From Pelagomonas calceolata (Eukaryota), in the NCBI GenBank assembly GCA_918797485.1, contig CAKKNE010000002.1, forward strand, positions 2,790,001-2,854,000: 64,000 bases of DNA, written 5' to 3'. The notes below the pieces were generated by a model. The model made no database searches and was not told where the DNA came from. It saw only the letters and a list, made by a program, of their open reading frames with translations. A program made the position numbers and the translations under genes. This document shows, one piece after another, positions 1 to 64,000 of the stretch; within the stretch, counting starts at the first letter, position 1, and each line of letters begins with the position of its first letter.

Positions 1-1594
1 CGAGCATCGAAACCGCGGTCCGCCGCGCGGCCGCCGCCCGCCGCGACACAAAGGCCGCGCGGCGCCACTCGCGGAACGCCGCCGTGCAGCTCTCCGCCTG
101 CACGCGCCGGCGGCCGTGCAAGACAATGAACGCGGCGGCGGCGTACGCCCGCGGCCGCGGCGGCGGCGGGCGCAACGGAAGGAGCCACCGCGGACCGACC
201 CAGCGCGTGAATGCGCGCCGCATTCGCAGCACGTTCGCAGGTCTGCTCGCCCCTCTCAAAACGTAGAAGCCGAGCTTGCGCGCGAGGTCCCAGTGGCCTC
301 CTATCAAGTCACACGCGCCGTCGAGCCGGGCCGACGCGTGGTGCGCGCAGGCCACGGCCTTCTCGACCGCCCGCCGCGCGCCGCGCGCCGCGGCGCGGAC
401 GCGCCACTGGGACCACGCCCGCCGTGCCCGCGCCCGCGCGAGCGCCGCCGCCGTCGCTCTGAGCGCCACGTGCTTGGCCGCTTCGAGGGCGCGGCACCGG
501 ACAGGGGCCAGCAGCTCCGCCTGGCGGCGGCGCGCGTTAGCCGCCGCCACCGCCGCGAGGCATTGGACGCGGAAGACGCCGTGGCGGTGGATCCGGTCGT
601 GGTGCGCCAGGCGCGCCCAGGCCGCGCGCCGCGCCGCCGCCACGGCCATGGCGCCGCAGGCCCGGAGCGCCGCGCCGCGGTCCGCCCACTTCGGCCGGAC
701 GATTCGCGCCCACTGCTTTATGGCCCGCATCTTGCGCCGCCGATGCCATTTCCGATTCGCCGCGACCAGCGCGCCGCCGACCGCCGCGTGGCGCCGCCGA
801 CAATCCCCGCCGCGCCGGAGGCGGGCCAGCGCGGTGCGCTTCTCCGCGACGACGCGGAACTGGAGGACGCGGAGCAAGGCCCTCGTTGTCCGCGCCGCGC
901 ATCGCAGCTGATCGAGCGCGCGCAGCTTGCGTCGCCGGTTTTGCGAACGCGCCACGTTGGCGACTGCCGCGGTGACGGCCGTGCACGGCGTCGGGGCCGG
1001 GTTCGCGGTCGCGGCAGCTAGGACCCTCCCGAACGCGCGGAGGAGCAGTCGCCGGCGCCGAATACGGGTAGAGCGGTCGAGGGCGCGCGCGACGGCGTCG
1101 AGCCCCGCCCGCCGCCTCTGCTCCGAGCGGCGCCCAGCCTTGACGCCGCGTCCGAGCGCACGCCACGCGCCGTCGATAGAATTTCGGCGCCAGCGCGACG
1201 CACACGCTCCCAGCAACAGCGCGAGCGGCCGGAGGTCCGATCCGCGCAACGCGGTCCAGGCGCCCCGGAGCCGTCGCGTGGCGGAGGCGTCGACCGCGCG
1301 CCGCGCCGCGAGCACTACGGCGACGGCGGCCGGCGCCGCTTGCGCGAGCCGCGGCGGCGGTCCCGCGGGCGCGAGGGCTGCCCACGTCCGCCGTAGTTTG
1401 TCTTCGAGCAGGCCTTTGAGGAGCTGCGCGCCGGCGCCGCGGCGGCACGCGTCGCGGTTGACCCGCCGTACGCGCGGCTTCTCGAAGTTGTAACACGCCA
1501 CAGGCCGCTCCCGGGCCGGCGGCGGCGGGCAGTTCTCGACGCTGTACCGGCAACGCGTGAGCGCCCGCTCCTTCCGCAGGTGGGCTGCGATCAT
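1..1594 (-). CDS. Hypothetical Arg/Ala/Trp-rich helical protein (Sfi1-repeat-like), 3' end runs off the window
   Basis: Minus frame is open from ATG 1594 (MIAAHLRKERALTRCRYSVENCPPP...) to the window edge, with recurring W-containing motifs (RAWSQWR, AFTRW, AIKQW). Absent from the ORF track because no stop falls in the window. Confidence 0.55.
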   Translation of the reverse strand, partial: MIAAHLRKERALTRCRYSVENCPPPPARERPVACYNFEKPRVRRVNRDACRRGAGAQLLKGLLEDKLRRTWAALAPAGPPPRLAQAAPAAVAVVLAARRAVDASATRRLRGAWTALRGSDLRPLALLLGACASRWRRNSIDGAWRALGRGVKAGRRSEQRRRAGLDAVARALDRSTRIRRRRLLLRAFGRVLAAATANPAPTPCTAVTAAVANVARSQNRRRKLRALDQLRCAARTTRALLRVLQFRVVAEKRTALARLRRGGDCRRRHAAVGGALVAANRKWHRRRKMRAIKQWARIVRPKWADRGAALRACGAMAVAAARRAAWARLAHHDRIHRHGVFRVQCLAAVAAANARRRQAELLAPVRCRALEAAKHVALRATAAALARARARRAWSQWRVRAAARGARRAVEKAVACAHHASARLDGACDLIGGHWDLARKLGFYVLRGASRPANVLRMRRAFTRWVGPRWLLPLRPPPPRPRAYAAAAFIVLHGRRRVQAESCTAAFREWRRAAFVSRRAAAARRTAVSML

Positions 1595-2048
1595 CGGCTC
1601 ATCGCGGCACTTTCATCATCGGCTCGCATCATCGCGGCACTTTTCATCGTTGCATGCATTGGGGCTGCCTGGCGACCGCGTTCGGCCGCATTAGCTGCAC
1701 TCTGGACCACAGTTTGGCTTCGCAACCATGGCCCATGGCCAACGAAATTGACGGCGCGAACTCGAGCGCTCCAGTGGAGTCAGGAGGACACCTCGTTATG
1801 CTTCCCTTGGTGTTGTTACCGATCTAAGAGAGCGTCGACTAAAGCATTAAAACGGGTTTTACTCGGCCAAAATCGACTCTTTAATCGAGACAAAAGCCGC
1901 CCAATCTCTCGACCAAGTGCAGTTTCTGGCACCCAGCGTTAGTCCGCAGCTAGCCAGCAGCGGTGGGCAACCGATAACACCGTGAGGAGCTGCATCTGAG
2001 CCGCTGCATCTGACTGCTCGAGCAGCCGGGCAAAAAATAAAAATAAAA

Positions 2049-3261
2049 ATGCCCCGCAGCGGCGAGCTCGAGGCCGGGAGCAAGGACGAGCTCGAGACCG
2101 TGGCGCTCGTCGACGACGCCGACGCGGTGCGGCAGCGGCACGGCGCGCCGCGGTCGCCGACGGCCGCGCGCAAGACGACGACGAGCGCGCCGTCGTCGTC
2201 CGCGGCCGAGGTCACGCGCAAGGCGCTCTTCGTGGGCCTGGCGGCGCTGCTCATCTGCTCGTCGGGCTTGTGCATCCGCGAGGCGGAAGATGACGAGGGT
2301 AATATAACCTACGCCGCGACGTCCGTCACCTTATTCAGCGAGATGCTCAAGCTGAGCCTCGCGCTCGTCATCACGCTGACGTCGGACGCGCCGCGGCAGA
2401 AAATCGACGCCCGGACGGCGGCCTACTTCCTGCCCGGCGCCGTCGGGTATCTGGCCGTGAACAACGTGCGCTACTTCATGCTCGAGCAGGTGAACCCGGG
2501 CCTCATGGCCATCGTCTGGAACCTGAAGATCTGCGTCATCGGGTTGCTCTACGCGCTGCCGCCGTTCCGGCGGGCCTTCACGCGGTTCCAGTGGGCGGGC
2601 GCGGGCCTGCTCGTCGTCGGCTCGACGCTCGCCGAGGTCTCCCAGTGGGGCGCGACCGACGAGTTCGGCCAGAGCAACACGGGCGGGACCCTCGGTTTGG
2701 AGGTCGTCGCCGGCGCGCTCGTCCTCACGTCGGCGTCGGCCGTCGCGACGGAGTACGCCTACAAGGTGACGGACCTGCCGCTGTCGCGGCAGAACGTCAT
2801 CCTCTACACCTACGGCTGTTTGTTAAATCTGCTGACGGCCCTCGTCTGGCGGTCCCTCGAGGGCCAGTCCTCGGTCCCGTTCACGCGCGGCTTCACGGCC
2901 TGGACGTGGGCCGTCGTCGCCGCGCAGGCGGCCTCGGGCTACGCCATCGGCGCGCTGCTGAAGTACGTCGACGCCATCGGCCAGGTCTTCGCCGACGTCA
3001 TCGCGATGCTCATCACGGTTGTTTTCAGAGTCGTAGCTTTTGGTATATATATCTTACGTGTTAATGACGCAGGTGACGGTGTCGACGCTGCTCTTCGACC
3101 TCGACATGAACTTCCTGTACGCGGTCGCGCTGCTGCTCTCCGCCGCGTCGCTCGGGGTCTACTACTCGGACCTGATCACGACGGCCCTCGAGGCGCGGCG
3201 TGCGGCGCGTGCGCGGCAGATCGAACTCGTGCCGCCGAAGGCCGACGCGTGCTGAGGCTAG
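2049..3261 (+). CDS. Nucleotide-sugar transporter (SLC35A-like), 2 exons (2049-3017, 3073-3261); candidate C-terminal selenoprotein ending ...DAC-U-G
   Basis: Multi-TM protein with family motifs (SEMLKL, YLAVNNVRY, WNLKI, QWAGAGLLVVG, LKYVDAI). A phase-0 GT..AG intron at 3018-3072 restores AMLIT|VTVSTLLF. Ends TGC TGA GGC TAG; 3255 is the end if TGA is a stop. Confidence 0.85.
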
Positions 3262-3289
3262 GGGCGCTCTGTGGCGTCGTCGTCGTGGC

Positions 3290-3342
3290 CGGTCCCCGTG
3301 ACGGCGCGGATCCCTCTACAGGGGGCCCGCGCCCGACGACCG
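3290..3342 (+). promoter_or_regulatory. Candidate SECIS element of the transporter mRNA
   Basis: Lower helix CGGTC/GACCG, core GTGAC(3298-3302)/CGAC(3334-3337), upper helix GGCGCGG/CCGCGCC and apical stem CCCTC/GGGGG. Confidence 0.7.
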
Positions 3343-3399
3343 TTCGCGTGGCGGCGACGATTGTGTGTTAATGAAATTCGCAGATAAGGACTCTCGCAT

Positions 3400-4190
3400 T
3401 TGTGCTAGTGTATCGACTACAACTCCTTATGAGCTGAGGGGAGAGAGAGGAAACGACACGCGGGGTAAGAGGACGATGTGGGGGTAAACAGTGCAGGAGG
3501 AACATGACGGCCCTGAAGAAGACCGTTCGGACCCGGAGGGGCGTGGAGCCCGTCCACCCGGAAGGTGCAGCCGGTCCAGTCGTCGCGCGCCTCGTTCTTG
3601 TGGTTGTTCTCGTCCGTCGCCATGCCTGCGGAGGGCCTCGCGGTGCTCGGCGAACGCGTGATGGGCGCGCGGGGGCGCGGCGGTGTGTTTGAGCCGCCGC
3701 CCGCGCGGTCGACTCGGTCGTCGGCGCCGACCTTCGCGCGACGCGCGGCGGCGCCTCGGGGCCGGCGCGCGCGTCACGAGGCGCTCTCGCGCGGCGGAGC
3801 GTGGAGGAGGCGGCGGGCGCGGCTCAGGGACGCGGGAAGCGCGGTACCTTCGAACGTCGATGTTGTGAATCAAACTGCCTGTTGAAGGACCTCCGTGCGG
3901 CGCTGCAGCGCGTCCGCGCAGGTCGCCGAGGCTCGTCGTCGAGCGCCTGGGTCCGTTCCGTCGCCGCGCTGTGGCCCTGGTCCACCGCGCCGCGCTTTTG
4001 CGGCGTCGACGGCCGCCGCCCCCAGATCGTTCTGCGCTCTGCGATTTTTTTGATTCGCAAAGGGGCCTTGCGCCCCCCGGCCGGGTCCGCGGCCCCCGCG
4101 CGGCGCGGGAGGGCTCGGGGGCCTTGGGGGGACGGGTACTAGCTCGGTAAAGCGCGGTCAAGCGGCTAGCCGTCGCCGCGCCATTGCCTG
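3400..4190. repeat. Dispersed ~0.8 kb repeat, copy 1 (putative non-autonomous mobile element)
   Basis: Near-identical by eye to 35090-35985 and 59858-60612; starts TATCGACTACAACTCCTTATGAGCTG. Confidence 0.9.
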
Positions 4191-4242
4191 GAACTGAGGC
4201 CGACGCCGCCGACGGAAGAAACACACAAAAAGACTTACCGAG

Positions 4243-5478
4243 TCACCGAGTCGACTGCGGCGGCGAGTAGTCGTCGCCCCACGTGAGGAACCTCGAGTCC
4301 GCCCCGGGGTCGAGCCGGCCCCGCCGCCGCGCGGGCAGTTCCGGCGCGGACCGCGGGCCCGCGTCGGGCGACCGCTGGCTCGGCGGCGGCGTCGCCGGCG
4401 GCGCGACGCCCAGCACGGCCGCCTGGGCCCGCCCGAGGTCCAGCGCGTTCGGCTGCGCCGCGCGCACGGGCGGCGGCGGAAAGCGGCTCGCGCTCGCAGC
4501 GGGCGGCGGGACCAGCGTCGCCCGGCGCAGCGCCACGAACCGCCTGAAGAACGACGCGGCCGTGCAGCGGCCCTTCGACGCCATCCTGACCGCCTCCCGG
4601 GCCCGCCGGCGCTGCCGCCGGTGGCGCCGCGCCGCGGCCACCGTCACGAGCGCGTCGATGCGCGTGTCGCCGCTGCTCACCATCGCGGACAGCGCCGCGT
4701 GCGTCAGGAGCGTCGCGAAGGCGCGGGCGCGCGCGAGCTTCCGCAGGTAGACGTGCGGGGAGACGGACCGGCGCACGACGTCGCCGTCGACGTGCGACGC
4801 TTCGACGGGCCGCGCCGCGTAGGCGAAGCCGTAGAGGTCCGCGAGGGTCTGGCGCGCGGGCGGCGCGATGCCGATCTCGACGGGCGGCGGCGGCCGCGGC
4901 GGCGACAGCGCCGCGACGTCGACGCAGTGCGCCCCCGCGAGCGGCCCGTGGTGGGCCTTGGCGATTGCCGCGTCGCGCAGCAGCGCGTCGAGCGGCACGG
5001 CGCCCTGGCCCACGACGCACGTGAAGGCCGCGTCGCGCGGGTCCAGAAAGGCGACGGCCGTCACGGCCAGCCCCGCCGCCTCGAGGCGCGCCAGGCCCAC
5101 GGCGCGGGCGCCCGCGCGGCGTGGCGCGGCCCAGTCGCCCTCGACGACGCGGACGCCGTGCTCGAGGAACTCGTCCTCGAGCGTCGTCGGATTTTGGGGA
5201 GTGGGGCCGGGCGCGGGCCGCCGCTCGCGGCCGTGGTGCGTCGTGTCCATGCCGCTGCCGAGGCCGCTGCCCAGGCCGGACGTGGCGAGCGACGCCGCGA
5301 CGGCGTCGACCGAGCTGCTCAGCGACGCCGCCACGGCCTCGAGGTCCTCGTCGTCGCTCGCCGCCTCGTGGAGGCCCAGGGCCTCGATGCCCACGACGAG
5401 GCCCTCCGGGGATCTCGCGTGCTTGAGCGTGTGCTTGACCGCGGCTTTCGAGGTCTTGGTGCGGGCGGCGCGGCCCAT
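4243..5478 (-). CDS. Hypothetical protein
   Basis: ORF with GC3-biased codons, MGRAARTKTSKAAVKHTLKH...; no family recognised. Confidence 0.6.
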   Translation of the reverse strand: MGRAARTKTSKAAVKHTLKHARSPEGLVVGIEALGLHEAASDDEDLEAVAASLSSSVDAVAASLATSGLGSGLGSGMDTTHHGRERRPAPGPTPQNPTTLEDEFLEHGVRVVEGDWAAPRRAGARAVGLARLEAAGLAVTAVAFLDPRDAAFTCVVGQGAVPLDALLRDAAIAKAHHGPLAGAHCVDVAALSPPRPPPPVEIGIAPPARQTLADLYGFAYAARPVEASHVDGDVVRRSVSPHVYLRKLARARAFATLLTHAALSAMVSSGDTRIDALVTVAAARRHRRQRRRAREAVRMASKGRCTAASFFRRFVALRRATLVPPPAASASRFPPPPVRAAQPNALDLGRAQAAVLGVAPPATPPPSQRSPDAGPRSAPELPARRRGRLDPGADSRFLTWGDDYSPPQSTR

Positions 5479-5724
5479 GGTTTCGAGTTGGCGCCTGCGT
5501 CTAGCGGTCCTCTGGCCCAACGGGCGCGTCTAATCAGCACACCAACAGGCTTATATCCACCGCCCAGGTGCGTGCACATGTGTGCCCACGATGCTCGCTA
5601 GCGTAACAAAGGTGCTAGCCTAGCCCTTGCAACGGGGACATAGCTTGTTCAGCCCCAGCCAGTGGCTTGTTTAGCCCAACCAGTGGTCACTCTCGGTCCC
5701 CTCTGAAGCTCGCCCCGCGAAACC

Positions 5725-6342
5725 ATGCGCAGCTACGCCCTCCTCCTCGCCTCCGCGGCCAGCGCCTACCCCGTCGCCCCACGACGGGCGCTGCGCAGTA
5801 CAAGCTTGCGCGCCGCCCCCGAGGTCTCGGAGCAGCAGTCCTGGATGATCGACTACATGGCCAAGGCCCACACGGCGCGCCTCGAGGCCGTGCAACGGGC
5901 CAAGGCGGAGGCCGCCGCCGAGATGGAGGCGCGCATCAAGGAGCTCGAGGCGCAGATCGCCGCGGCGCCCGCGCCGCCCGCCGCGCCGGCGCCCGCGGCC
6001 GCGCCGGCGCCGGCGCCGGCGCCGCCGAAGGCCGCGGCGCCGGCCGCGCCCGCGCCCACGCCGGCCGCGCCCGCGGTCCCCGCGGTCCCCGCGTCGGGTG
6101 CTGCGGTCGCCATCAACGCGGCCTACGCGCGGCGCAAGGGCTCGAAGCAGGTCGCGTCGCGGTGGGGGCCCGAGGAGCTCGCGCGCCTCGAGGCGCTCGA
6201 CACGTCCGCCGTCGCCGCGGCGCCCGCGGCCGCGGCGCCCGCCGCGCCGGCGGTGGACGTCGACGCGGCGTACGCGCGGCGCACAGCCAACACCAAGAAG
6301 ATGTCGAGCCGTTGGGGCGCGTCCGAGCTCAACCGCATCTGA
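5725..6342 (+). CDS. Probable plastid-targeted Ala/Pro-rich protein with two AAYARR..SRWG..EL.R repeats
   Basis: Signal peptide MRSYALLLASAASAY, a coiled-coil segment, AP-rich linkers and a duplicated motif. Confidence 0.75.
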   Translation: MRSYALLLASAASAYPVAPRRALRSTSLRAAPEVSEQQSWMIDYMAKAHTARLEAVQRAKAEAAAEMEARIKELEAQIAAAPAPPAAPAPAAAPAPAPAPPKAAAPAAPAPTPAAPAVPAVPASGAAVAINAAYARRKGSKQVASRWGPEELARLEALDTSAVAAAPAAAAPAAPAVDVDAAYARRTANTKKMSSRWGASELNRI

Positions 6343-6668
6343 GAATTCCTGTTTGCATATAGAATATATACCGTCAGATTCACTTTTTCGGACGTTCGAG
6401 GGCGTTGACGCTCGTGTTGTACGACGCGTAGCTTGAAAAACCCGACCCACCCAGAGCTGGGAGCATGCTTGCAAGTTAATGCAACCGCTGTGTTTTCGTC
6501 GTTGTCAATAGCCATTCGCTGGTTCGTTGACAATTTCATCCCACAGCACGCGGGCGAGAGCTCTGATTAATTGAGCACGGGAAGCGAGAGCTGAAACGCC
6601 TCCGTCTTGCAGAGCCAAAGCATCAAAGCCTTGCGCCGCACAATCATTGAACAACTATCACCCAAAGA

Positions 6669-7667
6669 ATGCTGCTCTGCCTCCTCGCCACCGCGCAAGC
6701 CGCGACGCCCACGAGGACAACACCAGCAGCAGCCAAACCGCAGCTCCTCCCGGCCGAAGCCTGGGACCGCATCCGCACGGGCCGCGTCCACGTCGAGCGC
6801 GACTTCATCGACGCGACTCTCGCGCAGCGCCTGCGCGCCGACGCGACGCTGCTCCAGGAGCGCGGCTTGTTCCGGCCTGACGGCCTGTCGCGGCTCGGCG
6901 AGGCAAAGGAGCGCCAGGGCTTCAACCGCGGCGACCGCCAGACCTACGCCGGCGGCTGGGAGGCGAGCGAGGGCGACTCGGCCGCGCGCCGCCTCCTCGC
7001 TGGGAAGCTCGCGGCGCTGCGCCGGGAGGCGGCCCTGGCGCTGCGGCGACCCTCCATGGGCCGTGCCGGCGCCGTCGCGGACGAGCGGTCATACAATTGG
7101 TACGAACCTGGGGCCTCCCTAAGACGCCACGGCGACGAGTTCCACGAGGAGACCAAGGGCCCGAAAGGCTGGCTCCTGCCCACGCGCCGATCTCTCACGT
7201 GGCTGCTTTATCTAAATAAGGAGTGGCGCGCGGAAGAGGGGGGCGCGTTGCGCGCCTACGAGCGCGCGCGGCCCTGCGACCACGCCGTCGGCGCGACGGA
7301 CGACGGCGACGTGCAGGTGGGATGGGTCGGCGAGGACCGCGAGGTGCCCGTGTTTTTTGGGGAAGACGAGCACGGCGAGCGCGTTCTTTATGACGCTTTG
7401 GGGCACGTGCGCGGCGGCTGCGCGGCCGGCGTGGCGGCGCCGCCATTGGCCACGATCGCGGACGCGGGCGTCCGGCTCATCCGTGGAAGCCTCGACCGCA
7501 ACGAGGCGCCGCCGGCGGGCGAAGCAATCCAGGACATACGACCGGTCGCCGGGACCCTACTTCTCTTCGACAGCATCGCCGTGCCGCACGAGGTCCTCGC
7601 CGTGACGGCGGAGCGGCCGCGCGTCGCGTGCACGGGCTGGTTCCACGAGCTGCTCCCCGCGCCATAG
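6669..7667 (+). CDS. 2OG-Fe(II) oxygenase (prolyl-hydroxylase-like) with N-terminal targeting peptide
   Basis: Motifs YEPGASLRRHGD, LTWLLYLN..W..EEGGALR, PVAGTLLLFDS..PHEV and R..CTGWF. Confidence 0.8.
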   Translation: MLLCLLATAQAATPTRTTPAAAKPQLLPAEAWDRIRTGRVHVERDFIDATLAQRLRADATLLQERGLFRPDGLSRLGEAKERQGFNRGDRQTYAGGWEASEGDSAARRLLAGKLAALRREAALALRRPSMGRAGAVADERSYNWYEPGASLRRHGDEFHEETKGPKGWLLPTRRSLTWLLYLNKEWRAEEGGALRAYERARPCDHAVGATDDGDVQVGWVGEDREVPVFFGEDEHGERVLYDALGHVRGGCAAGVAAPPLATIADAGVRLIRGSLDRNEAPPAGEAIQDIRPVAGTLLLFDSIAVPHEVLAVTAERPRVACTGWFHELLPAP

Positions 7668-7755
7668 ATGTAACGACTGTTTTGTGCGATTTAAATAGGT
7701 TTCTTAATTGCGGACAGGACCTAGCAAGTGCGAGAGCGGGGGAGGACAACACGTC

Positions 7756-9576
7756 CTACTTCCTCATCTTTTTGGACGCGCCCGGCGCGGCCGCGGCCTT
7801 GCGCTTCGCGAGGCCCGCCGGGAACATCTTCGCCGCGGCGAGGACGAAGCCGAAGAAGGGCGGGCTCGGGTTCTGCGGCCGGCTCTTGAACTCCGGGTGG
7901 AATTGGGCCGCGAAGTAGAACGGGTGCGCCGTGCGCGGCAGCTCGACGATCTCCATGCGCGTGTTCGTGTCGTCCTTGCCGACGAAGCGGAGGCCCGCCT
8001 TTTCCAGCTCGGGCACGACGTCGGGGTTCACCTCGTAGCGGTGCCGGTGGCGCTCCGGCACGGAGGCCGCGCCGCGGTAGACCAAGGACGCGATCGACGC
8101 CTCGCCCTTCTTCGTCCAGGCGTCCTCGTGGATGATCGTGTCGCGCGCGCCCAGGCGCATCGTGCCGCCCATCTCGCCCTTCTCGCCGAGGGCCTCCGGC
8201 ATGAAGATGACGGTCGGCTTCTCGCACTCCTTGTCGAACTCCGTCGAGTGCGCGCCGGCCCAGCCCAGCTTGTTGCGGGCGTACTCGACGACGGCGACCT
8301 GCATGCCCAGGCAGACGCCGAGGTAGGGCTTCTTCTGCTCGCGACAGAACTTGGCGCACGCGATCATGCCCTCGACGCCCCGTACCCCAAAGCCGCCGGG
8401 CACGACGACGCCGTCGGCGTTCTTGACCTTCTCCCAGGCCTCCTCGCCGCCCTCGGCGCCCGGCTCGAGCTTCTCCGAGTCCACGTACTCGAGGTCTAGG
8501 CGTCTTCCGCACTCGATCGACGAATGTTTGAGAGCCTTGTAGACCGACAAGTAGGCATCTTGTAAATTGGTATACTTGCCAACGAGCGCGATGGTCACGG
8601 CCTCAGTGAAGGTCTCGATCGATTCCGCCATGGCGCGCCAGGCCGCGAGGTCGCAGCGGCCTTCCCGCTGCGCGGCCATGCCGCAGTCCCTTGTTAGTTC
8701 GAGGCGGTTCCTCAAAATCTCGTCCATGCCCTGCTTCTCGAGCATGAGCGGGACGTGGTAGATGTTCGGCACGTCGTGCACGCTGAGGACGCGCGACGGG
8801 TCGACGTGGCAAAAGATGCCGAGTTTCTTCCGCGTGGCCTCCTCGAGCTCGGACTCGCCGCGGCAGACGATGACGTCCGGCGACAGGCCCAATCCTCTCA
8901 ACTCCTTGACGCCGTGCTGCGTCGGCTTCGTTTTTTGCTCGCCGACCACACCTAGACACGGCACCAGCGAGACGTGCACGAGACAAAAGTTCTCGCGCTT
9001 CACCTGGAACTGGAACTGCCGGAGAGCCTCCAAGAACACGGCAGACTCGATGTCGCCGACCGTGCCGCCCACTTCAACTAAACACACGTCCGGCGCGCCG
9101 GGCCGGCCGTCGGTCGGCACGCGCGCAACTTTTTCGATCCACTCCTGGATCTCGTTCGTCACGTGGGGCACGACCTGGACCGTCTTGCCCAGGTAGTCGC
9201 CCTTGCGCTCCCGCTCGATGACCTTGGCGTAGACCTTGCCCGTCGTGATGTTGTGGTCCCGCGTCAGAGCCAAGTCCAAAAAGCGCTCGTAGTTGCCCAG
9301 GTCCAAATCGGTCTCGCCACCATCATCTAAGACAAAGGTCTCGCCGTGCTCGAAGGGGCTCATCGTGCCCGCGTCCGTGTTTAGGTAGGGGTCGATCTTG
9401 ATCGATGTGACGCGCAACCCATTGGCCTTGAGCAATCTACCAATGGACGAAATCGTGATACCCTTGCCCAGGCCGCTCACGACGCCGCCCGTCACGACGA
9501 TGTACTTCATCTGGCGCTGGGGCGCCGCGGCGGCGGCTCCTGGCGTCGCGGCGGCGGGCGTCACGGGCGTGGCCAT
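7756..9576 (-). CDS. CTPS: CTP synthase
   Basis: [36 protein letters not shown], glutaminase [15 protein letters not shown] and QFHPEF. Confidence 0.98.
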
Positions 9577-10087
9577 TTAGTGCGGCGTTGCCGGACCTGC
9601 GGCGGCGTCGGGCGTGAGGCGTGGGTGTGTGGGCGCTGCGCGAGGCGTCGCCGCGCCGCCGCGGCCGAGCACTGCTCCGGGCGACATTTGAATGCCCGGC
9701 CGCGAACTCGCGCTGCAGCTCGCGCGCGGCCTGGATCTCTCGCGATGCGCGAGCGTGGTACAAGTGCTCGTTTTACGCGCTGTCTTTGACCGCTCGGTGC
9801 AACACGGCGCCTGGAGTGCTGCTAAAATGGCCGGTGCTGTTTTGCTTTGACAACCCGGGCGAATTGAGTCCGCCTTGCGCGAGCGCTCCTTCGACGGCTG
9901 CCCGGCCTTCGTGAAGGCTGCATCTACCGCGCAGAGGCGTGTGCTTTGCCGCTGAAAAACCCGTGCTTGCACTTGCAGTCTGTGTTTTTTCAGTGTCAGC
10001 GCCTCCGTAGAGCGACAGACACACCTGTGAGCAGCTTAAATCACCGCCGTAGATCCGCCGCACCACACTCGCAACCAAAGACCCGCC

Positions 10088-10534
10088 ATGATTCGCCGGA
10101 CGCTCGCCTGCGCGCTGGCCATCGCCGGCGCTACAGCGTTCGTCGCCGCGCCGCCGGCGCGCGCCGCCACGGCCCTCTGCGCCAGCCACGGCAAGCGTGG
10201 TTTCAAGAAGCTGTCACTTCCTGCTGACCAGCGCAAGGCGCTGCTGCGTTCGCTCACGACGGAGACGATCCGCCACGGCCGCATCACGACGACGCACACG
10301 CGCGCCAAGGAGGTCCAGAAGCACGTGGACAAGATGATCACGCTCGGCAAGCGCGGCGACCTGCACGCGCGGCGCCAGGCCATGGCCTGGATGTACGACA
10401 AGCAGCTCGTGCACGCGCTCTTCGACTCGGCGGCGGGCCGCTACGCCGACCGCGAGGGCGGCTACACGCGCGTGCTGCGCACGATGCCGCGGGCGGGCGA
10501 TAACGCGCCCATGGGCATCCTCGAGCTCGTCTAA
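10088..10534 (+). CDS. rpl17: Plastid 50S ribosomal protein bL17, nucleus-encoded
   Basis: Bipartite leader (…GATAF); [33 protein letters not shown] and GGYTRV. Confidence 0.93.
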
Positions 10535-11007
10535 GGCTCGGGGTCGTTCGCCGCGAGAAAAGGACGTGTTTAATAATACTTACGAAGTAGTCGCGTCGGC
10601 ACACGCGCGTTCGGTCGTTTCGCCGCGACCGCGCCGGGATCGTACAGACTGGGTAGCCTTCCCGGGCTTGGCGCGTGGACGCGGGCGTACGGCGGGGCCA
10701 AAACACGGGAGGCAGACCGCCCGCGGTACTGGGGTATGACTTGAGGCTTACAACTCCTCGCCGGGGGCGCCCCTAGCCCTGCAAAAAATCGCACAGAACC
10801 CGTACTAGTAGCGCAAGTACTTGAGTACTCGGGAGCAGAGCTGTGAAATGACTCCCTAGCGCGCACATTTATTCACAAGAATTGCTGCGTAACTAATAAA
10901 ACGGAACCAGGCCGGCGGCGGCGGCGAACGAACAAAAAAACGCCGCGGCGCCCGCCAGTCACAGCCTACAAACAAAGTCAAGAGAACAAATTCGGTCGGC
11001 TGCCGCC

Positions 11008-14000
11008 ATGGCCGCAGACGAACAATTAAGAAAACTCCTCGCCGCCCATGCCCCCAAAAGGACAACCACCGCCGCGCCTCCACAGCCCATCGACGACGAG
11101 GGCGCGGCCGCCGCGGCGCGCGCGGAGCTGCGGCGCCAGCGGCCGGCGTCGCGGAGCGACGCGCCGGCGGAGACGCTCGAGAGCGCGCTGAGCCAGGGCT
11201 CGGCGCGCGCCTTGGCCGCCGCGCTGGCGCGCATGCCCGCGAGCGGCGCGGCGACCGAGGCGCAGCGCGCCGACTGTAGAAAATTATTAGCCTTGCGGCC
11301 GCTGCCCTTGGATCGGTACGCGGCGGCATTGGCGGCGGCGGCCGAGCGCGAACGCGACGCCGCCTATAGAAGGGCGCGCGCCCGATTGCGCTTCGTCGAC
11401 GGCGGCGAGGCGACCGGCCCGGACGAGTTCGACGCGACGCGCATCGGCGCGCTGGCGGCCTGCTCCCAGCTCCGGGCGCCGCGCAAGCGCGACGTGGCCG
11501 CGGGCCGCGCGCGCTACTACTTCGAGGCGTCGCTCCGGTCGGCGGGCGCCGCGGGTACCTTAGGATGGGGCCGCCACGAGGCCGACGGGTCCACCACGAT
11601 CGTCGCCGCCATCACCTTTCGGGGCGGTATTAGGGAAGCGAGCTGGTCCTCGGTCGAAGACGATTACGGCGAGGACGTCGCTCTACTCAATGAAGAAGAC
11701 GAGCCGCCGGCGCCGCCGGCGCGGCGGCCGCGGCGCACGCCGGGCCAGCACCCTAATTCGGTCCAGGCGCCGCCGCAGCGCGTCGCCGGCTGTCTCTATG
11801 ATGCGCACTCGAACAGCGTGGCCTTTGCGCTCGACGGAGTCTGCGTGCGCGTGTGCCGCGTGCCGGGCGACGGCGGCCTCTTCCCGATCTGTCGGGCAGA
11901 CCCGAGCGCCGCGCCGTTAGATGATGATGATGAAGACGAGGAGCGCAAGGAGGCCGAGACGCGCGGCGTGCGGCTGAACGCGGGCGCGCAGTCTTTTAGT
12001 CGAGACCCCGAGGGGCTCGCGGCGTCGCTGCAAAAGGCCCTGCAACTCAAGGGCGAGCCGCGGCTGCGGTGTCGAGCCGCGCGGTCCGCGACGCGGGCGA
12101 CGTTTCTCAGAGGGGCCGTCAAAGCGCAAGCGACGGACGTGGCGACGCTCGAGGTCGTGTGCCGCTTCGATGAAAAGCCACCAGCACGCGTCTGCGTCGC
12201 GCGCGCGCCGGCCATGAGTTTGTGGGTGGAATTTGACGAAGACCGAGAACGGTGCGTCTGCGCGTTTTCCGGGTCAAGTGTCGCGTCGCCCTGGGTCCAG
12301 GCGCGCTTGGAGCGCTGGCGCCATCTCGCCGTGAGCATCGGCGACGACGGCCCGCCCTCGATGTACGGCGACGGCGCGCTGCTCGACGCGGCGCCGTGCG
12401 AGTTTGAACAAAATGATAGTGACGACGTCGCCTTCGGCCTGCCCTGCGACGACACGGCAGACCAATTCTGCGGCACTATTTCAGAGTGCCGCGCGTGGTC
12501 TTCATCTAGAACGCCGCGCGCCGTCTCGGCGCGGTGCGGCCGCGGCGCGTGCGCCGGCGACGAGCCGGACCTCATAGGCTTGTGGCCCCTCGACGAGGGC
12601 GTGGGTGGCGAAGCGCGGAACTGCGCCGTCCGGGCGCCGTCACCACTCAAGGAGGCGTGCGCCGTGTCTTCCGATGCATGGGTGCATGATGGTGATAACG
12701 ACGACGACGTCGAGACCGTCAGTCTACCGCAAGGCGACCCCGACGTGCTGGATCGGGAGGCCTTCCGGGACCCGGGCGACGACGACCCTGCGGAGCTGAC
12801 GGACGCGCTGATGGCTTGCGTGACAAGGGCTCGGGACGAAGAAGAGGCGTCGCTCCAAGTATTATCAATAGCGGCCCACGCGCGCACCTTCCAGCTGGCC
12901 TCTGTTGCATTGTGGGCCCAGCGCAGCGACGAGGACCAGGCTCGACGGTTGCGGGCGGACGCCGACGACGCGACGCGCTTGGTCGCGGGCCGGCCCCAGC
13001 TGCCGGCGGCGCTGCCGGCCTGCGCTTCTATGTTAACGCGGAGCCTCGCTTCCGTAAATGAGGTCTCGGCCGCCGCGGCGCTGTGCGCGGCGCGCTGGGC
13101 GCGCGCCGCCGCGGGGTGGCTACGAAGGTCGCGCGCATCGACGCGCGAGGCGGCGTTACCTAAAGCCGTGCGCGAGGAGCTGGTAAGGGCGGCCGTGCGC
13201 GTCGCCGAGGGGGCCCTCGGCACTGATGATGATATAGTGAGAAGGCACGCGCGCGTCGAGTGCGCGCGCCTCGTCGCCGACCACGCCGATCTGTTGTTTG
13301 ACGCCGTCGATGCAAGAAGGTCCTGCTTCGTGCGGTCGTTGGAGGACCACCCGGGCCTCCTGGCCGAGTTTCTTGGGAGGAGGTACGCGGCGAGCCCGCA
13401 ATTGTTGTCCGAGCTCGTGCCGCCGTCACTCCGGCCCGTGCGCTTGGGTAAGGCCCGGCGCCTCTGCACGAAGGCGGCGCAGGATGCCATTGATGACGCC
13501 AAAGCATTGACCGGGAATGGCGTCGAGTACACGGACAGGGCGCCGTGCCGGCGAGGCGACGTTTGCATTCTCACGACGCGGTCGCCGCGCGAGGCGCGGA
13601 CGGTGGGCATCGTGACGGACGTGGACGGCAACAATATAAAAGTAGAGTGGCGCGAGGGGCCCCGGAAGCGGCGGGCCGACCCGGTGCAAAAGTATCCCAA
13701 TGGAGACGTGTTGTTACGAAGGTGCTCGGCGCGGCGGGTCCTGGGGCCCGCGCTCGTGGGCGACGACGACGCGCCGCGGTGCCCGTCGGCCCTCAAGAAG
13801 CGGGTCTTAGTGGATGGCCTACGGCTCGTGGCGACGCGGAGCTGGCTCGCGCGGCGGCGCTTGTTGCTCGAGCCGCCCGACGCGCTGCCCGACGAGGCCA
13901 GCGGCGAGCCGCCGCCGGACCCGCGCGGCGACGTGGCGCGTTCGCGGACCTGCGACGACCTAAGAGCGCTCTACGAGGACGCGTGCGGCGAGTTCGGCTA

Positions 14001-17000
14001 TTGGCCGGCGACGCTCGACGACGCGACGGCGAACCAAGGCGAGGCCGAGGCGCGGTGCCTGACGTTGTTCGGGCGACTCATAGAGCTGCTCGACGGCCAC
14101 GCCTGGGCGCGGGACTTGTTTGACGCCATGCTCGCCGAGGCCGGCGCCGACGACGAAGAAATTGATAGTGAGCGCTTCTGCGGCGCGCCGCGGGTGCTGA
14201 GCCGAGTGGCGCGCGACCTCATGACTATTCCAAATCAAAAAGAGCGCGCCCTGTCCGCATTAGCCGCGCTGGCGCGCTTCGACGCCGTGGACGGCGCCGC
14301 GGCCAAAGAGCTGCTCGCCGCGCTCAAGAACAAAGCGGACGGGCCCGCGGCGGTCGTGGCGCGCGTCGCCGGGCTGGCCCTCGCGGCGCTGGCGCGGCCG
14401 CCGCCCCTGGCCTTGCAGGGCGTCGAGCCCTGCGCCTTTGACGAAGGCACGGGCGAGGCGGCCGTTCCCGCGTTCGCCTCCGTCAAAGACAACTGCACGT
14501 CCGTCGCCGCGCCTCTCCTAAATCTGGGCGGTGCCGTCCTCGAGCCGGCCGTCGAGGCACTCTGGCGCGCGAGCGTGATGCTCGGAGGCGACCCGGCGGA
14601 CGCGTTCGCGACGGCCGCGCCGGGCGTTCGCATCTGGGCCAAGGGCCGCGCCGCGGAGCACGTCCTCGAGGCGAGCGCGGCCCACGTCGTCGCGGCGAGC
14701 GCCGCCCTGGCCACGCTCGCGGCACAAGCGGCGCCGGCCGTCGCGCTCCGCGAGGCGACGCGCGACGACGCCGCGGAGCGCTGCCTGGCCTTCCGCCGGC
14801 GCGCGGCGCGGCGCGCTTCTGCTGCATCCAATCGCCGCTGGGCCCTGCGCGCGGCCCTCGAGCTCTACGAGGCGCTGCCGCCCGCGGCGCGCGGCCCGCT
14901 CGCGCGCGAGATCGCCCGCGCGCTCTGGCCGGGCTGCAACGCGGTGACGCCCCCGGACCGGGACGCCCTGGCCTACGCGCAGCGCGCGGTCGCCGCGGAC
15001 GGGTCCTTCGCGGCGCTCTACGGCGCGCTGGGCGAGGACGCGCTCCGGGCCGCGCGCGCGGGCGACGACGTCGCGCCGCTCCTGTCCTGCTTCTCCGACG
15101 ACACGCTGCCGCCAGAAACGGTGGAGACGCTCGTGAGCGTCGAGCGGGCGCTGCGGGACCGCGGGCGGCACGACGACGCGCGCGCGGCGCTCGAGACGCT
15201 CTTCAAGGTCCGGGCGCCGGCCGCGGCCCTCCTCGCCGCGGCGACGGCGCACGCGGCCAAGCTCCCCGAGTCGCACGCGGACCGCGCCTGCGCCGCGGTC
15301 TGCTTCGCCGTCGCGGACGCCGAGGGCGCCGCCTGGGCGCCGTTCTGCGCCGAGGTCGTCGCGCGGGCGCCGCCGCACGGCGACGCGCGCGCCGCCGGCT
15401 GGCGCCTCGCGGAGACGCTGCTGAAGCGGCCGGAGGCCGCGGGCGATGCTATTTGCGCCCTCGCGGCGCGCGCGCTCGAGGGCTGCCCGCGGCCGGGGCC
15501 CGCGCGCGCGGCGCGCGCGGCGCTCTGCCTCCCGGCGTCGGGCGCGGCGCCCCTCGCCGTCGCGACGCTGGCCGAGGGCGGCGCCAAGGCCACGGCCCTC
15601 CTCGAGGCGATCGGTCTGACGACCTTTCTGGGCGTCGACGGCCACGCGGAGAACCTCGACGGCGTCGCGGACGACGTCGCGGCGGCGGTCTTCGAGCTCT
15701 TCGCGACGCGCTGCCTCGACAACTCCGACTCCGAAAGCGACGAGCGCGGCCGCGCCGCCGCCGCGGCCGCGGCCGTGGCGCTGGCCGTCGCGGGCGTCGC
15801 GTCGGACGCGGGCCGCGCGCGGCGCGCGCGGCTGCGCGAGACGCTCGCGCGCGAGGGCCGCGGCGCGGCGCTGCTGCGCCTGGCGGCCGCGCCGCTCGCG
15901 GGCGTGCCCGGCCTCGGGGCCCTCGCGCGCCTGAAGGACGCCGCGACCGACGCGCGGCCCGCGGAGACCGCCGACGCGGCGGCCGTCGAGCGCCTCGCGG
16001 AGATGGGCTTCGACCGGGGCTGGTGCGAGACCGCCCTGCTCGACGCGCGCGGCGACGTCGACGCGGCTTTGGCGACGCTGCTTGGCCGCGCCGCGGACGC
16101 CGAGGCCGCGGCGGAGGCGCCCCCGGCGACCGACGACCCGTTCCCGCGCCACTACGCCTGCGAGCGCGCGGCGGTCGTCGTGCGGTCCGCGCCGCGGCGG
16201 ACGGCCCCGGCCGTCGCGCGCCTCGTCGACCACGACGTCGTCGCCGTCGAGCAGCGCGGCGCGTGGCTGCGCGTGCGCGCGGCGCGGCGCGGCGGCGGCG
16301 CGGCGCCACCGCGCGACGCCCTCTACGCGGCGTTCCAGGGCGGCCGCGTGGCGCTGAGCACGGGGTCCGTCGCGTCGACGGACGACGACGCGCCCGCGGC
16401 GCCGGCGCTGCATTTATTGAGGCGGGGCCTCGACACACCGGCGACGCCCGCCGCGCTGAGCGCCGAGAACTTGAGAAGGCGCCTGCGCAGCGACGGCGTC
16501 GTCCTGGGCAGCGGCTTCACGCCGCCGGAGCAGCAGCGCGCGCCCTCGGAGGTGAGCGCCGCGCCGTCGGAGATGACGGCGAACGTGAGCGACGTCGGCG
16601 AGCTGCTGCGCGGGTCGCGCCGCCAGGTCCGCGAGGTCACGGTCCAGGAGGAGCTCGACGACGACGACGACGACGGGGGCGACGACCAGGGGTCGCTCGT
16701 CGAGCCGGCCGGGTCTTTGATCGAGGACGCGTCCGCGGCGCCGAGCGTCTCGGCCACGGAGACGGAGGACGCGACGCGGACGACGGCGATCGACGCGTCC
16801 GTGGCGTCCTTCGAGCCGCCGGCGCGGCGCGCCGCGTCCATCGCGTCGAGCTGGACGAACGCGCGCGCGTCGCTCGCGGGCGACGACGGCGTGTCGGACC
16901 GCATCTCGGAGCAGCCCGATCAGGAGGAGTCCGACGACGCGTCGCTCGACGACGAGGACGCGTCGCTGGTCGAACCGGCGCGCGCGCCGCGGCCGCCCGC

Positions 17001-20000
17001 CCAGGCCTCCGGCTGGGTCCTCGCGGCGGACCTCGCGCCCTTTTGCGTGCGGCCCCGCCGGGCGCGCCCGGCCCGGGGTCCCGCGCCCTACCCGGGCCTC
17101 GAGCGCGACGTCGGCGACGAGGCCTACCGCCGCGACGACCGCTTCTTCGGCGCGCGGCACGGCAGCTCGCCGCCAGACGCCGACGCCTGCGCGGACGGCG
17201 CTCGAAGTGGATCAAGTCCGCTGGGCCGGACGCGGCGCGCGGCGCGCGCGGCGCCGGACGCGTGCTGGGCCGCGCTCTGGCGGCTGCGCGCGCGCGAGCT
17301 GCTCGTGGCTTTAGTGTCCGCGTGGGCGGCCGGCGACGAGGGCGTCGTCGAGGACGCGCGGCCGCTCGTCGCCTTATTGAGCGATGAGGAGGGCGTGCCG
17401 CGCGAGTTCGCGTCGTTTTTGGCGCTGGTCCTCTTCCGCGACTGGCGGCCGGCGTGGTGGCCGCGCGACGCGACGGCCAAGGCCTTGACGGGCCGGCCCG
17501 CGGCCGCGCCGCTGTCCTTTGAGCTGCGGGGCGCGCTGCTGCCGGCGCTGCTGCAGCGGCCGACGCGGCTGCTGCTGCGCCACGCGACGTTCGGGCCGCC
17601 GCTCGCCGCGGCGCTCGCGGACGTCTGTAGGCGGCACGTCGCGACGGACGCGGGCCCGAAGGCCGACGCGGACGCCTGCGCGGTGCTGTTTGGGGAGGAA
17701 GACGACCCGCTCGTCGTGAACGACGACGACGCCGTGAAGGGCGGCCGCCTCGCACTCGCGCAGTGGTGCTGCCGGACGCTCACGGAGGAGCCCACGGCGG
17801 CCCTCGACGGCGCCTTCGACGCCTTTTCGTCGCTCCTCGCGAGCGACGACCTGCGGCGCAAGCAGCACGCCTGCGCCGAGCTCGCGCGCGTGCTCGCGGC
17901 GCTGCAAGACCGCGGCGACGACGACAAAGCCTCAGAGCTCGCGCGGCGGCTGCCGCGGCGGCGCCTCGAGAATTTAGCAAGGCGGCGGTGCCTGCGCGAG
18001 GCCGAGGACGCGCCGGTCCACTCGCGCGTCTGCCAGGCCTTCGTGGACCTCGCGGCGCGCGTGAGGGCGCTCTGCCCGGCCGACGGCGAACATGACCGGG
18101 CGCGCTTCGCGCTCGAGCTGACGGGCGGCGAGGCGCGCGTCGAGGTGAACGCCGGCGACGTGCCGCCGCCCTGGACCGCGGAGTTCGTCTTGCGCCGCGA
18201 CCGGCTCGACGACGCGGCCGAGCCGCCGAACGACGACTCCGACGAGGACGACGACGACGCCACGGACGGCGGCGCGACGTGGCTCGCGCCCGTCGTCCTC
18301 GCGGGGTCGCGCGCGGGCGCGGAGCTGCGCCTCCAGCACGGCGGCGCGGCCTTTGGCGACGGCGGGCCGGACGCGCCGGACGAGGCCGCGTGCGTCTCCG
18401 TCGACGGCCAGACCTTTGAATATAAAGTGCCCACGGAGAAGTGGGTTCACCTCGCCTTCGTCTGCCGCGAGCGGCGCGCGACGTCGACGGCGGCGCTCTG
18501 CCCGCGCGCGTTCGACTCTTACGAAGCGGCGCCGAAGCACGTCGTCGAGCTCTTCGCGGACGGCCGCCTCGTGGGCTGCGTCGCGAGCGCGGCGGCCCTG
18601 CCGCTGGGCGCGGTGGGGCTGGTCGAGGGCGCGGCGCCGTCCACAGAAAAGCGGCCGCGCGCGCCGCCCGCGCGGTCGCCGCGCGCGCGCGTCGCGCTCG
18701 CGCGCTACTGGTGCGTCGCGCGCACGGCGGCGGACGTGCGGCGGTCCTGCGAGCGCCAGGCGCCCCTGGGCGCCGCCCGCGGGTTGTTGGCGGCCTTTCG
18801 GTTGGCCTTTGACGACGCCGAGGACGCGGGCTGGCCCGCGACGCGCGCGCCGTCCGTCGTGGAGGACGCCACGGGGAATCATCGAAGCGTGAACCTCGCG
18901 GGGGGCGCGGTCTGGATCAAGGCGCCGCGCGCGCCGCTCGAGCCCATCTGCAAAGAAAGAGAGCCCTTTGACTTTTTGGAGGCGCGCGGCACGACGACGC
19001 GACGGGCCGTGACCGGCGTGCAGGCCGGCGTGCTAGCCCGGGACAAGAACGAGGCCTTTGTGTTGCGACTAAGACGCAAGGGCGCGCAGCATTTGGAAGG
19101 GGAGGCCGAGTGGACGGAGCGCGGGCTCGTCTGCGCGGTCAAGGGCTCCGTGAAGGAGGACAAGTTCCGCGTGGTCGTCGGCGACGTGCTGCACGGCTCG
19201 TGCGGCGACGACTCCGACGACGACCCCGGGAGAGCCGACGACGAGCGCGCCTGCGACGGCTGCTGCGCGGTGTCGCCGCGCGACGCCGTTATTTCCGGAG
19301 AGCGGACGGCGTTCGGCGAGTGGTCCGGTAGTGTGGAGTTCGAGGTCGACGCGGTGCAGAAGCACTATGTGGACCAGGGTTTGTTGGACGAGGCGGCGCT
19401 GCCGAAGGGACTAGACGTGAGAGAAGTGGGCGGTGCGTTCGCGGACGCGAACGACGCACTCAGGACGCCGCGGCGCGCCCTGGTCGTGGCGGCCGCGAGC
19501 GGCGGGCGGTTCTGCGGCGTGGCGTCGGCGCCCGTCGCTTTTGATGGAGAGAGCGACGAGGACGACGCGCCGGCGTGCGACGCGTCGCGGCTCAAGGACG
19601 ACGACGCCGGCGTCAAGGCCGGCGACGCGTCGCTCGCCGCCGACGTCGCGGCCCGGGCCTGCGCGCGGAAGCTGTCGTCGTTAGATCTGGACAAGCCCCA
19701 GGCGCCCATCAAGGCCCAGGTCGACGCGGCGCTGGAGTTGGCAGACGCGGCGCGCGTCGCGCGCGCGAAAGCGCGGCGCCTGAATAAGCCCGTGGCCGAC
19801 GCGGCGACCTGCGCCGAGCGCGCGCGGCGGCGCGACGCGGGCCCGCCGCCGCGCGAGGTCTCGGCCAAGAAGCCGCCTCCCCAAAAGCCGCAAGACCCCG
19901 TGCCGCGCGGGTCGAGCGGCGGCCGCACGTCCACGAAGATCGTGGAGAAGGCGCCCAACCTCGGCTCGGCCAAGCAGAACACGCGGATTGTGGGCGAGCC

Positions 20001-23000
20001 GCCCGCGGGCACGCTGCACGTGCGGATCCGCGACAACGTCGCCGCGCTCGGCGAGGAGACCTACTTTAAGGTGAAGTGGTCGACGCGCATGGAGCGCGTC
20101 TTCCAGGCCTACGCCGTGCGCAAGCGCAGTTCGCTCGACACGCTGCGCTTCCGGCTCCCGGGCGCGGACCGCGACATCGGCATGGACGAGACGTCCACCA
20201 GTCTCGGTCTGGAGGATTTGGCCTTAATAGACTGCTTCGCCAAGGAGCCTGAGGAGCTCATGAAGGAGGAGGAGCTCGCGCCCGCGCGCGCCGTCGAGGC
20301 CGCCGTCGACGCGGCGCTCGACGCGGCGCGCGCCGCGGCCGAGGCCGAGGCGCCGCCCTCACCACCGCGGCCGGGCCGGCCGCGGCCGCCCTCGTCCCCC
20401 AAGCAGGAGGCCGACGCGAAGGAGGCCCGGGACCTCGACCCGCCCTCGTCGTCGAAGAACGAGGTCGGGTCCTTCGGCGCGACGAGCGGCGTCTGGTGCT
20501 GGGAGTGGGAGGCGCGGCGCGTCGCTTCCGGTGACGTCGGCGTTGGTCTAGTGGCGGCGGGCCACGACGCGACCACGGCATTGGGCGGATCGAAGACGTC
20601 GCCGTGGTGCTACCGGTCGTGCGGCGCTCTGGCGGGCCGAGGCGAGGTGCGAAGCGCGCCGGCCTTCGGGGCGGGCGACGTGATCGGCGTCGAGCTGCGG
20701 ATCGAGGGCGGCAGGGGCTCCGTGCGCTTCTACAAGAACGACGTCGAGGCCACGGCGCAGCAGGCCACGGAAGCGTCGCTGGCGACGCTGAAGATCGCCG
20801 AGATCCCGGAGGGGGGCCTGCGGCCGGCGTGTCATGTGGGAGGCGCCGGCGACGCGCTCATCTGGCGGGGCTGCAAGCGCGGGCGGTCCGCTCGGTCGTA
20901 CGCGCCCGAGGGCTGCGAGGACTGCGACGGCGCGCGGTCCTACGAAGGTTCATACGACGCGCGGACGGGCGCGCGCCACGGGCCTAGTGGTGTGGTCCGC
21001 TACCGGCGCTGCGCGGGCCGCTGGGTCGGCCCGTGGCGGCGCGACCGCATGCACGGCGTGCAGCTCTGGGTCGAGCCGGCGCCGGCATCCCAGGAGGCGT
21101 CGGCGTTTTGCGACGGCGACGAGATCGTGGCGCCGGTCTTATTCCTGGACGGGCGGCGCATCCGCGCGTTGGACGACGAGGACGGCGCCGAGGCGATGCG
21201 CTCCTACTTCGCGTCCAAGGCCCAGGCGCCGGAGGAGGCGGCCGCGGAGGAGCAACCGGCGCTGTCCGAGGAGGAAGACGACGAGGACTGCGGCGAGGAC
21301 CAGCCGCCCTGGACCTTGCGTGTCGTTTACCGAGAAGGAGCCACCGCCAGGCGAGGCGTAGAAATCGACGCGAGCGATGTGGTCGGGCGCGTCGGCGCGG
21401 GCGAGGAGGTCGTGGCCCATAAGCGCGCGGTGACGCAGGACGGCGTGCCGCGCTACCTGGTCAAGCTGCCCCGGTCGGGCGACGAGGAGGACAAGTCGGG
21501 CTGGATCTCGGAACGATTAAGAGGCGGCGCGCGCGACGCGGTCTGTGTGGTCCTAAGACACGTCGTGCGGGGCCGGCCGCTGCGCTATCGGGTCGTGCGG
21601 CCGGGCGGCGCCATGGTGCGCGCGACGCCTTCCTTAGATGGCGCGGAGGTCGGTCTCGCTCCGGCCTGGACGGCGCTGAACGTGGCCGAGCGCGTCAGAT
21701 TGCCGGGCGGCACGACGCGGTTGCGGGTCGTGGCGCCGTCGCGCTGGGCGGGCTGGGCGTCCGAGAAGGATCATATTGTCCGGCGCGAGCCGTCGCGCGC
21801 GGAGGTGGCGCGGGCCGCCCGCGCGCGCGAGGCGCGGCGGAGGCGGCGCGTGCGTAAAGCGCGGGAGGACGCCGACAAGGCACGCGTGACGCGGCTCGAA
21901 AGGAAGCGTAGGGCCAAGCGGCCGGCCGTCGAGTTGCCTCCCGTGAGGGCGACGTGGGCCTGCCGCGCGGAGACGCGCCACTTGCTGGATCGAAGGGAGT
22001 GCGGCGCGGGCCTGAAGGTAAGCGAGGACCTGCTGACGGCGACGTGCACGGCGCCGCGGCGAGGCCGCGGCCTCGCGCTGGCGTCGACGCGCATGCGGAC
22101 GGGGCGGCATTACTGGGAGGTCGCCGTCGAGCGCGCGACGTGGGGCTCCGTGTTTGTGGGCGTGGCGGCCGTCGGCGCGGGCCGCGGCCCGGCGGCGCCG
22201 CTCAAGGCGCCCGGCGCGGCCGCCGGCTGGGCGGGCGTGGGGTTCGTGAACTACCGGGCGACGCAGGCCTTCGGCGCCGAAGCTTTGTATGGCTCGTACT
22301 ACGGCCCCGGCGACGTCGTCGGCGTTTTATTAGATTGCGATCGAGGCACTTTGTCTTTCGTGAAGGATGGAGACGATTTCAACGCGGGCCGGGCCGTCGT
22401 GGCCCATTTAGGCACGGCCTACAGCGATGTGTGGCGGCGGTTCGGGCGAAGTTGCCCTGGCGCTCGGGCCGGGCTCTACGCCTGTTTGGGCTTGAAGGGC
22501 GACGGCGACCGGCTGAGCCTGCGCGGCTCCAAGGCCTGGACCGACGGCATGGACGTGCCGCCGCGATTGGACGCGTTCCAACGGGCGGCGGGCGGCATCG
22601 AAGCGCTACGCGCGTTCGCCGAAGCGCGGCGGTTTTCGACAGCGCTCCCGGACGCGTTCCGCGCGGCGGCCGCGGCCGCGACGGCGAAGTGGCGCGAGAC
22701 CTTTGATGGGGTGCAAGGGAAGCGGGTCCTCGCGCGGTCGCGCGCGCGCGTCGACGTCGCGCTCGACGCGTCGGAGGAGGCATTCGCGAAAGCATTGGAC
22801 CGCGCGGGCCGGCCCGAAGCCCAGCTCAAGGCCGGGGACACGGTCGACGCGCCGCACGGCAACGGCGTCGTGCTCGGCTGCGACGCGCACCATCGCGTCT
22901 GGGCGGCGGTGCCGGGCGTCGACGACGACAGGGCCTGGTACTGGACGCCCGAGGAGCTCGCGCGGCGACTCGACGACGGGTTGGTGGCGCCGGCCTCGGA

Positions 23001-24771
23001 CTCGAGCGAGGACCTGGTGGCCTGGCCCGACGCGGGCGCGGAAGCGTGGCCGTGGTCGGCGCAGTGCGACGCGGAGCTCGTGGCAGTCGTCGACGGCGTG
23101 GCGGCGCGGCGGAACTGCGCGCCGGCGCTGGCGCCGCCGTCGCTCGTGGCCAAGGCGCTGGCCTTCGACGCCGACCACAGGTGCGGCCGCGTCGGCGCGT
23201 TGCGGGGCTGCCCGGCGCCCGTCGTCGCGGCGCGGCTGGGCGAGCTGCTCCACCTCGATGCGAGCGTTTCGACGGTATTGCCGTTCCTCGATTTGTCGAG
23301 CGGCGACGCCGCGGCCGCGGACTTTGAAAAGGGCGGGTCGCACTACGCGGCGGCCGACGGCGGCGGCGGCTTGAGCGGCACGGGGCCGGATTCGTGGTGG
23401 GCCGGCCTCGTGCCGCAGCACACGGCGTATGATGCGGAAGTCGCCCAAGAGACGCCCGCTCTGTCGGCCCTCCTCGCGCCGGCTTCAAAAAGTGTGGGCG
23501 GTCGAGCCTACGTGAAGTGCCGGGACGCCGTCTTCGACGCGACGAAGCGCAAGTACTGGCGCGACGTGCTCGAGGCCACGACGACGCATACGCCGCCGCC
23601 GCCCGACGAGTACGACCGGCCCGAGGAGCTGCGGGAGTTTGTTGTGGATCGGTTGAGGGCGACGAAAGCCCCACTGACCGACGACGACGACGGCGACGAG
23701 GCGGCGCGCCTGGCGAGGCGCGAACACCCGACAGTCTTCGGCCAGCTGCGGAATCAACTGCGGGGCGTGCGGCCGGCGCAGCTGCGCCGGGCCTTTGTGC
23801 ACATGCAGGACGGGGGGCAACCTAGAGCCTTTTACGTCAAGTTCGTCGGCGAGGGCGTCGACGACCACGGCGGGCCGTACCGGGCGACCTTCCAGGCGGC
23901 TTTGGCGGACGAGCCGGTGCGGAGCTTGCAACTTGTTACGGAAGGAGGCGCGTTGAACTCGTCGGGGAGTTGTCCGGAGGCCTGGTTCCACCATTTAGGG
24001 AGGTTACTAGGCGTCGCGGGCCGGCACCGCGTGCCGGTGGCGCTGGAGCTCGGCGCGTCGGTCTGGGCGCCGTTATCCGGCGAGCCGCTGTCAAAAACCT
24101 TCGCGGCGGACGCCGACGGCGCGATCGGCTGCGCGCTCGAGGAGTGCTACGGCTCGAAGCCGAGCGTCGACGCGGTCGAGCGCCTGGCGGATGTCGTTGG
24201 GCCCATGGACGACCCTAACACCTTGGCGCTGCACGCCTCGCAGACGCTAGCGGCGCGCCAGCGGCCGAGCCTCGCGCGGCTCGCGCGCGGCGCGGGCGCG
24301 GCCCTGCCGAACGAGCTCTTCGCGCTCTTCGGCCCGAAGCGCCTCAAGGACGTCGTCTGCGGCGAGGCGCGCGTCGACCTCCAGGACCTCCAGGCGCGCG
24401 CGACCTACGAGGGCGGCGTCTGCGCCGACGACGCGCACGTCGAGAAGCTGTGGGACGCGCTCGCGACCTTCGACGCCGACGAGCTCGCGGGCTTCGTCGA
24501 GTTCTGCTCCGGGTCGGCGCGGCCGCCGCGCCGCGACGCGCCGCGATCCACTAGAGCTCTGAAGATCACGGCGCCGCCGCCGGGCGCCGAGCGCGAGCCC
24601 GACGCGTACTTCCCGCTCTCGCAGACGTGCTTCTTCTCGCTGGCGCTGCCGCGCTACTCGTCCGTCGACATCTGCGCCGAGAAGCTGCGGTACGCCATCA
24701 CGCACGCGCACCTCATGGACGCTGACTTCCTCCTGCGACAGGCGGACGGCTGGGAGGCCATGTCGCCCTGA
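11008..24771 (+). CDS. Giant multidomain HECT E3 ubiquitin ligase (SPRY, LamG/ConA-like, UBA, SUMO-like, MORN-like, HECT)
   Basis: Single 4587-aa ORF. C-terminal HECT motifs VKFVGEGVDDHGGPY and FPLSQTCFFSLALPRYSS; SPRY motifs GRHYWEV and GDVVGVLLDCDRGTLSF; UBA motif VERLAEMGF. Confidence 0.9.
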   Translation: MAADEQLRKLLAAHAPKRTTTAAPPQPIDDEGAAAAARAELRRQRPASRSDAPAETLESALSQGSARALAAALARMPASGAATEAQRADCRKLLALRPLPLDRYAAALAAAAERERDAAYRRARARLRFVDGGEATGPDEFDATRIGALAACSQLRAPRKRDVAAGRARYYFEASLRSAGAAGTLGWGRHEADGSTTIVAAITFRGGIREASWSSVEDDYGEDVALLNEEDEPPAPPARRPRRTPGQHPNSVQAPPQRVAGCLYDAHSNSVAFALDGVCVRVCRVPGDGGLFPICRADPSAAPLDDDDEDEERKEAETRGVRLNAGAQSFSRDPEGLAASLQKALQLKGEPRLRCRAARSATRATFLRGAVKAQATDVATLEVVCRFDEKPPARVCVARAPAMSLWVEFDEDRERCVCAFSGSSVASPWVQARLERWRHLAVSIGDDGPPSMYGDGALLDAAPCEFEQNDSDDVAFGLPCDDTADQFCGTISECRAWSSSRTPRAVSARCGRGACAGDEPDLIGLWPLDEGVGGEARNCAVRAPSPLKEACAVSSDAWVHDGDNDDDVETVSLPQGDPDVLDREAFRDPGDDDPAELTDALMACVTRARDEEEASLQVLSIAAHARTFQLASVALWAQRSDEDQARRLRADADDATRLVAGRPQLPAALPACASMLTRSLASVNEVSAAAALCAARWARAAAGWLRRSRASTREAALPKAVREELVRAAVRVAEGALGTDDDIVRRHARVECARLVADHADLLFDAVDARRSCFVRSLEDHPGLLAEFLGRRYAASPQLLSELVPPSLRPVRLGKARRLCTKAAQDAIDDAKALTGNGVEYTDRAPCRRGDVCILTTRSPREARTVGIVTDVDGNNIKVEWREGPRKRRADPVQKYPNGDVLLRRCSARRVLGPALVGDDDAPRCPSALKKRVLVDGLRLVATRSWLARRRLLLEPPDALPDEASGEPPPDPRGDVARSRTCDDLRALYEDACGEFGYWPATLDDATANQGEAEARCLTLFGRLIELLDGHAWARDLFDAMLAEAGADDEEIDSERFCGAPRVLSRVARDLMTIPNQKERALSALAALARFDAVDGAAAKELLAALKNKADGPAAVVARVAGLALAALARPPPLALQGVEPCAFDEGTGEAAVPAFASVKDNCTSVAAPLLNLGGAVLEPAVEALWRASVMLGGDPADAFATAAPGVRIWAKGRAAEHVLEASAAHVVAASAALATLAAQAAPAVALREATRDDAAERCLAFRRRAARRASAASNRRWALRAALELYEALPPAARGPLAREIARALWPGCNAVTPPDRDALAYAQRAVAADGSFAALYGALGEDALRAARAGDDVAPLLSCFSDDTLPPETVETLVSVERALRDRGRHDDARAALETLFKVRAPAAALLAAATAHAAKLPESHADRACAAVCFAVADAEGAAWAPFCAEVVARAPPHGDARAAGWRLAETLLKRPEAAGDAICALAARALEGCPRPGPARAARAALCLPASGAAPLAVATLAEGGAKATALLEAIGLTTFLGVDGHAENLDGVADDVAAAVFELFATRCLDNSDSESDERGRAAAAAAAVALAVAGVASDAGRARRARLRETLAREGRGAALLRLAAAPLAGVPGLGALARLKDAATDARPAETADAAAVERLAEMGFDRGWCETALLDARGDVDAALATLLGRAADAEAAAEAPPATDDPFPRHYACERAAVVVRSAPRRTAPAVARLVDHDVVAVEQRGAWLRVRAARRGGGAAPPRDALYAAFQGGRVALSTGSVASTDDDAPAAPALHLLRRGLDTPATPAALSAENLRRRLRSDGVVLGSGFTPPEQQRAPSEVSAAPSEMTANVSDVGELLRGSRRQVREVTVQEELDDDDDDGGDDQGSLVEPAGSLIEDASAAPSVSATETEDATRTTAIDASVASFEPPARRAASIASSWTNARASLAGDDGVSDRISEQPDQEESDDASLDDEDASLVEPARAPRPPAQASGWVLAADLAPFCVRPRRARPARGPAPYPGLERDVGDEAYRRDDRFFGARHGSSPPDADACADGARSGSSPLGRTRRAARAAPDACWAALWRLRARELLVALVSAWAAGDEGVVEDARPLVALLSDEEGVPREFASFLALVLFRDWRPAWWPRDATAKALTGRPAAAPLSFELRGALLPALLQRPTRLLLRHATFGPPLAAALADVCRRHVATDAGPKADADACAVLFGEEDDPLVVNDDDAVKGGRLALAQWCCRTLTEEPTAALDGAFDAFSSLLASDDLRRKQHACAELARVLAALQDRGDDDKASELARRLPRRRLENLARRRCLREAEDAPVHSRVCQAFVDLAARVRALCPADGEHDRARFALELTGGEARVEVNAGDVPPPWTAEFVLRRDRLDDAAEPPNDDSDEDDDDATDGGATWLAPVVLAGSRAGAELRLQHGGAAFGDGGPDAPDEAACVSVDGQTFEYKVPTEKWVHLAFVCRERRATSTAALCPRAFDSYEAAPKHVVELFADGRLVGCVASAAALPLGAVGLVEGAAPSTEKRPRAPPARSPRARVALARYWCVARTAADVRRSCERQAPLGAARGLLAAFRLAFDDAEDAGWPATRAPSVVEDATGNHRSVNLAGGAVWIKAPRAPLEPICKEREPFDFLEARGTTTRRAVTGVQAGVLARDKNEAFVLRLRRKGAQHLEGEAEWTERGLVCAVKGSVKEDKFRVVVGDVLHGSCGDDSDDDPGRADDERACDGCCAVSPRDAVISGERTAFGEWSGSVEFEVDAVQKHYVDQGLLDEAALPKGLDVREVGGAFADANDALRTPRRALVVAAASGGRFCGVASAPVAFDGESDEDDAPACDASRLKDDDAGVKAGDASLAADVAARACARKLSSLDLDKPQAPIKAQVDAALELADAARVARAKARRLNKPVADAATCAERARRRDAGPPPREVSAKKPPPQKPQDPVPRGSSGGRTSTKIVEKAPNLGSAKQNTRIVGEPPAGTLHVRIRDNVAALGEETYFKVKWSTRMERVFQAYAVRKRSSLDTLRFRLPGADRDIGMDETSTSLGLEDLALIDCFAKEPEELMKEEELAPARAVEAAVDAALDAARAAAEAEAPPSPPRPGRPRPPSSPKQEADAKEARDLDPPSSSKNEVGSFGATSGVWCWEWEARRVASGDVGVGLVAAGHDATTALGGSKTSPWCYRSCGALAGRGEVRSAPAFGAGDVIGVELRIEGGRGSVRFYKNDVEATAQQATEASLATLKIAEIPEGGLRPACHVGGAGDALIWRGCKRGRSARSYAPEGCEDCDGARSYEGSYDARTGARHGPSGVVRYRRCAGRWVGPWRRDRMHGVQLWVEPAPASQEASAFCDGDEIVAPVLFLDGRRIRALDDEDGAEAMRSYFASKAQAPEEAAAEEQPALSEEEDDEDCGEDQPPWTLRVVYREGATARRGVEIDASDVVGRVGAGEEVVAHKRAVTQDGVPRYLVKLPRSGDEEDKSGWISERLRGGARDAVCVVLRHVVRGRPLRYRVVRPGGAMVRATPSLDGAEVGLAPAWTALNVAERVRLPGGTTRLRVVAPSRWAGWASEKDHIVRREPSRAEVARAARAREARRRRRVRKAREDADKARVTRLERKRRAKRPAVELPPVRATWACRAETRHLLDRRECGAGLKVSEDLLTATCTAPRRGRGLALASTRMRTGRHYWEVAVERATWGSVFVGVAAVGAGRGPAAPLKAPGAAAGWAGVGFVNYRATQAFGAEALYGSYYGPGDVVGVLLDCDRGTLSFVKDGDDFNAGRAVVAHLGTAYSDVWRRFGRSCPGARAGLYACLGLKGDGDRLSLRGSKAWTDGMDVPPRLDAFQRAAGGIEALRAFAEARRFSTALPDAFRAAAAAATAKWRETFDGVQGKRVLARSRARVDVALDASEEAFAKALDRAGRPEAQLKAGDTVDAPHGNGVVLGCDAHHRVWAAVPGVDDDRAWYWTPEELARRLDDGLVAPASDSSEDLVAWPDAGAEAWPWSAQCDAELVAVVDGVAARRNCAPALAPPSLVAKALAFDADHRCGRVGALRGCPAPVVAARLGELLHLDASVSTVLPFLDLSSGDAAAADFEKGGSHYAAADGGGGLSGTGPDSWWAGLVPQHTAYDAEVAQETPALSALLAPASKSVGGRAYVKCRDAVFDATKRKYWRDVLEATTTHTPPPPDEYDRPEELREFVVDRLRATKAPLTDDDDGDEAARLARREHPTVFGQLRNQLRGVRPAQLRRAFVHMQDGGQPRAFYVKFVGEGVDDHGGPYRATFQAALADEPVRSLQLVTEGGALNSSGSCPEAWFHHLGRLLGVAGRHRVPVALELGASVWAPLSGEPLSKTFAADADGAIGCALEECYGSKPSVDAVERLADVVGPMDDPNTLALHASQTLAARQRPSLARLARGAGAALPNELFALFGPKRLKDVVCGEARVDLQDLQARATYEGGVCADDAHVEKLWDALATFDADELAGFVEFCSGSARPPRRDAPRSTRALKITAPPPGAEREPDAYFPLSQTCFFSLALPRYSSVDICAEKLRYAITHAHLMDADFLLRQADGWEAMSP

Positions 24772-24823
24772 AGATGTAGTAAGTAAGAAGGCCCTTTTGA
24801 ATACACAATCTTATGATTCTCAG

Positions 24824-25246
24824 TCAGTCATCGTACGTGCAGATACCGATGCCGAGCTGAACATTCTTGCACGTGGCCTTGCCGCACTGGTTCGCGCCAC
24901 TGTGTCCTCCGGGAATGCAGACCAGCGCGCAGTAGCCCTGGCCCGAGCCCTGGTCCTGGAGCGCGCACTCCGGCGCCGCGGTCACGCCCTTGGGCACGTC
25001 GGTCGGGCAGGTGCTCTTGAGGGGCCCGGTGCAGGGCGGCGTGCAGAAATCTCCACCCAGGCCCTGGACCTGGACCGCCGTCTCGTCCTTGAGGCAGCCG
25101 TCCGCCGGGTCGCCGTAATGTGTGGCGTTCTTGCTCGAGCCGACAAACGTGAGCGTGAGCCTCTCCTTCTTCTGGCGCTCGCTCACGCGCAGGCCGACGG
25201 CGGAGGCGGACGCGAGCAGCGCCGCGAGGAGCGTCTTGCGAACCAT
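24824..25246 (-). CDS. Small secreted cysteine-rich protein
   Basis: Signal peptide MVRKTLLAALLASASA, then a Cys-rich domain HYGDPADGC...CPTDVP...CALVC...GICTY. Confidence 0.8.
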   Translation of the reverse strand: MVRKTLLAALLASASAVGLRVSERQKKERLTLTFVGSSKNATHYGDPADGCLKDETAVQVQGLGGDFCTPPCTGPLKSTCPTDVPKGVTAAPECALQDQGSGQGYCALVCIPGGHSGANQCGKATCKNVQLGIGICTYDD

Positions 25247-25759
25247 GATGGAATGAGCCTGCGGGCAGCATTGGCGTCCAACCAAAGAGATGATGCTCTC
25301 TCAGGGATTGATTACTGAATCCCGGGAGGAAACAGGTCGGTGTGGAGTTCAAGATGGTTAACAAATATGTTAATATTGAGCGTTCGGTATCTCTGACGCT
25401 GTCCTATACAGTGCTTTGCCCTGCTCGCAGCTTAATTTTAGAGGGACCAGCGTGTGACACACTAGCTCTGATAATTTGAACCGCGCAGGTCTCCAAGGAA
25501 TCACACAGACGCACGGTACCCATCCAGAAGAGAGATGCCGCAACTCGTGCGGAGAGAAGGGGGCTGCCCAGGGCAGCGCAGGACCAAGAGAGTTGGCAGG
25601 AGAAAAGAGAGCTAACAGCTCGTGAGAGCTGAGAGCTAACGTACCCCAGCCACAAATCCGGCCCAGCGCAGGAGCAAAGCGAGCTGGCAAGAGCTCGTGC
25701 TGTCGCGGCTGCCCAGCAACATACCATGCATCCACACCATGAGTAAGGCAGCATAGATC

Positions 25760-26950
25760 ATGGGCAAGCGTAGGATGTCGCGGGAGGCCGCCCTAGAGGC
25801 GCTGGGCGTGGCCCGAGACGCGCCGCCCGAGGACGTGCGCCGGGCCTACCACCGGAAGGCCCTCGCGAGTCACCCCGACAAGGGCGGCAGCGCGGCGGCC
25901 TTCCAGCAGGTCAAGGAGGCCTTCGAGGTCGCGAAGCGGCCGGCGGTCGCGCCGGCGGTCGCCGCCGCGCGTGCCGCGGCCGCTGCGCCGGCGCCGGCGC
26001 CAGCGGCGCCGACCTCGACCGCCCACGCCACGCTGGGCGGCCAGGCGGGCTACGCGCGCGTCTTCCGCTGCTACGTCTGCGGCGAGGCTTTTCCGTCCAA
26101 ACGGCGGCTGCAGCACCACACGCGCACGGAGCACGCGGCGCCCGACGCGCCCGCGGCGCCGGCGAAGCGCCTCGTCAACGGCCGCTGCAACACGTGCGGC
26201 TGGAAGACGTGCCAGTGCGAGACGGCCCCGGTCTGGGCGGCGGCGCCGCCGCCGCGCCGCCGCCGCAGCGCGCCCGACCGGCCGGCCGACAAGAGGCAGG
26301 AGTGGTTCATGCGCGTGCGCGACCGCTACGAAAGGCGGGGCGGGTCGATGGACGACGTCTCCGTGCCGCCGTGCCTGTCGGACGACCGGCGCTCGGCCAA
26401 TCGCGTGGTGGAGGAACAGGTCCTACTACTACGGCAAATGGGCTTTTCGAAAGCACATGCTGAGGCCTATGCGGACGCGGAGCTGCAGCTCCACGTGATT
26501 CTGGACGTCATGTGCGACGACGGCGTGGAGGGCGAGGACCCGCCGCCGCCCGGACCCGTCGCCCGCGCGATGAGCCGCCTCCTCCGCGCGGTGACCTGGT
26601 CTCGGAAGCAGAAGAAGCGCGATACGCAAGAGGAGAGCGACGACGAGACCTGGACGCCCGCGTCGGATTTTGCCTTTGCCTGCGGTCCCGAGCTCAATCG
26701 CGAAAAGTGGAATGCCAAGCGGGCGACGAGCAAAAACGTCCCGGCCAACGGCGCGCGAATGAAGAAGCTGATCGCCGCGGCGCCGGAGACGTGGAAGAAG
26801 ATGCCGGTGCCGAAGACTGCGCCGGAGCAGGTCGCCGCGCTCGTGGCCCTGGGCTTCTCGGCCGCGGACGCGGAGCCCTACGCCGACGCGGCCCTCTCGC
26901 TCGACCAGATCCTCGATCATATGTGCGCCGACGGCGTTGTGCGTGTGTAA
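25760..26950 (+). CDS. DnaJ-domain protein with C2H2 zinc finger and two UBA-like repeats
   Basis: J domain with HPDKGG; CYVCGEAFPSKRRLQHHTRTEH; repeats LRQMGFS..MCDDGV and LVALGFS..MCADGV. Confidence 0.85.
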   Translation: MGKRRMSREAALEALGVARDAPPEDVRRAYHRKALASHPDKGGSAAAFQQVKEAFEVAKRPAVAPAVAAARAAAAAPAPAPAAPTSTAHATLGGQAGYARVFRCYVCGEAFPSKRRLQHHTRTEHAAPDAPAAPAKRLVNGRCNTCGWKTCQCETAPVWAAAPPPRRRRSAPDRPADKRQEWFMRVRDRYERRGGSMDDVSVPPCLSDDRRSANRVVEEQVLLLRQMGFSKAHAEAYADAELQLHVILDVMCDDGVEGEDPPPPGPVARAMSRLLRAVTWSRKQKKRDTQEESDDETWTPASDFAFACGPELNREKWNAKRATSKNVPANGARMKKLIAAAPETWKKMPVPKTAPEQVAALVALGFSAADAEPYADAALSLDQILDHMCADGVVRV

Positions 26951-26993
26951 TAATATAGAACTTCACATTACGTAGTAGGGGGGGTCGTGGCGC

Positions 26994-27875
26994 TCAGAGC
27001 TTCCCGGCGCTATTGACACGCGCCTCGAGTGGTGTCTGGTCGACGCGCGGGTCGAGGAAGCCTGCGGCGGCGATGCCGCCAGCCGTGAGCAGGATGCCCG
27101 CGGGCACAAAGAGGGCTCGCGCGTTCGGAATATCGGCTTCCTGGACCAACGCCGTACCGACGGCCGCACCGCCGACGAACCCAAGCGAGAGGCGTCCGTA
27201 GAGGCCTAAGCGATTCTTCTCGGCTTGGGTAAATCCGCAGCCGTCCTTTCGCAGCAGCCGGCCCATGGCGCGGCCGAGGATAAGGCCCACATCGGTCGCG
27301 CAGCCGGTCATATGCGTCGTGCGCACCATGCTTGATGACACGGCCGTCGCAAGGCCGTTCTGTGCGCCGAAGGCACACGCAGCACCTATCACCGGCAAAA
27401 ATCCGAAGCCGTGTCCATGTTCGGCCTCCTGCAGCGCGGCCGCCAGCGCGAGGAGCACGGCTGTGGCCATCACGATGCGTCCATAGGCCCGCGCATGAGT
27501 GCGGTCGAACATGCCCGCCGGCACCGTCGCGCCCGCCAGCGCCGCGCCGACGACGTACCCGAGCACGGCGAGGCATGGAGCGGTTGCCGCAGGCCCATTT
27601 GCAAGGACCATTCCGGCTTTCGTCAGACTACCGGTGACGTGCGTCACGCCGGTGGCCTTGATTCCGGGCGCCATGAACACGCCGAGCATTGCGCAGGCGT
27701 TCGTGCAGCCCGCGCAGAAGGCCAGCACGGCCGCAGCTGTCAGGACGATTGGCGCAGGGTCCGGTGATCCCAACAGCGTGTAGCTGGGACGCCGCTGGAG
27801 CGTCGGCTTGGGGGCTTCGCCGTTCGTCTCGGCGGTCCCATTTGCGGTCTCACTTGTCGGTGCTTCGCGCGACAT
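26994..27875 (-). CDS. YoaK/DUF1275-family membrane protein
   Basis: LAFCAGCTNA, VTHVTG, GAQNGL and VRTTHMTG..TD motifs; multiple TM segments. Confidence 0.85.
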   Translation of the reverse strand: MSREAPTSETANGTAETNGEAPKPTLQRRPSYTLLGSPDPAPIVLTAAAVLAFCAGCTNACAMLGVFMAPGIKATGVTHVTGSLTKAGMVLANGPAATAPCLAVLGYVVGAALAGATVPAGMFDRTHARAYGRIVMATAVLLALAAALQEAEHGHGFGFLPVIGAACAFGAQNGLATAVSSSMVRTTHMTGCATDVGLILGRAMGRLLRKDGCGFTQAEKNRLGLYGRLSLGFVGGAAVGTALVQEADIPNARALFVPAGILLTAGGIAAAGFLDPRVDQTPLEARVNSAGKL

Positions 27876-28151
27876 TTTTGGGGGTTTTGAGGCAGCCCCG
27901 CTTTTTTAGTCTTGGTGAGGCAGCCCGTCTTTTTAGTCCACTAACCTTGTTGGTGGCCTTGCGTGCGCTCAAACTCGCTGAGCGCGCCGAGGCGGGGCGA
28001 GGCGAGCTGTTGTCGGGGCTCAAACGTCTACGCGTGCCGCGCTGGCACTAATGCCGCAGCACAAAAGTCGCCTTTGACGCTCGACGTGAGTGGGCGGCAC
28101 TCAAAGGGAGGAAATTTAGCGATAGCCGAGGACGGATCTCACATGTATTAC

Positions 28152-29165
28152 TCACGAATAGACGACGCGGTGGCACAGCCCGGCCGCCCCGGCGCGCGCG
28201 CCGCAGACGCGTGGCAGCGCGGCGGGCAGGTCCTCGAACGCGACGGCGTCGCGCTCGAAGAGCACGTCGAGCGACGCGTCGCCCGCCAGCTTCAGGGCGA
28301 GATTCATCCGCCGCGTATAATCCCAGCGCGGCCGCTTCGACGGCGGCAGGTTGCCGACCTGCGAGCTTTTGAGCGTCAGCCGCCGCGCGTGGAACGGCCC
28401 GCCGAGCGGGAGGGGCACGACGGTGCTCCCGTGCCACGATGCCTCGACCACGACGGCCTCGTCGCCGGCCAGCGCGAGTGCGGCCGCCGCGCCGGCCGCG
28501 GCGCCCGACGCGTGCACCACGACGTCGCGGTCGCCGGCCCCGTCGCCGAGCGCGCCCGCCAGGCCAAAGGACGCGCCCAGCGCCTCCGCCACCCGCCGCC
28601 GCCGCCCGTCGACGTCGACGAGCAGCACGTCGACGCCCGGGATGCGTGCTGCGACCCACGCCACGAGGCAGCCGACGACGCCCGCGCCGACGACGGCCAC
28701 GCGGTCGCCCACGCCGATGCCCGCGTCCCAGACGACGTTGATCGCCGTCTCCAGGTTCGGCGCCAGCACCGCGCGCGCCGACGGCGTCGCCGGCGGCACG
28801 ACCCGCACGTCCGCCGCCGGCACGACGTACGCGTCCTGGTGCGGGTGCAGGCAGAAGACGCGCGCGTTTCGTAGGTGTTCCACATCCTTACCACACGCCT
28901 CGACGACGCCGACGCTCACGTAGCCGTACTTCACGGGAAACTCGAACGACCCGCCCATGTGCGGGCAGCGCATGCGCGCGTGCTCCGACGCCGGCACGCG
29001 GCCGGCGAGCACCAGGGATTCCGTGCCTCGGCTGACCGCGCCGTGCGTCGCCCGAACGAGCACGTCGTCCGGTTTCAGGGCGGGCAGCGCTTCCTGCTGC
29101 AGCTCGCACTGGCCCGGTGCTCGGCACCAGCAGGCTCGTGCGGTTGTGGCTTGCATCGATGCCAT
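28152..29165 (-). CDS. Zinc-binding (MDR) dehydrogenase, bacterial-like
   Basis: VSRGTE, FPVKYGY, LHPHQD, Rossmann motif VVGAGVVG and LGGPFHARRL..SSQVG. Confidence 0.85.
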   Translation of the reverse strand: MASMQATTARACWCRAPGQCELQQEALPALKPDDVLVRATHGAVSRGTESLVLAGRVPASEHARMRCPHMGGSFEFPVKYGYVSVGVVEACGKDVEHLRNARVFCLHPHQDAYVVPAADVRVVPPATPSARAVLAPNLETAINVVWDAGIGVGDRVAVVGAGVVGCLVAWVAARIPGVDVLLVDVDGRRRRVAEALGASFGLAGALGDGAGDRDVVVHASGAAAGAAAALALAGDEAVVVEASWHGSTVVPLPLGGPFHARRLTLKSSQVGNLPPSKRPRWDYTRRMNLALKLAGDASLDVLFERDAVAFEDLPAALPRVCGARAGAAGLCHRVVYS

Positions 29166-29520
29166 AACTCTGCTTGCTAGAACCGATGGAAAACTGACTC
29201 TGCGTGCGTTCAGTGCGCCTGAGCAGCCCCATCAACAGCTGCCGTAGTCAATTCGGGTTTTGGGGCACGCGCGAGGGAGCGGTGTCGCGGGAGCTATCCG
29301 GACCGAGCGTGTACGTAAGTTCGCAAAGCTTGCAGGCTGCGCAGCCTGAGCACGGGTTTTACGCGCGCGGTGGCGTCCGGCGCCGTCGGGGCCGGACAAG
29401 ACAAAAAGTATGTAAAAACTCGACTTACAGGATCTATCATCTGCGAGTGCGTGTAGTAACGCCTTGATGTCACGGACGGTCATAGCGATGAGGACCACAG
29501 GCGCGCCTGGGTGGTGGGAT

Positions 29521-31090
29521 CTAGTACTCCTCGCCGAAGTCCTCCTCCTCGCCCTCGCCCTCGGCGGTCTCGGCGCCGACCTCCTCGAAGTCCTTCTCGA
29601 GGGCCGCGAGGTCCTCGCGGGCCTCGGAGAACTCGCCCTCCTCCATGCCCTCGCCGACGTACCAGTGGACGAAGGCGCGCTTGGCGTACATGAGGTCGAA
29701 CTTGTGGTCGATGCGCGAGAGCGCCTCGCCGACGGCCGTCGTGTTGGCGACCATGCAGACCGCGCGCATGACGCGGGCCAAGTCGCCGCCGGGGACCTGC
29801 GGCGCCGGTCGGGGGTCGACGCGCGTCGTGTTGGGTTGGAGGAGCAGGGGTTTGAACCCTGGACTTTCCGCATGCAAAGCGGACGCTCTGCCACTGAGCT
29901 ACACCCCCGCGCAATTCCGACGGGACTCGAACCCGCAACCCCCAGATTCGAAGTCTGATACGCTATCCATTGCGCCACGGAATTTTCGGACGCGGGCCAC
30001 CGACGACCGTGGGCGGCTGGTAGTTGATGCCGCACTTGAAGCCCGTCGGGCACCAGTCGACGAACTGGATCGTGCGCTTGGTCTTGATCGTGGCGACCGA
30101 GGCGTTGACGTCCTTGGGGACGACGTCGCCGCGGTACATGAGGCAGCAGGCCATGTACTTGCCGTGGCGCGGGTCGCACTTGGTCATCATGCCGGCCGGC
30201 TCGAAGACCGAGTTCGTGATCTCGGCGACGGAGAGCTGCTCGTGGTACGCCTTCTCGGCCGAGATGACCGGCGCGTACGACGTGAGCATGAAGTGGATGC
30301 GCGGGTACGGCACGAGGTTCGTCTGGAACTCCGTGATGTCCACGTTGAGCGCGCCGTCGAAGCGGAGCGACGCCGTGAGCGACGAGGCCACCTGGGCGAA
30401 GAGGCGGTTGAGGTTCGTGTACGTCGGGCGCTCGATGTCGAGGTTGCGGCGGCAGACGTCGTAGAGGGCCTCGTTGTCGAGGGCGAACGTCACGTCCGTG
30501 TGCTCGAGGAGCGCGTGCGTCGAGAGCACCGAGTTGTAGGGCTCGACGACGGCGTTGGAGATCTGCGGCGCCGGCGAGATGCAGAACGAGAGCTTGGACT
30601 TGCGGCCGTAGTCGACCGAGAGGCGCTCGAGGAGGAGCGAGCCGAGGCCCGAGCCCGTGCCGCCGCCCGTGGCGTGGAAGGCGAGGAAGCCCTGGAGGCC
30701 CGTGCAGTTGTCCGCGAGCTTGCGGATGCGGTCGAGCACGAGGTCCACGATCTCCTTGCCGATCGTGTAGTGGCCGCGCGCGTAGTTGTTGGCCGCGTCC
30801 TCCTTGCCCGAGATGATCTGCTCGGGGTGGAAGAGCTGGCGGTACGTGCCCGTGCGGATCTCGTCGCAGACCGTCGGCTCGAGGTCGACGTAGACCGCGC
30901 GCGGGACGTGCTTGCCGGCGCCCGTCTCCGAGAAGAACGTGTTGAAGGCGTCGTCGCCGCCGCCGATGGTCTTGTCCGAGGGCATCTGGCCGTCGGGCTG
31001 GATGCCGTGCTCGAGGCAGAAGAGCTCCCAGCAGGCGTTACCGCCCTGGAGACCGGCCTGGCCGATGTGGATGCAGACGCACTCACGCAT
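29521..31090 (-). CDS. TUBA: Alpha-tubulin, 2 exons (31090-30005, 29796-29521), 453 aa
   Basis: [13 protein letters not shown]...GGGTGSG...QPPTV|VPGGDLA...EEY; phase-0 intron 30004-29797 (GTCGGT...CCGCAG). Confidence 0.98.
29837..29908 (-). tRNA. tRNA-Ala(UGC), inside the tubulin intron
   Basis: GGGGGTGTAGCTCAGTGGCAGAGC...TCCGC-TTTGCAT-GCGGA...GGTTCAAACCC; G3:U70 Ala identity pair; one U6.U67 mismatch. Confidence 0.93.
29912..29984 (-). tRNA. tRNA-Arg(UCG), inside the tubulin intron
   Basis: Cloverleaf: acceptor AATTCCG/CGGAATT, D arm GCGC-AATGGATA-GCGT, anticodon loop CTTCGAA, T loop TTCGAGT, discriminator G. Confidence 0.93.
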
Positions 31091-31731
31091 TGTGGCTTGT
31101 GGTGGTGGTAAGGTGAGAGAGGAAGGTGGTGAAGAAGTCCGAGGGTGAGTCGGACCTGTGCGTTCAATTTTTGAGCGGGCTGTTCGTGCCCATTTCTTGG
31201 CGAGTGGCGCGTGTGTGGCGGTGGGCGTGTGTGTGTCGTGACGGGGCAGCCTCCGGGCCGCCGCGCGGCCTTTTTTGGCGCTTAGCGGTGTTGTCTCATT
31301 TCTCGGCGGGCGGCCCGTTTTGGGGAGCGGGAGCGGCGCGCGACGGCAGCGCAGCCCTCTGGGAGGTCGCGCGCGGCGCCGGGCGTCCGGCGCGGCGGTC
31401 TACGATGCGGGGGACGCTGAATAGTTACCGATTACTTGGGGTGTTAAATTGCTGGGGGAATAAAGCTCAACGGACCTGCGTACGGGGATCTCCCCCGGCA
31501 TCACAGGCTAAACGCGACCTTCGCATGCTTGGATGGACTCGGATATCAAATTAATTCATGTTGGCTAGCATACACCTACTAGGCATCCCACCCCCTGGCT
31601 TGCTTGCCGATGAGAGCATTGCACGCATCTGCGTCCAAGTGCGGGCATCGGTAATAGAGGCACCGGCAGTGCAGCATTGACTTGCCCAGCGTCTGTCGGC
31701 GAGCCGTGGCAACAGGATAGCCAACAAAAGC

Positions 31732-33132
31732 ATGGCTGCCAGCAGCATCGCACTCCTGCTGCTCTCCACGACCGCTGCAGCCGCCTACACGCCGAGGCGA
31801 CGCGTCCAGCCGCCGAAAGCGCTGCTGCGGACCGTCCGGGGCGGCAGCAGTGCCCAGGACACTGCGTCGGCACCGCCGCCCGCGGCCGTCCACCCGACGT
31901 GGGCGCCGCTGGCGCCGCTCGCGATCGGCGCGGCGACGGCGGGCCTCGGCGCCGCGTACGCCGCGGCGCTCCGGGCGTCGCTGCGCGTGGTCTGGCGCGG
32001 CCTGCCCGCTCAGCGCTGGCTCGTGCCGGCCATCACGACGGCCGGTGGCGTCGCCGTCGGCGGCGTCGCCATCGCGGGCGGTGGATTTTTCGGCGTTGGT
32101 AACTACGTCGCGGCGGCGCGCGGCGCGGCGCCCTGGCCCCGCGCGCGCGCCGCCGTCGGCCCGCTGCTCGCGGCGTCGCTGCTGACGACCGCGGCGGGCC
32201 TCAGCGTCGGGCCCGAGGCGCCCATGGTCGCCGCGGGCGCCGTCTGCGGCGCGGCGCTCGCGCGGCGCTACCGGCTCGACGAGCGCGAGGCCGCGTTCGC
32301 CGGCGCGGCCGGCGCGCTGACGGCGTTTCTCGGGTTTCCGATCGCGGGCGCCGTCTTCGTCCACGAGCTCGCGACGCCGGGCGCCGACATGGCCGCAGGC
32401 CTGGCGCCGACGGCGCTGGCGACCATCGGCGCGGCCCTCGCCGGCTGGCTCCTCAAGGGCGGCACCATTGGGGGCCATTTCCGCTGGGGCGCCGTCCAGC
32501 CGCTCAGCGCGCGCGCATATGTCCTCGCGTGCGGCGTGGGTGTAGTCGGCGCGCTCGTCGGCGGCGCCTTCGTCGCGGCCTGCGACGCGGTCCGCGCGCG
32601 CTCGGTGCCGCCGTCGCGGCGGCGCGAGGTCTTGGTCCGCGCCGGGGCGGGGCTCGGCGCGGGCCTCCTCGCGCTGCGGTATCCGCAGTCCCTGTTCTGG
32701 GGCGAGCAGTCGCTCCAGACGGCCATCAACGGCGTCTCGGCGCCGGAGGCGCTGCTCTACCCGGTCGCGCTCCAGGGCCCGCGGGCGGCTGCACCCTTCG
32801 GCCTGGGGCTCGGCGCCGCGAAGCTCGCTGCGATCGCCCTGGCCGCCGGCGCCGGCTGCCCCGGCGGCGTGATCTTTCCGCTCTTCTTCGCCGCGGGTGC
32901 CCTCGCCCACGGCGCGATCGCCGCCGTGCATCTGCCGGCGGCGACCGTCGCGCTGCTGATGGCCGCGGTCCAGGCATCGGTCACGCGGACGCCGCTGTCG
33001 ACGGCGCTCATGCTGGCCTTCTCCGGAAACCTCGGCGCAACGCTCACGCCGCTCTGCGCCGTCAGCGCCTATTCCGCGGTCGCCACGGCGCGCGCGTTGG
33101 CGCTACCGACGCTTCTATGCTATCCATCCTAA
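31732..33132 (+). CDS. CLC-family chloride channel/transporter-like protein (bacterial type) with N-terminal targeting peptide
   Basis: GLSVGPEAP, AGAAGALTAFLGFPIAG and GGVIFP motifs; hydrophobic signal peptide. Confidence 0.85.
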   Translation: MAASSIALLLLSTTAAAAYTPRRRVQPPKALLRTVRGGSSAQDTASAPPPAAVHPTWAPLAPLAIGAATAGLGAAYAAALRASLRVVWRGLPAQRWLVPAITTAGGVAVGGVAIAGGGFFGVGNYVAAARGAAPWPRARAAVGPLLAASLLTTAAGLSVGPEAPMVAAGAVCGAALARRYRLDEREAAFAGAAGALTAFLGFPIAGAVFVHELATPGADMAAGLAPTALATIGAALAGWLLKGGTIGGHFRWGAVQPLSARAYVLACGVGVVGALVGGAFVAACDAVRARSVPPSRRREVLVRAGAGLGAGLLALRYPQSLFWGEQSLQTAINGVSAPEALLYPVALQGPRAAAPFGLGLGAAKLAAIALAAGAGCPGGVIFPLFFAAGALAHGAIAAVHLPAATVALLMAAVQASVTRTPLSTALMLAFSGNLGATLTPLCAVSAYSAVATARALALPTLLCYPS

Positions 33133-33147
33133 CAACGGGTACTAGCT

Positions 33148-33819
33148 TTAAGACGCGACCGGTGCGCGGTCCTCGCGCGCGAAGAACAGCGTCAGGGCCA
33201 GGCTCGCCCCAAGCGACGCGGCCGGCCCGCCTGCCAGCCACGCGACGGGCCACGCGACGTGGTAGAGCCACCTCCAGCCCATCCACTGGAGTCTGTGACT
33301 CCGGACCATGATCTTCTCGACGGCCGCGCGCTGCTGCGGGTCGCCCGCGGCGACGGGGAACCAGAAGCCCGCGTGGAGCATGAGCCGCGCGCTCTGCGAA
33401 AAGGTGTACGCCGACGCGACGAGGCAGCAGACGACGCTCGCGACCTGCACGTGCGACGCCTGCTTCAGCTGGCCCACCGACAGGCCCCCGAGCGTGAGGA
33501 CGGTCGAAGCCTGGAACGTGTTCGCCGTGATGCCGTTGCGCAGCGTCTGCACCGCGTAGAGCCAGCCCTCGGTCGCGAAGACGTGGCGGCACCAGTCGAC
33601 GCGCGCCGCGGCTTGCGTCTTGCGCCACGAGTCGGCGCCGCGTCGCTCGCGCCGCGACATTTGCAGCTGGTAGAAAGCCAGGTTCGCCGCGCCGGCGGCG
33701 ACTGTGGCATGAGGAGGTACGTAGGCCTCACGCCGCGTGGCGACGCGTCGCGGCGTTCTGGCCGCATGCAGCAGGGCGTGTGCAGCAGCAATGAGGCATG
33801 CGGTGATTAGTCGTTTCAT
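33148..33819 (-). CDS. DUF599-like membrane protein with N-terminal targeting peptide
   Basis: AVQTLRNGITANTFQAST motif; leader MKRLITACLIAAAHA. Confidence 0.7.
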   Translation of the reverse strand: MKRLITACLIAAAHALLHAARTPRRVATRREAYVPPHATVAAGAANLAFYQLQMSRRERRGADSWRKTQAAARVDWCRHVFATEGWLYAVQTLRNGITANTFQASTVLTLGGLSVGQLKQASHVQVASVVCCLVASAYTFSQSARLMLHAGFWFPVAAGDPQQRAAVEKIMVRSHRLQWMGWRWLYHVAWPVAWLAGGPAASLGASLALTLFFAREDRAPVAS

Positions 33820-34011
33820 CTCGATGCTCGAACAGGCCGTAGAGCAGCTCTGAGGCCGTGCGGTGGCAGCGGTGCAGAGCTGGACTAGTATGTTACAGAC
33901 GCTAGCCAATGCCCTTTCAGCCATTTTGGAGGGTGAAGACGTAGAAGATTGGGCTAAATGCTCTTAAAAGCAAGAATTTGCAAACGCGCGTATGAGGCAC
34001 CACTGACAGCA

Positions 34012-35085
34012 ATGTCCGAGGCCGTCGACTACGTCGCCCTGTTGACGGCGGTGCCGAGCGTGCTGGTCGTCGGAGACGAGAGCTTCGAGTTCTCGCTGGG
34101 ACTGGCCGAAGCGGCCGCGGCGCGGGGCAAGAGCGCCGGGCGCTGGCTCTGCGCGACGGCGTACGAGGCCGCGCCCGTCGACGCGGCCGCCGCGACGCGC
34201 GCCGCCGAGCTCGGCTGCCTCGGGGCGGTGGTGCGCCAGGGCGTCGACGCGACGCGCCTCGAGGGCATGCACCTCTGCGAGCCGTCGATCCAGGTCGACT
34301 GGATCCCGCCGCCGGCCTTCGGCGCCGTGGTGTTCAACTTTCCCTACGTCGTCGTCGAGGGCCGGCGGCCCCGCGTCGACGACAACCGCGAGCTCCTCGT
34401 GAAGTTCTTCGCGAGCGCGCGGAGGGTGCTGCGCCCGGGCGGCCTTGTCGTCGTCGCGCTCGCGCGCGGCCAGGGCGGCACGCCGGCCGACGCGACGGCC
34501 GGGACGCGCCGGGACGCCTACCAGAACTCGTGGCGCATCCTCGACGCGGCCGCGCGGGCGGACCTCGTCCTCGCGGCGGCCGGCCCGCCTCAGTTCCCGG
34601 GGAACTACGCGCCCGCGGGCTACCGGCGCCGCGGCGCGGACCGGCGCATCGCCGACTCCTACGTGAAGCTGTCCGTCGCCCACGTCTTCCGGCCGGAGGG
34701 CAGCTGCATGCCGCGGCACGCCGTCGAGTTCGCGCACGACCTCTCGTTCTGGCTCCCCGCCGCGGCCGCCGTCGACGAGGCGTTCGCGGCCTGCCCCGCC
34801 ATGGCGCCCGCCGACGGCATCGACGACGCGTTCGCGGCCTGCGCCGCGGCCGCGGCCGCGGCGGCCGGCGTCGGGCTCCTAGCCGCGACGCGCACCGACG
34901 CCTATGCGTGTCCGACGACGGGCCGCCACGCGCGGACCTATCGCGCGGTCATAGCGAGCGGTAGGCGCGCGTGCTCGAAACACCGCTCGTCCGTCGTCGC
35001 GCTGGAGATCACGCGCTGCGCGCACGAGGGCCTCCGGTTCGTGCCGAGGTCCTACGCCAACGAAGGCGGCGGTCCAGACGACTAG
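34012..35085 (+). CDS. DUF2431/Bmt5-like rRNA methyltransferase with C-terminal FDX-ACB-like domain (FDXACB1-like)
   Basis: VLVVGDESFEFS, GVDATRL, VFNFP, NRELLVKFFASA and GQGGTPAD; C-terminal HDLSFW and TGRHARTYR. Confidence 0.8.
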   Translation: MSEAVDYVALLTAVPSVLVVGDESFEFSLGLAEAAAARGKSAGRWLCATAYEAAPVDAAAATRAAELGCLGAVVRQGVDATRLEGMHLCEPSIQVDWIPPPAFGAVVFNFPYVVVEGRRPRVDDNRELLVKFFASARRVLRPGGLVVVALARGQGGTPADATAGTRRDAYQNSWRILDAAARADLVLAAAGPPQFPGNYAPAGYRRRGADRRIADSYVKLSVAHVFRPEGSCMPRHAVEFAHDLSFWLPAAAAVDEAFAACPAMAPADGIDDAFAACAAAAAAAAGVGLLAATRTDAYACPTTGRHARTYRAVIASGRRACSKHRSSVVALEITRCAHEGLRFVPRSYANEGGGPDD

Positions 35086-35089
35086 TTTC

Positions 35090-35985
35090 TTGTGCTAAAG
35101 CTGTGTGTGTGTCTATCGAGTACAACTCCTTATGAGCTGGGGGGAGAAGAGGAAACGACACGCGGGGTAAAGAGGACGATGTGGGGGTAACAGTGCAGGA
35201 GGAACATGACGGCCTCGAAGAAGACCGTTCGGACCCGGAGGGGCGTGGAGCCCGTCCACCCGGAAGGTGCAGCCAGTCCAGTCGTCGCGCGCCTCGTTCT
35301 TGTGGTTGTTCTCGTCCGTCGCCATGCCTGCGGAGGGCCTCGCAGTGCGCGGCGGAGCGCGTGATGGGCGCGCGGCCGCGCGGCGGTGTGTTTGAGCCGC
35401 CGCCCGCGCGGTCGACTCGGTCGTCGGCGCCGGCCTTCGCGCGACGCGCGGCGGCGCCTCGGGGCCGGCGCGCGCGTCACGAGGCGCTCTCGGGCGGCGG
35501 AGCGTGGAGGCGGGGCGGGGCGCGGCTCAAGGACGCGGGAAGCGCGGTACCTTCGTCGATGTTGTGAATCAAACTGCCCCTTGAAGGACCTCCGTGCGGC
35601 GCTGCAGCGCGTCTGCGCAGGTCGCCGAGGCTCGTCGTCGAGCGCCTGGGTCCGTTCCGTCGCCGCGCTGTGGCCCTGGTCCACCGCGCCGCGCTTTTGC
35701 GGCGTCGACGGCCGCCGGCCCAGATCGTTCTGCGCTCTGCGATTTTTTTGATTCGCAAAGGGCCTTTGCGCCCCCCGGCCGGGTCCGCGCCCCCCATGCG
35801 GCCCGAGAGGGCTCAGGAGCCTTGGGGGGACGGGTACTAGCGGGTTCCTACTTTCTGGGGACGCCTGATGCGCGTTGCCGCGGACGCGGGCGGCAGACGG
35901 TAAATGGCACAACAGTACATTGATTAGCTCGGCAAAGCGCGGTCAAGCGGCAAGCCGTCGCCGCGCTATTGCCCGACGCCGACGC
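35090..35985. repeat. Dispersed ~0.8 kb repeat, copy 2 (longest)
   Basis: Matches copies 1 and 3; carries an ~85-nt segment absent from copy 1 and a (TG)n run at its left end. Confidence 0.9.
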
Positions 35986-36001
35986 AGACGCACAGACGCG
36001 G

Positions 36002-37303
36002 CTAGCTCGGCGCGCACCACTGCACGCCGTCGTCGTCGCGGTCGCGGGGCGGCGGCCGCGTCGCTTCGACGGGCGGCGGCGGCGGGAGGTCCGCGGCGTC
36101 GGCGCGCGACACGGCCGCGACGACGGCGTCGGCGACGGCCCCGGCGTCAAAGGGGACCGCGGCCCGGACGGCGAGCACCGCGTCGCCGCGCCGGCCGAGG
36201 TGCCGGTCGTAGAGCTTGTCGTAGTACCGTGCCAGCAGCAGGCGCGCGCACGCCGCGAGGTCGCCCGCGTCCAAGAACCCCTTCGCGCGCGCCGTGTCGT
36301 CGGGGCCCAGCCGCTTCGCGACGAGCGCCAGCGCGGCGTCGAGGCGCGCGCGCGCGCCGCCCGCGCCCGCGGCCTCGTCCTCGGCGTAGTCCTCCAGGAG
36401 GTGCGCCACGCGCGCGGCGTCCGACGCGTCGACGCGGACGACGCGCGGCGCCGCCCGCATGCGCGCGTAGAGCGCCGGGGGCACGAGGCACCGGCCGACG
36501 TGGCCCTCCTCGTCCTCGACGAAGACGTCGCGGGTCGCGTCGAGCGCGCGCCAGGCCCAGGCGCACTTGGTCTCGAAGGCCGCGTTCGACGGCTGCGCCG
36601 CGCCCTTGAGGTCCCCAAAGGCCGAGCCGCGGTGCGCCGCGAGCGCCTCGAGGTCGAGAACTTGATGATTTTTTGCTGCGAGCGCCCGCAGCACGCGCGT
36701 CTTGCCGACGCCCGTGCGGCCGCCGACGACGATCACGCGCGGGCCCTCCTCGAACAATTCTCTCAGGTGCCGCCGGTAGGCGCGGTAGCCGCCGTCGAGC
36801 ACGAAGACGTCGACGTTCCGGCGCGCCAGCAGCCACGCCACCGACCCGCTCCGCAGGCCGCCGCGCCAGCAGTAGACGCCCACGATCTTCGCCTCGCCCG
36901 CGACGCGCTCCGCGAGCGCGCCGAGGCCGCCCTTTTTGCGCAGCTTCGCGAGGCCGAGCCGCATCGCCTCGTCGCGGCCCTTCTTGGCGTAGCACTTGCC
37001 CACGTCGGCGCGCTCCGCGTCGTCGAAGAGCGGCGCCGAGTGGGCCCCCGGGACGGCGTCCCTCGCGAACTCCGCCGGCGACCGCACGTCGACGCAGCGC
37101 GCGCCGCCATCAACACAACGCCGCAGGAACTCGGCCGGGCTCACGACGCGCGCCGGCTTCGCCTCCGCCACGGCTGCCGCGAGCGCGGCGAGCGGCTGCG
37201 CCCAGGTCGCGAAGGGGCCGCTGTCCAGCGCGCGCTCGATGTCGTCGGCGGACATTTTGGCTGCATTTTCCGGTGAGTTTACTGTTTCTTGCAGCGATGC
37301 CAT
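36002..37303 (-). CDS. selU: tRNA 2-selenouridine synthase (rhodanese + P-loop)
   Basis: DVRSPAEF, PLFDDAERADVG, YCWRGGLRS, LDGGYRAYR, GGRTGVGKT, DLEALAAHRGSAFG, FVEDE and YYDKLY; start codon uncertain (37303 or 37255). Confidence 0.92.
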   Translation of the reverse strand: MASLQETVNSPENAAKMSADDIERALDSGPFATWAQPLAALAAAVAEAKPARVVSPAEFLRRCVDGGARCVDVRSPAEFARDAVPGAHSAPLFDDAERADVGKCYAKKGRDEAMRLGLAKLRKKGGLGALAERVAGEAKIVGVYCWRGGLRSGSVAWLLARRNVDVFVLDGGYRAYRRHLRELFEEGPRVIVVGGRTGVGKTRVLRALAAKNHQVLDLEALAAHRGSAFGDLKGAAQPSNAAFETKCAWAWRALDATRDVFVEDEEGHVGRCLVPPALYARMRAAPRVVRVDASDAARVAHLLEDYAEDEAAGAGGARARLDAALALVAKRLGPDDTARAKGFLDAGDLAACARLLLARYYDKLYDRHLGRRGDAVLAVRAAVPFDAGAVADAVVAAVSRADAADLPPPPPVEATRPPPRDRDDDGVQWCAPS

Positions 37304-37583
37304 GGCGTGTTGCGAGCGATGCGTGCGCGACGGCTTGTGCTTGTAGTTGGTGCTATTGCAGTGCGCAGTAGCGCTCTTAGTTTCGCGTGCAGCTGCAATA
37401 CCGATCAACAGCGGATGCGTGCGACTTCTAATTCGTGTTCTGCCAGCTCGCACACCCCGAAAGTAGCGATCCTCAGCCGGCAAAAAAATGGCACAAAAAC
37501 CCGTTTTTTCATGTCTCGCGGCGCAGCCGCGCGGTGGGGCAGGCTCTAGCCGCATCCAACTACGTAGTACACATTAAACAAAC

Positions 37584-38579
37584 TCACCGCGGCTTGCGGT
37601 GCTTCGCACGGATCCCGAGGCCGACGCCGACGGCGAGCACGGCGAGCGCCGTCGCGTGCGAGCCCGTGAACGGCTTCTTGAATAGTATGAAGGACAGCAC
37701 GAGCGTCACGACCTTGCGCGCCGACGTCGCGAGGACGCCCGCGACGCCCGAGAGCCCCCGGATGACGTTCAGGTAGCAGCGCAGGCCCGCGTAGCCCACC
37801 AGGCCCTGGGCGAGGAGCCAGAGCGCCGCATCTTGATGGACGCGCAGGTACGCGACGGCGCGCCCCAGCTCGCCCGTCGCCGCGATGAACGCGAGGACGA
37901 CGAGGAAAGACCCCGCGTTCGACAGGACGACCATCGAGCCGAGCGGCAGCTTGAGCCCCCGCAGCAGCTTCTCCTGGAGGTTCGGGATCACCGCGTCCGA
38001 GCAGACAGCGACGACTAGCAGCATGAGGCCCGCCGCCTGCGTGTCCCGCTCGGCGTGCGCCGCGAGGTCCGCGGCGCTCAGGAGCGCGAGCCCGACGCAC
38101 ATGAAGAGCGCCGCCGCGTAGTCGTCGACCCCGTACCGCTTCCCGTCGCGGACGATGTAGCGCGAGAAGGCCATCGTCGGCACGAGCTTGCACGACTTGA
38201 ACGCGACCTTGACGGGGTAGTTCACGTGCTGCAGCGCGACGGAGCCCGTGCCCTGGCTCAGCGCGATCGCGAAGACCAGCAGCGCGAGGTAGTTCCGCGC
38301 GGCGGCGGGCGTCGCCGTCTCGTCGGCCTCGCGGCGGCGCCGCAGCGCCGCGAGGCCGCCCTCCCACGCGAGCGCGCAGACGAACATCGTGCCGATCTCG
38401 ACGGCCGTCATGAACCACCCGAACTCGAAGCCCGGCGTCCGGAACGCGCGCTCCTGCAGCGCGTCGTGCAGCACGTAGAAGAAGAAGAGGCCCAGCACGT
38501 AGCCGAGCATCTGCGCCTCGTGCCGCTGCTGCGCGTCCGTCGGTTGCGTCGGTTGCGGTGCTTCGACGTCGCCGGCCAT
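37584..38579 (-). CDS. UAA-family (SLC35B3/PAPS-like) transporter
   Basis: ALQHVNYPVKVAFKSCKLVPTM, DAVIPNLQEK and RKVVTLVLSFILFKKPF. Confidence 0.9.
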   Translation of the reverse strand: MAGDVEAPQPTQPTDAQQRHEAQMLGYVLGLFFFYVLHDALQERAFRTPGFEFGWFMTAVEIGTMFVCALAWEGGLAALRRRREADETATPAAARNYLALLVFAIALSQGTGSVALQHVNYPVKVAFKSCKLVPTMAFSRYIVRDGKRYGVDDYAAALFMCVGLALLSAADLAAHAERDTQAAGLMLLVVAVCSDAVIPNLQEKLLRGLKLPLGSMVVLSNAGSFLVVLAFIAATGELGRAVAYLRVHQDAALWLLAQGLVGYAGLRCYLNVIRGLSGVAGVLATSARKVVTLVLSFILFKKPFTGSHATALAVLAVGVGLGIRAKHRKPR

Positions 38580-39129
38580 CTCAGTTTAAGGCCATCTGCT
38601 ATGCCAAATGCTGCGGTTACCAATGCCGCACTGCAGCCGCTATCCAAATGCTGCCTGCTGAGGGGTGCAAATGCGGCACAGCTGAGGGTTGCGAGCGTAG
38701 GCAGTTAACACGACGGCACACCACACGTATCGGGCGTGCGATGCTTCCCTACTGCAGTCGTGCGGCTCTGTGTGCCCCTATAAAATGGCGTGCACCCAGC
38801 CTCTTTTTTTGGGCTGAGGCCCGGAGTTATTGGACCCATGTTCCCGGCGAAGCATACTTCGCCTCTGTTCCTCCATATAACCGTGGCTGCACGAATAATC
38901 CGCGACGTGCCAGTAGTGTATACACATACTAGCTTTCACCTCGCCTGCGAAATCGCAGCCATAGTGCGCCCACACGCTGCGCTTGGAACAGCAAACGTAT
39001 CAGCGAGAGACCCGCAACCAGCCGCCCAGCAGCCTCAGTTTCCTGCACCCAGTCGGCTAGCAGCGGAGATACCAGCCTTGGCAGCGAGCAGCCCCGCAGA
39101 CACAGCGAGAGAAAGCGAGCGACACAACC

Positions 39130-40041
39130 ATGTCCTACGAGAAGGGCGACCGCGACCGCGCGGACCCCTGCAAGATCTACGTGGGCGGCAACCCCGAGAT
39201 GGAGGAGGACGAGCTGCGCGGCCTCTTCGCCAAGCACGGCACGGTCGAGAAGGTCTGGATCGCGCGGAGCCCGCCCGGCTTCGCGTTCGTCTGGCTGACC
39301 GACGAGCGCGACGTGGCCGACGCGATCAAGGCGCTCGACGGCGCCGAGCTCGGCCGCCACAAGGTCACGGTGGCCGTGGCCTCGGGCCCGCGCGAGCGCC
39401 GGCCGCCGCCGCGCGACCGCTACGACGACCGCTACGACCGCTACGACGACCGCCGCGACCGCTACGACGACCGGCGGCCGCCGCGCCGGCCCAAGGGCCC
39501 CGGCGGCTTCCGCGTCAAGATCACGAACCTGGCGCCCGGCACGGACTGGCGCGACCTCAAGGACGCCTTCCGCCGGTCCGGCGACGTGCCGTACGCCGAC
39601 GCGCGCGGCTCCGAGGGCATCGTCGAGTTCAACTCCGAAGAGGATCGCTTGCGCTGCCTGAAGGACTTTGACGGCACCGAGTTCCGCGGCCAGCGCATCG
39701 GCGTCGAGATGACGGAGGGCTCCACGGCGGAGTTCTTCGGTCGCACGCACGAAAAGTACCCGGACACGTACCCGCCGCCGCGGCGCCGCCACGAGAGCGA
39801 CTACGACCGCCAGTACCGCCGCTCGCGCTCGCCGCCGCGCCGGGACGACTACGACCGCCGCGACCGCTCGCCGCCGCGCCGGGACCGCCGCTACGACGAC
39901 TACGACGACCGCCGCCGCGACGACTACGACCGCCGGGACGACTACGACCGCCGCAGCCGCGGGGGCTACGGCTTCGACGACCGCCGCGCGCCGCGCGGCC
40001 GCTCGCGCTCGCCGCGCGACCGCTACGACGACCGCCGCTGA
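39130..40041 (+). CDS. SR-type splicing factor with two RRMs and an RD/RS-rich tail
   Basis: CKIYVGG, RSPPGFAFV and pseudo-RRM DWRDLKD; RSRSP repeats. Confidence 0.9.
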   Translation: MSYEKGDRDRADPCKIYVGGNPEMEEDELRGLFAKHGTVEKVWIARSPPGFAFVWLTDERDVADAIKALDGAELGRHKVTVAVASGPRERRPPPRDRYDDRYDRYDDRRDRYDDRRPPRRPKGPGGFRVKITNLAPGTDWRDLKDAFRRSGDVPYADARGSEGIVEFNSEEDRLRCLKDFDGTEFRGQRIGVEMTEGSTAEFFGRTHEKYPDTYPPPRRRHESDYDRQYRRSRSPPRRDDYDRRDRSPPRRDRRYDDYDDRRRDDYDRRDDYDRRSRGGYGFDDRRAPRGRSRSPRDRYDDRR

Positions 40042-40287
40042 GCATTTTAGTCACACCCGCCGGCCCGAGACGCGAGCGGCGGCTCCTGTCTTCTCTCTCT
40101 GGGGTGTAAGAAGGTCTAGTACTATCCAAACCCGTGCGCTGCGCATGCGCAGGCGCGGCTTCCAGGGCTCCCGCGCTTAGGAAATGCTAGCGGCCTGTAA
40201 GACACTCTAGAGCAAGCAAGCTCGTTGTGGACAAACTGGGCAACCGATCGAAAAAATTGCCCAGATCGATCGATAAACGCGCAATTT

Positions 40288-42477
40288 ATGCTGGACTTTT
40301 ATCGCTCGTGAGCTCCTGGACTTTTTTTTTCCTCGCTGCCCAGATTAGCAACTCACAAGTTCTGCAGCCTGCAGTGTCACAAGCTGGCGCACTACTCAAC
40401 AATCAACGCTGAGTCGGACGCTGCCGAGGCTGCAGCCGCGCGCGCGACGGCTGCACTGCTGCTCGCCGAGGCCAAATGCGTCGGCGCGGTGCTCGCGCCG
40501 CCGGCGGTGACGGGGGCCGTCGTGGCAGCGCTGCGCGTGCGCGGCTGGCTGCGGCGTGGGCGCTCGGTCTGCTCGCACGGCGACGATGAGAAAGCAGTGT
40601 TTCTGAACGCCGCGGGTGCAGCTGCACTCGCCCGCGCCGACGCCGCGGCGACGCTCGGCGTGGAGGGTATCACCTTTGCACCAGGCTTACGTGTCGGCTC
40701 GCGCCCGTGCGGCGGCCCGCGCGGACAGCAAACTAACAGCGCGATCTACTTGCTGCGAGCGACCGAGGCCAGCCGAACCAGGGCCGAGGGAAGTTTCCGC
40801 TTCGCCGAGCTCTTCGCGGGCCTCGGTGGCTTTCGCGTGGCCCTCGAGGCGCTCGGCGGCGAGGCTGCGTTCGCCTCAGAAATCGACCCGCACGCGTGCT
40901 CCACCTACGCGGCGAACTTCGGCGACGTGCCGCACGGCGACATCACGGAGATCGACGCCGACGACGTGCCCGACCACGACGTCCTGACGGCAGGGTTTCC
41001 CTGCCAGCGGTTCTCCGTCGCGGGCGACGGCGCGGGCTTCAGCGAGGACCGTTTGTTCTTCGAGGTGATACGGATCCTGGAAGCGAAGCAGCCCCGCCTC
41101 GCAATTCTGGAAAACGTCGAGGGCCTGGACGGGTTCGCGCGCCGCGTCGTCGTCGAAGCGTTGGCGCTGGTCGGTTACCGTGCGGAGCACCGCGTCGTCG
41201 ACGCGCTCGCGCTGTTGCCGCAGCGGCGGGCGCGGCTCTACGTCGTGGCGCGGAGGCGCGACGTTGCGGTGGCGCCGTTTGTCTGGCCGCGCTGCCTCGC
41301 GACGCGCGACCGCTGCGCGTCCCCGGACGCCGCGTTCGGCAGGAGATGTTTGTGCCGACGGGTTAGTAGGATAGTGGGGGGCAGCTGCGCCGTCCGCGAC
41401 GTCCTCGAGGCGGCGGCGCCAGCCGACGCGTATCTGACGGCGGCGCAGGCCTCGGTGGTGGCGTCGACGGGAGCCGATGCGGCGACGCGGCGGCTCGCGT
41501 GGCTCGACGGCGCCGCACGCACGCTGATGTCGAACTACCGCCAGGGCTTCAAGTTCCATTCGGAATTTGTGCCCGGCGAACCGCCGCGCTTCTACACGCG
41601 GCGCGAGGCTGCTCGAATCATGGGCTTCCCGGACGCGTTCGACGTCGACAGCGCGGGAACCGTCGACAATTCGGGCGCGAACCGCGCCTATCATCAGATA
41701 GGAAACGCGTGCTGCCCGCCGGTCGTGTGCGCGCTCGCGGCGCCGGCGCTGACGGCCGTCGGTCTCCGTAGTAGTGCATCGTGCGACGACCCGGCGCCCG
41801 AGGTTTTGGAGCTGCTCGGCGCGTCTGCCATCGTCCACGATTCGCCGCGGCCGGCGTGCGCGCCGCGGCCCGCTGGGTTTCGTACGCGACCCCTCGTCGT
41901 TGTCGTCCACGCGTTCGGCGGTCACCCCGAGAAGTTTTGGTACCCCGAGCTGGCCGCAACGCTTGCCGACGACGCCTGCGTCGAGGTTCTGCGCATGACG
42001 GACCCGGCCACGCCGCGCATCGACGCGTGGGTCGGGGATCTCGAACGGCGCATGGACGAGGCGGCGGCGGCAAACCGGGCCGTGTACTTTGTGGGCCACT
42101 CCGTCGGCTGCCAGGCGATCGTGCGGTACCTAGCTACGCCTGCGGCGGCGTCTCTGCTGGCGGGGCAAAGCCTGCGGCTCGGAGGCGTCCTCTGCGTGGC
42201 GGCCTGGTTCTCCGTGGTCGATCCGTGGGCGACGATTGAGCCGTGGTGCGCGACGCCGATCGACACGGGCGCCGCGCGACGCCTCATCGAGGGCCAGGGC
42301 GCGTCGCTGGTCGTTCTGCTGTCCGACGACGACAAGTATACCCCGGACCATGCTTCAAACTCCAAACTATGGCAGGATCGGCTAGGAGCGACGACACGGA
42401 CGCTGCCCGGTGCCGGGCACTTTGGCCGGCCTCGCCAGCCGCAGATCGTGGCCGCGGTCCGAGATATGTTAAAGTGA
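40288..42477 (+). CDS. C5-cytosine DNA methyltransferase fused to an RBBP9/YdeN-like alpha/beta hydrolase; possible 36-nt intron 40308-40343
   Basis: MTase motifs ELFAGLGG, GFPCQ, ENV, QRRARLY and IGNACCPPV; hydrolase motifs VHAFGG..FWYP, VGHSVG and AGHF. 5' structure inferred (ATG 40288, GTGAGC..CCCAG). Confidence 0.8.
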
Positions 42478-42519
42478 TGTTTGTACCACATACCTTAGTC
42501 ACAGAACCCTCTAACACCG

Positions 42520-42596
42520 GCGACGCGTCTTGTCTCGGGCCGCGCCCGATCCCAGAAGGGATCGGGCGCGCGCCGTCATGTGCGCGCGCACGCGAT
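42520..42596 (-). promoter_or_regulatory. Candidate SECIS element of the DsbA/FrnE mRNA
   Basis: Core ATGAC(42579-42575)/CGAG(42537-42534) closing a 16-bp stem GGC-CGCGCCCGATCCC/GGGATCGGGCGCG-GCC with a UUCU loop. Confidence 0.75.
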
Positions 42597-42603
42597 GCGG
42601 GGC

Positions 42604-43428
42604 TCAGAGCCGTATCGTCTCGGCCATGACCTCGTCGGGGATGCTCAGCGCGGCGGCGAAGGCCGAGCCCGTCGCGCCGCCCTCGGCCTCGACCTGCCGG
42701 AAGGCTCGGATCAGGGACTCGGCGTGGTGCGCGCCCGAGGGCAGCTGGTACTTGCCCCCCAAGATGAGCGTGGGGATGCCCGAGACGCCCAGATCCCTTA
42801 ATTGCCTTTGCGCCGCCTCGATCTCCGGCCGGCCCTCGTTTTCATCCTCGAGAAACGCCGCCGCCGCGTCTCGGTCGGCGCCCACGGCCACGGCCGCCTC
42901 CAGGAGCATCTCCCGATCATTGAGTTTGACGCCCCCCTCGAAATGCTTTTGATTCAGGTCGTTGTACATGTTTTCCGCGGCGTTCACTCCCAGAGTCTTC
43001 GTCACCCACTGCACGAGCCGGTGGCTCGCCATCGTGTTCGACGCGACGCGGTCCAGGTTAAAGTGCTCGATGCCGACCTCGCGGCCCCGGCCCTTCAGGT
43101 TATGCCTCTCTTTCTGCGCCTCCCAGCCGGCCTTGCCGCCCCACTTCCTCAGCAAACGTACCCTATTGGTTTCCTCGAACTCGGCGCCCTCGGGGTAGTC
43201 CGGCTCGAGGAAGAACGGCACGCGCAGCACCGTGAAGCCCATCGGCGTGTCTCCGCTCGGCGCTTCCTGCACCGCCCGCATCGCGTGCTGGAGGTGCCGC
43301 TTGCCGATGTAGCCGTTGGGTCACATGGTGTCCGAGATGAGCTCGACGACGCAGCGCGGCGCGGCCGCCGCCGCCGTCGAGGCGCGACGCACGCGTGCCA
43401 TGCTGCGGAGAGAGGTGCGCAGCAGCAT
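42604..43428 (-). CDS. DsbA/FrnE-like thioredoxin-fold selenoprotein (Sec = TGA 43323-43321), probable mitochondrial presequence
   Basis: ORFs 43321-43548 and 42604-43281 are one frame: VELISDTM-TGA-PNGYIGKRHL...PFFLEP...GVSGIP. TGA sits at the first Cys of the FrnE D-x-x-C-P-x-C-Y-I-G motif. Confidence 0.88.
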
Positions 43429-43745
43429 TTTGTGTGCAGCTTTGCAACCTTGTGTCTCCAGGGAGTGCAGTGCTTGTTGGACTGCTGCAACGACGCACGT
43501 TTGCAATGCTACCAGTTGTCTCACCGTTGCGCGTGCTGCAGACGTCACGATTGCAGCACAACATGAGAGTAATGCTATCGCATGTAAGACACTAGGAAGC
43601 AGCCATGCACATGCACATACCCATCATTCACAAGATGAATCCTCGGACGTCTTCCCGAGGCGTACAGAAAACCCGGCGCTTCAGTCTCAAGAATGGTGCG
43701 GCGAGGCTGCCCCCAGCGCCAAGCGCAGCGCAGACCATCGCAGCG

Positions 43746-45095
43746 ATGGAATACTTGAGCGCCTTGCTCTGTTTCAGGCAGGCACCGCCGCCGCGGACCG
43801 GTAGCAGCACCGGTAGCAGCCGGCAATCGACGCCGCGGCAGCCCTCGGAGGAGCCACCGCGCCGCGGCTGGCCGGCGGACGACGCGCCGCCGTCACCGCA
43901 ACGGATCGTCACACGGGCGGATGACGACGCGCCCTGCTGCTTTCCGGGACCGGCAAACGCGCCGCCGCCGCCGGTTCCGCCACTCGCGGCCGCCGCCGCG
44001 CCGTCGACGCCACCGCCGCGCGAGCAGAAGCGACAGCACCGGCGCCAACGGCATCATCGACGCGAGGCTGCACCCGCGCCTGCGCCTGCGCCCGCGCCCG
44101 CGCCTGCAGCACCTGCGCGGCGCCGCCCCGTCGCCACGGCCGCCCAGGCGCCCGGCAAGCCACAACCGGCGCCCGGCAAGTCCCAAAGGCGCAAGATGAA
44201 AGCCGACGCCGACGCGCTGCCGAAGCCTACGGGCGTCGCATGGGCGCCGCTCGTGGCGCTCATGCCGGTGCCTGGCGCTTCGAGCTTGGCGGCTTTCGAG
44301 GCCAAGCTCGCGGAGACGTGCGCCGGGCCGAACGTGAAGGACGACGCGCCCCGCGACGCGGCCAAAGCGCGCCGTCGCGCGGGCCTCGAGCGCCTCTCGA
44401 GGACGACGCAGGAGGGCCACACGATCCTCCACCACGTCGTCGTGAACGCCGACGAGGTCGCCGCGGACGCTCTTAGGCGTTCCCTCGGCGCGGCACGCTG
44501 GCACGCGCTCGCCGAGGCGCCGGCGAACGACGGGCGGTCCGCGCGGCGACTGTCGCGGCGTCTGGGCCGCAAGCGCATGCAGGACGTCTTCGACCGCTAC
44601 GAAGCGCAATACGAGGCCAAGGTCGCCAAGGCCAAGGCTAAGGAGAAGACTCGCGCATCGGAACGAGAGACTGAGGCCGCGCGGCGCGCCACTTCCGCCC
44701 GCGCCGCCGCGCGCGAGGCCGAGTCCGCCCGCCGCCCCGAGGCCGCGACCTCGTCCGCCCGCGGCGCCGCCGCCGCGCGCGAGGCGGAGGCCGCCCGCCC
44801 CGAGGCCGCGGCCGCCGCGAAAGAAGACGTCGAGGTGAGGTTGAAGGCCCTGCAGAAGCTCGAGGCGTCGATCGACGCGACGACGACGTGGGACGCGGAG
44901 ATGGTCGGCAAGGTCGACAAGGCGCTGTCGGCCTTCGGCGGCGGATGCCTGGATCCTCGGGTGGGGGCGGCGGTCGCGCGTATCCGTGCGTCCGCCTCCG
45001 CGGCCCGGCGCGCCGCCGCGATCGAAGCCGCCGCGGCCCCCGCGGCGGCGCCCGCGCGGGACGAGTCGGCGGCGCCCGCGGGGACTTTGTGTTAA
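43746..45095 (+). CDS. Hypothetical Pro/Ala-rich protein with an ankyrin-like segment
   Basis: Long ORF; TQEGHTILHHVV and NDGRSA ankyrin-like motifs. Confidence 0.65.
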   Translation: MEYLSALLCFRQAPPPRTGSSTGSSRQSTPRQPSEEPPRRGWPADDAPPSPQRIVTRADDDAPCCFPGPANAPPPPVPPLAAAAAPSTPPPREQKRQHRRQRHHRREAAPAPAPAPAPAPAAPARRRPVATAAQAPGKPQPAPGKSQRRKMKADADALPKPTGVAWAPLVALMPVPGASSLAAFEAKLAETCAGPNVKDDAPRDAAKARRRAGLERLSRTTQEGHTILHHVVVNADEVAADALRRSLGAARWHALAEAPANDGRSARRLSRRLGRKRMQDVFDRYEAQYEAKVAKAKAKEKTRASERETEAARRATSARAAAREAESARRPEAATSSARGAAAAREAEAARPEAAAAAKEDVEVRLKALQKLEASIDATTTWDAEMVGKVDKALSAFGGGCLDPRVGAAVARIRASASAARRAAAIEAAAAPAAAPARDESAAPAGTLC

Positions 45096-45219
45096 TGTTA
45101 CTGAAGTTTTAACGTACGTACGTTCGTTGCCTATTCTTCTCTCTCCGAGCGGAGGCATGTTCTAAACTCGTTGAAGCCTGAGAGATTTCTAGAGTCACGG
45201 TGTACACATGCTTATGATT

Positions 45220-46236
45220 CTAGCCGCGGAAGATGCGGATCGAAGGGACGGGAGCAGCGTGCTCGCCGATGATCTCGTAGCCCGCGGCGGGCGGCGCGTG
45301 GACCGGGCCGGTAGCCTTGAAGATGCCCGAGCCTGACGGCGCGTCAATCCACCACATGCCGTCGAGCTGGTTGTGGTAGATGTAGGCGCCGTTCGGGGCC
45401 TCGAACCAGGCCTTGCCCGCGTTGAGGCGCGCCCATGTGTCGGCCGTGTCCCAGCCCTGGCCGACACATACCGCCGCGAAGCCGGTGGGGATCTTGGACG
45501 CCGGCGTCGCGACGTATTCGCCCTGGACCTCAGAGCTGCCCCCGCCCTCGACGACGATGCGCTGGACGTTCACGTCCGCGCGCTTGGTGCCGTGCGCGCC
45601 AAGAACTCGCAACACGTCGCCTGCGGCACTCGCCCTCGCCACAGCGGCCGCGGTCTCGCCCGACCCGCCGCGGAAGTTCGGGTCGGCTCCCGCTTCGAGG
45701 AGAGCCTTGGCGCCGGCGGCGAGGTTGTTCGACGCCATCCGGTGGAGTGGCGTATAGCCGTACGTGTCGACGGCTTCGATATCGGCACCTTTGGAGACCA
45801 AGAGCGCCACCTGACCTTGGTTGCGCGCCGACATGCCGCAGTTGTGGAGCGGTTGAGCGCCGCCGGTAGTGATCTCGTTGACCAAATCGGGATGCTCGTT
45901 TAACCACGCCTCGAGAGCCGCCGCGTCGGAGAGGCGCTTGGACGTCGGCGTGTAGCCGCCGCCGCTGTAGACCGGTCCGGGCCGAGGATTATGGTTTTGG
46001 TACTGACGGCCGATGACGACCTGGCCCATGTCGTCTCGTTTGACCGTGCCGCCGTAGATGCCGGGACCGACTGAATCGGCGTATGGGTCGAAGCCGTCAG
46101 CGTCCGTCTTGCCGGGAGCGCCGTACTTCTCCGCCATGCCGCGAGCGTAGGGGTCGTGCGTGATGCGCACGCCGTCGGCTCTATAGTAGGCCATCGTGCG
46201 GCGCAGAATGAGTAACGGTAGCAGGCGCTGACGCAT
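45220..46236 (-). CDS. Ankyrin-repeat protein
   Basis: GAQPLHNC, DTYGYTPLHRMASNN and LLEAGADPN. Confidence 0.85.
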   Translation of the reverse strand: MRQRLLPLLILRRTMAYYRADGVRITHDPYARGMAEKYGAPGKTDADGFDPYADSVGPGIYGGTVKRDDMGQVVIGRQYQNHNPRPGPVYSGGGYTPTSKRLSDAAALEAWLNEHPDLVNEITTGGAQPLHNCGMSARNQGQVALLVSKGADIEAVDTYGYTPLHRMASNNLAAGAKALLEAGADPNFRGGSGETAAAVARASAAGDVLRVLGAHGTKRADVNVQRIVVEGGGSSEVQGEYVATPASKIPTGFAAVCVGQGWDTADTWARLNAGKAWFEAPNGAYIYHNQLDGMWWIDAPSGSGIFKATGPVHAPPAAGYEIIGEHAAPVPSIRIFRG

Positions 46237-46250
46237 CAATCTCGTGCTGC

Positions 46251-46291
46251 GCTCTCACGGAGTCAGCTCTCACAGAGTCAGCTCTCACAGA
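46251..46291. repeat. 15-nt tandem repeat (about 2.7 copies)
   Basis: GCTCTCAC(G/A)GAGTCA units immediately upstream of the ankyrin gene start. Confidence 0.8.
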
Positions 46292-46791
46292 CCAAATGCT
46301 GCGAACAAAACTTTACGCCGCGACAGCGGATAGCGCAAGAAGTCAGCTCTCTACGCAAATACTTGCGGGCCAGTGTTATTGCTACGACAGGGCGAATGCG
46401 TCTGAGTACCCTGCACTGAGTTGTCCAACTGGGATCGGGTTTTGTACTATCATCAAGGGACGAGGCAGAGCCCTCGCGGCGGTCACTAGCCGGGTCTCGA
46501 TCGATGGCAGATGATTCGCTTCAAGGCCGCCTTCTGCTAGCGCGACGCGGCGCGCAACGTGCACGTGCGGACTGGGGGTGGGAGACCGTGGCTCACGCCC
46601 ACGGCCCATAAATTGGAGTCAAGGGCATCTTAAACGAAGGGTTAAAGACCAAAAATACGGGTAGTAGAGGTCTCGTGACGGGGCTAGTGACTGTCTCCCT
46701 AGGTTCTGGCGGCGTTTCGCTCCGGAGCTCCACAGCCCCGTAGTCGATATAAGGACTGGACTCCAACTCACAGCCCGCAGTCGATATAACA

Positions 46792-47337
46792 ATGGCGCTT
46801 CGCCTATCGCTCCTCGTCGTACTGCTCGCGCAGTCGACAACATCTCTCCTAGCGCCGCGACCGTCGCGCACCTGCACCGTGCTGAACGCCCAGGTCGGCT
46901 CCTCCTCGCGGAGCCGCGCCTTCACCAAGACCGGCCCGCGCAAACCGCAGTCGCCGCGGCCCGAGCAGTACCCGAACGAACAGAAGCTCGAGGACCTCGC
47001 CGTCAAGAAGCGCAACATCAAGTACGACCCCGAGTACGCCGACGACATCGCGCGGGCAAAGAGGCGGCTCTTCGACCTGCGCATGCGCAAGTCGCAGCGT
47101 TTGCCGTTTAAGTCGAGCGAATTCCGCGAGCTGCGCCGCTTCGTCGCGCGGCTGAAGACGCAACAAAGGGAAGACGAGCTCCGGGCGGCCGGCGTCGACC
47201 TCAAAAAGAAGAAGCCGCGCACGCGCCGCGAGCGCCAGCGCGCGGCCGAGAAGCGCGCGCGCCAGCTCGCCCAAAAGGCGCGGAACCGCGAGCGCTACGG
47301 CATGGAGGAGCTCGTCGTCGCCGACGACGCGCTCTAG
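46792..47337 (+). CDS. rpl29: Plastid ribosomal protein uL29-like, nucleus-encoded
   Basis: Signal peptide, then IARAKRRLFDLRMRKS...KSSEFRELRRFVARLKTQQRE. Confidence 0.75.
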   Translation: MALRLSLLVVLLAQSTTSLLAPRPSRTCTVLNAQVGSSSRSRAFTKTGPRKPQSPRPEQYPNEQKLEDLAVKKRNIKYDPEYADDIARAKRRLFDLRMRKSQRLPFKSSEFRELRRFVARLKTQQREDELRAAGVDLKKKKPRTRRERQRAAEKRARQLAQKARNRERYGMEELVVADDAL

Positions 47338-47666
47338 ATAAGTATTTTCGTGTGTGCAACTATGCGTCCACCCGTCGTCCGGGCCCTTCCTCTCGAGAGC
47401 CTACAGTCGAGTCCTACGACGGCCTCGCTCGCAAGCGCAACTTGAAACCGGGACTCGGCGGGAGCAGCCTGAGCACCGGCATAGGCTGTTGTGCTTATGC
47501 TATGGACTGGGCCGTCCGACTGACTCGGCATAGAACGCGCCGAACTGGCACGAAAAAAACTCAGGCTAGCATCATCTCAGGCCAGGAACAAGCAGGGGCT
47601 CCGCCCTCACTAGTCCTAGCACCGTAACAACAATCCAGGAACAAGCAACGTCAAAAAAACACAAGA

Positions 47667-48542
47667 TTAACTAAACACACCAAGCTTCGAAGCACGCATC
47701 TTCGACGACACACCGCGAGGCACGTGCGCCGAAGACTCGAGCAGCGCGACGTGCGCCTTGCGCAGCTCGGCGAGCTCGCGCGTCAGCCGCGCGTTCTCTC
47801 GCTTCAGATCCACGTAGCCGCCGAACTCGCTCGTCGGCGGCGGCGCAGGCAGCGCGTCGGTCTGCACCATACAGTCGACTGCGGGCGGTGGCCGTTGCTC
47901 CGCCAGCGCCTCGGCCTCGGCGAGTCGCGCCGCGAGTTCGTGCTCGCGTTTGCCGACGACGAACCGCTCCTTCGTGAGCGCCCGGAGCCGGTCCGCGAGC
48001 GTCGCCTTCTCGGCTTGGAGGTTCTCCGCGCTCGCGCGCGCCTTGTCGGCCTCGGCGCGCACCAACTCCGCGTCTCGCGCGCGCGCGTCGCGCAGCATTG
48101 CTGCCGCCGCGCGGAAGCGCTCCGCGGCCGTCGTCGCCTCGGCGCGATCCGCCTCGAGGCGCTTGATCGTCGCGGAGGCCGTCGCGGAGGCCGTCGACGC
48201 GCGCGCGCTCGCCCGCGAGCAGCGCGCGTCGGCCTCCGCCGCGGCGTCCGCCGCGCGCGCGCATTCGTCGGCGGCCTTGGCGCGTTCGTTCGCGAGCGCG
48301 GCCTCCAGATCTTGCACGCGTGACTGCTCCGTCGCGAGTTGTTCGCGCATAGACATCGTGTCGCGCGCCGCCGCCGCCGCGCCCGCCGCGCACCGCGCGT
48401 CGAGCCGCAGCAGCGCCTTCTCGAGCGCCACGGCGTCGCATGGCGCGGCCTCGCGGAGCCGCGCGTTCTCGTCGGCGAAGCGCCGGAGCACCTCGAGCGT
48501 CTTGATGTGCTGGCGCCGCAGCTCCTCCGTCGCCGAGTCCAT
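47667..48542 (-). CDS. Coiled-coil protein (may have an upstream exon)
   Basis: Heptad-rich ORF; CCGCAG acceptor-like site just upstream of the ATG. Confidence 0.7.
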   Translation of the reverse strand: MDSATEELRRQHIKTLEVLRRFADENARLREAAPCDAVALEKALLRLDARCAAGAAAAARDTMSMREQLATEQSRVQDLEAALANERAKAADECARAADAAAEADARCSRASARASTASATASATIKRLEADRAEATTAAERFRAAAAMLRDARARDAELVRAEADKARASAENLQAEKATLADRLRALTKERFVVGKREHELAARLAEAEALAEQRPPPAVDCMVQTDALPAPPPTSEFGGYVDLKRENARLTRELAELRKAHVALLESSAHVPRGVSSKMRASKLGVFS

Positions 48543-48719
48543 GCCTGCGGACGAGAGGTGCGGCGGCCGCGCGCGGCGACGAACGCGACGAGCGAGGCTT
48601 CGCGGCTGCGGTCAGTGTAACTATGACTATTGTGTACCCGTCACCTCGAAAACCGATACGGTATACGGTTGTGGAATCGATCCTCCCGCGCGTTCTTTAT
48701 GTGTTGCAGGACGCCGGTG

Positions 48720-48801
48720 TTGCGCGTCGATGGCGTCTAGCGCTGAGGGTGGCGGTGTGCTTTGCGCGTCGACGGCGTCTAGCGGCGGTGGCGGTGCTGC
48801 T
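48720..48801. repeat. ~41-nt imperfect tandem duplication
   Basis: TTGCGCGTCGA(T/C)GGCGTCTAGCG...GGTGGCGGTG occurs twice. Confidence 0.75.
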
Positions 48802-49036
48802 ACAGCGTGAGGTTGCTGAGCTTTGGGAGGCGCTTAGCGTGGTGGTACTCGTGCTGGTGATCGCTGCTGCGATATAGACCGGCGTGCGTACCGATTATAT
48901 ACGTATGCCGCAAACTATGCCGCTAAAGCCGCCGCTGCGCAAGCCCGGCTAGCTAGCGGCCTGTAAGACACTAGCAAGCAAAGCCTTGCTGCGACCACGT
49001 CCCCAGCGCTGTCTCGAAGTACGAGTCGCCGGGGCC

Positions 49037-49831
49037 ATGGGTCCGCAGGACGCCTCGGAGACAAGGCCCAGACAAGCCCATGTTTCCATCTCCGAGCGCC
49101 GTGCTGCCCCTCTCCCTGTGGCTGCCCCAGGAAGGAGGGACAACGAGCCTCGAACGATGCGCTCCCCGGTCTCCTGCGAGCTCGGCACCTGCTCCATCTC
49201 GAGCGAGAGCTCACCGTCGACGATCTGGGGCGCGGCGGCCATCCCGCCGGGGCTGCACGAGCCCGTCTGGGCCGAGCTCGACCGCCACGCGCTGCGGCTC
49301 TTCGGCCCGCGGCGCAAGCCCGTGCGCGAGGGCCAGGGCCTGCTGCGGAAGCAGCGGCGGCGCACGGACCCTCCGATCGCGGGCCTCGCGCCGTCGCGGC
49401 GCTACCTCGCCGGCGTGGCGAAGCGCTACTGCGCGCGGCCGCCCCAGCCGCGGCGCGCGTCGAGGCACGACCTGGATCGCCTCGTGGACCCGCACGGCCT
49501 GATCGCCCAAGCGCGGAGCCAGAGCGGCGTCGCGCCCGTGGGGACGCGCCAGTCGCGGACGCGCGGCGTGCCGCGCCGCTCGGAGGCGGCGTGGCCGCTC
49601 GACGGCGTCGCCGCGCGCCCGCCGCCGCGCCGGCCGCCGACGGCCGCGTCGGCCGCGGCGGAGGCGGCGGCGCTCCCGCGCCTGCCCAAGGGCAAGACGA
49701 TGAGCTTCCGCGCGTCGGTCCGCGCCGAGGTCGGGCGGATGACGCCTGGCGTTTCTAAATCGCGGCGGCGGCGGTCGGACTGGATCAACCCCGGCGTGTC
49801 CCAGGCGCGCCGGGAGGACTGGAAGACCTAA
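49037..49831 (+). CDS. Hypothetical basic protein
   Basis: ORF with GC3 bias; no family recognised; start uncertain. Confidence 0.5.
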   Translation: MGPQDASETRPRQAHVSISERRAAPLPVAAPGRRDNEPRTMRSPVSCELGTCSISSESSPSTIWGAAAIPPGLHEPVWAELDRHALRLFGPRRKPVREGQGLLRKQRRRTDPPIAGLAPSRRYLAGVAKRYCARPPQPRRASRHDLDRLVDPHGLIAQARSQSGVAPVGTRQSRTRGVPRRSEAAWPLDGVAARPPPRRPPTAASAAAEAAALPRLPKGKTMSFRASVRAEVGRMTPGVSKSRRRRSDWINPGVSQARREDWKT

Positions 49832-49841
49832 TCTCGTACAC

Positions 49842-50729
49842 TTAACTGACTACACAGCAACCACCGCCGCCGGCCCCTTTTTTCTCGTCCATGTGGTCGT
49901 ATTTCGGCATCTTTCCCCCGAGCACGGCCTTGGCCATCCACTTGTAGTACGAGAGCCGCTTGCCGTGCGCCTCGACCTCGCGCTTCTCCGACACGTAGTC
50001 GTCGGTGATGTCGACGCCGGGCAGGCGGTCCACGTGCCGGTTGTAGGCCTCGACGACGTCGTCGTCCTCCGTGCACATGAGGAACGTCACGAAGACGCTC
50101 GGCTTCTTCGAGCCCACCATCTGCCGCAGCCCGTCGAAGGTCACGTCCGAGGGCTCGCCGTCCGTCATGACCAATACAATAAGCTCCGTCTCGTTGCTGT
50201 GGCCCTTGGGGTGCCACTGGCCGCTCAGCAGCGGCCGCAGGCGCGCGCCGAGTGGCGTCCGCCCGCGCGCCGGGCGCCCGTAGAACAGCGTCTCGACGTG
50301 CTGCTTGCTGTGGATCTCGTGCCACGTCGGGTCGTTCAGAAACTGCACGTGGAACCCGTCCGAGTGGTCCACGACGAGGAGCAAGTGCGCGAGCTTGATC
50401 AAGGTTTCCTGCAGCTCCTCCCACCGCGTCTTCGGGTTCATCGTGTTCGTCGGGTCGGCGATCTGGTTCATGGAGCCGCTGTCGTCGGCGACCACCACGA
50501 TGTCCGTTCCCGCGATCGACAGCAGGTCGCGCACGACGTCCTCGGGCAGGTCCAGCTCGTCCTGCATGTGCCGCACGCGGTCGCCCACGGTCAGGTTCGG
50601 CGCCTGGTTCACGAGGCCGACAACCTGGCCCGCCTGCTGCTGTTGCGCGATCGGCTGGGGCGGCGCCGAGATGGGCACCGCCGGCGGCGGCGGCGGGTGG
50701 AGCGAGTAGGGCGGCGGCGGCTCACTCAT
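49842..50729 (-). CDS. vWA-domain protein with C-terminal Cys-Cys/CaaX-like lipidation motif
   Basis: MIDAS DDSGSM, GRTPL and VMTDGEP; ends GGGCCVVS. Confidence 0.85.
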   Translation of the reverse strand: MSEPPPPYSLHPPPPPAVPISAPPQPIAQQQQAGQVVGLVNQAPNLTVGDRVRHMQDELDLPEDVVRDLLSIAGTDIVVVADDSGSMNQIADPTNTMNPKTRWEELQETLIKLAHLLLVVDHSDGFHVQFLNDPTWHEIHSKQHVETLFYGRPARGRTPLGARLRPLLSGQWHPKGHSNETELIVLVMTDGEPSDVTFDGLRQMVGSKKPSVFVTFLMCTEDDDVVEAYNRHVDRLPGVDITDDYVSEKREVEAHGKRLSYYKWMAKAVLGGKMPKYDHMDEKKGAGGGGCCVVS

Positions 50730-51039
50730 GGTTGCGCGTAGCGTTGCTGCGTAACTTTGCTGCGTCCCGCTGCGTTGCTAATGCAACAGATCCGCTCTCT
50801 GGCGCCGAAACTGCCTCGAAAAAACTTCGTTTGTACAGTCCTAGTATCTTACACCGCTAGCTCAGATCAGCTCCTCCACACGCCCCGTCGGGTAATAGAG
50901 GCTAGGCTAGGCGCACACCCAAAATACCCCGGCCCGGGGATCACCAGAGCACAGCGGCACACAAGTCTGTGCAAGCGCTCACGACAGGCTCCTGAACCAG
51001 TCCGGAGCTCCACCGGTGGTCGAGCGAGGCTGCCCCATC

Positions 51040-51834
51040 ATGTCCTGCAAGGGAGACTGGCGCGGCCGCTCGGAGGCGAAGGACGTCGTGCGCGAGCGGG
51101 CCTGGGCGGCCCTCGAGGCGTCGGGCGATGCCAGAGATGACGACGGCCCGCGCGGCCGCATACCCGACTTTGTCGGCGCGGAAGACGCGGCGGCCGCGCT
51201 CGCGGAGACGCCCGAGTGGCAGCAAGCGCGCGTCGTGAAGTCGAACCCGGACCCGCCGCAAGCGCCCCTGCGGCGGCGGGCGCTCGAGGAGGGCAAGACC
51301 GTCTACGTGCCCGTGCCGCAGCTGACGGAAGACACGCCCTTTTTAAAGCTGGACCCGGCGGTGCTGAAGGCGAAGGGCGTCGCCTTCGCGGACGCGGCGA
51401 CCGCGGCCGGCGCGGCCCGGCACGGCGAGGGCGTGCGCTTCGACCAGATGGAGAAGTTCGACATTGCAATCGTGGGTTCCGTGGCCGTGGCGCGCGAGGG
51501 CGCGCGGCTAGGCAAGGGCGGCGGCTTCGCGGACCTGGAAATGGGGATATTTCGGCACTACGGCTGGGTCACGCCGGGCGAAACGCCGATCGTCACCACG
51601 GTCCACCCGACGCAGCTCGTCGACGGCGTGCTGAGCGCGGCGCTCGACGAGTGGGACGTGCCCCTCGACCTCATCTGCTGCCCGGGCGAAGTCATTAGGA
51701 CGCAGACAGCGCTGCCGCAGCCGACGAAGACGGTCTCCTGGAGCGCCGTGCGGCCCGACCAGTTCCGGGACATCCCCTTCCTGACCGAGCTCCGGCGCGA
51801 GATGGATGGCTTGTTTGCTCACGATAACAGTTAG
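51040..51834 (+). CDS. 5-formyltetrahydrofolate cyclo-ligase-like protein (MTHFSD type)
   Basis: GRIPDFVGAE, KSNPDPPQ, GSVAV..GARLGKGGGFADLE and VTTVHPTQ. Confidence 0.88.
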   Translation: MSCKGDWRGRSEAKDVVRERAWAALEASGDARDDDGPRGRIPDFVGAEDAAAALAETPEWQQARVVKSNPDPPQAPLRRRALEEGKTVYVPVPQLTEDTPFLKLDPAVLKAKGVAFADAATAAGAARHGEGVRFDQMEKFDIAIVGSVAVAREGARLGKGGGFADLEMGIFRHYGWVTPGETPIVTTVHPTQLVDGVLSAALDEWDVPLDLICCPGEVIRTQTALPQPTKTVSWSAVRPDQFRDIPFLTELRREMDGLFAHDNS

Positions 51835-51843
51835 TTTAGATTG

Positions 51844-52959
51844 CTAGCTCGTCTTCGTCACGACCGTCTTGGCGTGGATCGCCGCCGCGACGTCGGCGTC
51901 GAAGACTGCGTTCTCCGCCGTCAGGCACGATGCGGCGCCGCACGCGAGGCCGTAGGCGAAGGCGCCCACCGGATCGTCGTTCTCGAGCCATTTTGCGAAC
52001 GTGGTGCCGGCGACCGTGTCGCCTGCTCCAATCGGCGACAGGACGGGCCCGAACTCGGACAAGCTAGGGCCGGCGAGCGCGTAGACCGCGTCGCCGACCA
52101 GCGCCCCGCCCGGGTGCGGTCCGTCCGTCCACAAGATGGCGGCGAGCGCGTCGCTCGAGAGCTTGGCGGCCAGCGCTCGCGCCGCATGTGCGGTTCGGGC
52201 CGGATCGTCGACGCTATCGGCCGCGCCCGCCGCCAGCGGGTCGCCCGCCGCCAACAGTAACTCGCGGGCGTTCACCTTCAGCACCATGCGCGCGCCGACG
52301 CTCGCGGCGGCGGCGACGGCGTCTTCGAGTCCCGCGACGGCGTCGATCAGAAACTTGCCGCCTTGCGCGAGGGTCGCCGCCGCACAAGTGCTGTAGAAAT
52401 CGGCCGGTACGCCAGGCGGCAGCGAGCCCGCCGCCAGCAGGCCCGGCGCGGTCCGCGACGCGAGCGCCGCGCGCAGCGCGTCCAGCTCGGTCGCCGTGAC
52501 CGCTCCGGACGGCTCCACGATCTCCGTCGCGTTGCCGTCGGCAACAAGCGTCGTGCAGATCCTCGTCTGCGAGGCCGTGCGGATCCAGAGCGCCTCGTCA
52601 GCGCCCGACGCGCGTTTTCGCAGCGCTTCTGCAAGTGCGTCGCCGGCGTCGCCGCCGTAGAACTGCGCGAGTGCCACGCTGCCCGGTCGTGCGGCGGCCG
52701 CGGCAAGGTATGCGCCCTGGCCCTTGCCGCCGACGCCTCCACCGCTCTCAGCAGCACGATTGACGGCACCGATGACGAGCGGTTTCTCGAACGCGACGCG
52801 GCGCTGGAAGGCAGCGTTGAGGCCTAGCACGACGCCCGGCTCCTTTGTAGACATGCTGATTGTGCTGCGCAGCCTCGGTCTGAAATTGCTGCGCAGCCTC
52901 GCCGGTGTCAGCGCGCACGCCGCCGCTGCGAGGGCTGGTGCAAGGTAGTGCAGTCGCAT
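51844..52959 (-). CDS. PfkB/ribokinase-family sugar kinase, probably plastid-targeted
   Basis: GVGGKGQG, KVNAREL and SPIGAGDT; leader MRLHYLAPALAAAACAL. Confidence 0.85.
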   Translation of the reverse strand: MRLHYLAPALAAAACALTPARLRSNFRPRLRSTISMSTKEPGVVLGLNAAFQRRVAFEKPLVIGAVNRAAESGGGVGGKGQGAYLAAAAARPGSVALAQFYGGDAGDALAEALRKRASGADEALWIRTASQTRICTTLVADGNATEIVEPSGAVTATELDALRAALASRTAPGLLAAGSLPPGVPADFYSTCAAATLAQGGKFLIDAVAGLEDAVAAAASVGARMVLKVNARELLLAAGDPLAAGAADSVDDPARTAHAARALAAKLSSDALAAILWTDGPHPGGALVGDAVYALAGPSLSEFGPVLSPIGAGDTVAGTTFAKWLENDDPVGAFAYGLACGAASCLTAENAVFDADVAAAIHAKTVVTKTS

Positions 52960-53355
52960 GCGCGGGTGCCGTCGCGCGAACGCTAACGAATCGCAGGCCT
53001 CGAAAGTGCAGTAATGTGGGTCTTGAGGACTGACTGCGACCGTCTGCGTGATGCAGCTTGTGTGGAGAGCCACGAGAGCCAGCACCGCCGCGATGGTGTA
53101 TATACTTAAGTACCTTATGGTACCTTATATAACTCGGAGGTAAAAAAAAATAGGATAATGTGGAAACGGGTACAGGGGATTTTTTTGCTGTTGTCACAGG
53201 CGATGCCACCATTACAAGGGCTACAGCAACGGTATTGCATTTATAATCGACCCACCTGACCATTCTCCCCCCGCGCGAGGCCGTCGCGCAAAACTCGTCT
53301 CCCACTTCCGCTAGTTTCGAACGGAAAGGTTATCACAATTACAAGACTAGCCCCC

Positions 53356-54810
<1,455 letters not shown>

Positions 54811-55432
54811 TTATTTTGCAATGAAAAGGTGTGCTCGCTGCTGCACACTGCTCGCAGCCGGGCTTAACCTAGCGTGTCACCGCTGCAGCGTCTTTGCGTG
54901 TTGGAAAGCAACTCAAACACAGCTCACGGGCACCGATGCTTGCGTCTATTGGCGCTTTCACTCGGCCTTTGCTCAGTCGCCCTCGGTGCCAAATGCCAAA
55001 GCTGTCGACTCCCCGATCACGCGTCCTTTGCGCCGCACTACTCCTCCGGGACGCCTCCTGGACGGATAGCTGCTTTCTCAACCTCGGTCGAGCCCCTTCA
55101 TTTTGCATCGCTGCGATTTTGGCATTGGGCGACCGCGGCATTTAACACCGCGTGCGGACCTGCGCTGCAACCACTGGCGAGAGGCAATAGACATTTGAGG
55201 CCACGAGACGAGCGGCAGCGCTTCAGCGGTCGCGAGGCGCCTGTCAGCGAGCAAGACCTATAGCCCTGCAGCAGCGCATTGGCACCGCAAAAGCGCCGCC
55301 GCTGCTCATCCGCTGGCGCTCTGGCCCGCCGACGCTCGTCGCTGACGCCGTAGACACGACTGCTCGCGCCGCATCGGTACGGCGAGGCTCGCGCTCGAAC
55401 TCCGTGCCCCCCGCAGGTCCTCGACGACCACC

Positions 55433-56005
55433 ATGTCGAAGTGCGTCAAAGCCGACGGCAGCGAGCCGACGGAGATCGAGGCCTCCGTGGCCACGGAGCT
55501 GAAGAATTTGGAGCAGGGCTCGTCCGAGATCAAGGTCGAGCTCCGGGAGCTCACGTTCCTGAGCGCGCGCGAGGTCGACGTCGGCGGCGGCAAGAAGGCC
55601 ATCATCATCTTCGTGCCCTTCCCCCAGCTGAAAAAATACAACAAGATCCAGACGCGGCTCGTCCGCGAGCTCGAGAAGAAGTTCTCGGGGCGGCACGTGA
55701 TTGTGGTGGGCCAGCGGACGATCCTGGGCAAGAACTACGCGCGGAGCGCGAAGTCGAAGGGCCCGCGGCCGCGGAGCCGCACGCTGACGGCGGTCCAGGA
55801 CGCCATCCTCGACGATTTGGTCTACCCGACGGAGATCGTCGGCAAGCGCACGCGGTGCAAGTTGGACGGCTCCAAGGTGCTGAAGGTGCTGCTCGACCCG
55901 AAGGACCAGGTCAACGTCGAGACGAAGCTCGACACCTTCAGCCACGTCTACAAGAAGCTCACGAACAAGGAGGTCATCTTCGAGTTCCCGGTCATCGAGG
56001 CCTGA
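55433..56005 (+). CDS. RPS7: 40S ribosomal protein eS7
   Basis: [35 protein letters not shown] and VYKKLT. Confidence 0.97.
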
Positions 56006-56427
56006 GTGTGGTCGTCTAAAATAAAAATAGTTCCGTATTTTGATGTTGCGGCGGCGGCGGCGTGGGGTGTCGGCCGTACAGCTCTCGGAGTCTGTTTCGT
56101 GCTACGTCGTGGGCGGAGACTGGGTGTTGAGGCCCGTTCGAACCGCTCTCTGGCGGCGGCACTTCCCGGAAGCCTGGCGTTTACGATGTGTTGCCGTACG
56201 CTGCTAGCCTCAGCCTAGGGCCTCATAAGCTAGTGTGTTAATGCCGCTAATTAGAGTCGCCGCGACTCCGCACGCGCTCGCTCGGCTGTCTGCGATCCTC
56301 GTGGGTCTCGAACACAGCCGTGCTCGACAAAACGACGAGCAGTATCCAGCCGCGCACGCTCGCCGAACGCTAGCGCAGCTAAGCAGCAGCACAAGCCACG
56401 CTCGCCGCCGAGCGCAGGAACGGGCTG

Positions 56428-58572
56428 ATGGACTCCCCGGGCGCGCCCTCCTCGTCGCGGCTGAGCCCCTTCAAGACCTACCGCGAGTTCGTCGCGGACC
56501 AGCGAGACGACGCGGACCCCCAGGCCTTCGCGCGGAGGTACGGGGAGTATCGCGGCGGCTTCGCGAGGGAGTTGGTGCGGCGCTTCTTCGAACGGAACGC
56601 GGACTTTGCCTGGTTTCGCGACCGCTACGACCCGAGCCGCGTTGAGGAGCGGTGCGAGAAGCAGCGCGCGCGCGCCGCGGGCGCGGCCAAGAGGTTCCGA
56701 GAGGACGTGGACAAGGCGGGCGAGGACGCGGTCAAGCAGGCGTCGCTCGACCCGAACGCGATTGAAACGGTCGCGCCGACCGACGAGGACGAGGACAAGG
56801 TGCCCCTCGAGGCGTCGCTGCACGCGGTGCCCGACCACGCGGCGGCGAATTGTGTACTATTACCCGGAGCGCCGCCCGTCTGCGGCGAGGCGGCTTTGAG
56901 GGACGCCGTGAAGCGCGCCGTCGAGAAGGACGACGACGAAAAAAAGGTGCCGCCGCGCCTGCTCATCGACGACGCCGCCGCGCGGCGCAAGGACGGTTTC
57001 GAGGTCGACTGCTGGCTCCTCTTCGCGGACAAGGACCAAGCTAGAGACGCCTGCAAATTATTGCAGGACGCGCGCCTCGACGTGCCCGTGCCGCCGGCGC
57101 TGACGGATGCTCCGTTACCTTGGGACGAGGCCAGTATCAGAAACGCGCGGAACGTCACCGACGACGACGACCTGGGTGAGGACCACCCCGACCCCATCGC
57201 CCGGGACACGGCCGAGGAGCGCGTCAAGCGGGGCCTGGACCGGGAACCTACCGATCGGGACAACTTCCGGTGCCGCGCGCGGCGCGCGCTGCTCGCCGCA
57301 TCGACGCCGGCGGTCGACGATCTGGGCCGGTCCAAGCCGCCGCGCCGGGCGCCGCGGCCGTGGACGCGCGGCGGCGCGGCGCTGGCGACGCGGCCGCGGC
57401 TCGCGCGCGACGCGGCGCAGGCCCAGGCGCTCGCGGAGGCGCTGGACGCGGCGGCGGACGTGCCGGAGGAGGACCGCTTCGCGCGGGTGGTGGAGGGCGA
57501 CGGCGAGCTCGCGGAATTACTAAGGGGGGACAACGCCGCGCGGCTGGACGTGTGCGCGGCGTATTTGCGGAGGGTGCACCTCCACCTGTATTACGGCGGG
57601 GCGCGGTGCCGCGACGAGGTCGATCTGCTCACGAGGGACGCGGCGTGGCTGACGCGGCCCGACGCGGCCGACGAGCCCCTCAACGCCGCCGAGGAGCTGG
57701 CGCTCTTCGAGAAGGAGTCCACGAAGCTGCGCGACCGCCTGAGCGAGACGAGAAAAAGGAGGCGGTCGGACGGCGACGAGGCCGCCGACGAGGCGAAGGA
57801 CGAGGAACCCAAGGAGGAGGAGAAGGAAGAGGAGGAGGAGGACTGGGGCGCCTCGCTGCGGGCCGAGGACGAGAAGACGATCCGACTGATCCAGCAGGCG
57901 ACGCGCGAGGCCGACGCGACGGCGGAGCCGGACGCGTCCGCGGGCGTCGGCCCGGGCCGCTGCTACCACCCGCGCGGCCGCTGCGCGAAGCTCTTCCCGC
58001 GCGAGGGCCGGTGCCTCGCGGCCGCGCGCGCGCGTTTTGATGGATTGCACAAGCTCGAGGAGGACAACGGGCGCGCCAGGTGCGCCTTCGAGTGGTGCCG
58101 CAAGCTGTTTAAGTCCGACGAGTACCTCAAGAAGCACCTCGCGAATAGGCACGGCGACCACCTCGAGGCCTACCTGACGAGCGCGCGGCGGCCGTTCATG
58201 TGGGCGGTCTACGACGCGGACGCGCACAAGCCCCTGCCGCCCTTACGGACGGCGAATGGCGACGAGGTCGAGCCCCTCGATCTTTTGAGAGGAGGCGACT
58301 TCCAGGCGCCGCGGAAGCGCGACCGCCGCGACCGCGACCGCGGCCGCGACCGCGACCGCCGCGACCGCGGCCGCCGCGACGACTTCCGGTCGCCGCGGGA
58401 GCGGTACGCGGCGGGCCCGCCGCGGCCGCCGCCCGGCGCCGAGCGCTCGAGCGACACGCGCAAGCCCCCCAGCTACGACGACGTCGACGCGCCGAAGCGG
58501 CCGGTCCTCGACCTCGACTACGGCGTCCTCCTGCCGCCGCCGGCCAAGAAGAAGAAGAAGAGCGCCGGCTAG
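56428..58572 (+). CDS. SRRT: ARS2/SERRATE homolog
   Basis: FFERNADFAWFRDRYDP, LDVCAAYLRRVH and C2H2 CRKLFKSDEYLKKHLANRH. Confidence 0.88.
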   Translation: MDSPGAPSSSRLSPFKTYREFVADQRDDADPQAFARRYGEYRGGFARELVRRFFERNADFAWFRDRYDPSRVEERCEKQRARAAGAAKRFREDVDKAGEDAVKQASLDPNAIETVAPTDEDEDKVPLEASLHAVPDHAAANCVLLPGAPPVCGEAALRDAVKRAVEKDDDEKKVPPRLLIDDAAARRKDGFEVDCWLLFADKDQARDACKLLQDARLDVPVPPALTDAPLPWDEASIRNARNVTDDDDLGEDHPDPIARDTAEERVKRGLDREPTDRDNFRCRARRALLAASTPAVDDLGRSKPPRRAPRPWTRGGAALATRPRLARDAAQAQALAEALDAAADVPEEDRFARVVEGDGELAELLRGDNAARLDVCAAYLRRVHLHLYYGGARCRDEVDLLTRDAAWLTRPDAADEPLNAAEELALFEKESTKLRDRLSETRKRRRSDGDEAADEAKDEEPKEEEKEEEEEDWGASLRAEDEKTIRLIQQATREADATAEPDASAGVGPGRCYHPRGRCAKLFPREGRCLAAARARFDGLHKLEEDNGRARCAFEWCRKLFKSDEYLKKHLANRHGDHLEAYLTSARRPFMWAVYDADAHKPLPPLRTANGDEVEPLDLLRGGDFQAPRKRDRRDRDRGRDRDRRDRGRRDDFRSPRERYAAGPPRPPPGAERSSDTRKPPSYDDVDAPKRPVLDLDYGVLLPPPAKKKKKSAG

Positions 58573-58993
58573 GCCGTCCTTCGCCGCCCTGGCTAAAGTC
58601 GGAGGTCTCTTTTAGGACTGGCTTCGCGCCTCGCGGGTCGTCGTTCGCGCGGAGGCGAACTTTTTTGCCAGTTTCCCTTGCCCAGGACGGATACGTCGCG
58701 CGGACTACGCGTCATGCGACGGATCCGTCGCCAGGCTCGAGCTCCAAGTCATCTGTGGCCAAGTGATCCAGGCCTGCGGCTTCGTGCGCGTGCGGCCGGG
58801 CTCTGCAAGTTTTGTGCCTTTACGTTGTGGAATGAATTGTTCTATTGTCACAAAACGGCAGCGCGCGTAATTTCGCAGTACTCTTTGCCACAAGTGCTTT
58901 CCATTTTGTTGCCCTTTGGCTGCACGCGGCGGCGGCGAGGATATAGCGCTCATAAATTTGCGCGGCGGCGCGCCTAAGGCTAGCCGTAGACAC

Positions 58994-59821
58994 ATGGCCT
59001 CGCTCCTCGACGCGACGCGGTCGCTCTGGTCCAGCGTGCTGAACGCGGGCGCCGCGCGCAAGCCGGCGAGCCCGCCCGCGGACCGGCCGTCGCGCCTCAA
59101 GTTCGCGGAGCCCTGCGCGACGACGCACGCCGTCGAGCCGGCGCCGCGCGAGCTGCGCGACGAGGTCTGGTGGACGGCGCGCGACTACGCGGAGATCCGG
59201 CAGAAGCAGCGCGCGCTCGCGCTCGAGGCGCTGCGGCAGGCGCGCGCGGCGCCCGCGGGCACGACGCCGCCGCCGATCCCCGGCGAGTCGCGGCGCGGCC
59301 TCGGCGTCTGCTGCGAGCCGGGCACGACGGCCGAGCGCGCGCGGCTCGTGCAGGAGGGCCGCGCCGAGGTCGTGCGCGCGCACCGCGGCGGCATGGAGCC
59401 CGCGGCGCTCGCCGAGCTCTGCCGCGAGCTCTCGGCCTGGGCCGCCGTGAACGCGCGCGACGTGGCGAGCAAGGACGAGCTCGACGCCTCGACGAGGAGC
59501 GACGCGGGCCACGCCTCGGCCTCGGACCTGCTCGCCGTGGCGGCGCGGCCGCCGGCGCCGCTCTCGACGCCGCCGGCGCCGACGAAGCGCGGCGCCGACG
59601 ACGAGCCCGCGGCCGCGTCGCCGGCGAAGCGGCCCGCGTCGCCGGCGACGGCGAGCGGCGGGTTCCTCGCGGGCGCGCCCCGCGACAACGCGCCGGCCGC
59701 GGGCATCGGCATCGCCGCCGAGCCGCCGCCGCCCGCGGGCGTGACGGCGCCGTGCCAGGCAGGCCTCGCGTCCATGGTCCGATCGGACTCGTTCGGCGAC
59801 CTCCGCGCCGCCGGGTCATAG
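58994..59821 (+). CDS. Hypothetical protein
   Basis: ORF with RLKFAEP...EVWWTARDY...ESRRGL; no named family recognised. Confidence 0.65.
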   Translation: MASLLDATRSLWSSVLNAGAARKPASPPADRPSRLKFAEPCATTHAVEPAPRELRDEVWWTARDYAEIRQKQRALALEALRQARAAPAGTTPPPIPGESRRGLGVCCEPGTTAERARLVQEGRAEVVRAHRGGMEPAALAELCRELSAWAAVNARDVASKDELDASTRSDAGHASASDLLAVAARPPAPLSTPPAPTKRGADDEPAAASPAKRPASPATASGGFLAGAPRDNAPAAGIGIAAEPPPPAGVTAPCQAGLASMVRSDSFGDLRAAGS

Positions 59822-59857
59822 CTTCCTAATCTTATCGTCTAGTAGTACTAGATTAAG

Positions 59858-60612
59858 TCGACTACAACTCCTTATGAGCTGAGGGGAGAGAGAGGAAACG
59901 ACACGCGGGGTAAAGAGGACGATGTGGGGGTAACAGTGCAGGAGGAACATGACGGCCTCGAAGAAGACCGTTCGGACCCGGAGGGGCGTGGAGCCCGTCC
60001 ACCCGGAAGGTGCAGCCAGTCCAGTCGTCGCGCGCCTCGTTCTTGTGGTTGTTCTCGTCCGTCGCCATACCTGCGGAAGGCCTCGCAGTGCGCGGCGGAG
60101 CGCGTGATGGGCGCGCGGCCGCGCGGCGGTGTGTTTGAGCCGCCGCCCGCGCGGTCGACTCGGTCGTCGGCGCCGGCCTTCGCGCGACGCGCGGCGGCGC
60201 CTCGGGGCCGGCGCGCGCGTCACGAGGCGCTCTCGGGCCGCGGCGCGTGGAGGCGGGGCGGGGCGCGGCTCGCGGACGCGGGAAGCGCGGTACCTTCGTC
60301 GATGTTGTGAATCAAACTGCCCTTTGAAGGACCTCCGTGCGGCGCTGCAGCACGTCCGCGCAGGTCGCCGAGGCTCGTCGTCGAGCGCCTGGGTCCGTTC
60401 CGTCGCCGCGCTGTGGCCCTGGTCCACCGCGCCGCGCTTTTGCGGCGTCGTTGGCCGCCGCCCCAGATCGTTCTGCGCTCTGCGATTTTTTTGATTCGCA
60501 AAGGGCCTTTGCGCCCCCCGGCCGGGTCCGCGGCCCCCATGCGGCGCGGGAGGGCTCGGGAGCCTTAGGGGGACGGGTACTAGCGGGTTCCCACTTCCTG
60601 GGGACGCCTGAT
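59858..60612. repeat. Dispersed ~0.8 kb repeat, copy 3
   Basis: Matches copies 1 and 2 from TCGACTACAACTCC to GGGACGCCTGAT. Confidence 0.9.
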
Positions 60613-60729
60613 ACCCATTGCAGCGCGGGCGGCGCGCGGGGCCGCCACATCCCCAAACACTGATCTACCAAGGAGAAGCCAATCCCGTCTGGCAAAGGGT
60701 CGAACAACCGTCTGTAAACCTATCTGCTC

Positions 60730-62617
60730 TTAGGCGTCGATGGCGGCGCGCGCCGCGGCGGCAAAATCGCGCACGTCCGCGTCCTCGTCCGCGTCGAGCG
60801 CGTCCAAACCCGCGCGCACCCGCGCCAGCGCGGCCCCGTCGACGCGCCGCCCGACGGCGCCCAGGGCCGTCGCGGCGTTGAAGCGCACGTTGGGCACGGC
60901 GTCGGCGACGGCCGCCTCGACGACCGGCAGCACGTGGTCCGCGACGGCCTCGCCGTCGAGCGCGCCGGGCGCCGCGGCGAGCGCCGCCAGCGCCCCGAGC
61001 GCCGTCACGCGCCGGAGGTAGCTCTCGTGCCGCGCCAGCGCCGCGACGCGCGGCAGCGCGTCGCCGACCGTCCACGCGGCGCCGAGCGTCGGCGCGAGCC
61101 GGGCCAGCGTGGCCACGGCCGCGGCGCGCACCGCCGCGACGGGGTCGTCGAGCCAGCCCGCGCAGACGTCGCGCGTCGCCAGGTCGAACGCGTCCGCGCC
61201 CAGCTGCTCGCAGACGCCCGGCGTCAGCTCGACGACGGCCCGGCGGACGCGCCACTTCGCGTCCGCGGCGAGCGCCACGACCGCCGGGAGCAGCGCCGCC
61301 GCCAGGGCGTCGACGCCGATCACGGCGTGGATCGGCGCGAGCCGCGAGACCACGTTCAGCCGCACGTCGGCCTCGTCGTCGCGGAGCAGCGTCAGGAGCA
61401 GGGGCAGCACGACGTCCGCCGCCGCCGCCGCGCCGAGCGCCGGCGCCAGGTCCGCGGCGCGCTGCGCGAGCGCCGCGCGCACGCTCGCGCTCACGTCGCG
61501 TGTGAGCGCGTCGACCGCCGGCGCGAGGCCGTCGAGGGCGTCGCCCGGCGCGCGCGTCGCGTCCACGGCCTCGGCGACGTGCAGGGCCGCCGCGGCGCGG
61601 ACCTCGGCCTCGGGGTCCGTCATGAGCTTCGCGTAGGCCGCGCGCAGCGCCGCCGGCGCGTCGAGGCCCCGCGCGAGCGGCGCGAACGCGTAGGCCAGCG
61701 CGTGCCGCGCGCGCCAGGCCGGATCCTCGCCGAAGGCGAGCAGCAGCGGGAGCACGACGTTGGACCGGCCGGCCGCGTCGAGACCTGCGCGGGAAGTGAG
61801 GTTATGGGGAGAATCGTGGATAAAAATTTCCGCGCGGGTGCGGGCTCGCGGCGACTTTCTCGAGCGCGGCCACGCAGGCGAGGCGCACGGCGTCCTGATC
61901 GTCGACCGCGAGCTTGCGGAGGACGTCGACGACGTCCGCGCTGCCGCCGGCCCACCATCCGCCGCCCTCGCGGGCCTGGCAGGCCTGCGCGAGGTCGCCG
62001 ACGGCGCGCGCGGCCGCCGCGCGCACCGCCGGCGCGGCGTCGGCCGCGAGCGCCGCTCCGGTGTCTCGCGGCGCGTCGGCCGCGCGCCGCCGCCACGCGG
62101 CCAGCACGGCGCACGCCGCCGAGCGGGCCGTGAACCACTCGTGGCACGCGAGGCCCTCGACGAAGGGCGCGAAGTGCTCGGCCACGGCCGCCTCGGGCAG
62201 CGCCGCGCAGACGCCGCGGGCCGTCTCGGCCGCGGCGGCGCGCACGCCGGCGTCCTCCGCCGCGCAGAGCTGGGCGAGCGGCTCGAGCAGCACGTGCGCG
62301 TGCCGCGCGCCGCCCACGAGGGGCCCCAGCTCCGCGAGCCGCGTCGCGAGCTCGAGCAGCACGCCGTCGACGTCGTCCGTCAGGTCGCAGACGAAGGGCA
62401 CGAGCTCGTCGCGGCAGCGCCGCGGGCCCAGCGCCGCCGCGATCTTCGGCAGGGCCGCGTGCGACCGCTGCCGCGCCGCGACATCGTCGTCGCGCAGCGC
62501 GTCGATGAGCAGGGCTATCTCGCGCAGCGAGTCGCCGTGGTCGCTGACCGTCTCGGCGCTCGCGTCGTCGTCGCCGCCGTCGCTGCTGCCGCCCGTCGGG
62601 GCGCGGAGGGCCGTCAT
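60730..62617 (-). CDS. PP2A scaffold A subunit-like HEAT-repeat protein, 2 exons (acceptor at 61785)
   Basis: IALLIDALRDDD, ALGPRRCRDELVPF, EWFTARSAAC, DAKWRVRRA, YLRRVT and DAVPNVRFNAA; frame change across ~61785-61850. Confidence 0.85.
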
Positions 62618-63126
62618 GGTGGTTTTATTTTATTGCGGTTGCGGCTGCGCTCGCGCAGCTGTCTTGCGCGTGCGGTCGGATAGGTCCTCGGAAGGGCCCT
62701 GCGCGGCTCGGTCCGCTGGCTAGTGCAGCGCAGCGCAGTGGTTTTTCGAAAAAGTGATCGGGCAGCAGGAGCGATGGCACGCGAGTGCGCGCAGCCTCCA
62801 CAACCGCGAAGAGCTGACAGTCTACGTACGCGAAAGCTTTCCGATGACCACTTAGGCTAGTCGGCCCCAGCTGGTCGGCGACCATCGATTTTTGTTTGGG
62901 GAAAACCCGTTTTGTTTTGCAATTGAGACACCCGTGCTGGCGATGAAGTGTACATGCAGATACGCGTAGACGATTCGCCCGACACGTCCGACCAACCTCC
63001 GTACTCAGAAACTTCCACTTGATTGATAGAAGCGCGACGCGCCAGCCCCCTACGACTCACAAAAGTCTCACAGTTTTGATTTACGCGGGGGAGGGGGGAC
63101 GACGGGAAGACGACAACCGGAGCCCG

Positions 63127-64000
63127 TCAGCCCGGCGCGGCCGGCACCTCGGCGGGCGCCGACGAGTGCTGCTTGATCTTGTCGAGGAGCCGCGCGCGCG
63201 CGTCCTGCTGGTAGGCGCCGTTGACGCCCGGGAGGAGCGTGGACCGGCGCTGCTCCATGGCCGTGCGCAGCGACGCCTCGCTGAAGATCGTGAGCTCGGC
63301 CTCGGCCTCGTCGGGGTCGACGGCCTCGCCCTTGACCTGCCTCTCGTACTTCTCCTTGTTCTTGCGGAGGAAGACCAAGCACTCCTCGACGGCGCGGCAG
63401 TCGACCTCCGCATCTAACACGGCGCAGCGCCGCATGATCGCCACGTACGACTCGTAGAGAGGCGCGACGACGAACTGGATGAACCCGCACGTCGACCGCG
63501 AGATCACGTTCTTGTCCCGATCGAGTAAGGGCGCGACGGGGCGGCCCCGTTCTCTATCTAAATCGCCCTCGTGGTAGAACTCGGCGTACACGGCGTCGTT
63601 CCACTTGCGGGCCACGCGCCACGGCCGCGCTTGGTTCGAAATGTCCGCGCACTTCAGCGCGATCTGCAGCACCAAATCGATACCCTCCGGCGTCTGCAGC
63701 GGGTGCCACGCCGGCTCCGCGAGCTTCTGCTTGATCCTTTCCATCAGCGCGCCGTGCCGCGCCATGTCCGTCGCGAGGACCATGCCCCGCACCACCTCCC
63801 AAAACCGCGCCGCGTCTTTCACGTCCATCCCATCAAAAAGGCGGTGCTTCTCCGCGAGCTTCTCGAAGACGGCCAGGTGATGGTTTTCCAGCGGCGACTG
63901 GCGGTCGTAGCGCTGGCTTAACTCGGAATTCTCGTTGTTCTGGAACGTGTTCGACAGGCCCGGATGATCTAAATCGTGGCACATGGCCGCGACCAACGCC
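63127..64000 (-). CDS. Cyclic-nucleotide phosphodiesterase catalytic domain (5' part outside the window)
   Basis: HDLDHPG, SPLENHH, LATDM, LKCADISN and EFYHEGD. Confidence 0.93.
   Translation of the reverse strand, partial: ALVAAMCHDLDHPGLSNTFQNNENSELSQRYDRQSPLENHHLAVFEKLAEKHRLFDGMDVKDAARFWEVVRGMVLATDMARHGALMERIKQKLAEPAWHPLQTPEGIDLVLQIALKCADISNQARPWRVARKWNDAVYAEFYHEGDLDRERGRPVAPLLDRDKNVISRSTCGFIQFVVAPLYESYVAIMRRCAVLDAEVDCRAVEECLVFLRKNKEKYERQVKGEAVDPDEAEAELTIFSEASLRTAMEQRRSTLLPGVNGAYQQDARARLLDKIKQHSSAPAEVPAAPG

What the first reader, a model, noticed from the sequence alone, without database searches (positions are those of the whole stretch)
2049..3342. Candidate new selenoprotein: nucleotide-sugar transporter ending Cys-Sec-Gly with its own SECIS
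Seen: after splicing intron 3018-3072 the SLC35A-like ORF ends ...CCG AAG GCC GAC GCG TGC TGA GGC TAG. A hairpin 42 nt downstream has a SECIS core (GUGAC/CGAC), lower helix CGGUC/GACCG and upper helix GGCGCGG/CCGCGCC, and closely resembles the hairpin behind the DsbA selenoprotein in this window. Known: C-terminal Cys-Sec-Gly is the redox tail of animal thioredoxin reductases, and near-terminal Sec occurs in SelS/SelK. Inference: Sec384 sits on a tail after the last TM helix, suggesting a redox-switchable secretory-pathway transporter. I know of no Sec-containing SLC35 protein, but could not search. Caveat: the UGA-SECIS spacing is shorter than the roughly 50+ nt usually cited for mammals.
Basis: partly seen in the sequence, partly recalled or inferred. 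Interest (0 to 1): 0.9.

Follow-up and report, generated by a model that had tools for sequence, protein, structure and literature searches.

The report
Young selenocysteine tail on sugar transporter
A nucleotide-sugar transporter gene of a marine microbial eukaryote ends Cys-UGA-Gly-stop and has a selenocysteine-signal-like hairpin in its mRNA, while the nearest related species lacks the Cys, the second stop and the hairpin, so this is likely a recently born selenoprotein, although selenium insertion is untested.

Summary
RNA reads confirm the intron (3018-3072), so the spliced frame ends Cys383-UGA-Gly-UAG. The protein is an SLC35A-like transporter. The hairpin (3290-3342) lies in the transcribed 3' UTR. 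Such a hairpin is rare by chance (about 8e-4 per 100 nt; scan tuned post hoc) and resembles the hairpin behind the window's DsbA-like UGA gene more than 99.8% of random hairpins do. Across 54 environmental variants its core shows no visible change while loops and flanks vary.

The syntenic ortholog of a sister species (85% identical) ends Ser-UGA and lacks the whole 97-nt piece carrying UAG and hairpin. Farther orthologs have unrelated tails with no Cys. So this is not a conserved selenoprotein family, and transport does not need Sec. It is at most a young C-terminal extension. Against Sec insertion: UGA-to-core spacing is 42 nt (51-111 nt minimum in mammalian cells), there is no apical AA, and there is no covariation. 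Best reading (0.6): partial Sec insertion giving a Cys-Sec-Gly tail on one lineage's transporter. A redox-switch role is speculation.

The parts
2049..3017 (+). Exon 1 of an SLC35A-like nucleotide-sugar transporter (residues 1-323)
   Evidence: PF04142 62.1 bits vs cut-off 27; CMP-sialic acid transporter 6i1r E 7.6e-24 for the spliced natural variant P0266
3018..3072 (+). 55-nt AT-rich intron; absent from the sister and farther orthologs, polymorphic within the species, partly retained
   Evidence: junction reads; no intron in L001 or L005; 51-nt alleles in L002 and L003, about 37-39% retention by a rough depth estimate
3073..3252 (+). Exon 2 coding part: last membrane helices, a further helix, short coil ending in Cys383
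   Evidence: 41 of 43 in-frame database fragments of this species end in Cys
3253..3255 (+). TGA, codon 384: candidate Sec codon; the only in-frame UGA downstream of the start codon; at the same position as the sister's UGA stop
3256..3261 (+). GGC TAG (Gly385, stop)
   Evidence: identical in L002-L004; 0 visible changes in 54 variants, P about 0.08
3259..3355 (+). 97-nt segment (UAG, spacer, hairpin) absent from the sister species; ends ambiguous by a 3-nt GGC repeat (3256-3352 fits equally)
   Evidence: alignment with L001
3290..3342 (+). SECIS-like hairpin: helix I, GUGAC/CGAC core, helix II, apical loop without AA
3343..3391 (+). Rest of the transcribed 3' UTR; 3353-3384 is homologous to the sister's 3' UTR
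   Evidence: contigs of X10 and X15 end at 3391
42604..43401 (-). Control gene: DsbA/FrnE-like ORF with in-frame TGA (43323-43321) at the catalytic Cys position, motif U-P-N-G
   Evidence: PF01323 57 bits; aligns to FrnE CPWC; 15 of 15 listed cluster members (255 in the cluster) start downstream of the TGA
42525..42592 (-). Control hairpin behind the DsbA-like gene: AUGAC/CGAG core at 42579, long stem, loop without AA
   Evidence: z -2.8

Best explanation
The spliced mRNA encodes an SLC35A-like nucleotide-sugar transporter ending Cys383-UGA-Gly-UAG and carries a SECIS-like hairpin 42 nt behind the UGA, which likely recruits the selenocysteine machinery so that a fraction of ribosomes would insert Sec and stop two codons later, giving a Cys-Sec-Gly tail on a predicted cytosolic, flexible C-terminus. 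Shown: splicing, codons, hairpin in the transcript, family, absence of the tail in relatives. Inferred: Sec insertion, with the 383-residue Cys-ended form as the other product. Inferred history: a C-terminal extension confined to this lineage, more probably (about 60:40) made after the split from the sister by insertion of a 97-nt stop-plus-SECIS piece behind an ancestral UGA stop together with Ser-to-Cys, than lost in the sister. Inferred function (weak, about 0.25): a vicinal Cys-Sec pair acting as a selenium- and redox-dependent tag on localisation or turnover, not on transport, since the sister's transporter lacks it.
For: Hairpin inside the + strand transcript. My geometry scan gives 3 hits in the window, two of them directly behind the two genes with an in-frame TGA; shuffles give 0.9-1.1 per 128 kb, i.e. 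7-9e-4 per 100 nt. 0 of 184 prokaryotic/viral chance matches to the 5' motif complete the geometry. Likeness to the DsbA hairpin: 9 of 3,974 null hairpins as alike. In 54 off-frame database proteins (25 distinct tails) all carry the segment; 24 distinct visible substitutions fall in unpaired UTR parts, 0 in the core (3.5 expected, P 0.024), 0 in GGC-TAG (P 0.08), both together P 0.003. Cys kept in 41 of 43 in-frame fragments although neighbouring residues vary. No AUG-started upstream frame offers another UGA. G before the quartet is usual in Ostreococcus SECIS (PMC2375036). New Sec by C-terminal extension has precedent (PMC2397514; SelI, PMC3316567). For gain in this lineage: it also gained the intron, an 8-nt tandem duplication near 4237-4252 and apparently 830 nt more.
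Against: Spacing of 42 nt is below the 51-111 nt minimum measured for Dio1 in human cells and the 207-5207 nt seen in mammals; I found no paper showing a shorter working distance. No apical AA, and the 3' core is CGAC, not KGAW; the control hairpin shares both deviations but is a single, untested control. No Rfam SECIS match (nor for the control). Helices are not depleted of changes: 8 seen, 9.2 expected; 4 keep a wobble pair, 1 is compensated in one haplotype but not in another, 3 break a pair. Folding z only -1.3. Sister lacks everything; no Cys homolog of the Sec position exists. Seven molecules in X21 end at 3262, before the hairpin. The scan was tuned after seeing both hairpins, so its P values are optimistic; the variant data are nucleotide changes inferred from peptides of metagenome assemblies.
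Confidence: 0.6

Rival explanations
1. The hairpin is a real SECIS by descent, captured from another selenoprotein's 3' end, but it sits too close to act. UGA is the ordinary stop, as in the sister, and the protein ends at Cys383; the element is a passenger or only affects mRNA stability.
For: 42-nt spacing. Stop-to-core distance (36 nt from UAG) is like that of an ordinary selenoprotein 3' UTR (24 nt in the control). The sister uses this UGA without any hairpin. The region has taken up other extra pieces. Helices are not depleted of substitutions.
Against: It leaves the Ser/Cys difference directly before the UGA and the invariant core and GGC-TAG to chance. No second, near-identical expressed copy is seen: only one contig of X10 covers the hairpin.
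Confidence: 0.25
2. Same mechanism as the best reading, different history (not exclusive of it): the Cys-Sec-Gly tail arose before the two species split, and the sister lost it by a deletion between GGC repeats and Cys-to-Ser.
For: The sister keeps TGA-GGC at the same place. Its junction is followed by about 10 nt that fold back on the stop region, which could be a repair scar. Recent loss of a C-terminal Sec in one species is known for Drosophila SelK (PMC2500217).
Against: The other length differences at this locus are gains in the window's lineage. Outgroups with complete tails have no Cys there. The nearest outgroup fragment, P0034, ends in a probable intron and is uninformative.
Confidence: 0.25
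3. The hairpin is a chance GC-rich structure, and Cys-UGA-Gly-UAG a chance context.
For: Folding z -1.3; about one geometry hit per window by chance, and one of the three real hits (61008, minus strand) lies in coding sequence; no Rfam match.
Against: Position, likeness to the control hairpin and core invariance are each unlikely.
Confidence: 0.08
4. The long stem behind the UGA drives readthrough by another amino acid, not Sec.
For: An extended stem can start about 20 nt after the UGA; non-Sec UGA readthrough by stem-loops is proposed for insect SPS1 (PMC4561486).
Against: The spacer that forms the extended stem varies freely while the SECIS-type core does not.
Confidence: 0.05

Closest known systems
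SELENOI (SelI/EPT1)
   Same: Multi-pass membrane protein whose homologs lack Sec; Sec lies in a C-terminal extension of unknown function with no Cys forms (PMC3316567, passage of section 12).
   Different: SelI is fixed across vertebrates; here the host is an SLC35 transporter, the extension is two residues and is missing in an 85%-identical ortholog.
Sec gain by carboxy-terminal extension (Xenopus SelP; proposed for thioredoxin reductases)
   Same: A former stop position becomes Sec and the next stop ends the protein (PMC2397514).
   Different: In SelP a SECIS already existed and UAA/UAG changed to UGA. Here the UGA appears shared with the sister, and the SECIS-like element plus the new stop are the added (or, in the sister, deleted) piece.
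Thioredoxin-reductase C-terminal Gly-Cys-Sec-Gly motif (motif recalled)
   Same: Cys-Sec-Gly-stop at a flexible C-terminus.
   Different: Ala, not Gly, precedes Cys; no flavin domain and no newly gained partner cysteine.
CMP-sialic acid transporter / SLC35A (PF04142)
   Same: Sequence (6i1r, E 7.6e-24) and fold (TM-score 0.80 on the target, 27% identity); ten membrane-length helices.
   Different: Substrate unknown; no Sec-bearing member found in my searches.
Eukaryotic SECIS element
   Same: Two helices around an R-UGA/GA quartet in the 3' UTR; the start of helix II matches the SECISearch3 model consensus (AUGAcGg).
   Different: No apical AA, 3' core CGAC, 42-nt spacing, no Rfam hit. It works like a SECIS by inference; canonical membership is not met.

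Membership tests
Eukaryotic SECIS | Tandem GA/GA pairs in an R-UGA...GA quartet | tested here: met
   3298-3302 and 3334-3337
Eukaryotic SECIS | Core consensus UGAN/KGAW (PMC3753652) | tested here: not met
   3' side is CGAC; the DsbA control has CGAG
Eukaryotic SECIS | Helix I and a helix II of about 11-13 pairs | tested here: met
   5 bp; 7 bp + mismatch + 5-6 bp in the window, L002 and L003
Eukaryotic SECIS | Unpaired AA (or CC) 10-13 nt after the quartet | tested here: not met
   No AA; a CC lies at that distance but is paired in the predicted fold. The control has none either.
Eukaryotic SECIS | Lies in the 3' UTR of the mature mRNA | tested here: met
   low raw-read depth, true 3' end not mapped
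Eukaryotic SECIS | At least 51-111 nt from the UGA (mammalian assay) | tested here: not met
   42 nt to the core, 34 nt to helix I
Eukaryotic SECIS | Match to Rfam SECIS models | tested here: inconclusive
   no match up to E 10, and none for the control
Eukaryotic SECIS | Conservation or covariation across species | tested here: not met
   absent in L001 and L005; only within-species constraint on the core
Eukaryotic SECIS | Binds SBP2 and directs Sec insertion | not testable with these tools
   needs experiment
Selenoprotein (usual in-silico criteria) | Homologs with Cys or Sec at the UGA position | tested here: not met
   none among the hits outside the species (tails); stop codons of P0014, P0019 and P0202 not seen
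Selenoprotein (usual in-silico criteria) | Organism has Sec machinery (tRNA-Sec, SBP2, eEFSec) | not testable with these tools
   no genome held; indirect support from the DsbA-like UGA gene
SLC35A-like nucleotide-sugar transporter (PF04142) | Pfam match above cut-off and ten-helix CST fold | tested here: met
SLC35A-like nucleotide-sugar transporter (PF04142) | Nucleotide-sugar antiport in Golgi/ER | not testable with these tools
   inferred from family knowledge
Thioredoxin-reductase redox tail | Gly-Cys-Sec-Gly on a flavoprotein with an N-terminal dithiol | tested here: not met
   Ala-Cys-(Sec)-Gly on a transporter

The most novel reading that the evidence does not exclude
A selenoprotein caught at birth: a 97-nt piece carrying a stop codon and a SECIS landed three bases behind an ancestral UGA stop, turned that stop into Sec, and with Ser-to-Cys gave an SLC35 transporter a Cys-Sec-Gly tail, decoded by an AA-less SECIS only 42 nt from the UGA.
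Probability: 0.35. Interest if true: 0.85.

Novelty: new variant of a known kind. Interest (0 to 1): 0.62.

Why it matters
Birth of selenoproteins by C-terminal extension has been proposed from old cases. Here the with and without states sit in two syntenic species at 85% protein identity, so the proposal becomes testable at one locus. If Sec is inserted, the element also breaks two rules taken from mammals (minimum UGA-SECIS spacing, apical AA), which would mean that standard searches miss selenoproteins in this lineage. It would be the first Sec-bearing nucleotide-sugar transporter that I could find. If not, it is a clean natural case of a SECIS that sits too close to work.

Tried and rejected
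No whole genome is held, so I could not look for Sec machinery, other SECIS elements or a donor of the 97-nt piece. Rfam gave only two tRNAs at gathering score and no SECIS at E up to 10 for either hairpin. Plain local alignment of the DsbA hairpin did not single out the SLC35 hairpin. My first strict scan missed the DsbA hairpin; the scan was loosened to accept both. Orthologs: none in viral or prokaryotic contigs; DsbA relatives: none in viral contigs; the contigs behind L001-L005 are not held for search. Motif scans of prokaryotic and viral collections gave chance matches, used only as a null. A search with the off-frame peptide of the hairpin region found 3 short proteins, all fragments of this locus or chimeras, and no donor locus; this is an insensitive test. 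An upstream in-frame TGA (1983-1985) as the true target was rejected: no AUG precedes it in frame. Read-level population variation in environmental runs was not obtained, so variation rests on L002-L004 and database peptides. Earlier scan notes had nothing on this genome or sequence; the word search returned unrelated prokaryotic and viral cases. Dropped rows: P0265 (ends before the UTR) and P0232 (lacks the anchor) from the 54; P0124 (unrelated motif match) from the 43. Cross-species pair counting was not done, because only same-species copies of the hairpin exist.

Full report
1. Observation. The spliced frame 2049-3017 + 3073-3261 reads 383 residues, TGA (3253-3255), Gly, TAG. The 55-nt intron is real: 28 and 22 junction reads in X21 and X23, which are one sample, and one contig in X10 from another study (4 of the 24 listed runs were laid). 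Reads are + strand and show no variant at these codons. Contigs of X10 and X15 both reach 3391, beyond the hairpin, but contigs cannot fix an RNA end, and raw depth falls from 12.7/10.1 to 4.8/2.1 over the hairpin. The hairpin has the parts described; its core begins 42 nt and helix I 34 nt after the UGA. The DNA occurs in marine metagenomes; that it is a pelagophyte alga is my recalled guess and comes from no call.

2. The protein. Exon 1 matches PF04142 at 62.1 bits (cut-off 27). The spliced natural record P0266 matches CMP-sialic acid transporters by sequence (E 7.6e-24) and fold (6i1r, TM-score 0.80 on the target). The model (mean pLDDT 87) has ten membrane-length helices, a further helix at 354-373 and a coil to the end. 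That this end faces the cytosol is recalled from SLC35A topology.

3. Is the hairpin more than chance? Its folding energy is not (z -1.3), and Rfam has no match. The control is the DsbA/FrnE-like gene at 43401-42604, whose in-frame TGA aligns with the catalytic Cys; 15 of 15 listed cluster members are cut at that TGA. Its hairpin is also missed by Rfam and also lacks apical AA. A geometry scan loosened to accept both finds 3 sites in the window: these two and one in coding sequence. Shuffles give 0.9-1.1 per 128 kb, about 8e-4 per 100 nt, and 0 of 184 chance matches to the 5' motif in prokaryotic and viral DNA complete the geometry. Between the cores, only 9 of 3,974 null hairpins resemble the control as much. 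These tests are post hoc, but chance is unlikely.

4. Within the species. L002-L004 keep TGC-TGA-GGC-TAG and all stems, differing in the C run and apical loop. 41 of 43 in-frame database fragments end in Cys; the two others are a chimera and a frameshift. Gene callers often read through the intron into the UTR, which gives 54 peptides (25 distinct tails) that report UTR variation. All carry the segment. Unpaired parts show 24 distinct visible substitutions and many indels; the core shows 0 (3.5 expected, P 0.024) and GGC-TAG 0 (P 0.08); jointly P 0.003. Helices show 8 against 9.2 expected: four wobble-preserving, one compensated in P0243 but not in P0009, three breaking. That frame cannot see every change (for example TGA to TAA), indel placement is ambiguous, and assemblies may be chimeric. 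This is moderate evidence of constraint on the core only.

5. Across species. One metagenome scan gave 5 loci from 122 candidate stretches. L001 is a syntenic sister (77-82% nucleotide identity over the flanking genes; 85.4% protein identity; 36% of fourfold sites differ). It ends Ser-TGA-GGC and then joins sequence homologous to window 3353-3384: the 97 nt with TAG and hairpin are absent, and no scan hit exists in L001 or L005. 13 of 13 sister proteins end in Ser. Farther orthologs (P0013/L005, P0014, P0202, P0019; 52-58% where full length) have unrelated tails without Cys; L005 ends at TAG, the others' stop codons are unseen. The tree places the window and sister together (97/96) with P0034 next, whose tail is hidden by a probable intron. 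Among the best 150 of 1,025 representative hits, none outside the species has a Cys-Cys-Gly end. So the tail is young, and transport does not need it.

6. Gain or loss. The window's lineage gained the intron (absent in L001, L005 and the unspliced full-length P0014), carries an 8-nt tandem duplication at the neighbour's stop, and has 830 nt more in the interval (988 nt against 66 between the stops). That favours gain. The sister's TGA-GGC and a short fold-back over its junction fit loss. The 3-nt repeat at the ends fits either. I put it at 60:40 for gain. No near-identical expressed donor showed in X10, where a single contig covers the hairpin.

7. Mechanism. By established eukaryotic recoding (recalled), SBP2 binds the SECIS core and brings eEFSec with Sec-tRNA to the UGA. 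The only in-frame UGA after an AUG is codon 384. I infer partial insertion, giving a mix of 383-residue Cys-ended and 385-residue Cys-Sec-Gly-ended proteins that depends on selenium. Cys383 is the only cysteine gained relative to the sister, so a vicinal Cys-Sec pair is the only evident redox unit. A tag for localisation or turnover is my guess (about 0.25). The main objection is spacing: 51-111 nt minimum in human cells, 207-5207 nt in mammalian genes (PMC3753652 passages; PMC3316567 section 14). I found no paper with a shorter working distance (PMC5397149 passages had none). Seven molecules ending at 3262 in X21 only are unexplained and could mark a SECIS-less form.

8. What is known. C-terminal extension is a published route to new Sec (PMC2397514 passages; the thioredoxin-reductase paper seen only as its reference). 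SelI is the closest analogue (PMC3316567 passages). Lineage-specific SECIS features are known (PMC2375036 passages). Loss of a terminal Sec in one species: PMC2500217 passages. Non-Sec readthrough: PMC4561486 passages. A search for 'nucleotide sugar transporter' + 'selenocysteine' + 'SECIS' found 0 papers. The survey of 42 algal families has 0 occurrences of 'transporter' or 'SLC35' in its main text (PMC7539508: abstract, sections 5 and 10, passages), but its supplement was unreadable. In the Seblastian supplement, file 2 has 4 occurrences of 'transporter', of which I saw 2, both ABC-type; file 1 was not searched. The Aureococcus selenoproteome paper and three others were not held. 'Not described' is therefore limited to these searches.

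9. Verdict. A real, transcribed, lineage-restricted Cys-UGA-Gly-stop with a non-canonical SECIS-like element. I do not file the hairpin as a canonical SECIS, since apical AA, core consensus and spacing fail. Probability of Sec insertion about 0.6; of the full birth-by-insertion reading about 0.35. New variant of a known kind; interest 0.62.

Noticed in passing
window 3018-3072; L002, L003: The intron looks young and is variable: 55 nt here, 51 nt (in frame) in L002 and L003, many alleles in database peptides; roughly 37-39% of transcripts seem to retain it (rough depth estimate). Public records hold the unspliced 440-aa reading (P0003), which runs through the hairpin and is probably a mis-annotation.
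   Followed up: partly
window 43401-42604 (-): DsbA/FrnE-like probable selenoprotein with U-P-N-G, i.e. no resolving Cys; its hairpin is a long stem with a UUCU loop and no AA, and is missed by Rfam. Suggests an AA-less SECIS type in this lineage.
   Followed up: partly
window 3385-4214: 830 nt absent from the sister. A spliced minus-strand contig joins 3851 onward to 3627-3553, over a small ORF (about 3622-3417), and reads from another locus overlay 3553-3624.
   Followed up: partly
window 3262: 7 molecules in X21 end one base after the UAG (depth beside 24); not seen in X23; no poly(A) tail among the loose ends shown.
   Followed up: no
L001 about 4142-4165: The sister's stop codon lies in the 5' arm of a 10-bp fold-back with two G-U pairs; chance, a repair scar or a selected structure.
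   Followed up: partly
window 4237-4252: 8-nt tandem duplication at the stop of the convergent gene, which changes its stop from TAA (sister) to TGA.
   Followed up: no
window 29837-29984 (-): Two tRNA genes 3 nt apart (anticodons read as Ala and Arg from the alignments), directly beside an alpha-tubulin-like C-terminal fragment (name recalled) at 29524-29898.
   Followed up: no
window 10900-24768 (+): A single open frame of 4,623 codons; its C-terminus looks HECT-like (recalled, not tested).
   Followed up: no

What the first reader, a model, noticed from the sequence alone, without database searches (positions are those of the whole stretch)
29797..30004. Alpha-tubulin intron is almost entirely a dicistronic tRNA cassette with no Pol III terminator
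Seen: the 208-nt intron holds tRNA-Arg(UCG) and tRNA-Ala(UGC) on the same strand as tubulin, 3 nt apart (CGC), 20 nt from the donor and 40 nt from the acceptor. The first T-run of 4 or more on that strand is ~420 nt downstream (29418-29414), beyond the tubulin stop. Known: nuclear tRNAs are normally Pol III units ending in oligo-T, while intron hosting is typical of snoRNAs and miRNAs. Inference: these tRNAs may be cut by RNase P/Z from the spliced Pol II intron of a highly expressed gene, or tRNA excision may compete with splicing.
Basis: partly seen in the sequence, partly recalled or inferred. Interest (0 to 1): 0.8.

Follow-up and report, generated by a model that had tools for sequence, protein, structure and literature searches.

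The report
tRNA genes riding in mobile introns
Two tRNA genes fill the intron of this marine alga's tubulin gene, and in related algal DNA the same tRNAs sit, without their usual stop signal, inside a family of look-alike introns in many unrelated genes, which suggests these algae likely cut their tRNAs out of messenger-RNA introns instead of transcribing them as separate genes.

Summary
Observation confirmed: a 208-nt GT-AG intron of alpha-tubulin holds intact tRNA-Arg(UCG) and tRNA-Ala(UGC), sense strand, 3 nt apart, with no T-run for 420 nt; two metatranscriptomes skip exactly these 208 nt. It is not a one-off. A metagenome scan gave 58 loci with this tRNA-Arg: 35 lie in complete, sense, in-frame introns (19 distinct sites curated: cyclophilin, ClpP, DJ-1, histone H2A, cold-shock, ABC-F and others), 17 show the one intron end their contig reaches, 6 are broken, chimeric or partial. 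None is shown to be free-standing. 0 of 31 introns have T4 after the last tRNA, against 13 of 13 control tRNA-Met loci. The introns are a family: non-tRNA flanks are 86-91% alike at three different positions of one gene, about 80% between unrelated genes, and empty sites are clean. Best reading (0.65): host Pol II transcripts supply the tRNAs, snoRNA-style, from introns that move. Rival (0.27): Pol III reading through. The polymerase is untested; only one tRNA seed was sampled. No paper found; this scan had noted only different cases (fungal nested tRNAs, Perkinsus fragments).

The parts
30005..31090 (-). alpha-tubulin exon 1 (host gene, 362 codons)
29797..30004 (-). 208-nt GT-AG phase-0 intron hosting the tRNA cassette
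   Evidence: 208-nt skip in two RNA runs; same in L028
29985..30004 (-). 5' splice site and 20-nt leader with the CGCGTC motif shared by the intron family
29912..29984 (-). tRNA-Arg(UCG); acceptor pair 3:70 is U-A where 55 other copies have C-G (compensatory change)
29909..29911 (-). 3-nt spacer CGC; no terminator between the two tRNAs
   Evidence: one RNA contig of X16 bridges it
29837..29908 (-). tRNA-Ala(UGC), one base from the commonest copy
29797..29836 (-). 40-nt trailer with the GACGCGCGTCGAC family motif, a short complement of the donor and the 3' splice site; no T-run
29521..29796 (-). alpha-tubulin exon 2 to the stop codon
29414..29418 (-). first T5 run downstream, about 420 nt past tRNA-Ala, beyond the tubulin stop; the terminator a Pol III read-through would have to use

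Best explanation
The tubulin intron is one member of a family of related tRNA-carrying spliceosomal introns in pelagophyte-like algae, and its two tRNAs are likely made as part of the host gene's Pol II transcript and cut out of the intron. Shown: intact tRNAs, sense orientation in in-frame introns of many genes, no oligo-T after the cassettes, homologous intron flanks at non-homologous positions, clean empty sites. Inferred: the host promoter replaces the Pol III unit; after (or during) splicing RNase P/PRORP and RNase Z cut each cloverleaf at its 5' and 3' ends, which also resolves multi-tRNA cassettes with spacers as short as 3 nt; the introns copy or move between exons (reverse splicing or a transposase acting on the weak terminal inverted repeat; not resolved) and exchange cassette content; copies in strongly expressed genes are kept because they supply tRNA.
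For: Of 58 loci with this tRNA-Arg a hand tally gives 35 with both intron ends and an in-frame join, 14 donor only and 3 acceptor only (contig ends). Boundaries picked by splice motif alone, blind to frame, agreed in frame in 31 of 39 cassettes (about a third expected). Pfam on separate exons continues across the intron: cyclophilin 105|107 (two genes), ClpP 144|146, DJ-1 69|73, DUF3611 133|143, with downstream exons starting mid-domain for CSD (24), TPT (18), NPL (51), ABC (106). T>=4 within 25 nt of the last tRNA: 0 of 31 curated introns; over all tRNAs 7 of 107 downstream versus 19 of 107 upstream, none of the 7 a last tRNA; control intron-bearing tRNA-Met loci from the same scan 13 of 13. 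No TATA match in 31 leaders of 20-69 nt, upstream of which lies coding exon. Flank identity 86-91% among three positions of one ABC-F gene, 79-81% H2A/DJ-1, ABC-F/CSD, CSD/ClpP, median 47%; empty sites are uninterrupted, without duplication. In the published annotation of the pelagophyte Pelagomonas calceolata (PMC9481584 supplement, 14,639 rows held, 16,667 genes in the paper) Pol III subunits, Brf1, Bdp1, Maf1, PRORP, RNase Z and tRNA endonuclease are listed but no TFIIIC term was found. Precedent that Pol II transcripts yield tRNA: T. brucei tRNA-Sec (PMC2943599 passages).
Against: No call identifies the polymerase or shows mature tRNA from this locus. A and B boxes are intact, and the non-canonical tRNA introns in Ser and Leu leave the box cores readable. 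Many leaders end in a pyrimidine stretch plus CAA/CGAA, like a Pol III start site (PMC13578239 passages). Terminator-less tRNA genes occur elsewhere without a known Pol II origin (Chlamydomonas, Physcomitrella; PMC3531208 passages), and a second control group had T4 in only 9 of 16. The TFIIIC blank rests on keyword search of a cut table, TFIIIA was not found either, no stramenopile control was available, and the window's species is not established. Only loci carrying tRNA-Arg(UCG) were sampled (120 of about 190 stretches). L026/L070 and L035 end in a tRNA-Trp 5' half without a clear downstream exon, L119 is out of frame and L079 joins two genes. The window's own intron ends pair no better than shuffles (p 0.235; whole-intron z -0.65).
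Confidence: 0.65

Rival explanations
1. The cassettes are autonomous polycistronic Pol III units. Pol III starts at the CAA-like site inside the intron, reads through the 3' exon to a distant T-run, and RNase Z trims the trailer. Their sense-intron location reflects only how the element spreads: flanked by splice sites, it is tolerated in exons in one orientation.
For: Intact A/B boxes; CAA/CGAA just before the first tRNA in many leaders; Pol III, Brf1, Bdp1, Maf1 and La annotated in a pelagophyte; polycistronic, terminator-poor tRNA genes in Chlamydomonas (PMC3531208); nematode intronic tRNAs are Pol III-occupied and modulated by the host promoter (PMC4999229).
Against: No terminator at 31 of 31 cassette ends, against 13 of 13 controls; read-through of 420 nt here and 417 to 2426 nt at several other loci; no free-standing copy shown among 58 loci although 11% of a pelagophyte genome is intergenic; no TFIIIC term in the annotation.
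Confidence: 0.27
2. The intronic tRNA sequences are mostly passengers (SINE-like or insulator/splicing elements) of a mobile intron, and the working tRNA genes lie elsewhere.
For: Some copies are degraded (L065/L073 tRNA-Arg, half tRNA-Trp in L026, L070, L035); depth in DNA run X2 suggests many Arg copies; tRNA-derived intron repeats were noted in Perkinsus by this scan (e1-7223338, untested here).
Against: 56 complete Arg copies keep the acceptor stem, the window's through a double change, and 20 Ala copies fall into 3 near-identical sequences while the flanks vary even where exons are 100% identical; at least seven tRNA types are carried; no canonical stand-alone copy appeared.
Confidence: 0.08

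Closest known systems
Intronic tRNA genes of Caenorhabditis (Sagi et al. 2016, PMC4999229; passages read)
   Same: tRNA genes inside introns of protein-coding genes (47% in C. elegans), linked to the host promoter.
   Different: Only 56% are sense there and they are Pol III-occupied; release from spliced introns is called a theoretical possibility. Here 19 of 19 curated sites are sense, cassettes fill the intron, terminators are absent and the introns are homologous across genes.
Trypanosoma brucei tRNA-Sec transcribed by Pol II (Aeby et al. 2010, PMC2943599; abstract and passages read)
   Same: A nuclear tRNA embedded in a Pol II unit and cut from its transcript.
   Different: One special tRNA lacking A/B boxes, in a polycistron spacer, not ordinary tRNAs in cis-spliced introns; experimentally proven there, inferred here.
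Intron-hosted RNase P RNA of insects (Palsule et al. 2019, PMC6797745; abstract and outline) and intronic snoRNAs (recalled)
   Same: An ancestral Pol III RNA relocated into a Pol II intron and matured from it.
   Different: Single RNA trimmed by exonucleases; here multi-tRNA cassettes, predicted endonucleolytic release, and mobile host introns.
Introner elements, including those of Aureococcus and Pelagomonas (Gozashti et al. 2022, PMC9860276 passages; PMC9481584 passages and supplement)
   Same: Related introns at unrelated positions, GT or GC donors, inverted-repeat-like ends, same algal group.
   Different: No tRNA mention in the papers searched; no target-site duplication or added codons here; hosts look like housekeeping genes whereas introners favour weakly expressed genes; no tRNA-less member was found in 255 kb.
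Polycistronic, terminator-poor tRNA genes of Chlamydomonas (PMC3531208 passages; the primary paper was not held)
   Same: Clustered tRNAs without poly-T between or after them.
   Different: Not described in the passages seen as confined to sense introns or to a mobile intron family.

Membership tests
Canonical Pol III type-2 tRNA gene | Internal A and B boxes | tested here: met
   Full-length Rfam alignments
Canonical Pol III type-2 tRNA gene | T>=4 terminator close downstream | tested here: not met
   420 nt in the window; 0 of 31 introns; controls 13 of 13 and 9 of 16
Canonical Pol III type-2 tRNA gene | TFIIIC/Pol III occupancy and own 5' start | not testable with these tools
   Only indirect: no TFIIIC term in a partial annotation table of a related pelagophyte; CAA-like leaders
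Intron-hosted, Pol II-derived ncRNA (snoRNA/RPR type) | Sense orientation inside a spliced intron | tested here: met
Intron-hosted, Pol II-derived ncRNA (snoRNA/RPR type) | No independent terminator or upstream promoter | tested here: inconclusive
   No T-run or TATA, but internal boxes could act as promoter
Intron-hosted, Pol II-derived ncRNA (snoRNA/RPR type) | Yield depends on host transcription or splicing | not testable with these tools
   Needs an experiment
Introner (transposon-derived intron family) | Similar introns at non-homologous positions | tested here: met
   Flank identity up to 91% versus median 47%; alignment; empty sites
Introner (transposon-derived intron family) | Terminal inverted repeats (many families) | tested here: inconclusive
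   First 6 nt pair 7-14 nt before the 3' end in 18 of 30 end pairs, shuffle mean 2.3, max 8; 13 of 19 sites beat shuffles, the window's did not; covariation not clean; sequences share ancestry
Aureococcus-type introner | 8-bp target-site duplication adding codons | tested here: not met
   Filled versus empty ABC-F, CSD and cyclophilin sites differ by the intron alone; definition from PMC9860276
Introner (transposon-derived intron family) | Autonomous mobilising transposase | not tested
   No genome held

The most novel reading that the evidence does not exclude
Pelagophyte picoalgae have abandoned stand-alone tRNA genes: their whole nuclear tRNA set is carried as cargo by a family of mobile spliceosomal introns, is transcribed by Pol II from housekeeping genes, and TFIIIC has been lost, so that intron transposition sets tRNA dosage and makes the introns indispensable.
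Probability: 0.3. Interest if true: 0.95.

Novelty: new variant of a known kind. Interest (0 to 1): 0.85.

Why it matters
Nuclear tRNA genes are taught as Pol III units; the one proven exception read here is a single special tRNA in trypanosomes, and release of tRNA from spliced introns has been raised only as a possibility. An abundant ocean alga group in which ordinary tRNAs sit systematically in sense introns gives a culturable system to test that directly. It would tie tRNA supply to Pol II activity and splicing, offer a natural counterpart to engineered tRNA-processing of Pol II transcripts, and give a case where mobile introns persist because of useful cargo, with sites and cassette content differing between close genomes.

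Tried and rejected
No genome for the window and none behind the metagenome loci, so no genome-wide count. Tubulin relatives in viral contigs: none. The Arg pattern in viral contigs gave 2 AT-rich giant-virus loci, unrelated; an Ala pattern in prokaryote genomes gave 2 bacterial matches, not examined further; the donor motif in viral contigs gave 71 matches, 0 followed by a tRNA-like sequence. Two automatic boundary finders based on codon score alone picked wrong junctions and two ab initio intron scans found no reliable set of ordinary introns, so a comparison with ordinary introns is missing. Of 58 loci I set aside L102 (41 nt of tRNA only), L079 and L119 (likely chimeras), and curated 31 introns of the complete ones, dropping near-duplicates; five boundaries (L007a, L072a, L009, L040, L081) and L028's donor were re-picked by hand using frame. 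Read data cover only the intron and short exon flanks; DNA runs X2/X10 show other tRNA copies but no tubulin exon cover, so whether that organism lacks the intron is not answerable. Low-depth RNA contigs inside the intron may be DNA carry-over. The idea that tRNA introns in Ser/Leu destroy the A/B boxes was tested and rejected. Folding the window intron gave no signal. The bacterial promoter/terminator scan was empty and is not relevant. The fourth row of alignment had wrong coordinates and is ignored. The script stopped after printing its control rows; counts 13 of 13 and 9 of 16 are read from those rows.

Full report
1. The observation. The window is GC-rich eukaryotic DNA; the gene next to tubulin has Aureococcus anophagefferens as its best named hit (65%), so the organism is pelagophyte-like; the species was not established. 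Alpha-tubulin runs on the minus strand from 31090 to 29521 with one 208-nt GT-AG phase-0 intron at 30004-29797; splicing restores a 453-aa protein and read-through meets a stop. ARAGORN and Rfam find exactly two RNA genes in the 64 kb, both in this intron: tRNA-Arg(UCG) and tRNA-Ala(UGC), 63.7 and 66.5 bits. Spacing (20, 3, 40 nt) and the first T-run (29418-29414) are as reported. RNA contigs from two studies skip exactly 208 nt; they could also come from intron-less relatives. L028, an independent contig, has the same locus. The Arg copy has U3-A70 where 55 other complete copies have C-G, a double change that keeps the stem.

2. It is a lineage-wide pattern. A 20-nt tRNA-Arg pattern returned 120 of about 190 metagenome stretches; 58 of the 122 loci then held carry this tRNA-Arg type. 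Hand tally: 35 have both intron ends and an in-frame join, 14 show a donor and run off the contig, 3 show only an acceptor, 3 end in a tRNA-Trp 5' half (L026, L070, L035), 2 look chimeric (L079, L119), 1 is a 41-nt fragment (L102). Motif-only boundary picks agreed in frame in 31 of 39 cassettes; five of the eight failures were resolved by another nearby AG or a GC donor, two had too little flank, one (L119) stayed out of frame. I curated 31 introns at 19 sites. Hosts confirmed by Pfam on separate exons include two cyclophilins, ClpP, DJ-1, DUF3611, cold-shock, triose-phosphate translocator, nucleoplasmin-like, ABC-F, histone H2A and methionine synthase (10 of 34 exon pieces had no family and two hosts, L065 and L052, none at all). 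All 19 sites are sense; I looked for hosts starting from the tRNA strand, and the sites are not independent. Exon identities of 82-100% between loci of one host gene show several distinct genomes. Cassettes hold 1 to 9 elements: Arg(UCG), Ala(UGC), Arg(UCU), Trp, Ser(UGA), Leu(UAG), Leu(UAA).

3. Terminators are missing. T>=4 within 25 nt after the last tRNA: 0 of 31 introns; anywhere before the acceptor: 1 of 31; in the 5' leader: 5 of 31. Over all distinct tRNAs 7 of 107 have T4 downstream, none last in a cassette, and 19 of 107 upstream. Intron-bearing tRNA-Met loci of other eukaryotes caught by the same scan have it in 13 of 13; a mixed second control in 9 of 16 (the group labels are mine).

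4. The introns are a family and have moved. Non-tRNA flanks are 86-91% identical among three positions of one ABC-F gene and 77-81% between H2A, DJ-1, cold-shock, ClpP and ABC-F, against a median of 47%; the tubulin intron's best match is 64% to a cyclophilin intron. L007 lacks the introns that L030 and L090 have, and the empty sites are uninterrupted with no duplication; the same holds for a cold-shock repeat and a cyclophilin paralog. One cyclophilin gene holds three such introns, with different cassettes in different genomes, and the cold-shock site has Arg-Ala in L040 but Ala-Arg in L042 and L071. The first 6 nt pair with a stretch 7-14 nt before the 3' end in 18 of 30 end pairs (shuffle mean 2.3), but covariation is not clean and the window's own ends are not significant. 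In 255 kb the 5' motif occurred 77 times, 38 before a tRNA; of the other 39 only 1 had a loose 3' motif, so no tRNA-less member was seen, in a sample chosen for tRNAs.

5. Mechanism. Most likely (0.65) the host's Pol II transcript is the precursor, and RNase P/PRORP and RNase Z release the cloverleaves from the intron; this step is inferred. In the annotation table of Pelagomonas calceolata (PMC9481584 supplement, 14,639 rows held; the paper gives 16,667 genes) Pol III subunits, Brf1, Bdp1, Maf1, La, PRORP, RNase Z and tRNA endonuclease appear, and no TFIIIC term does; TFIIIA is also missing, the table is cut, one supplement file was unreadable and no control species was available, so this is a lead only. 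C. merolae lacks TFIIIC subunits yet uses upstream TATA and T-stretches (PMC3978253 passages); here neither is present. The main rival (0.27) is Pol III read-through: boxes are intact, leaders often end in CAA/CGAA, and an RNA-based spread would give sense-intron sites whatever the polymerase. Passenger status is unlikely (0.08) given stem conservation against fast-changing flanks.

6. Comparison. Nematode intronic tRNAs are 56% sense and Pol III-occupied (PMC4999229 passages); T. brucei tRNA-Sec is a proven Pol II tRNA (PMC2943599 abstract and passages); insect RNase P RNA moved into a Pol II intron (PMC6797745 abstract); Chlamydomonas has terminator-poor polycistronic tRNAs (PMC3531208 passages; primary paper not held); introners are common in this group (PMC9860276 passages; PMC9481584) but the Aureococcus type adds a target-site duplication that is absent here. 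The system works like intron-hosted ncRNA carried by introner-like introns; it fails the terminator test for a canonical Pol III gene and the duplication test for Aureococcus introners.

7. Novelty. Nine paper searches ran plus one broad one (25 of 1,144 listed, none with the word introner); term look-ups in two 2026 tRNA-gene surveys (PMC13578239 abstract and passages; PMC13437025 passages) and one introner paper (PMC12130899, 0 occurrences of tRNA) showed no report of this arrangement. The library lacks most subscription papers, and bioRxiv supplements were closed. Earlier notes of this scan describe different cases. Verdict: real, lineage-wide, a new variant joining two known kinds; interest 0.85. 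If the full form holds (all tRNAs, Pol II, TFIIIC lost; probability 0.3) it would be a new kind of tRNA gene system.

Noticed in passing
L051 and others, e.g. oriented cassettes in L015, L025, L065, L074, L081: tRNA-Ser(UGA) carries a 25-29 nt hairpin insert at the T-stem/T-loop border (9 of 9 variants) and tRNA-Leu(UAG)/(UAA) a 20-25 nt insert in the D-loop (9 of 9; 4 of 5); removing them gives ARAGORN-valid tRNAs. Non-canonical tRNA introns like those of red algae; standard annotation miscalls them.
   Followed up: partly
cassettes of L007, L015, L026, L050, L051, L062, L065, L074, L081: A conserved Trp-like tRNA 3' half with a covarying T-stem (14 variants) whose leader is complementary to the tRNA-Trp anticodon loop; tRNA-Trp 5' halves occur in L026, L070, L035. 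Could be a split or permuted tRNA, a guide RNA or a relic.
   Followed up: partly
L102 (620 nt): Only the first 41 nt of the tRNA-Arg, then unrelated sequence; may mark an integration into a tRNA or an assembly join.
   Followed up: no
L043, L044: Dense arrays of 14-18 tRNAs interleaved with what look like 5S rRNA and U6 sequences (labels recalled, not tested) in another eukaryote.
   Followed up: no
L013, L038, L103, L106: Another GC-rich eukaryote with clustered tRNAs (Arg UCU, Lys, Ile, Val, Leu), most without a nearby T-run; host context not examined.
   Followed up: no
L010, L060, L061, L089, L122: Intron flanks differ strongly between loci whose upstream exon is 98-100% identical, suggesting frequent replacement or conversion of the intron.
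   Followed up: partly
L009, L015, L031, L111: GC rather than GT donors on some tRNA introns.
   Followed up: no
window 11008-24771 (+): A single 4587-codon uninterrupted ORF with SPRY and HECT domains.
   Followed up: no
window 28152-29165 (-): Zn-dependent dehydrogenase-like gene whose relatives beyond pelagophytes are mostly bacterial at 55-60% identity; possible old horizontal transfer.
   Followed up: no
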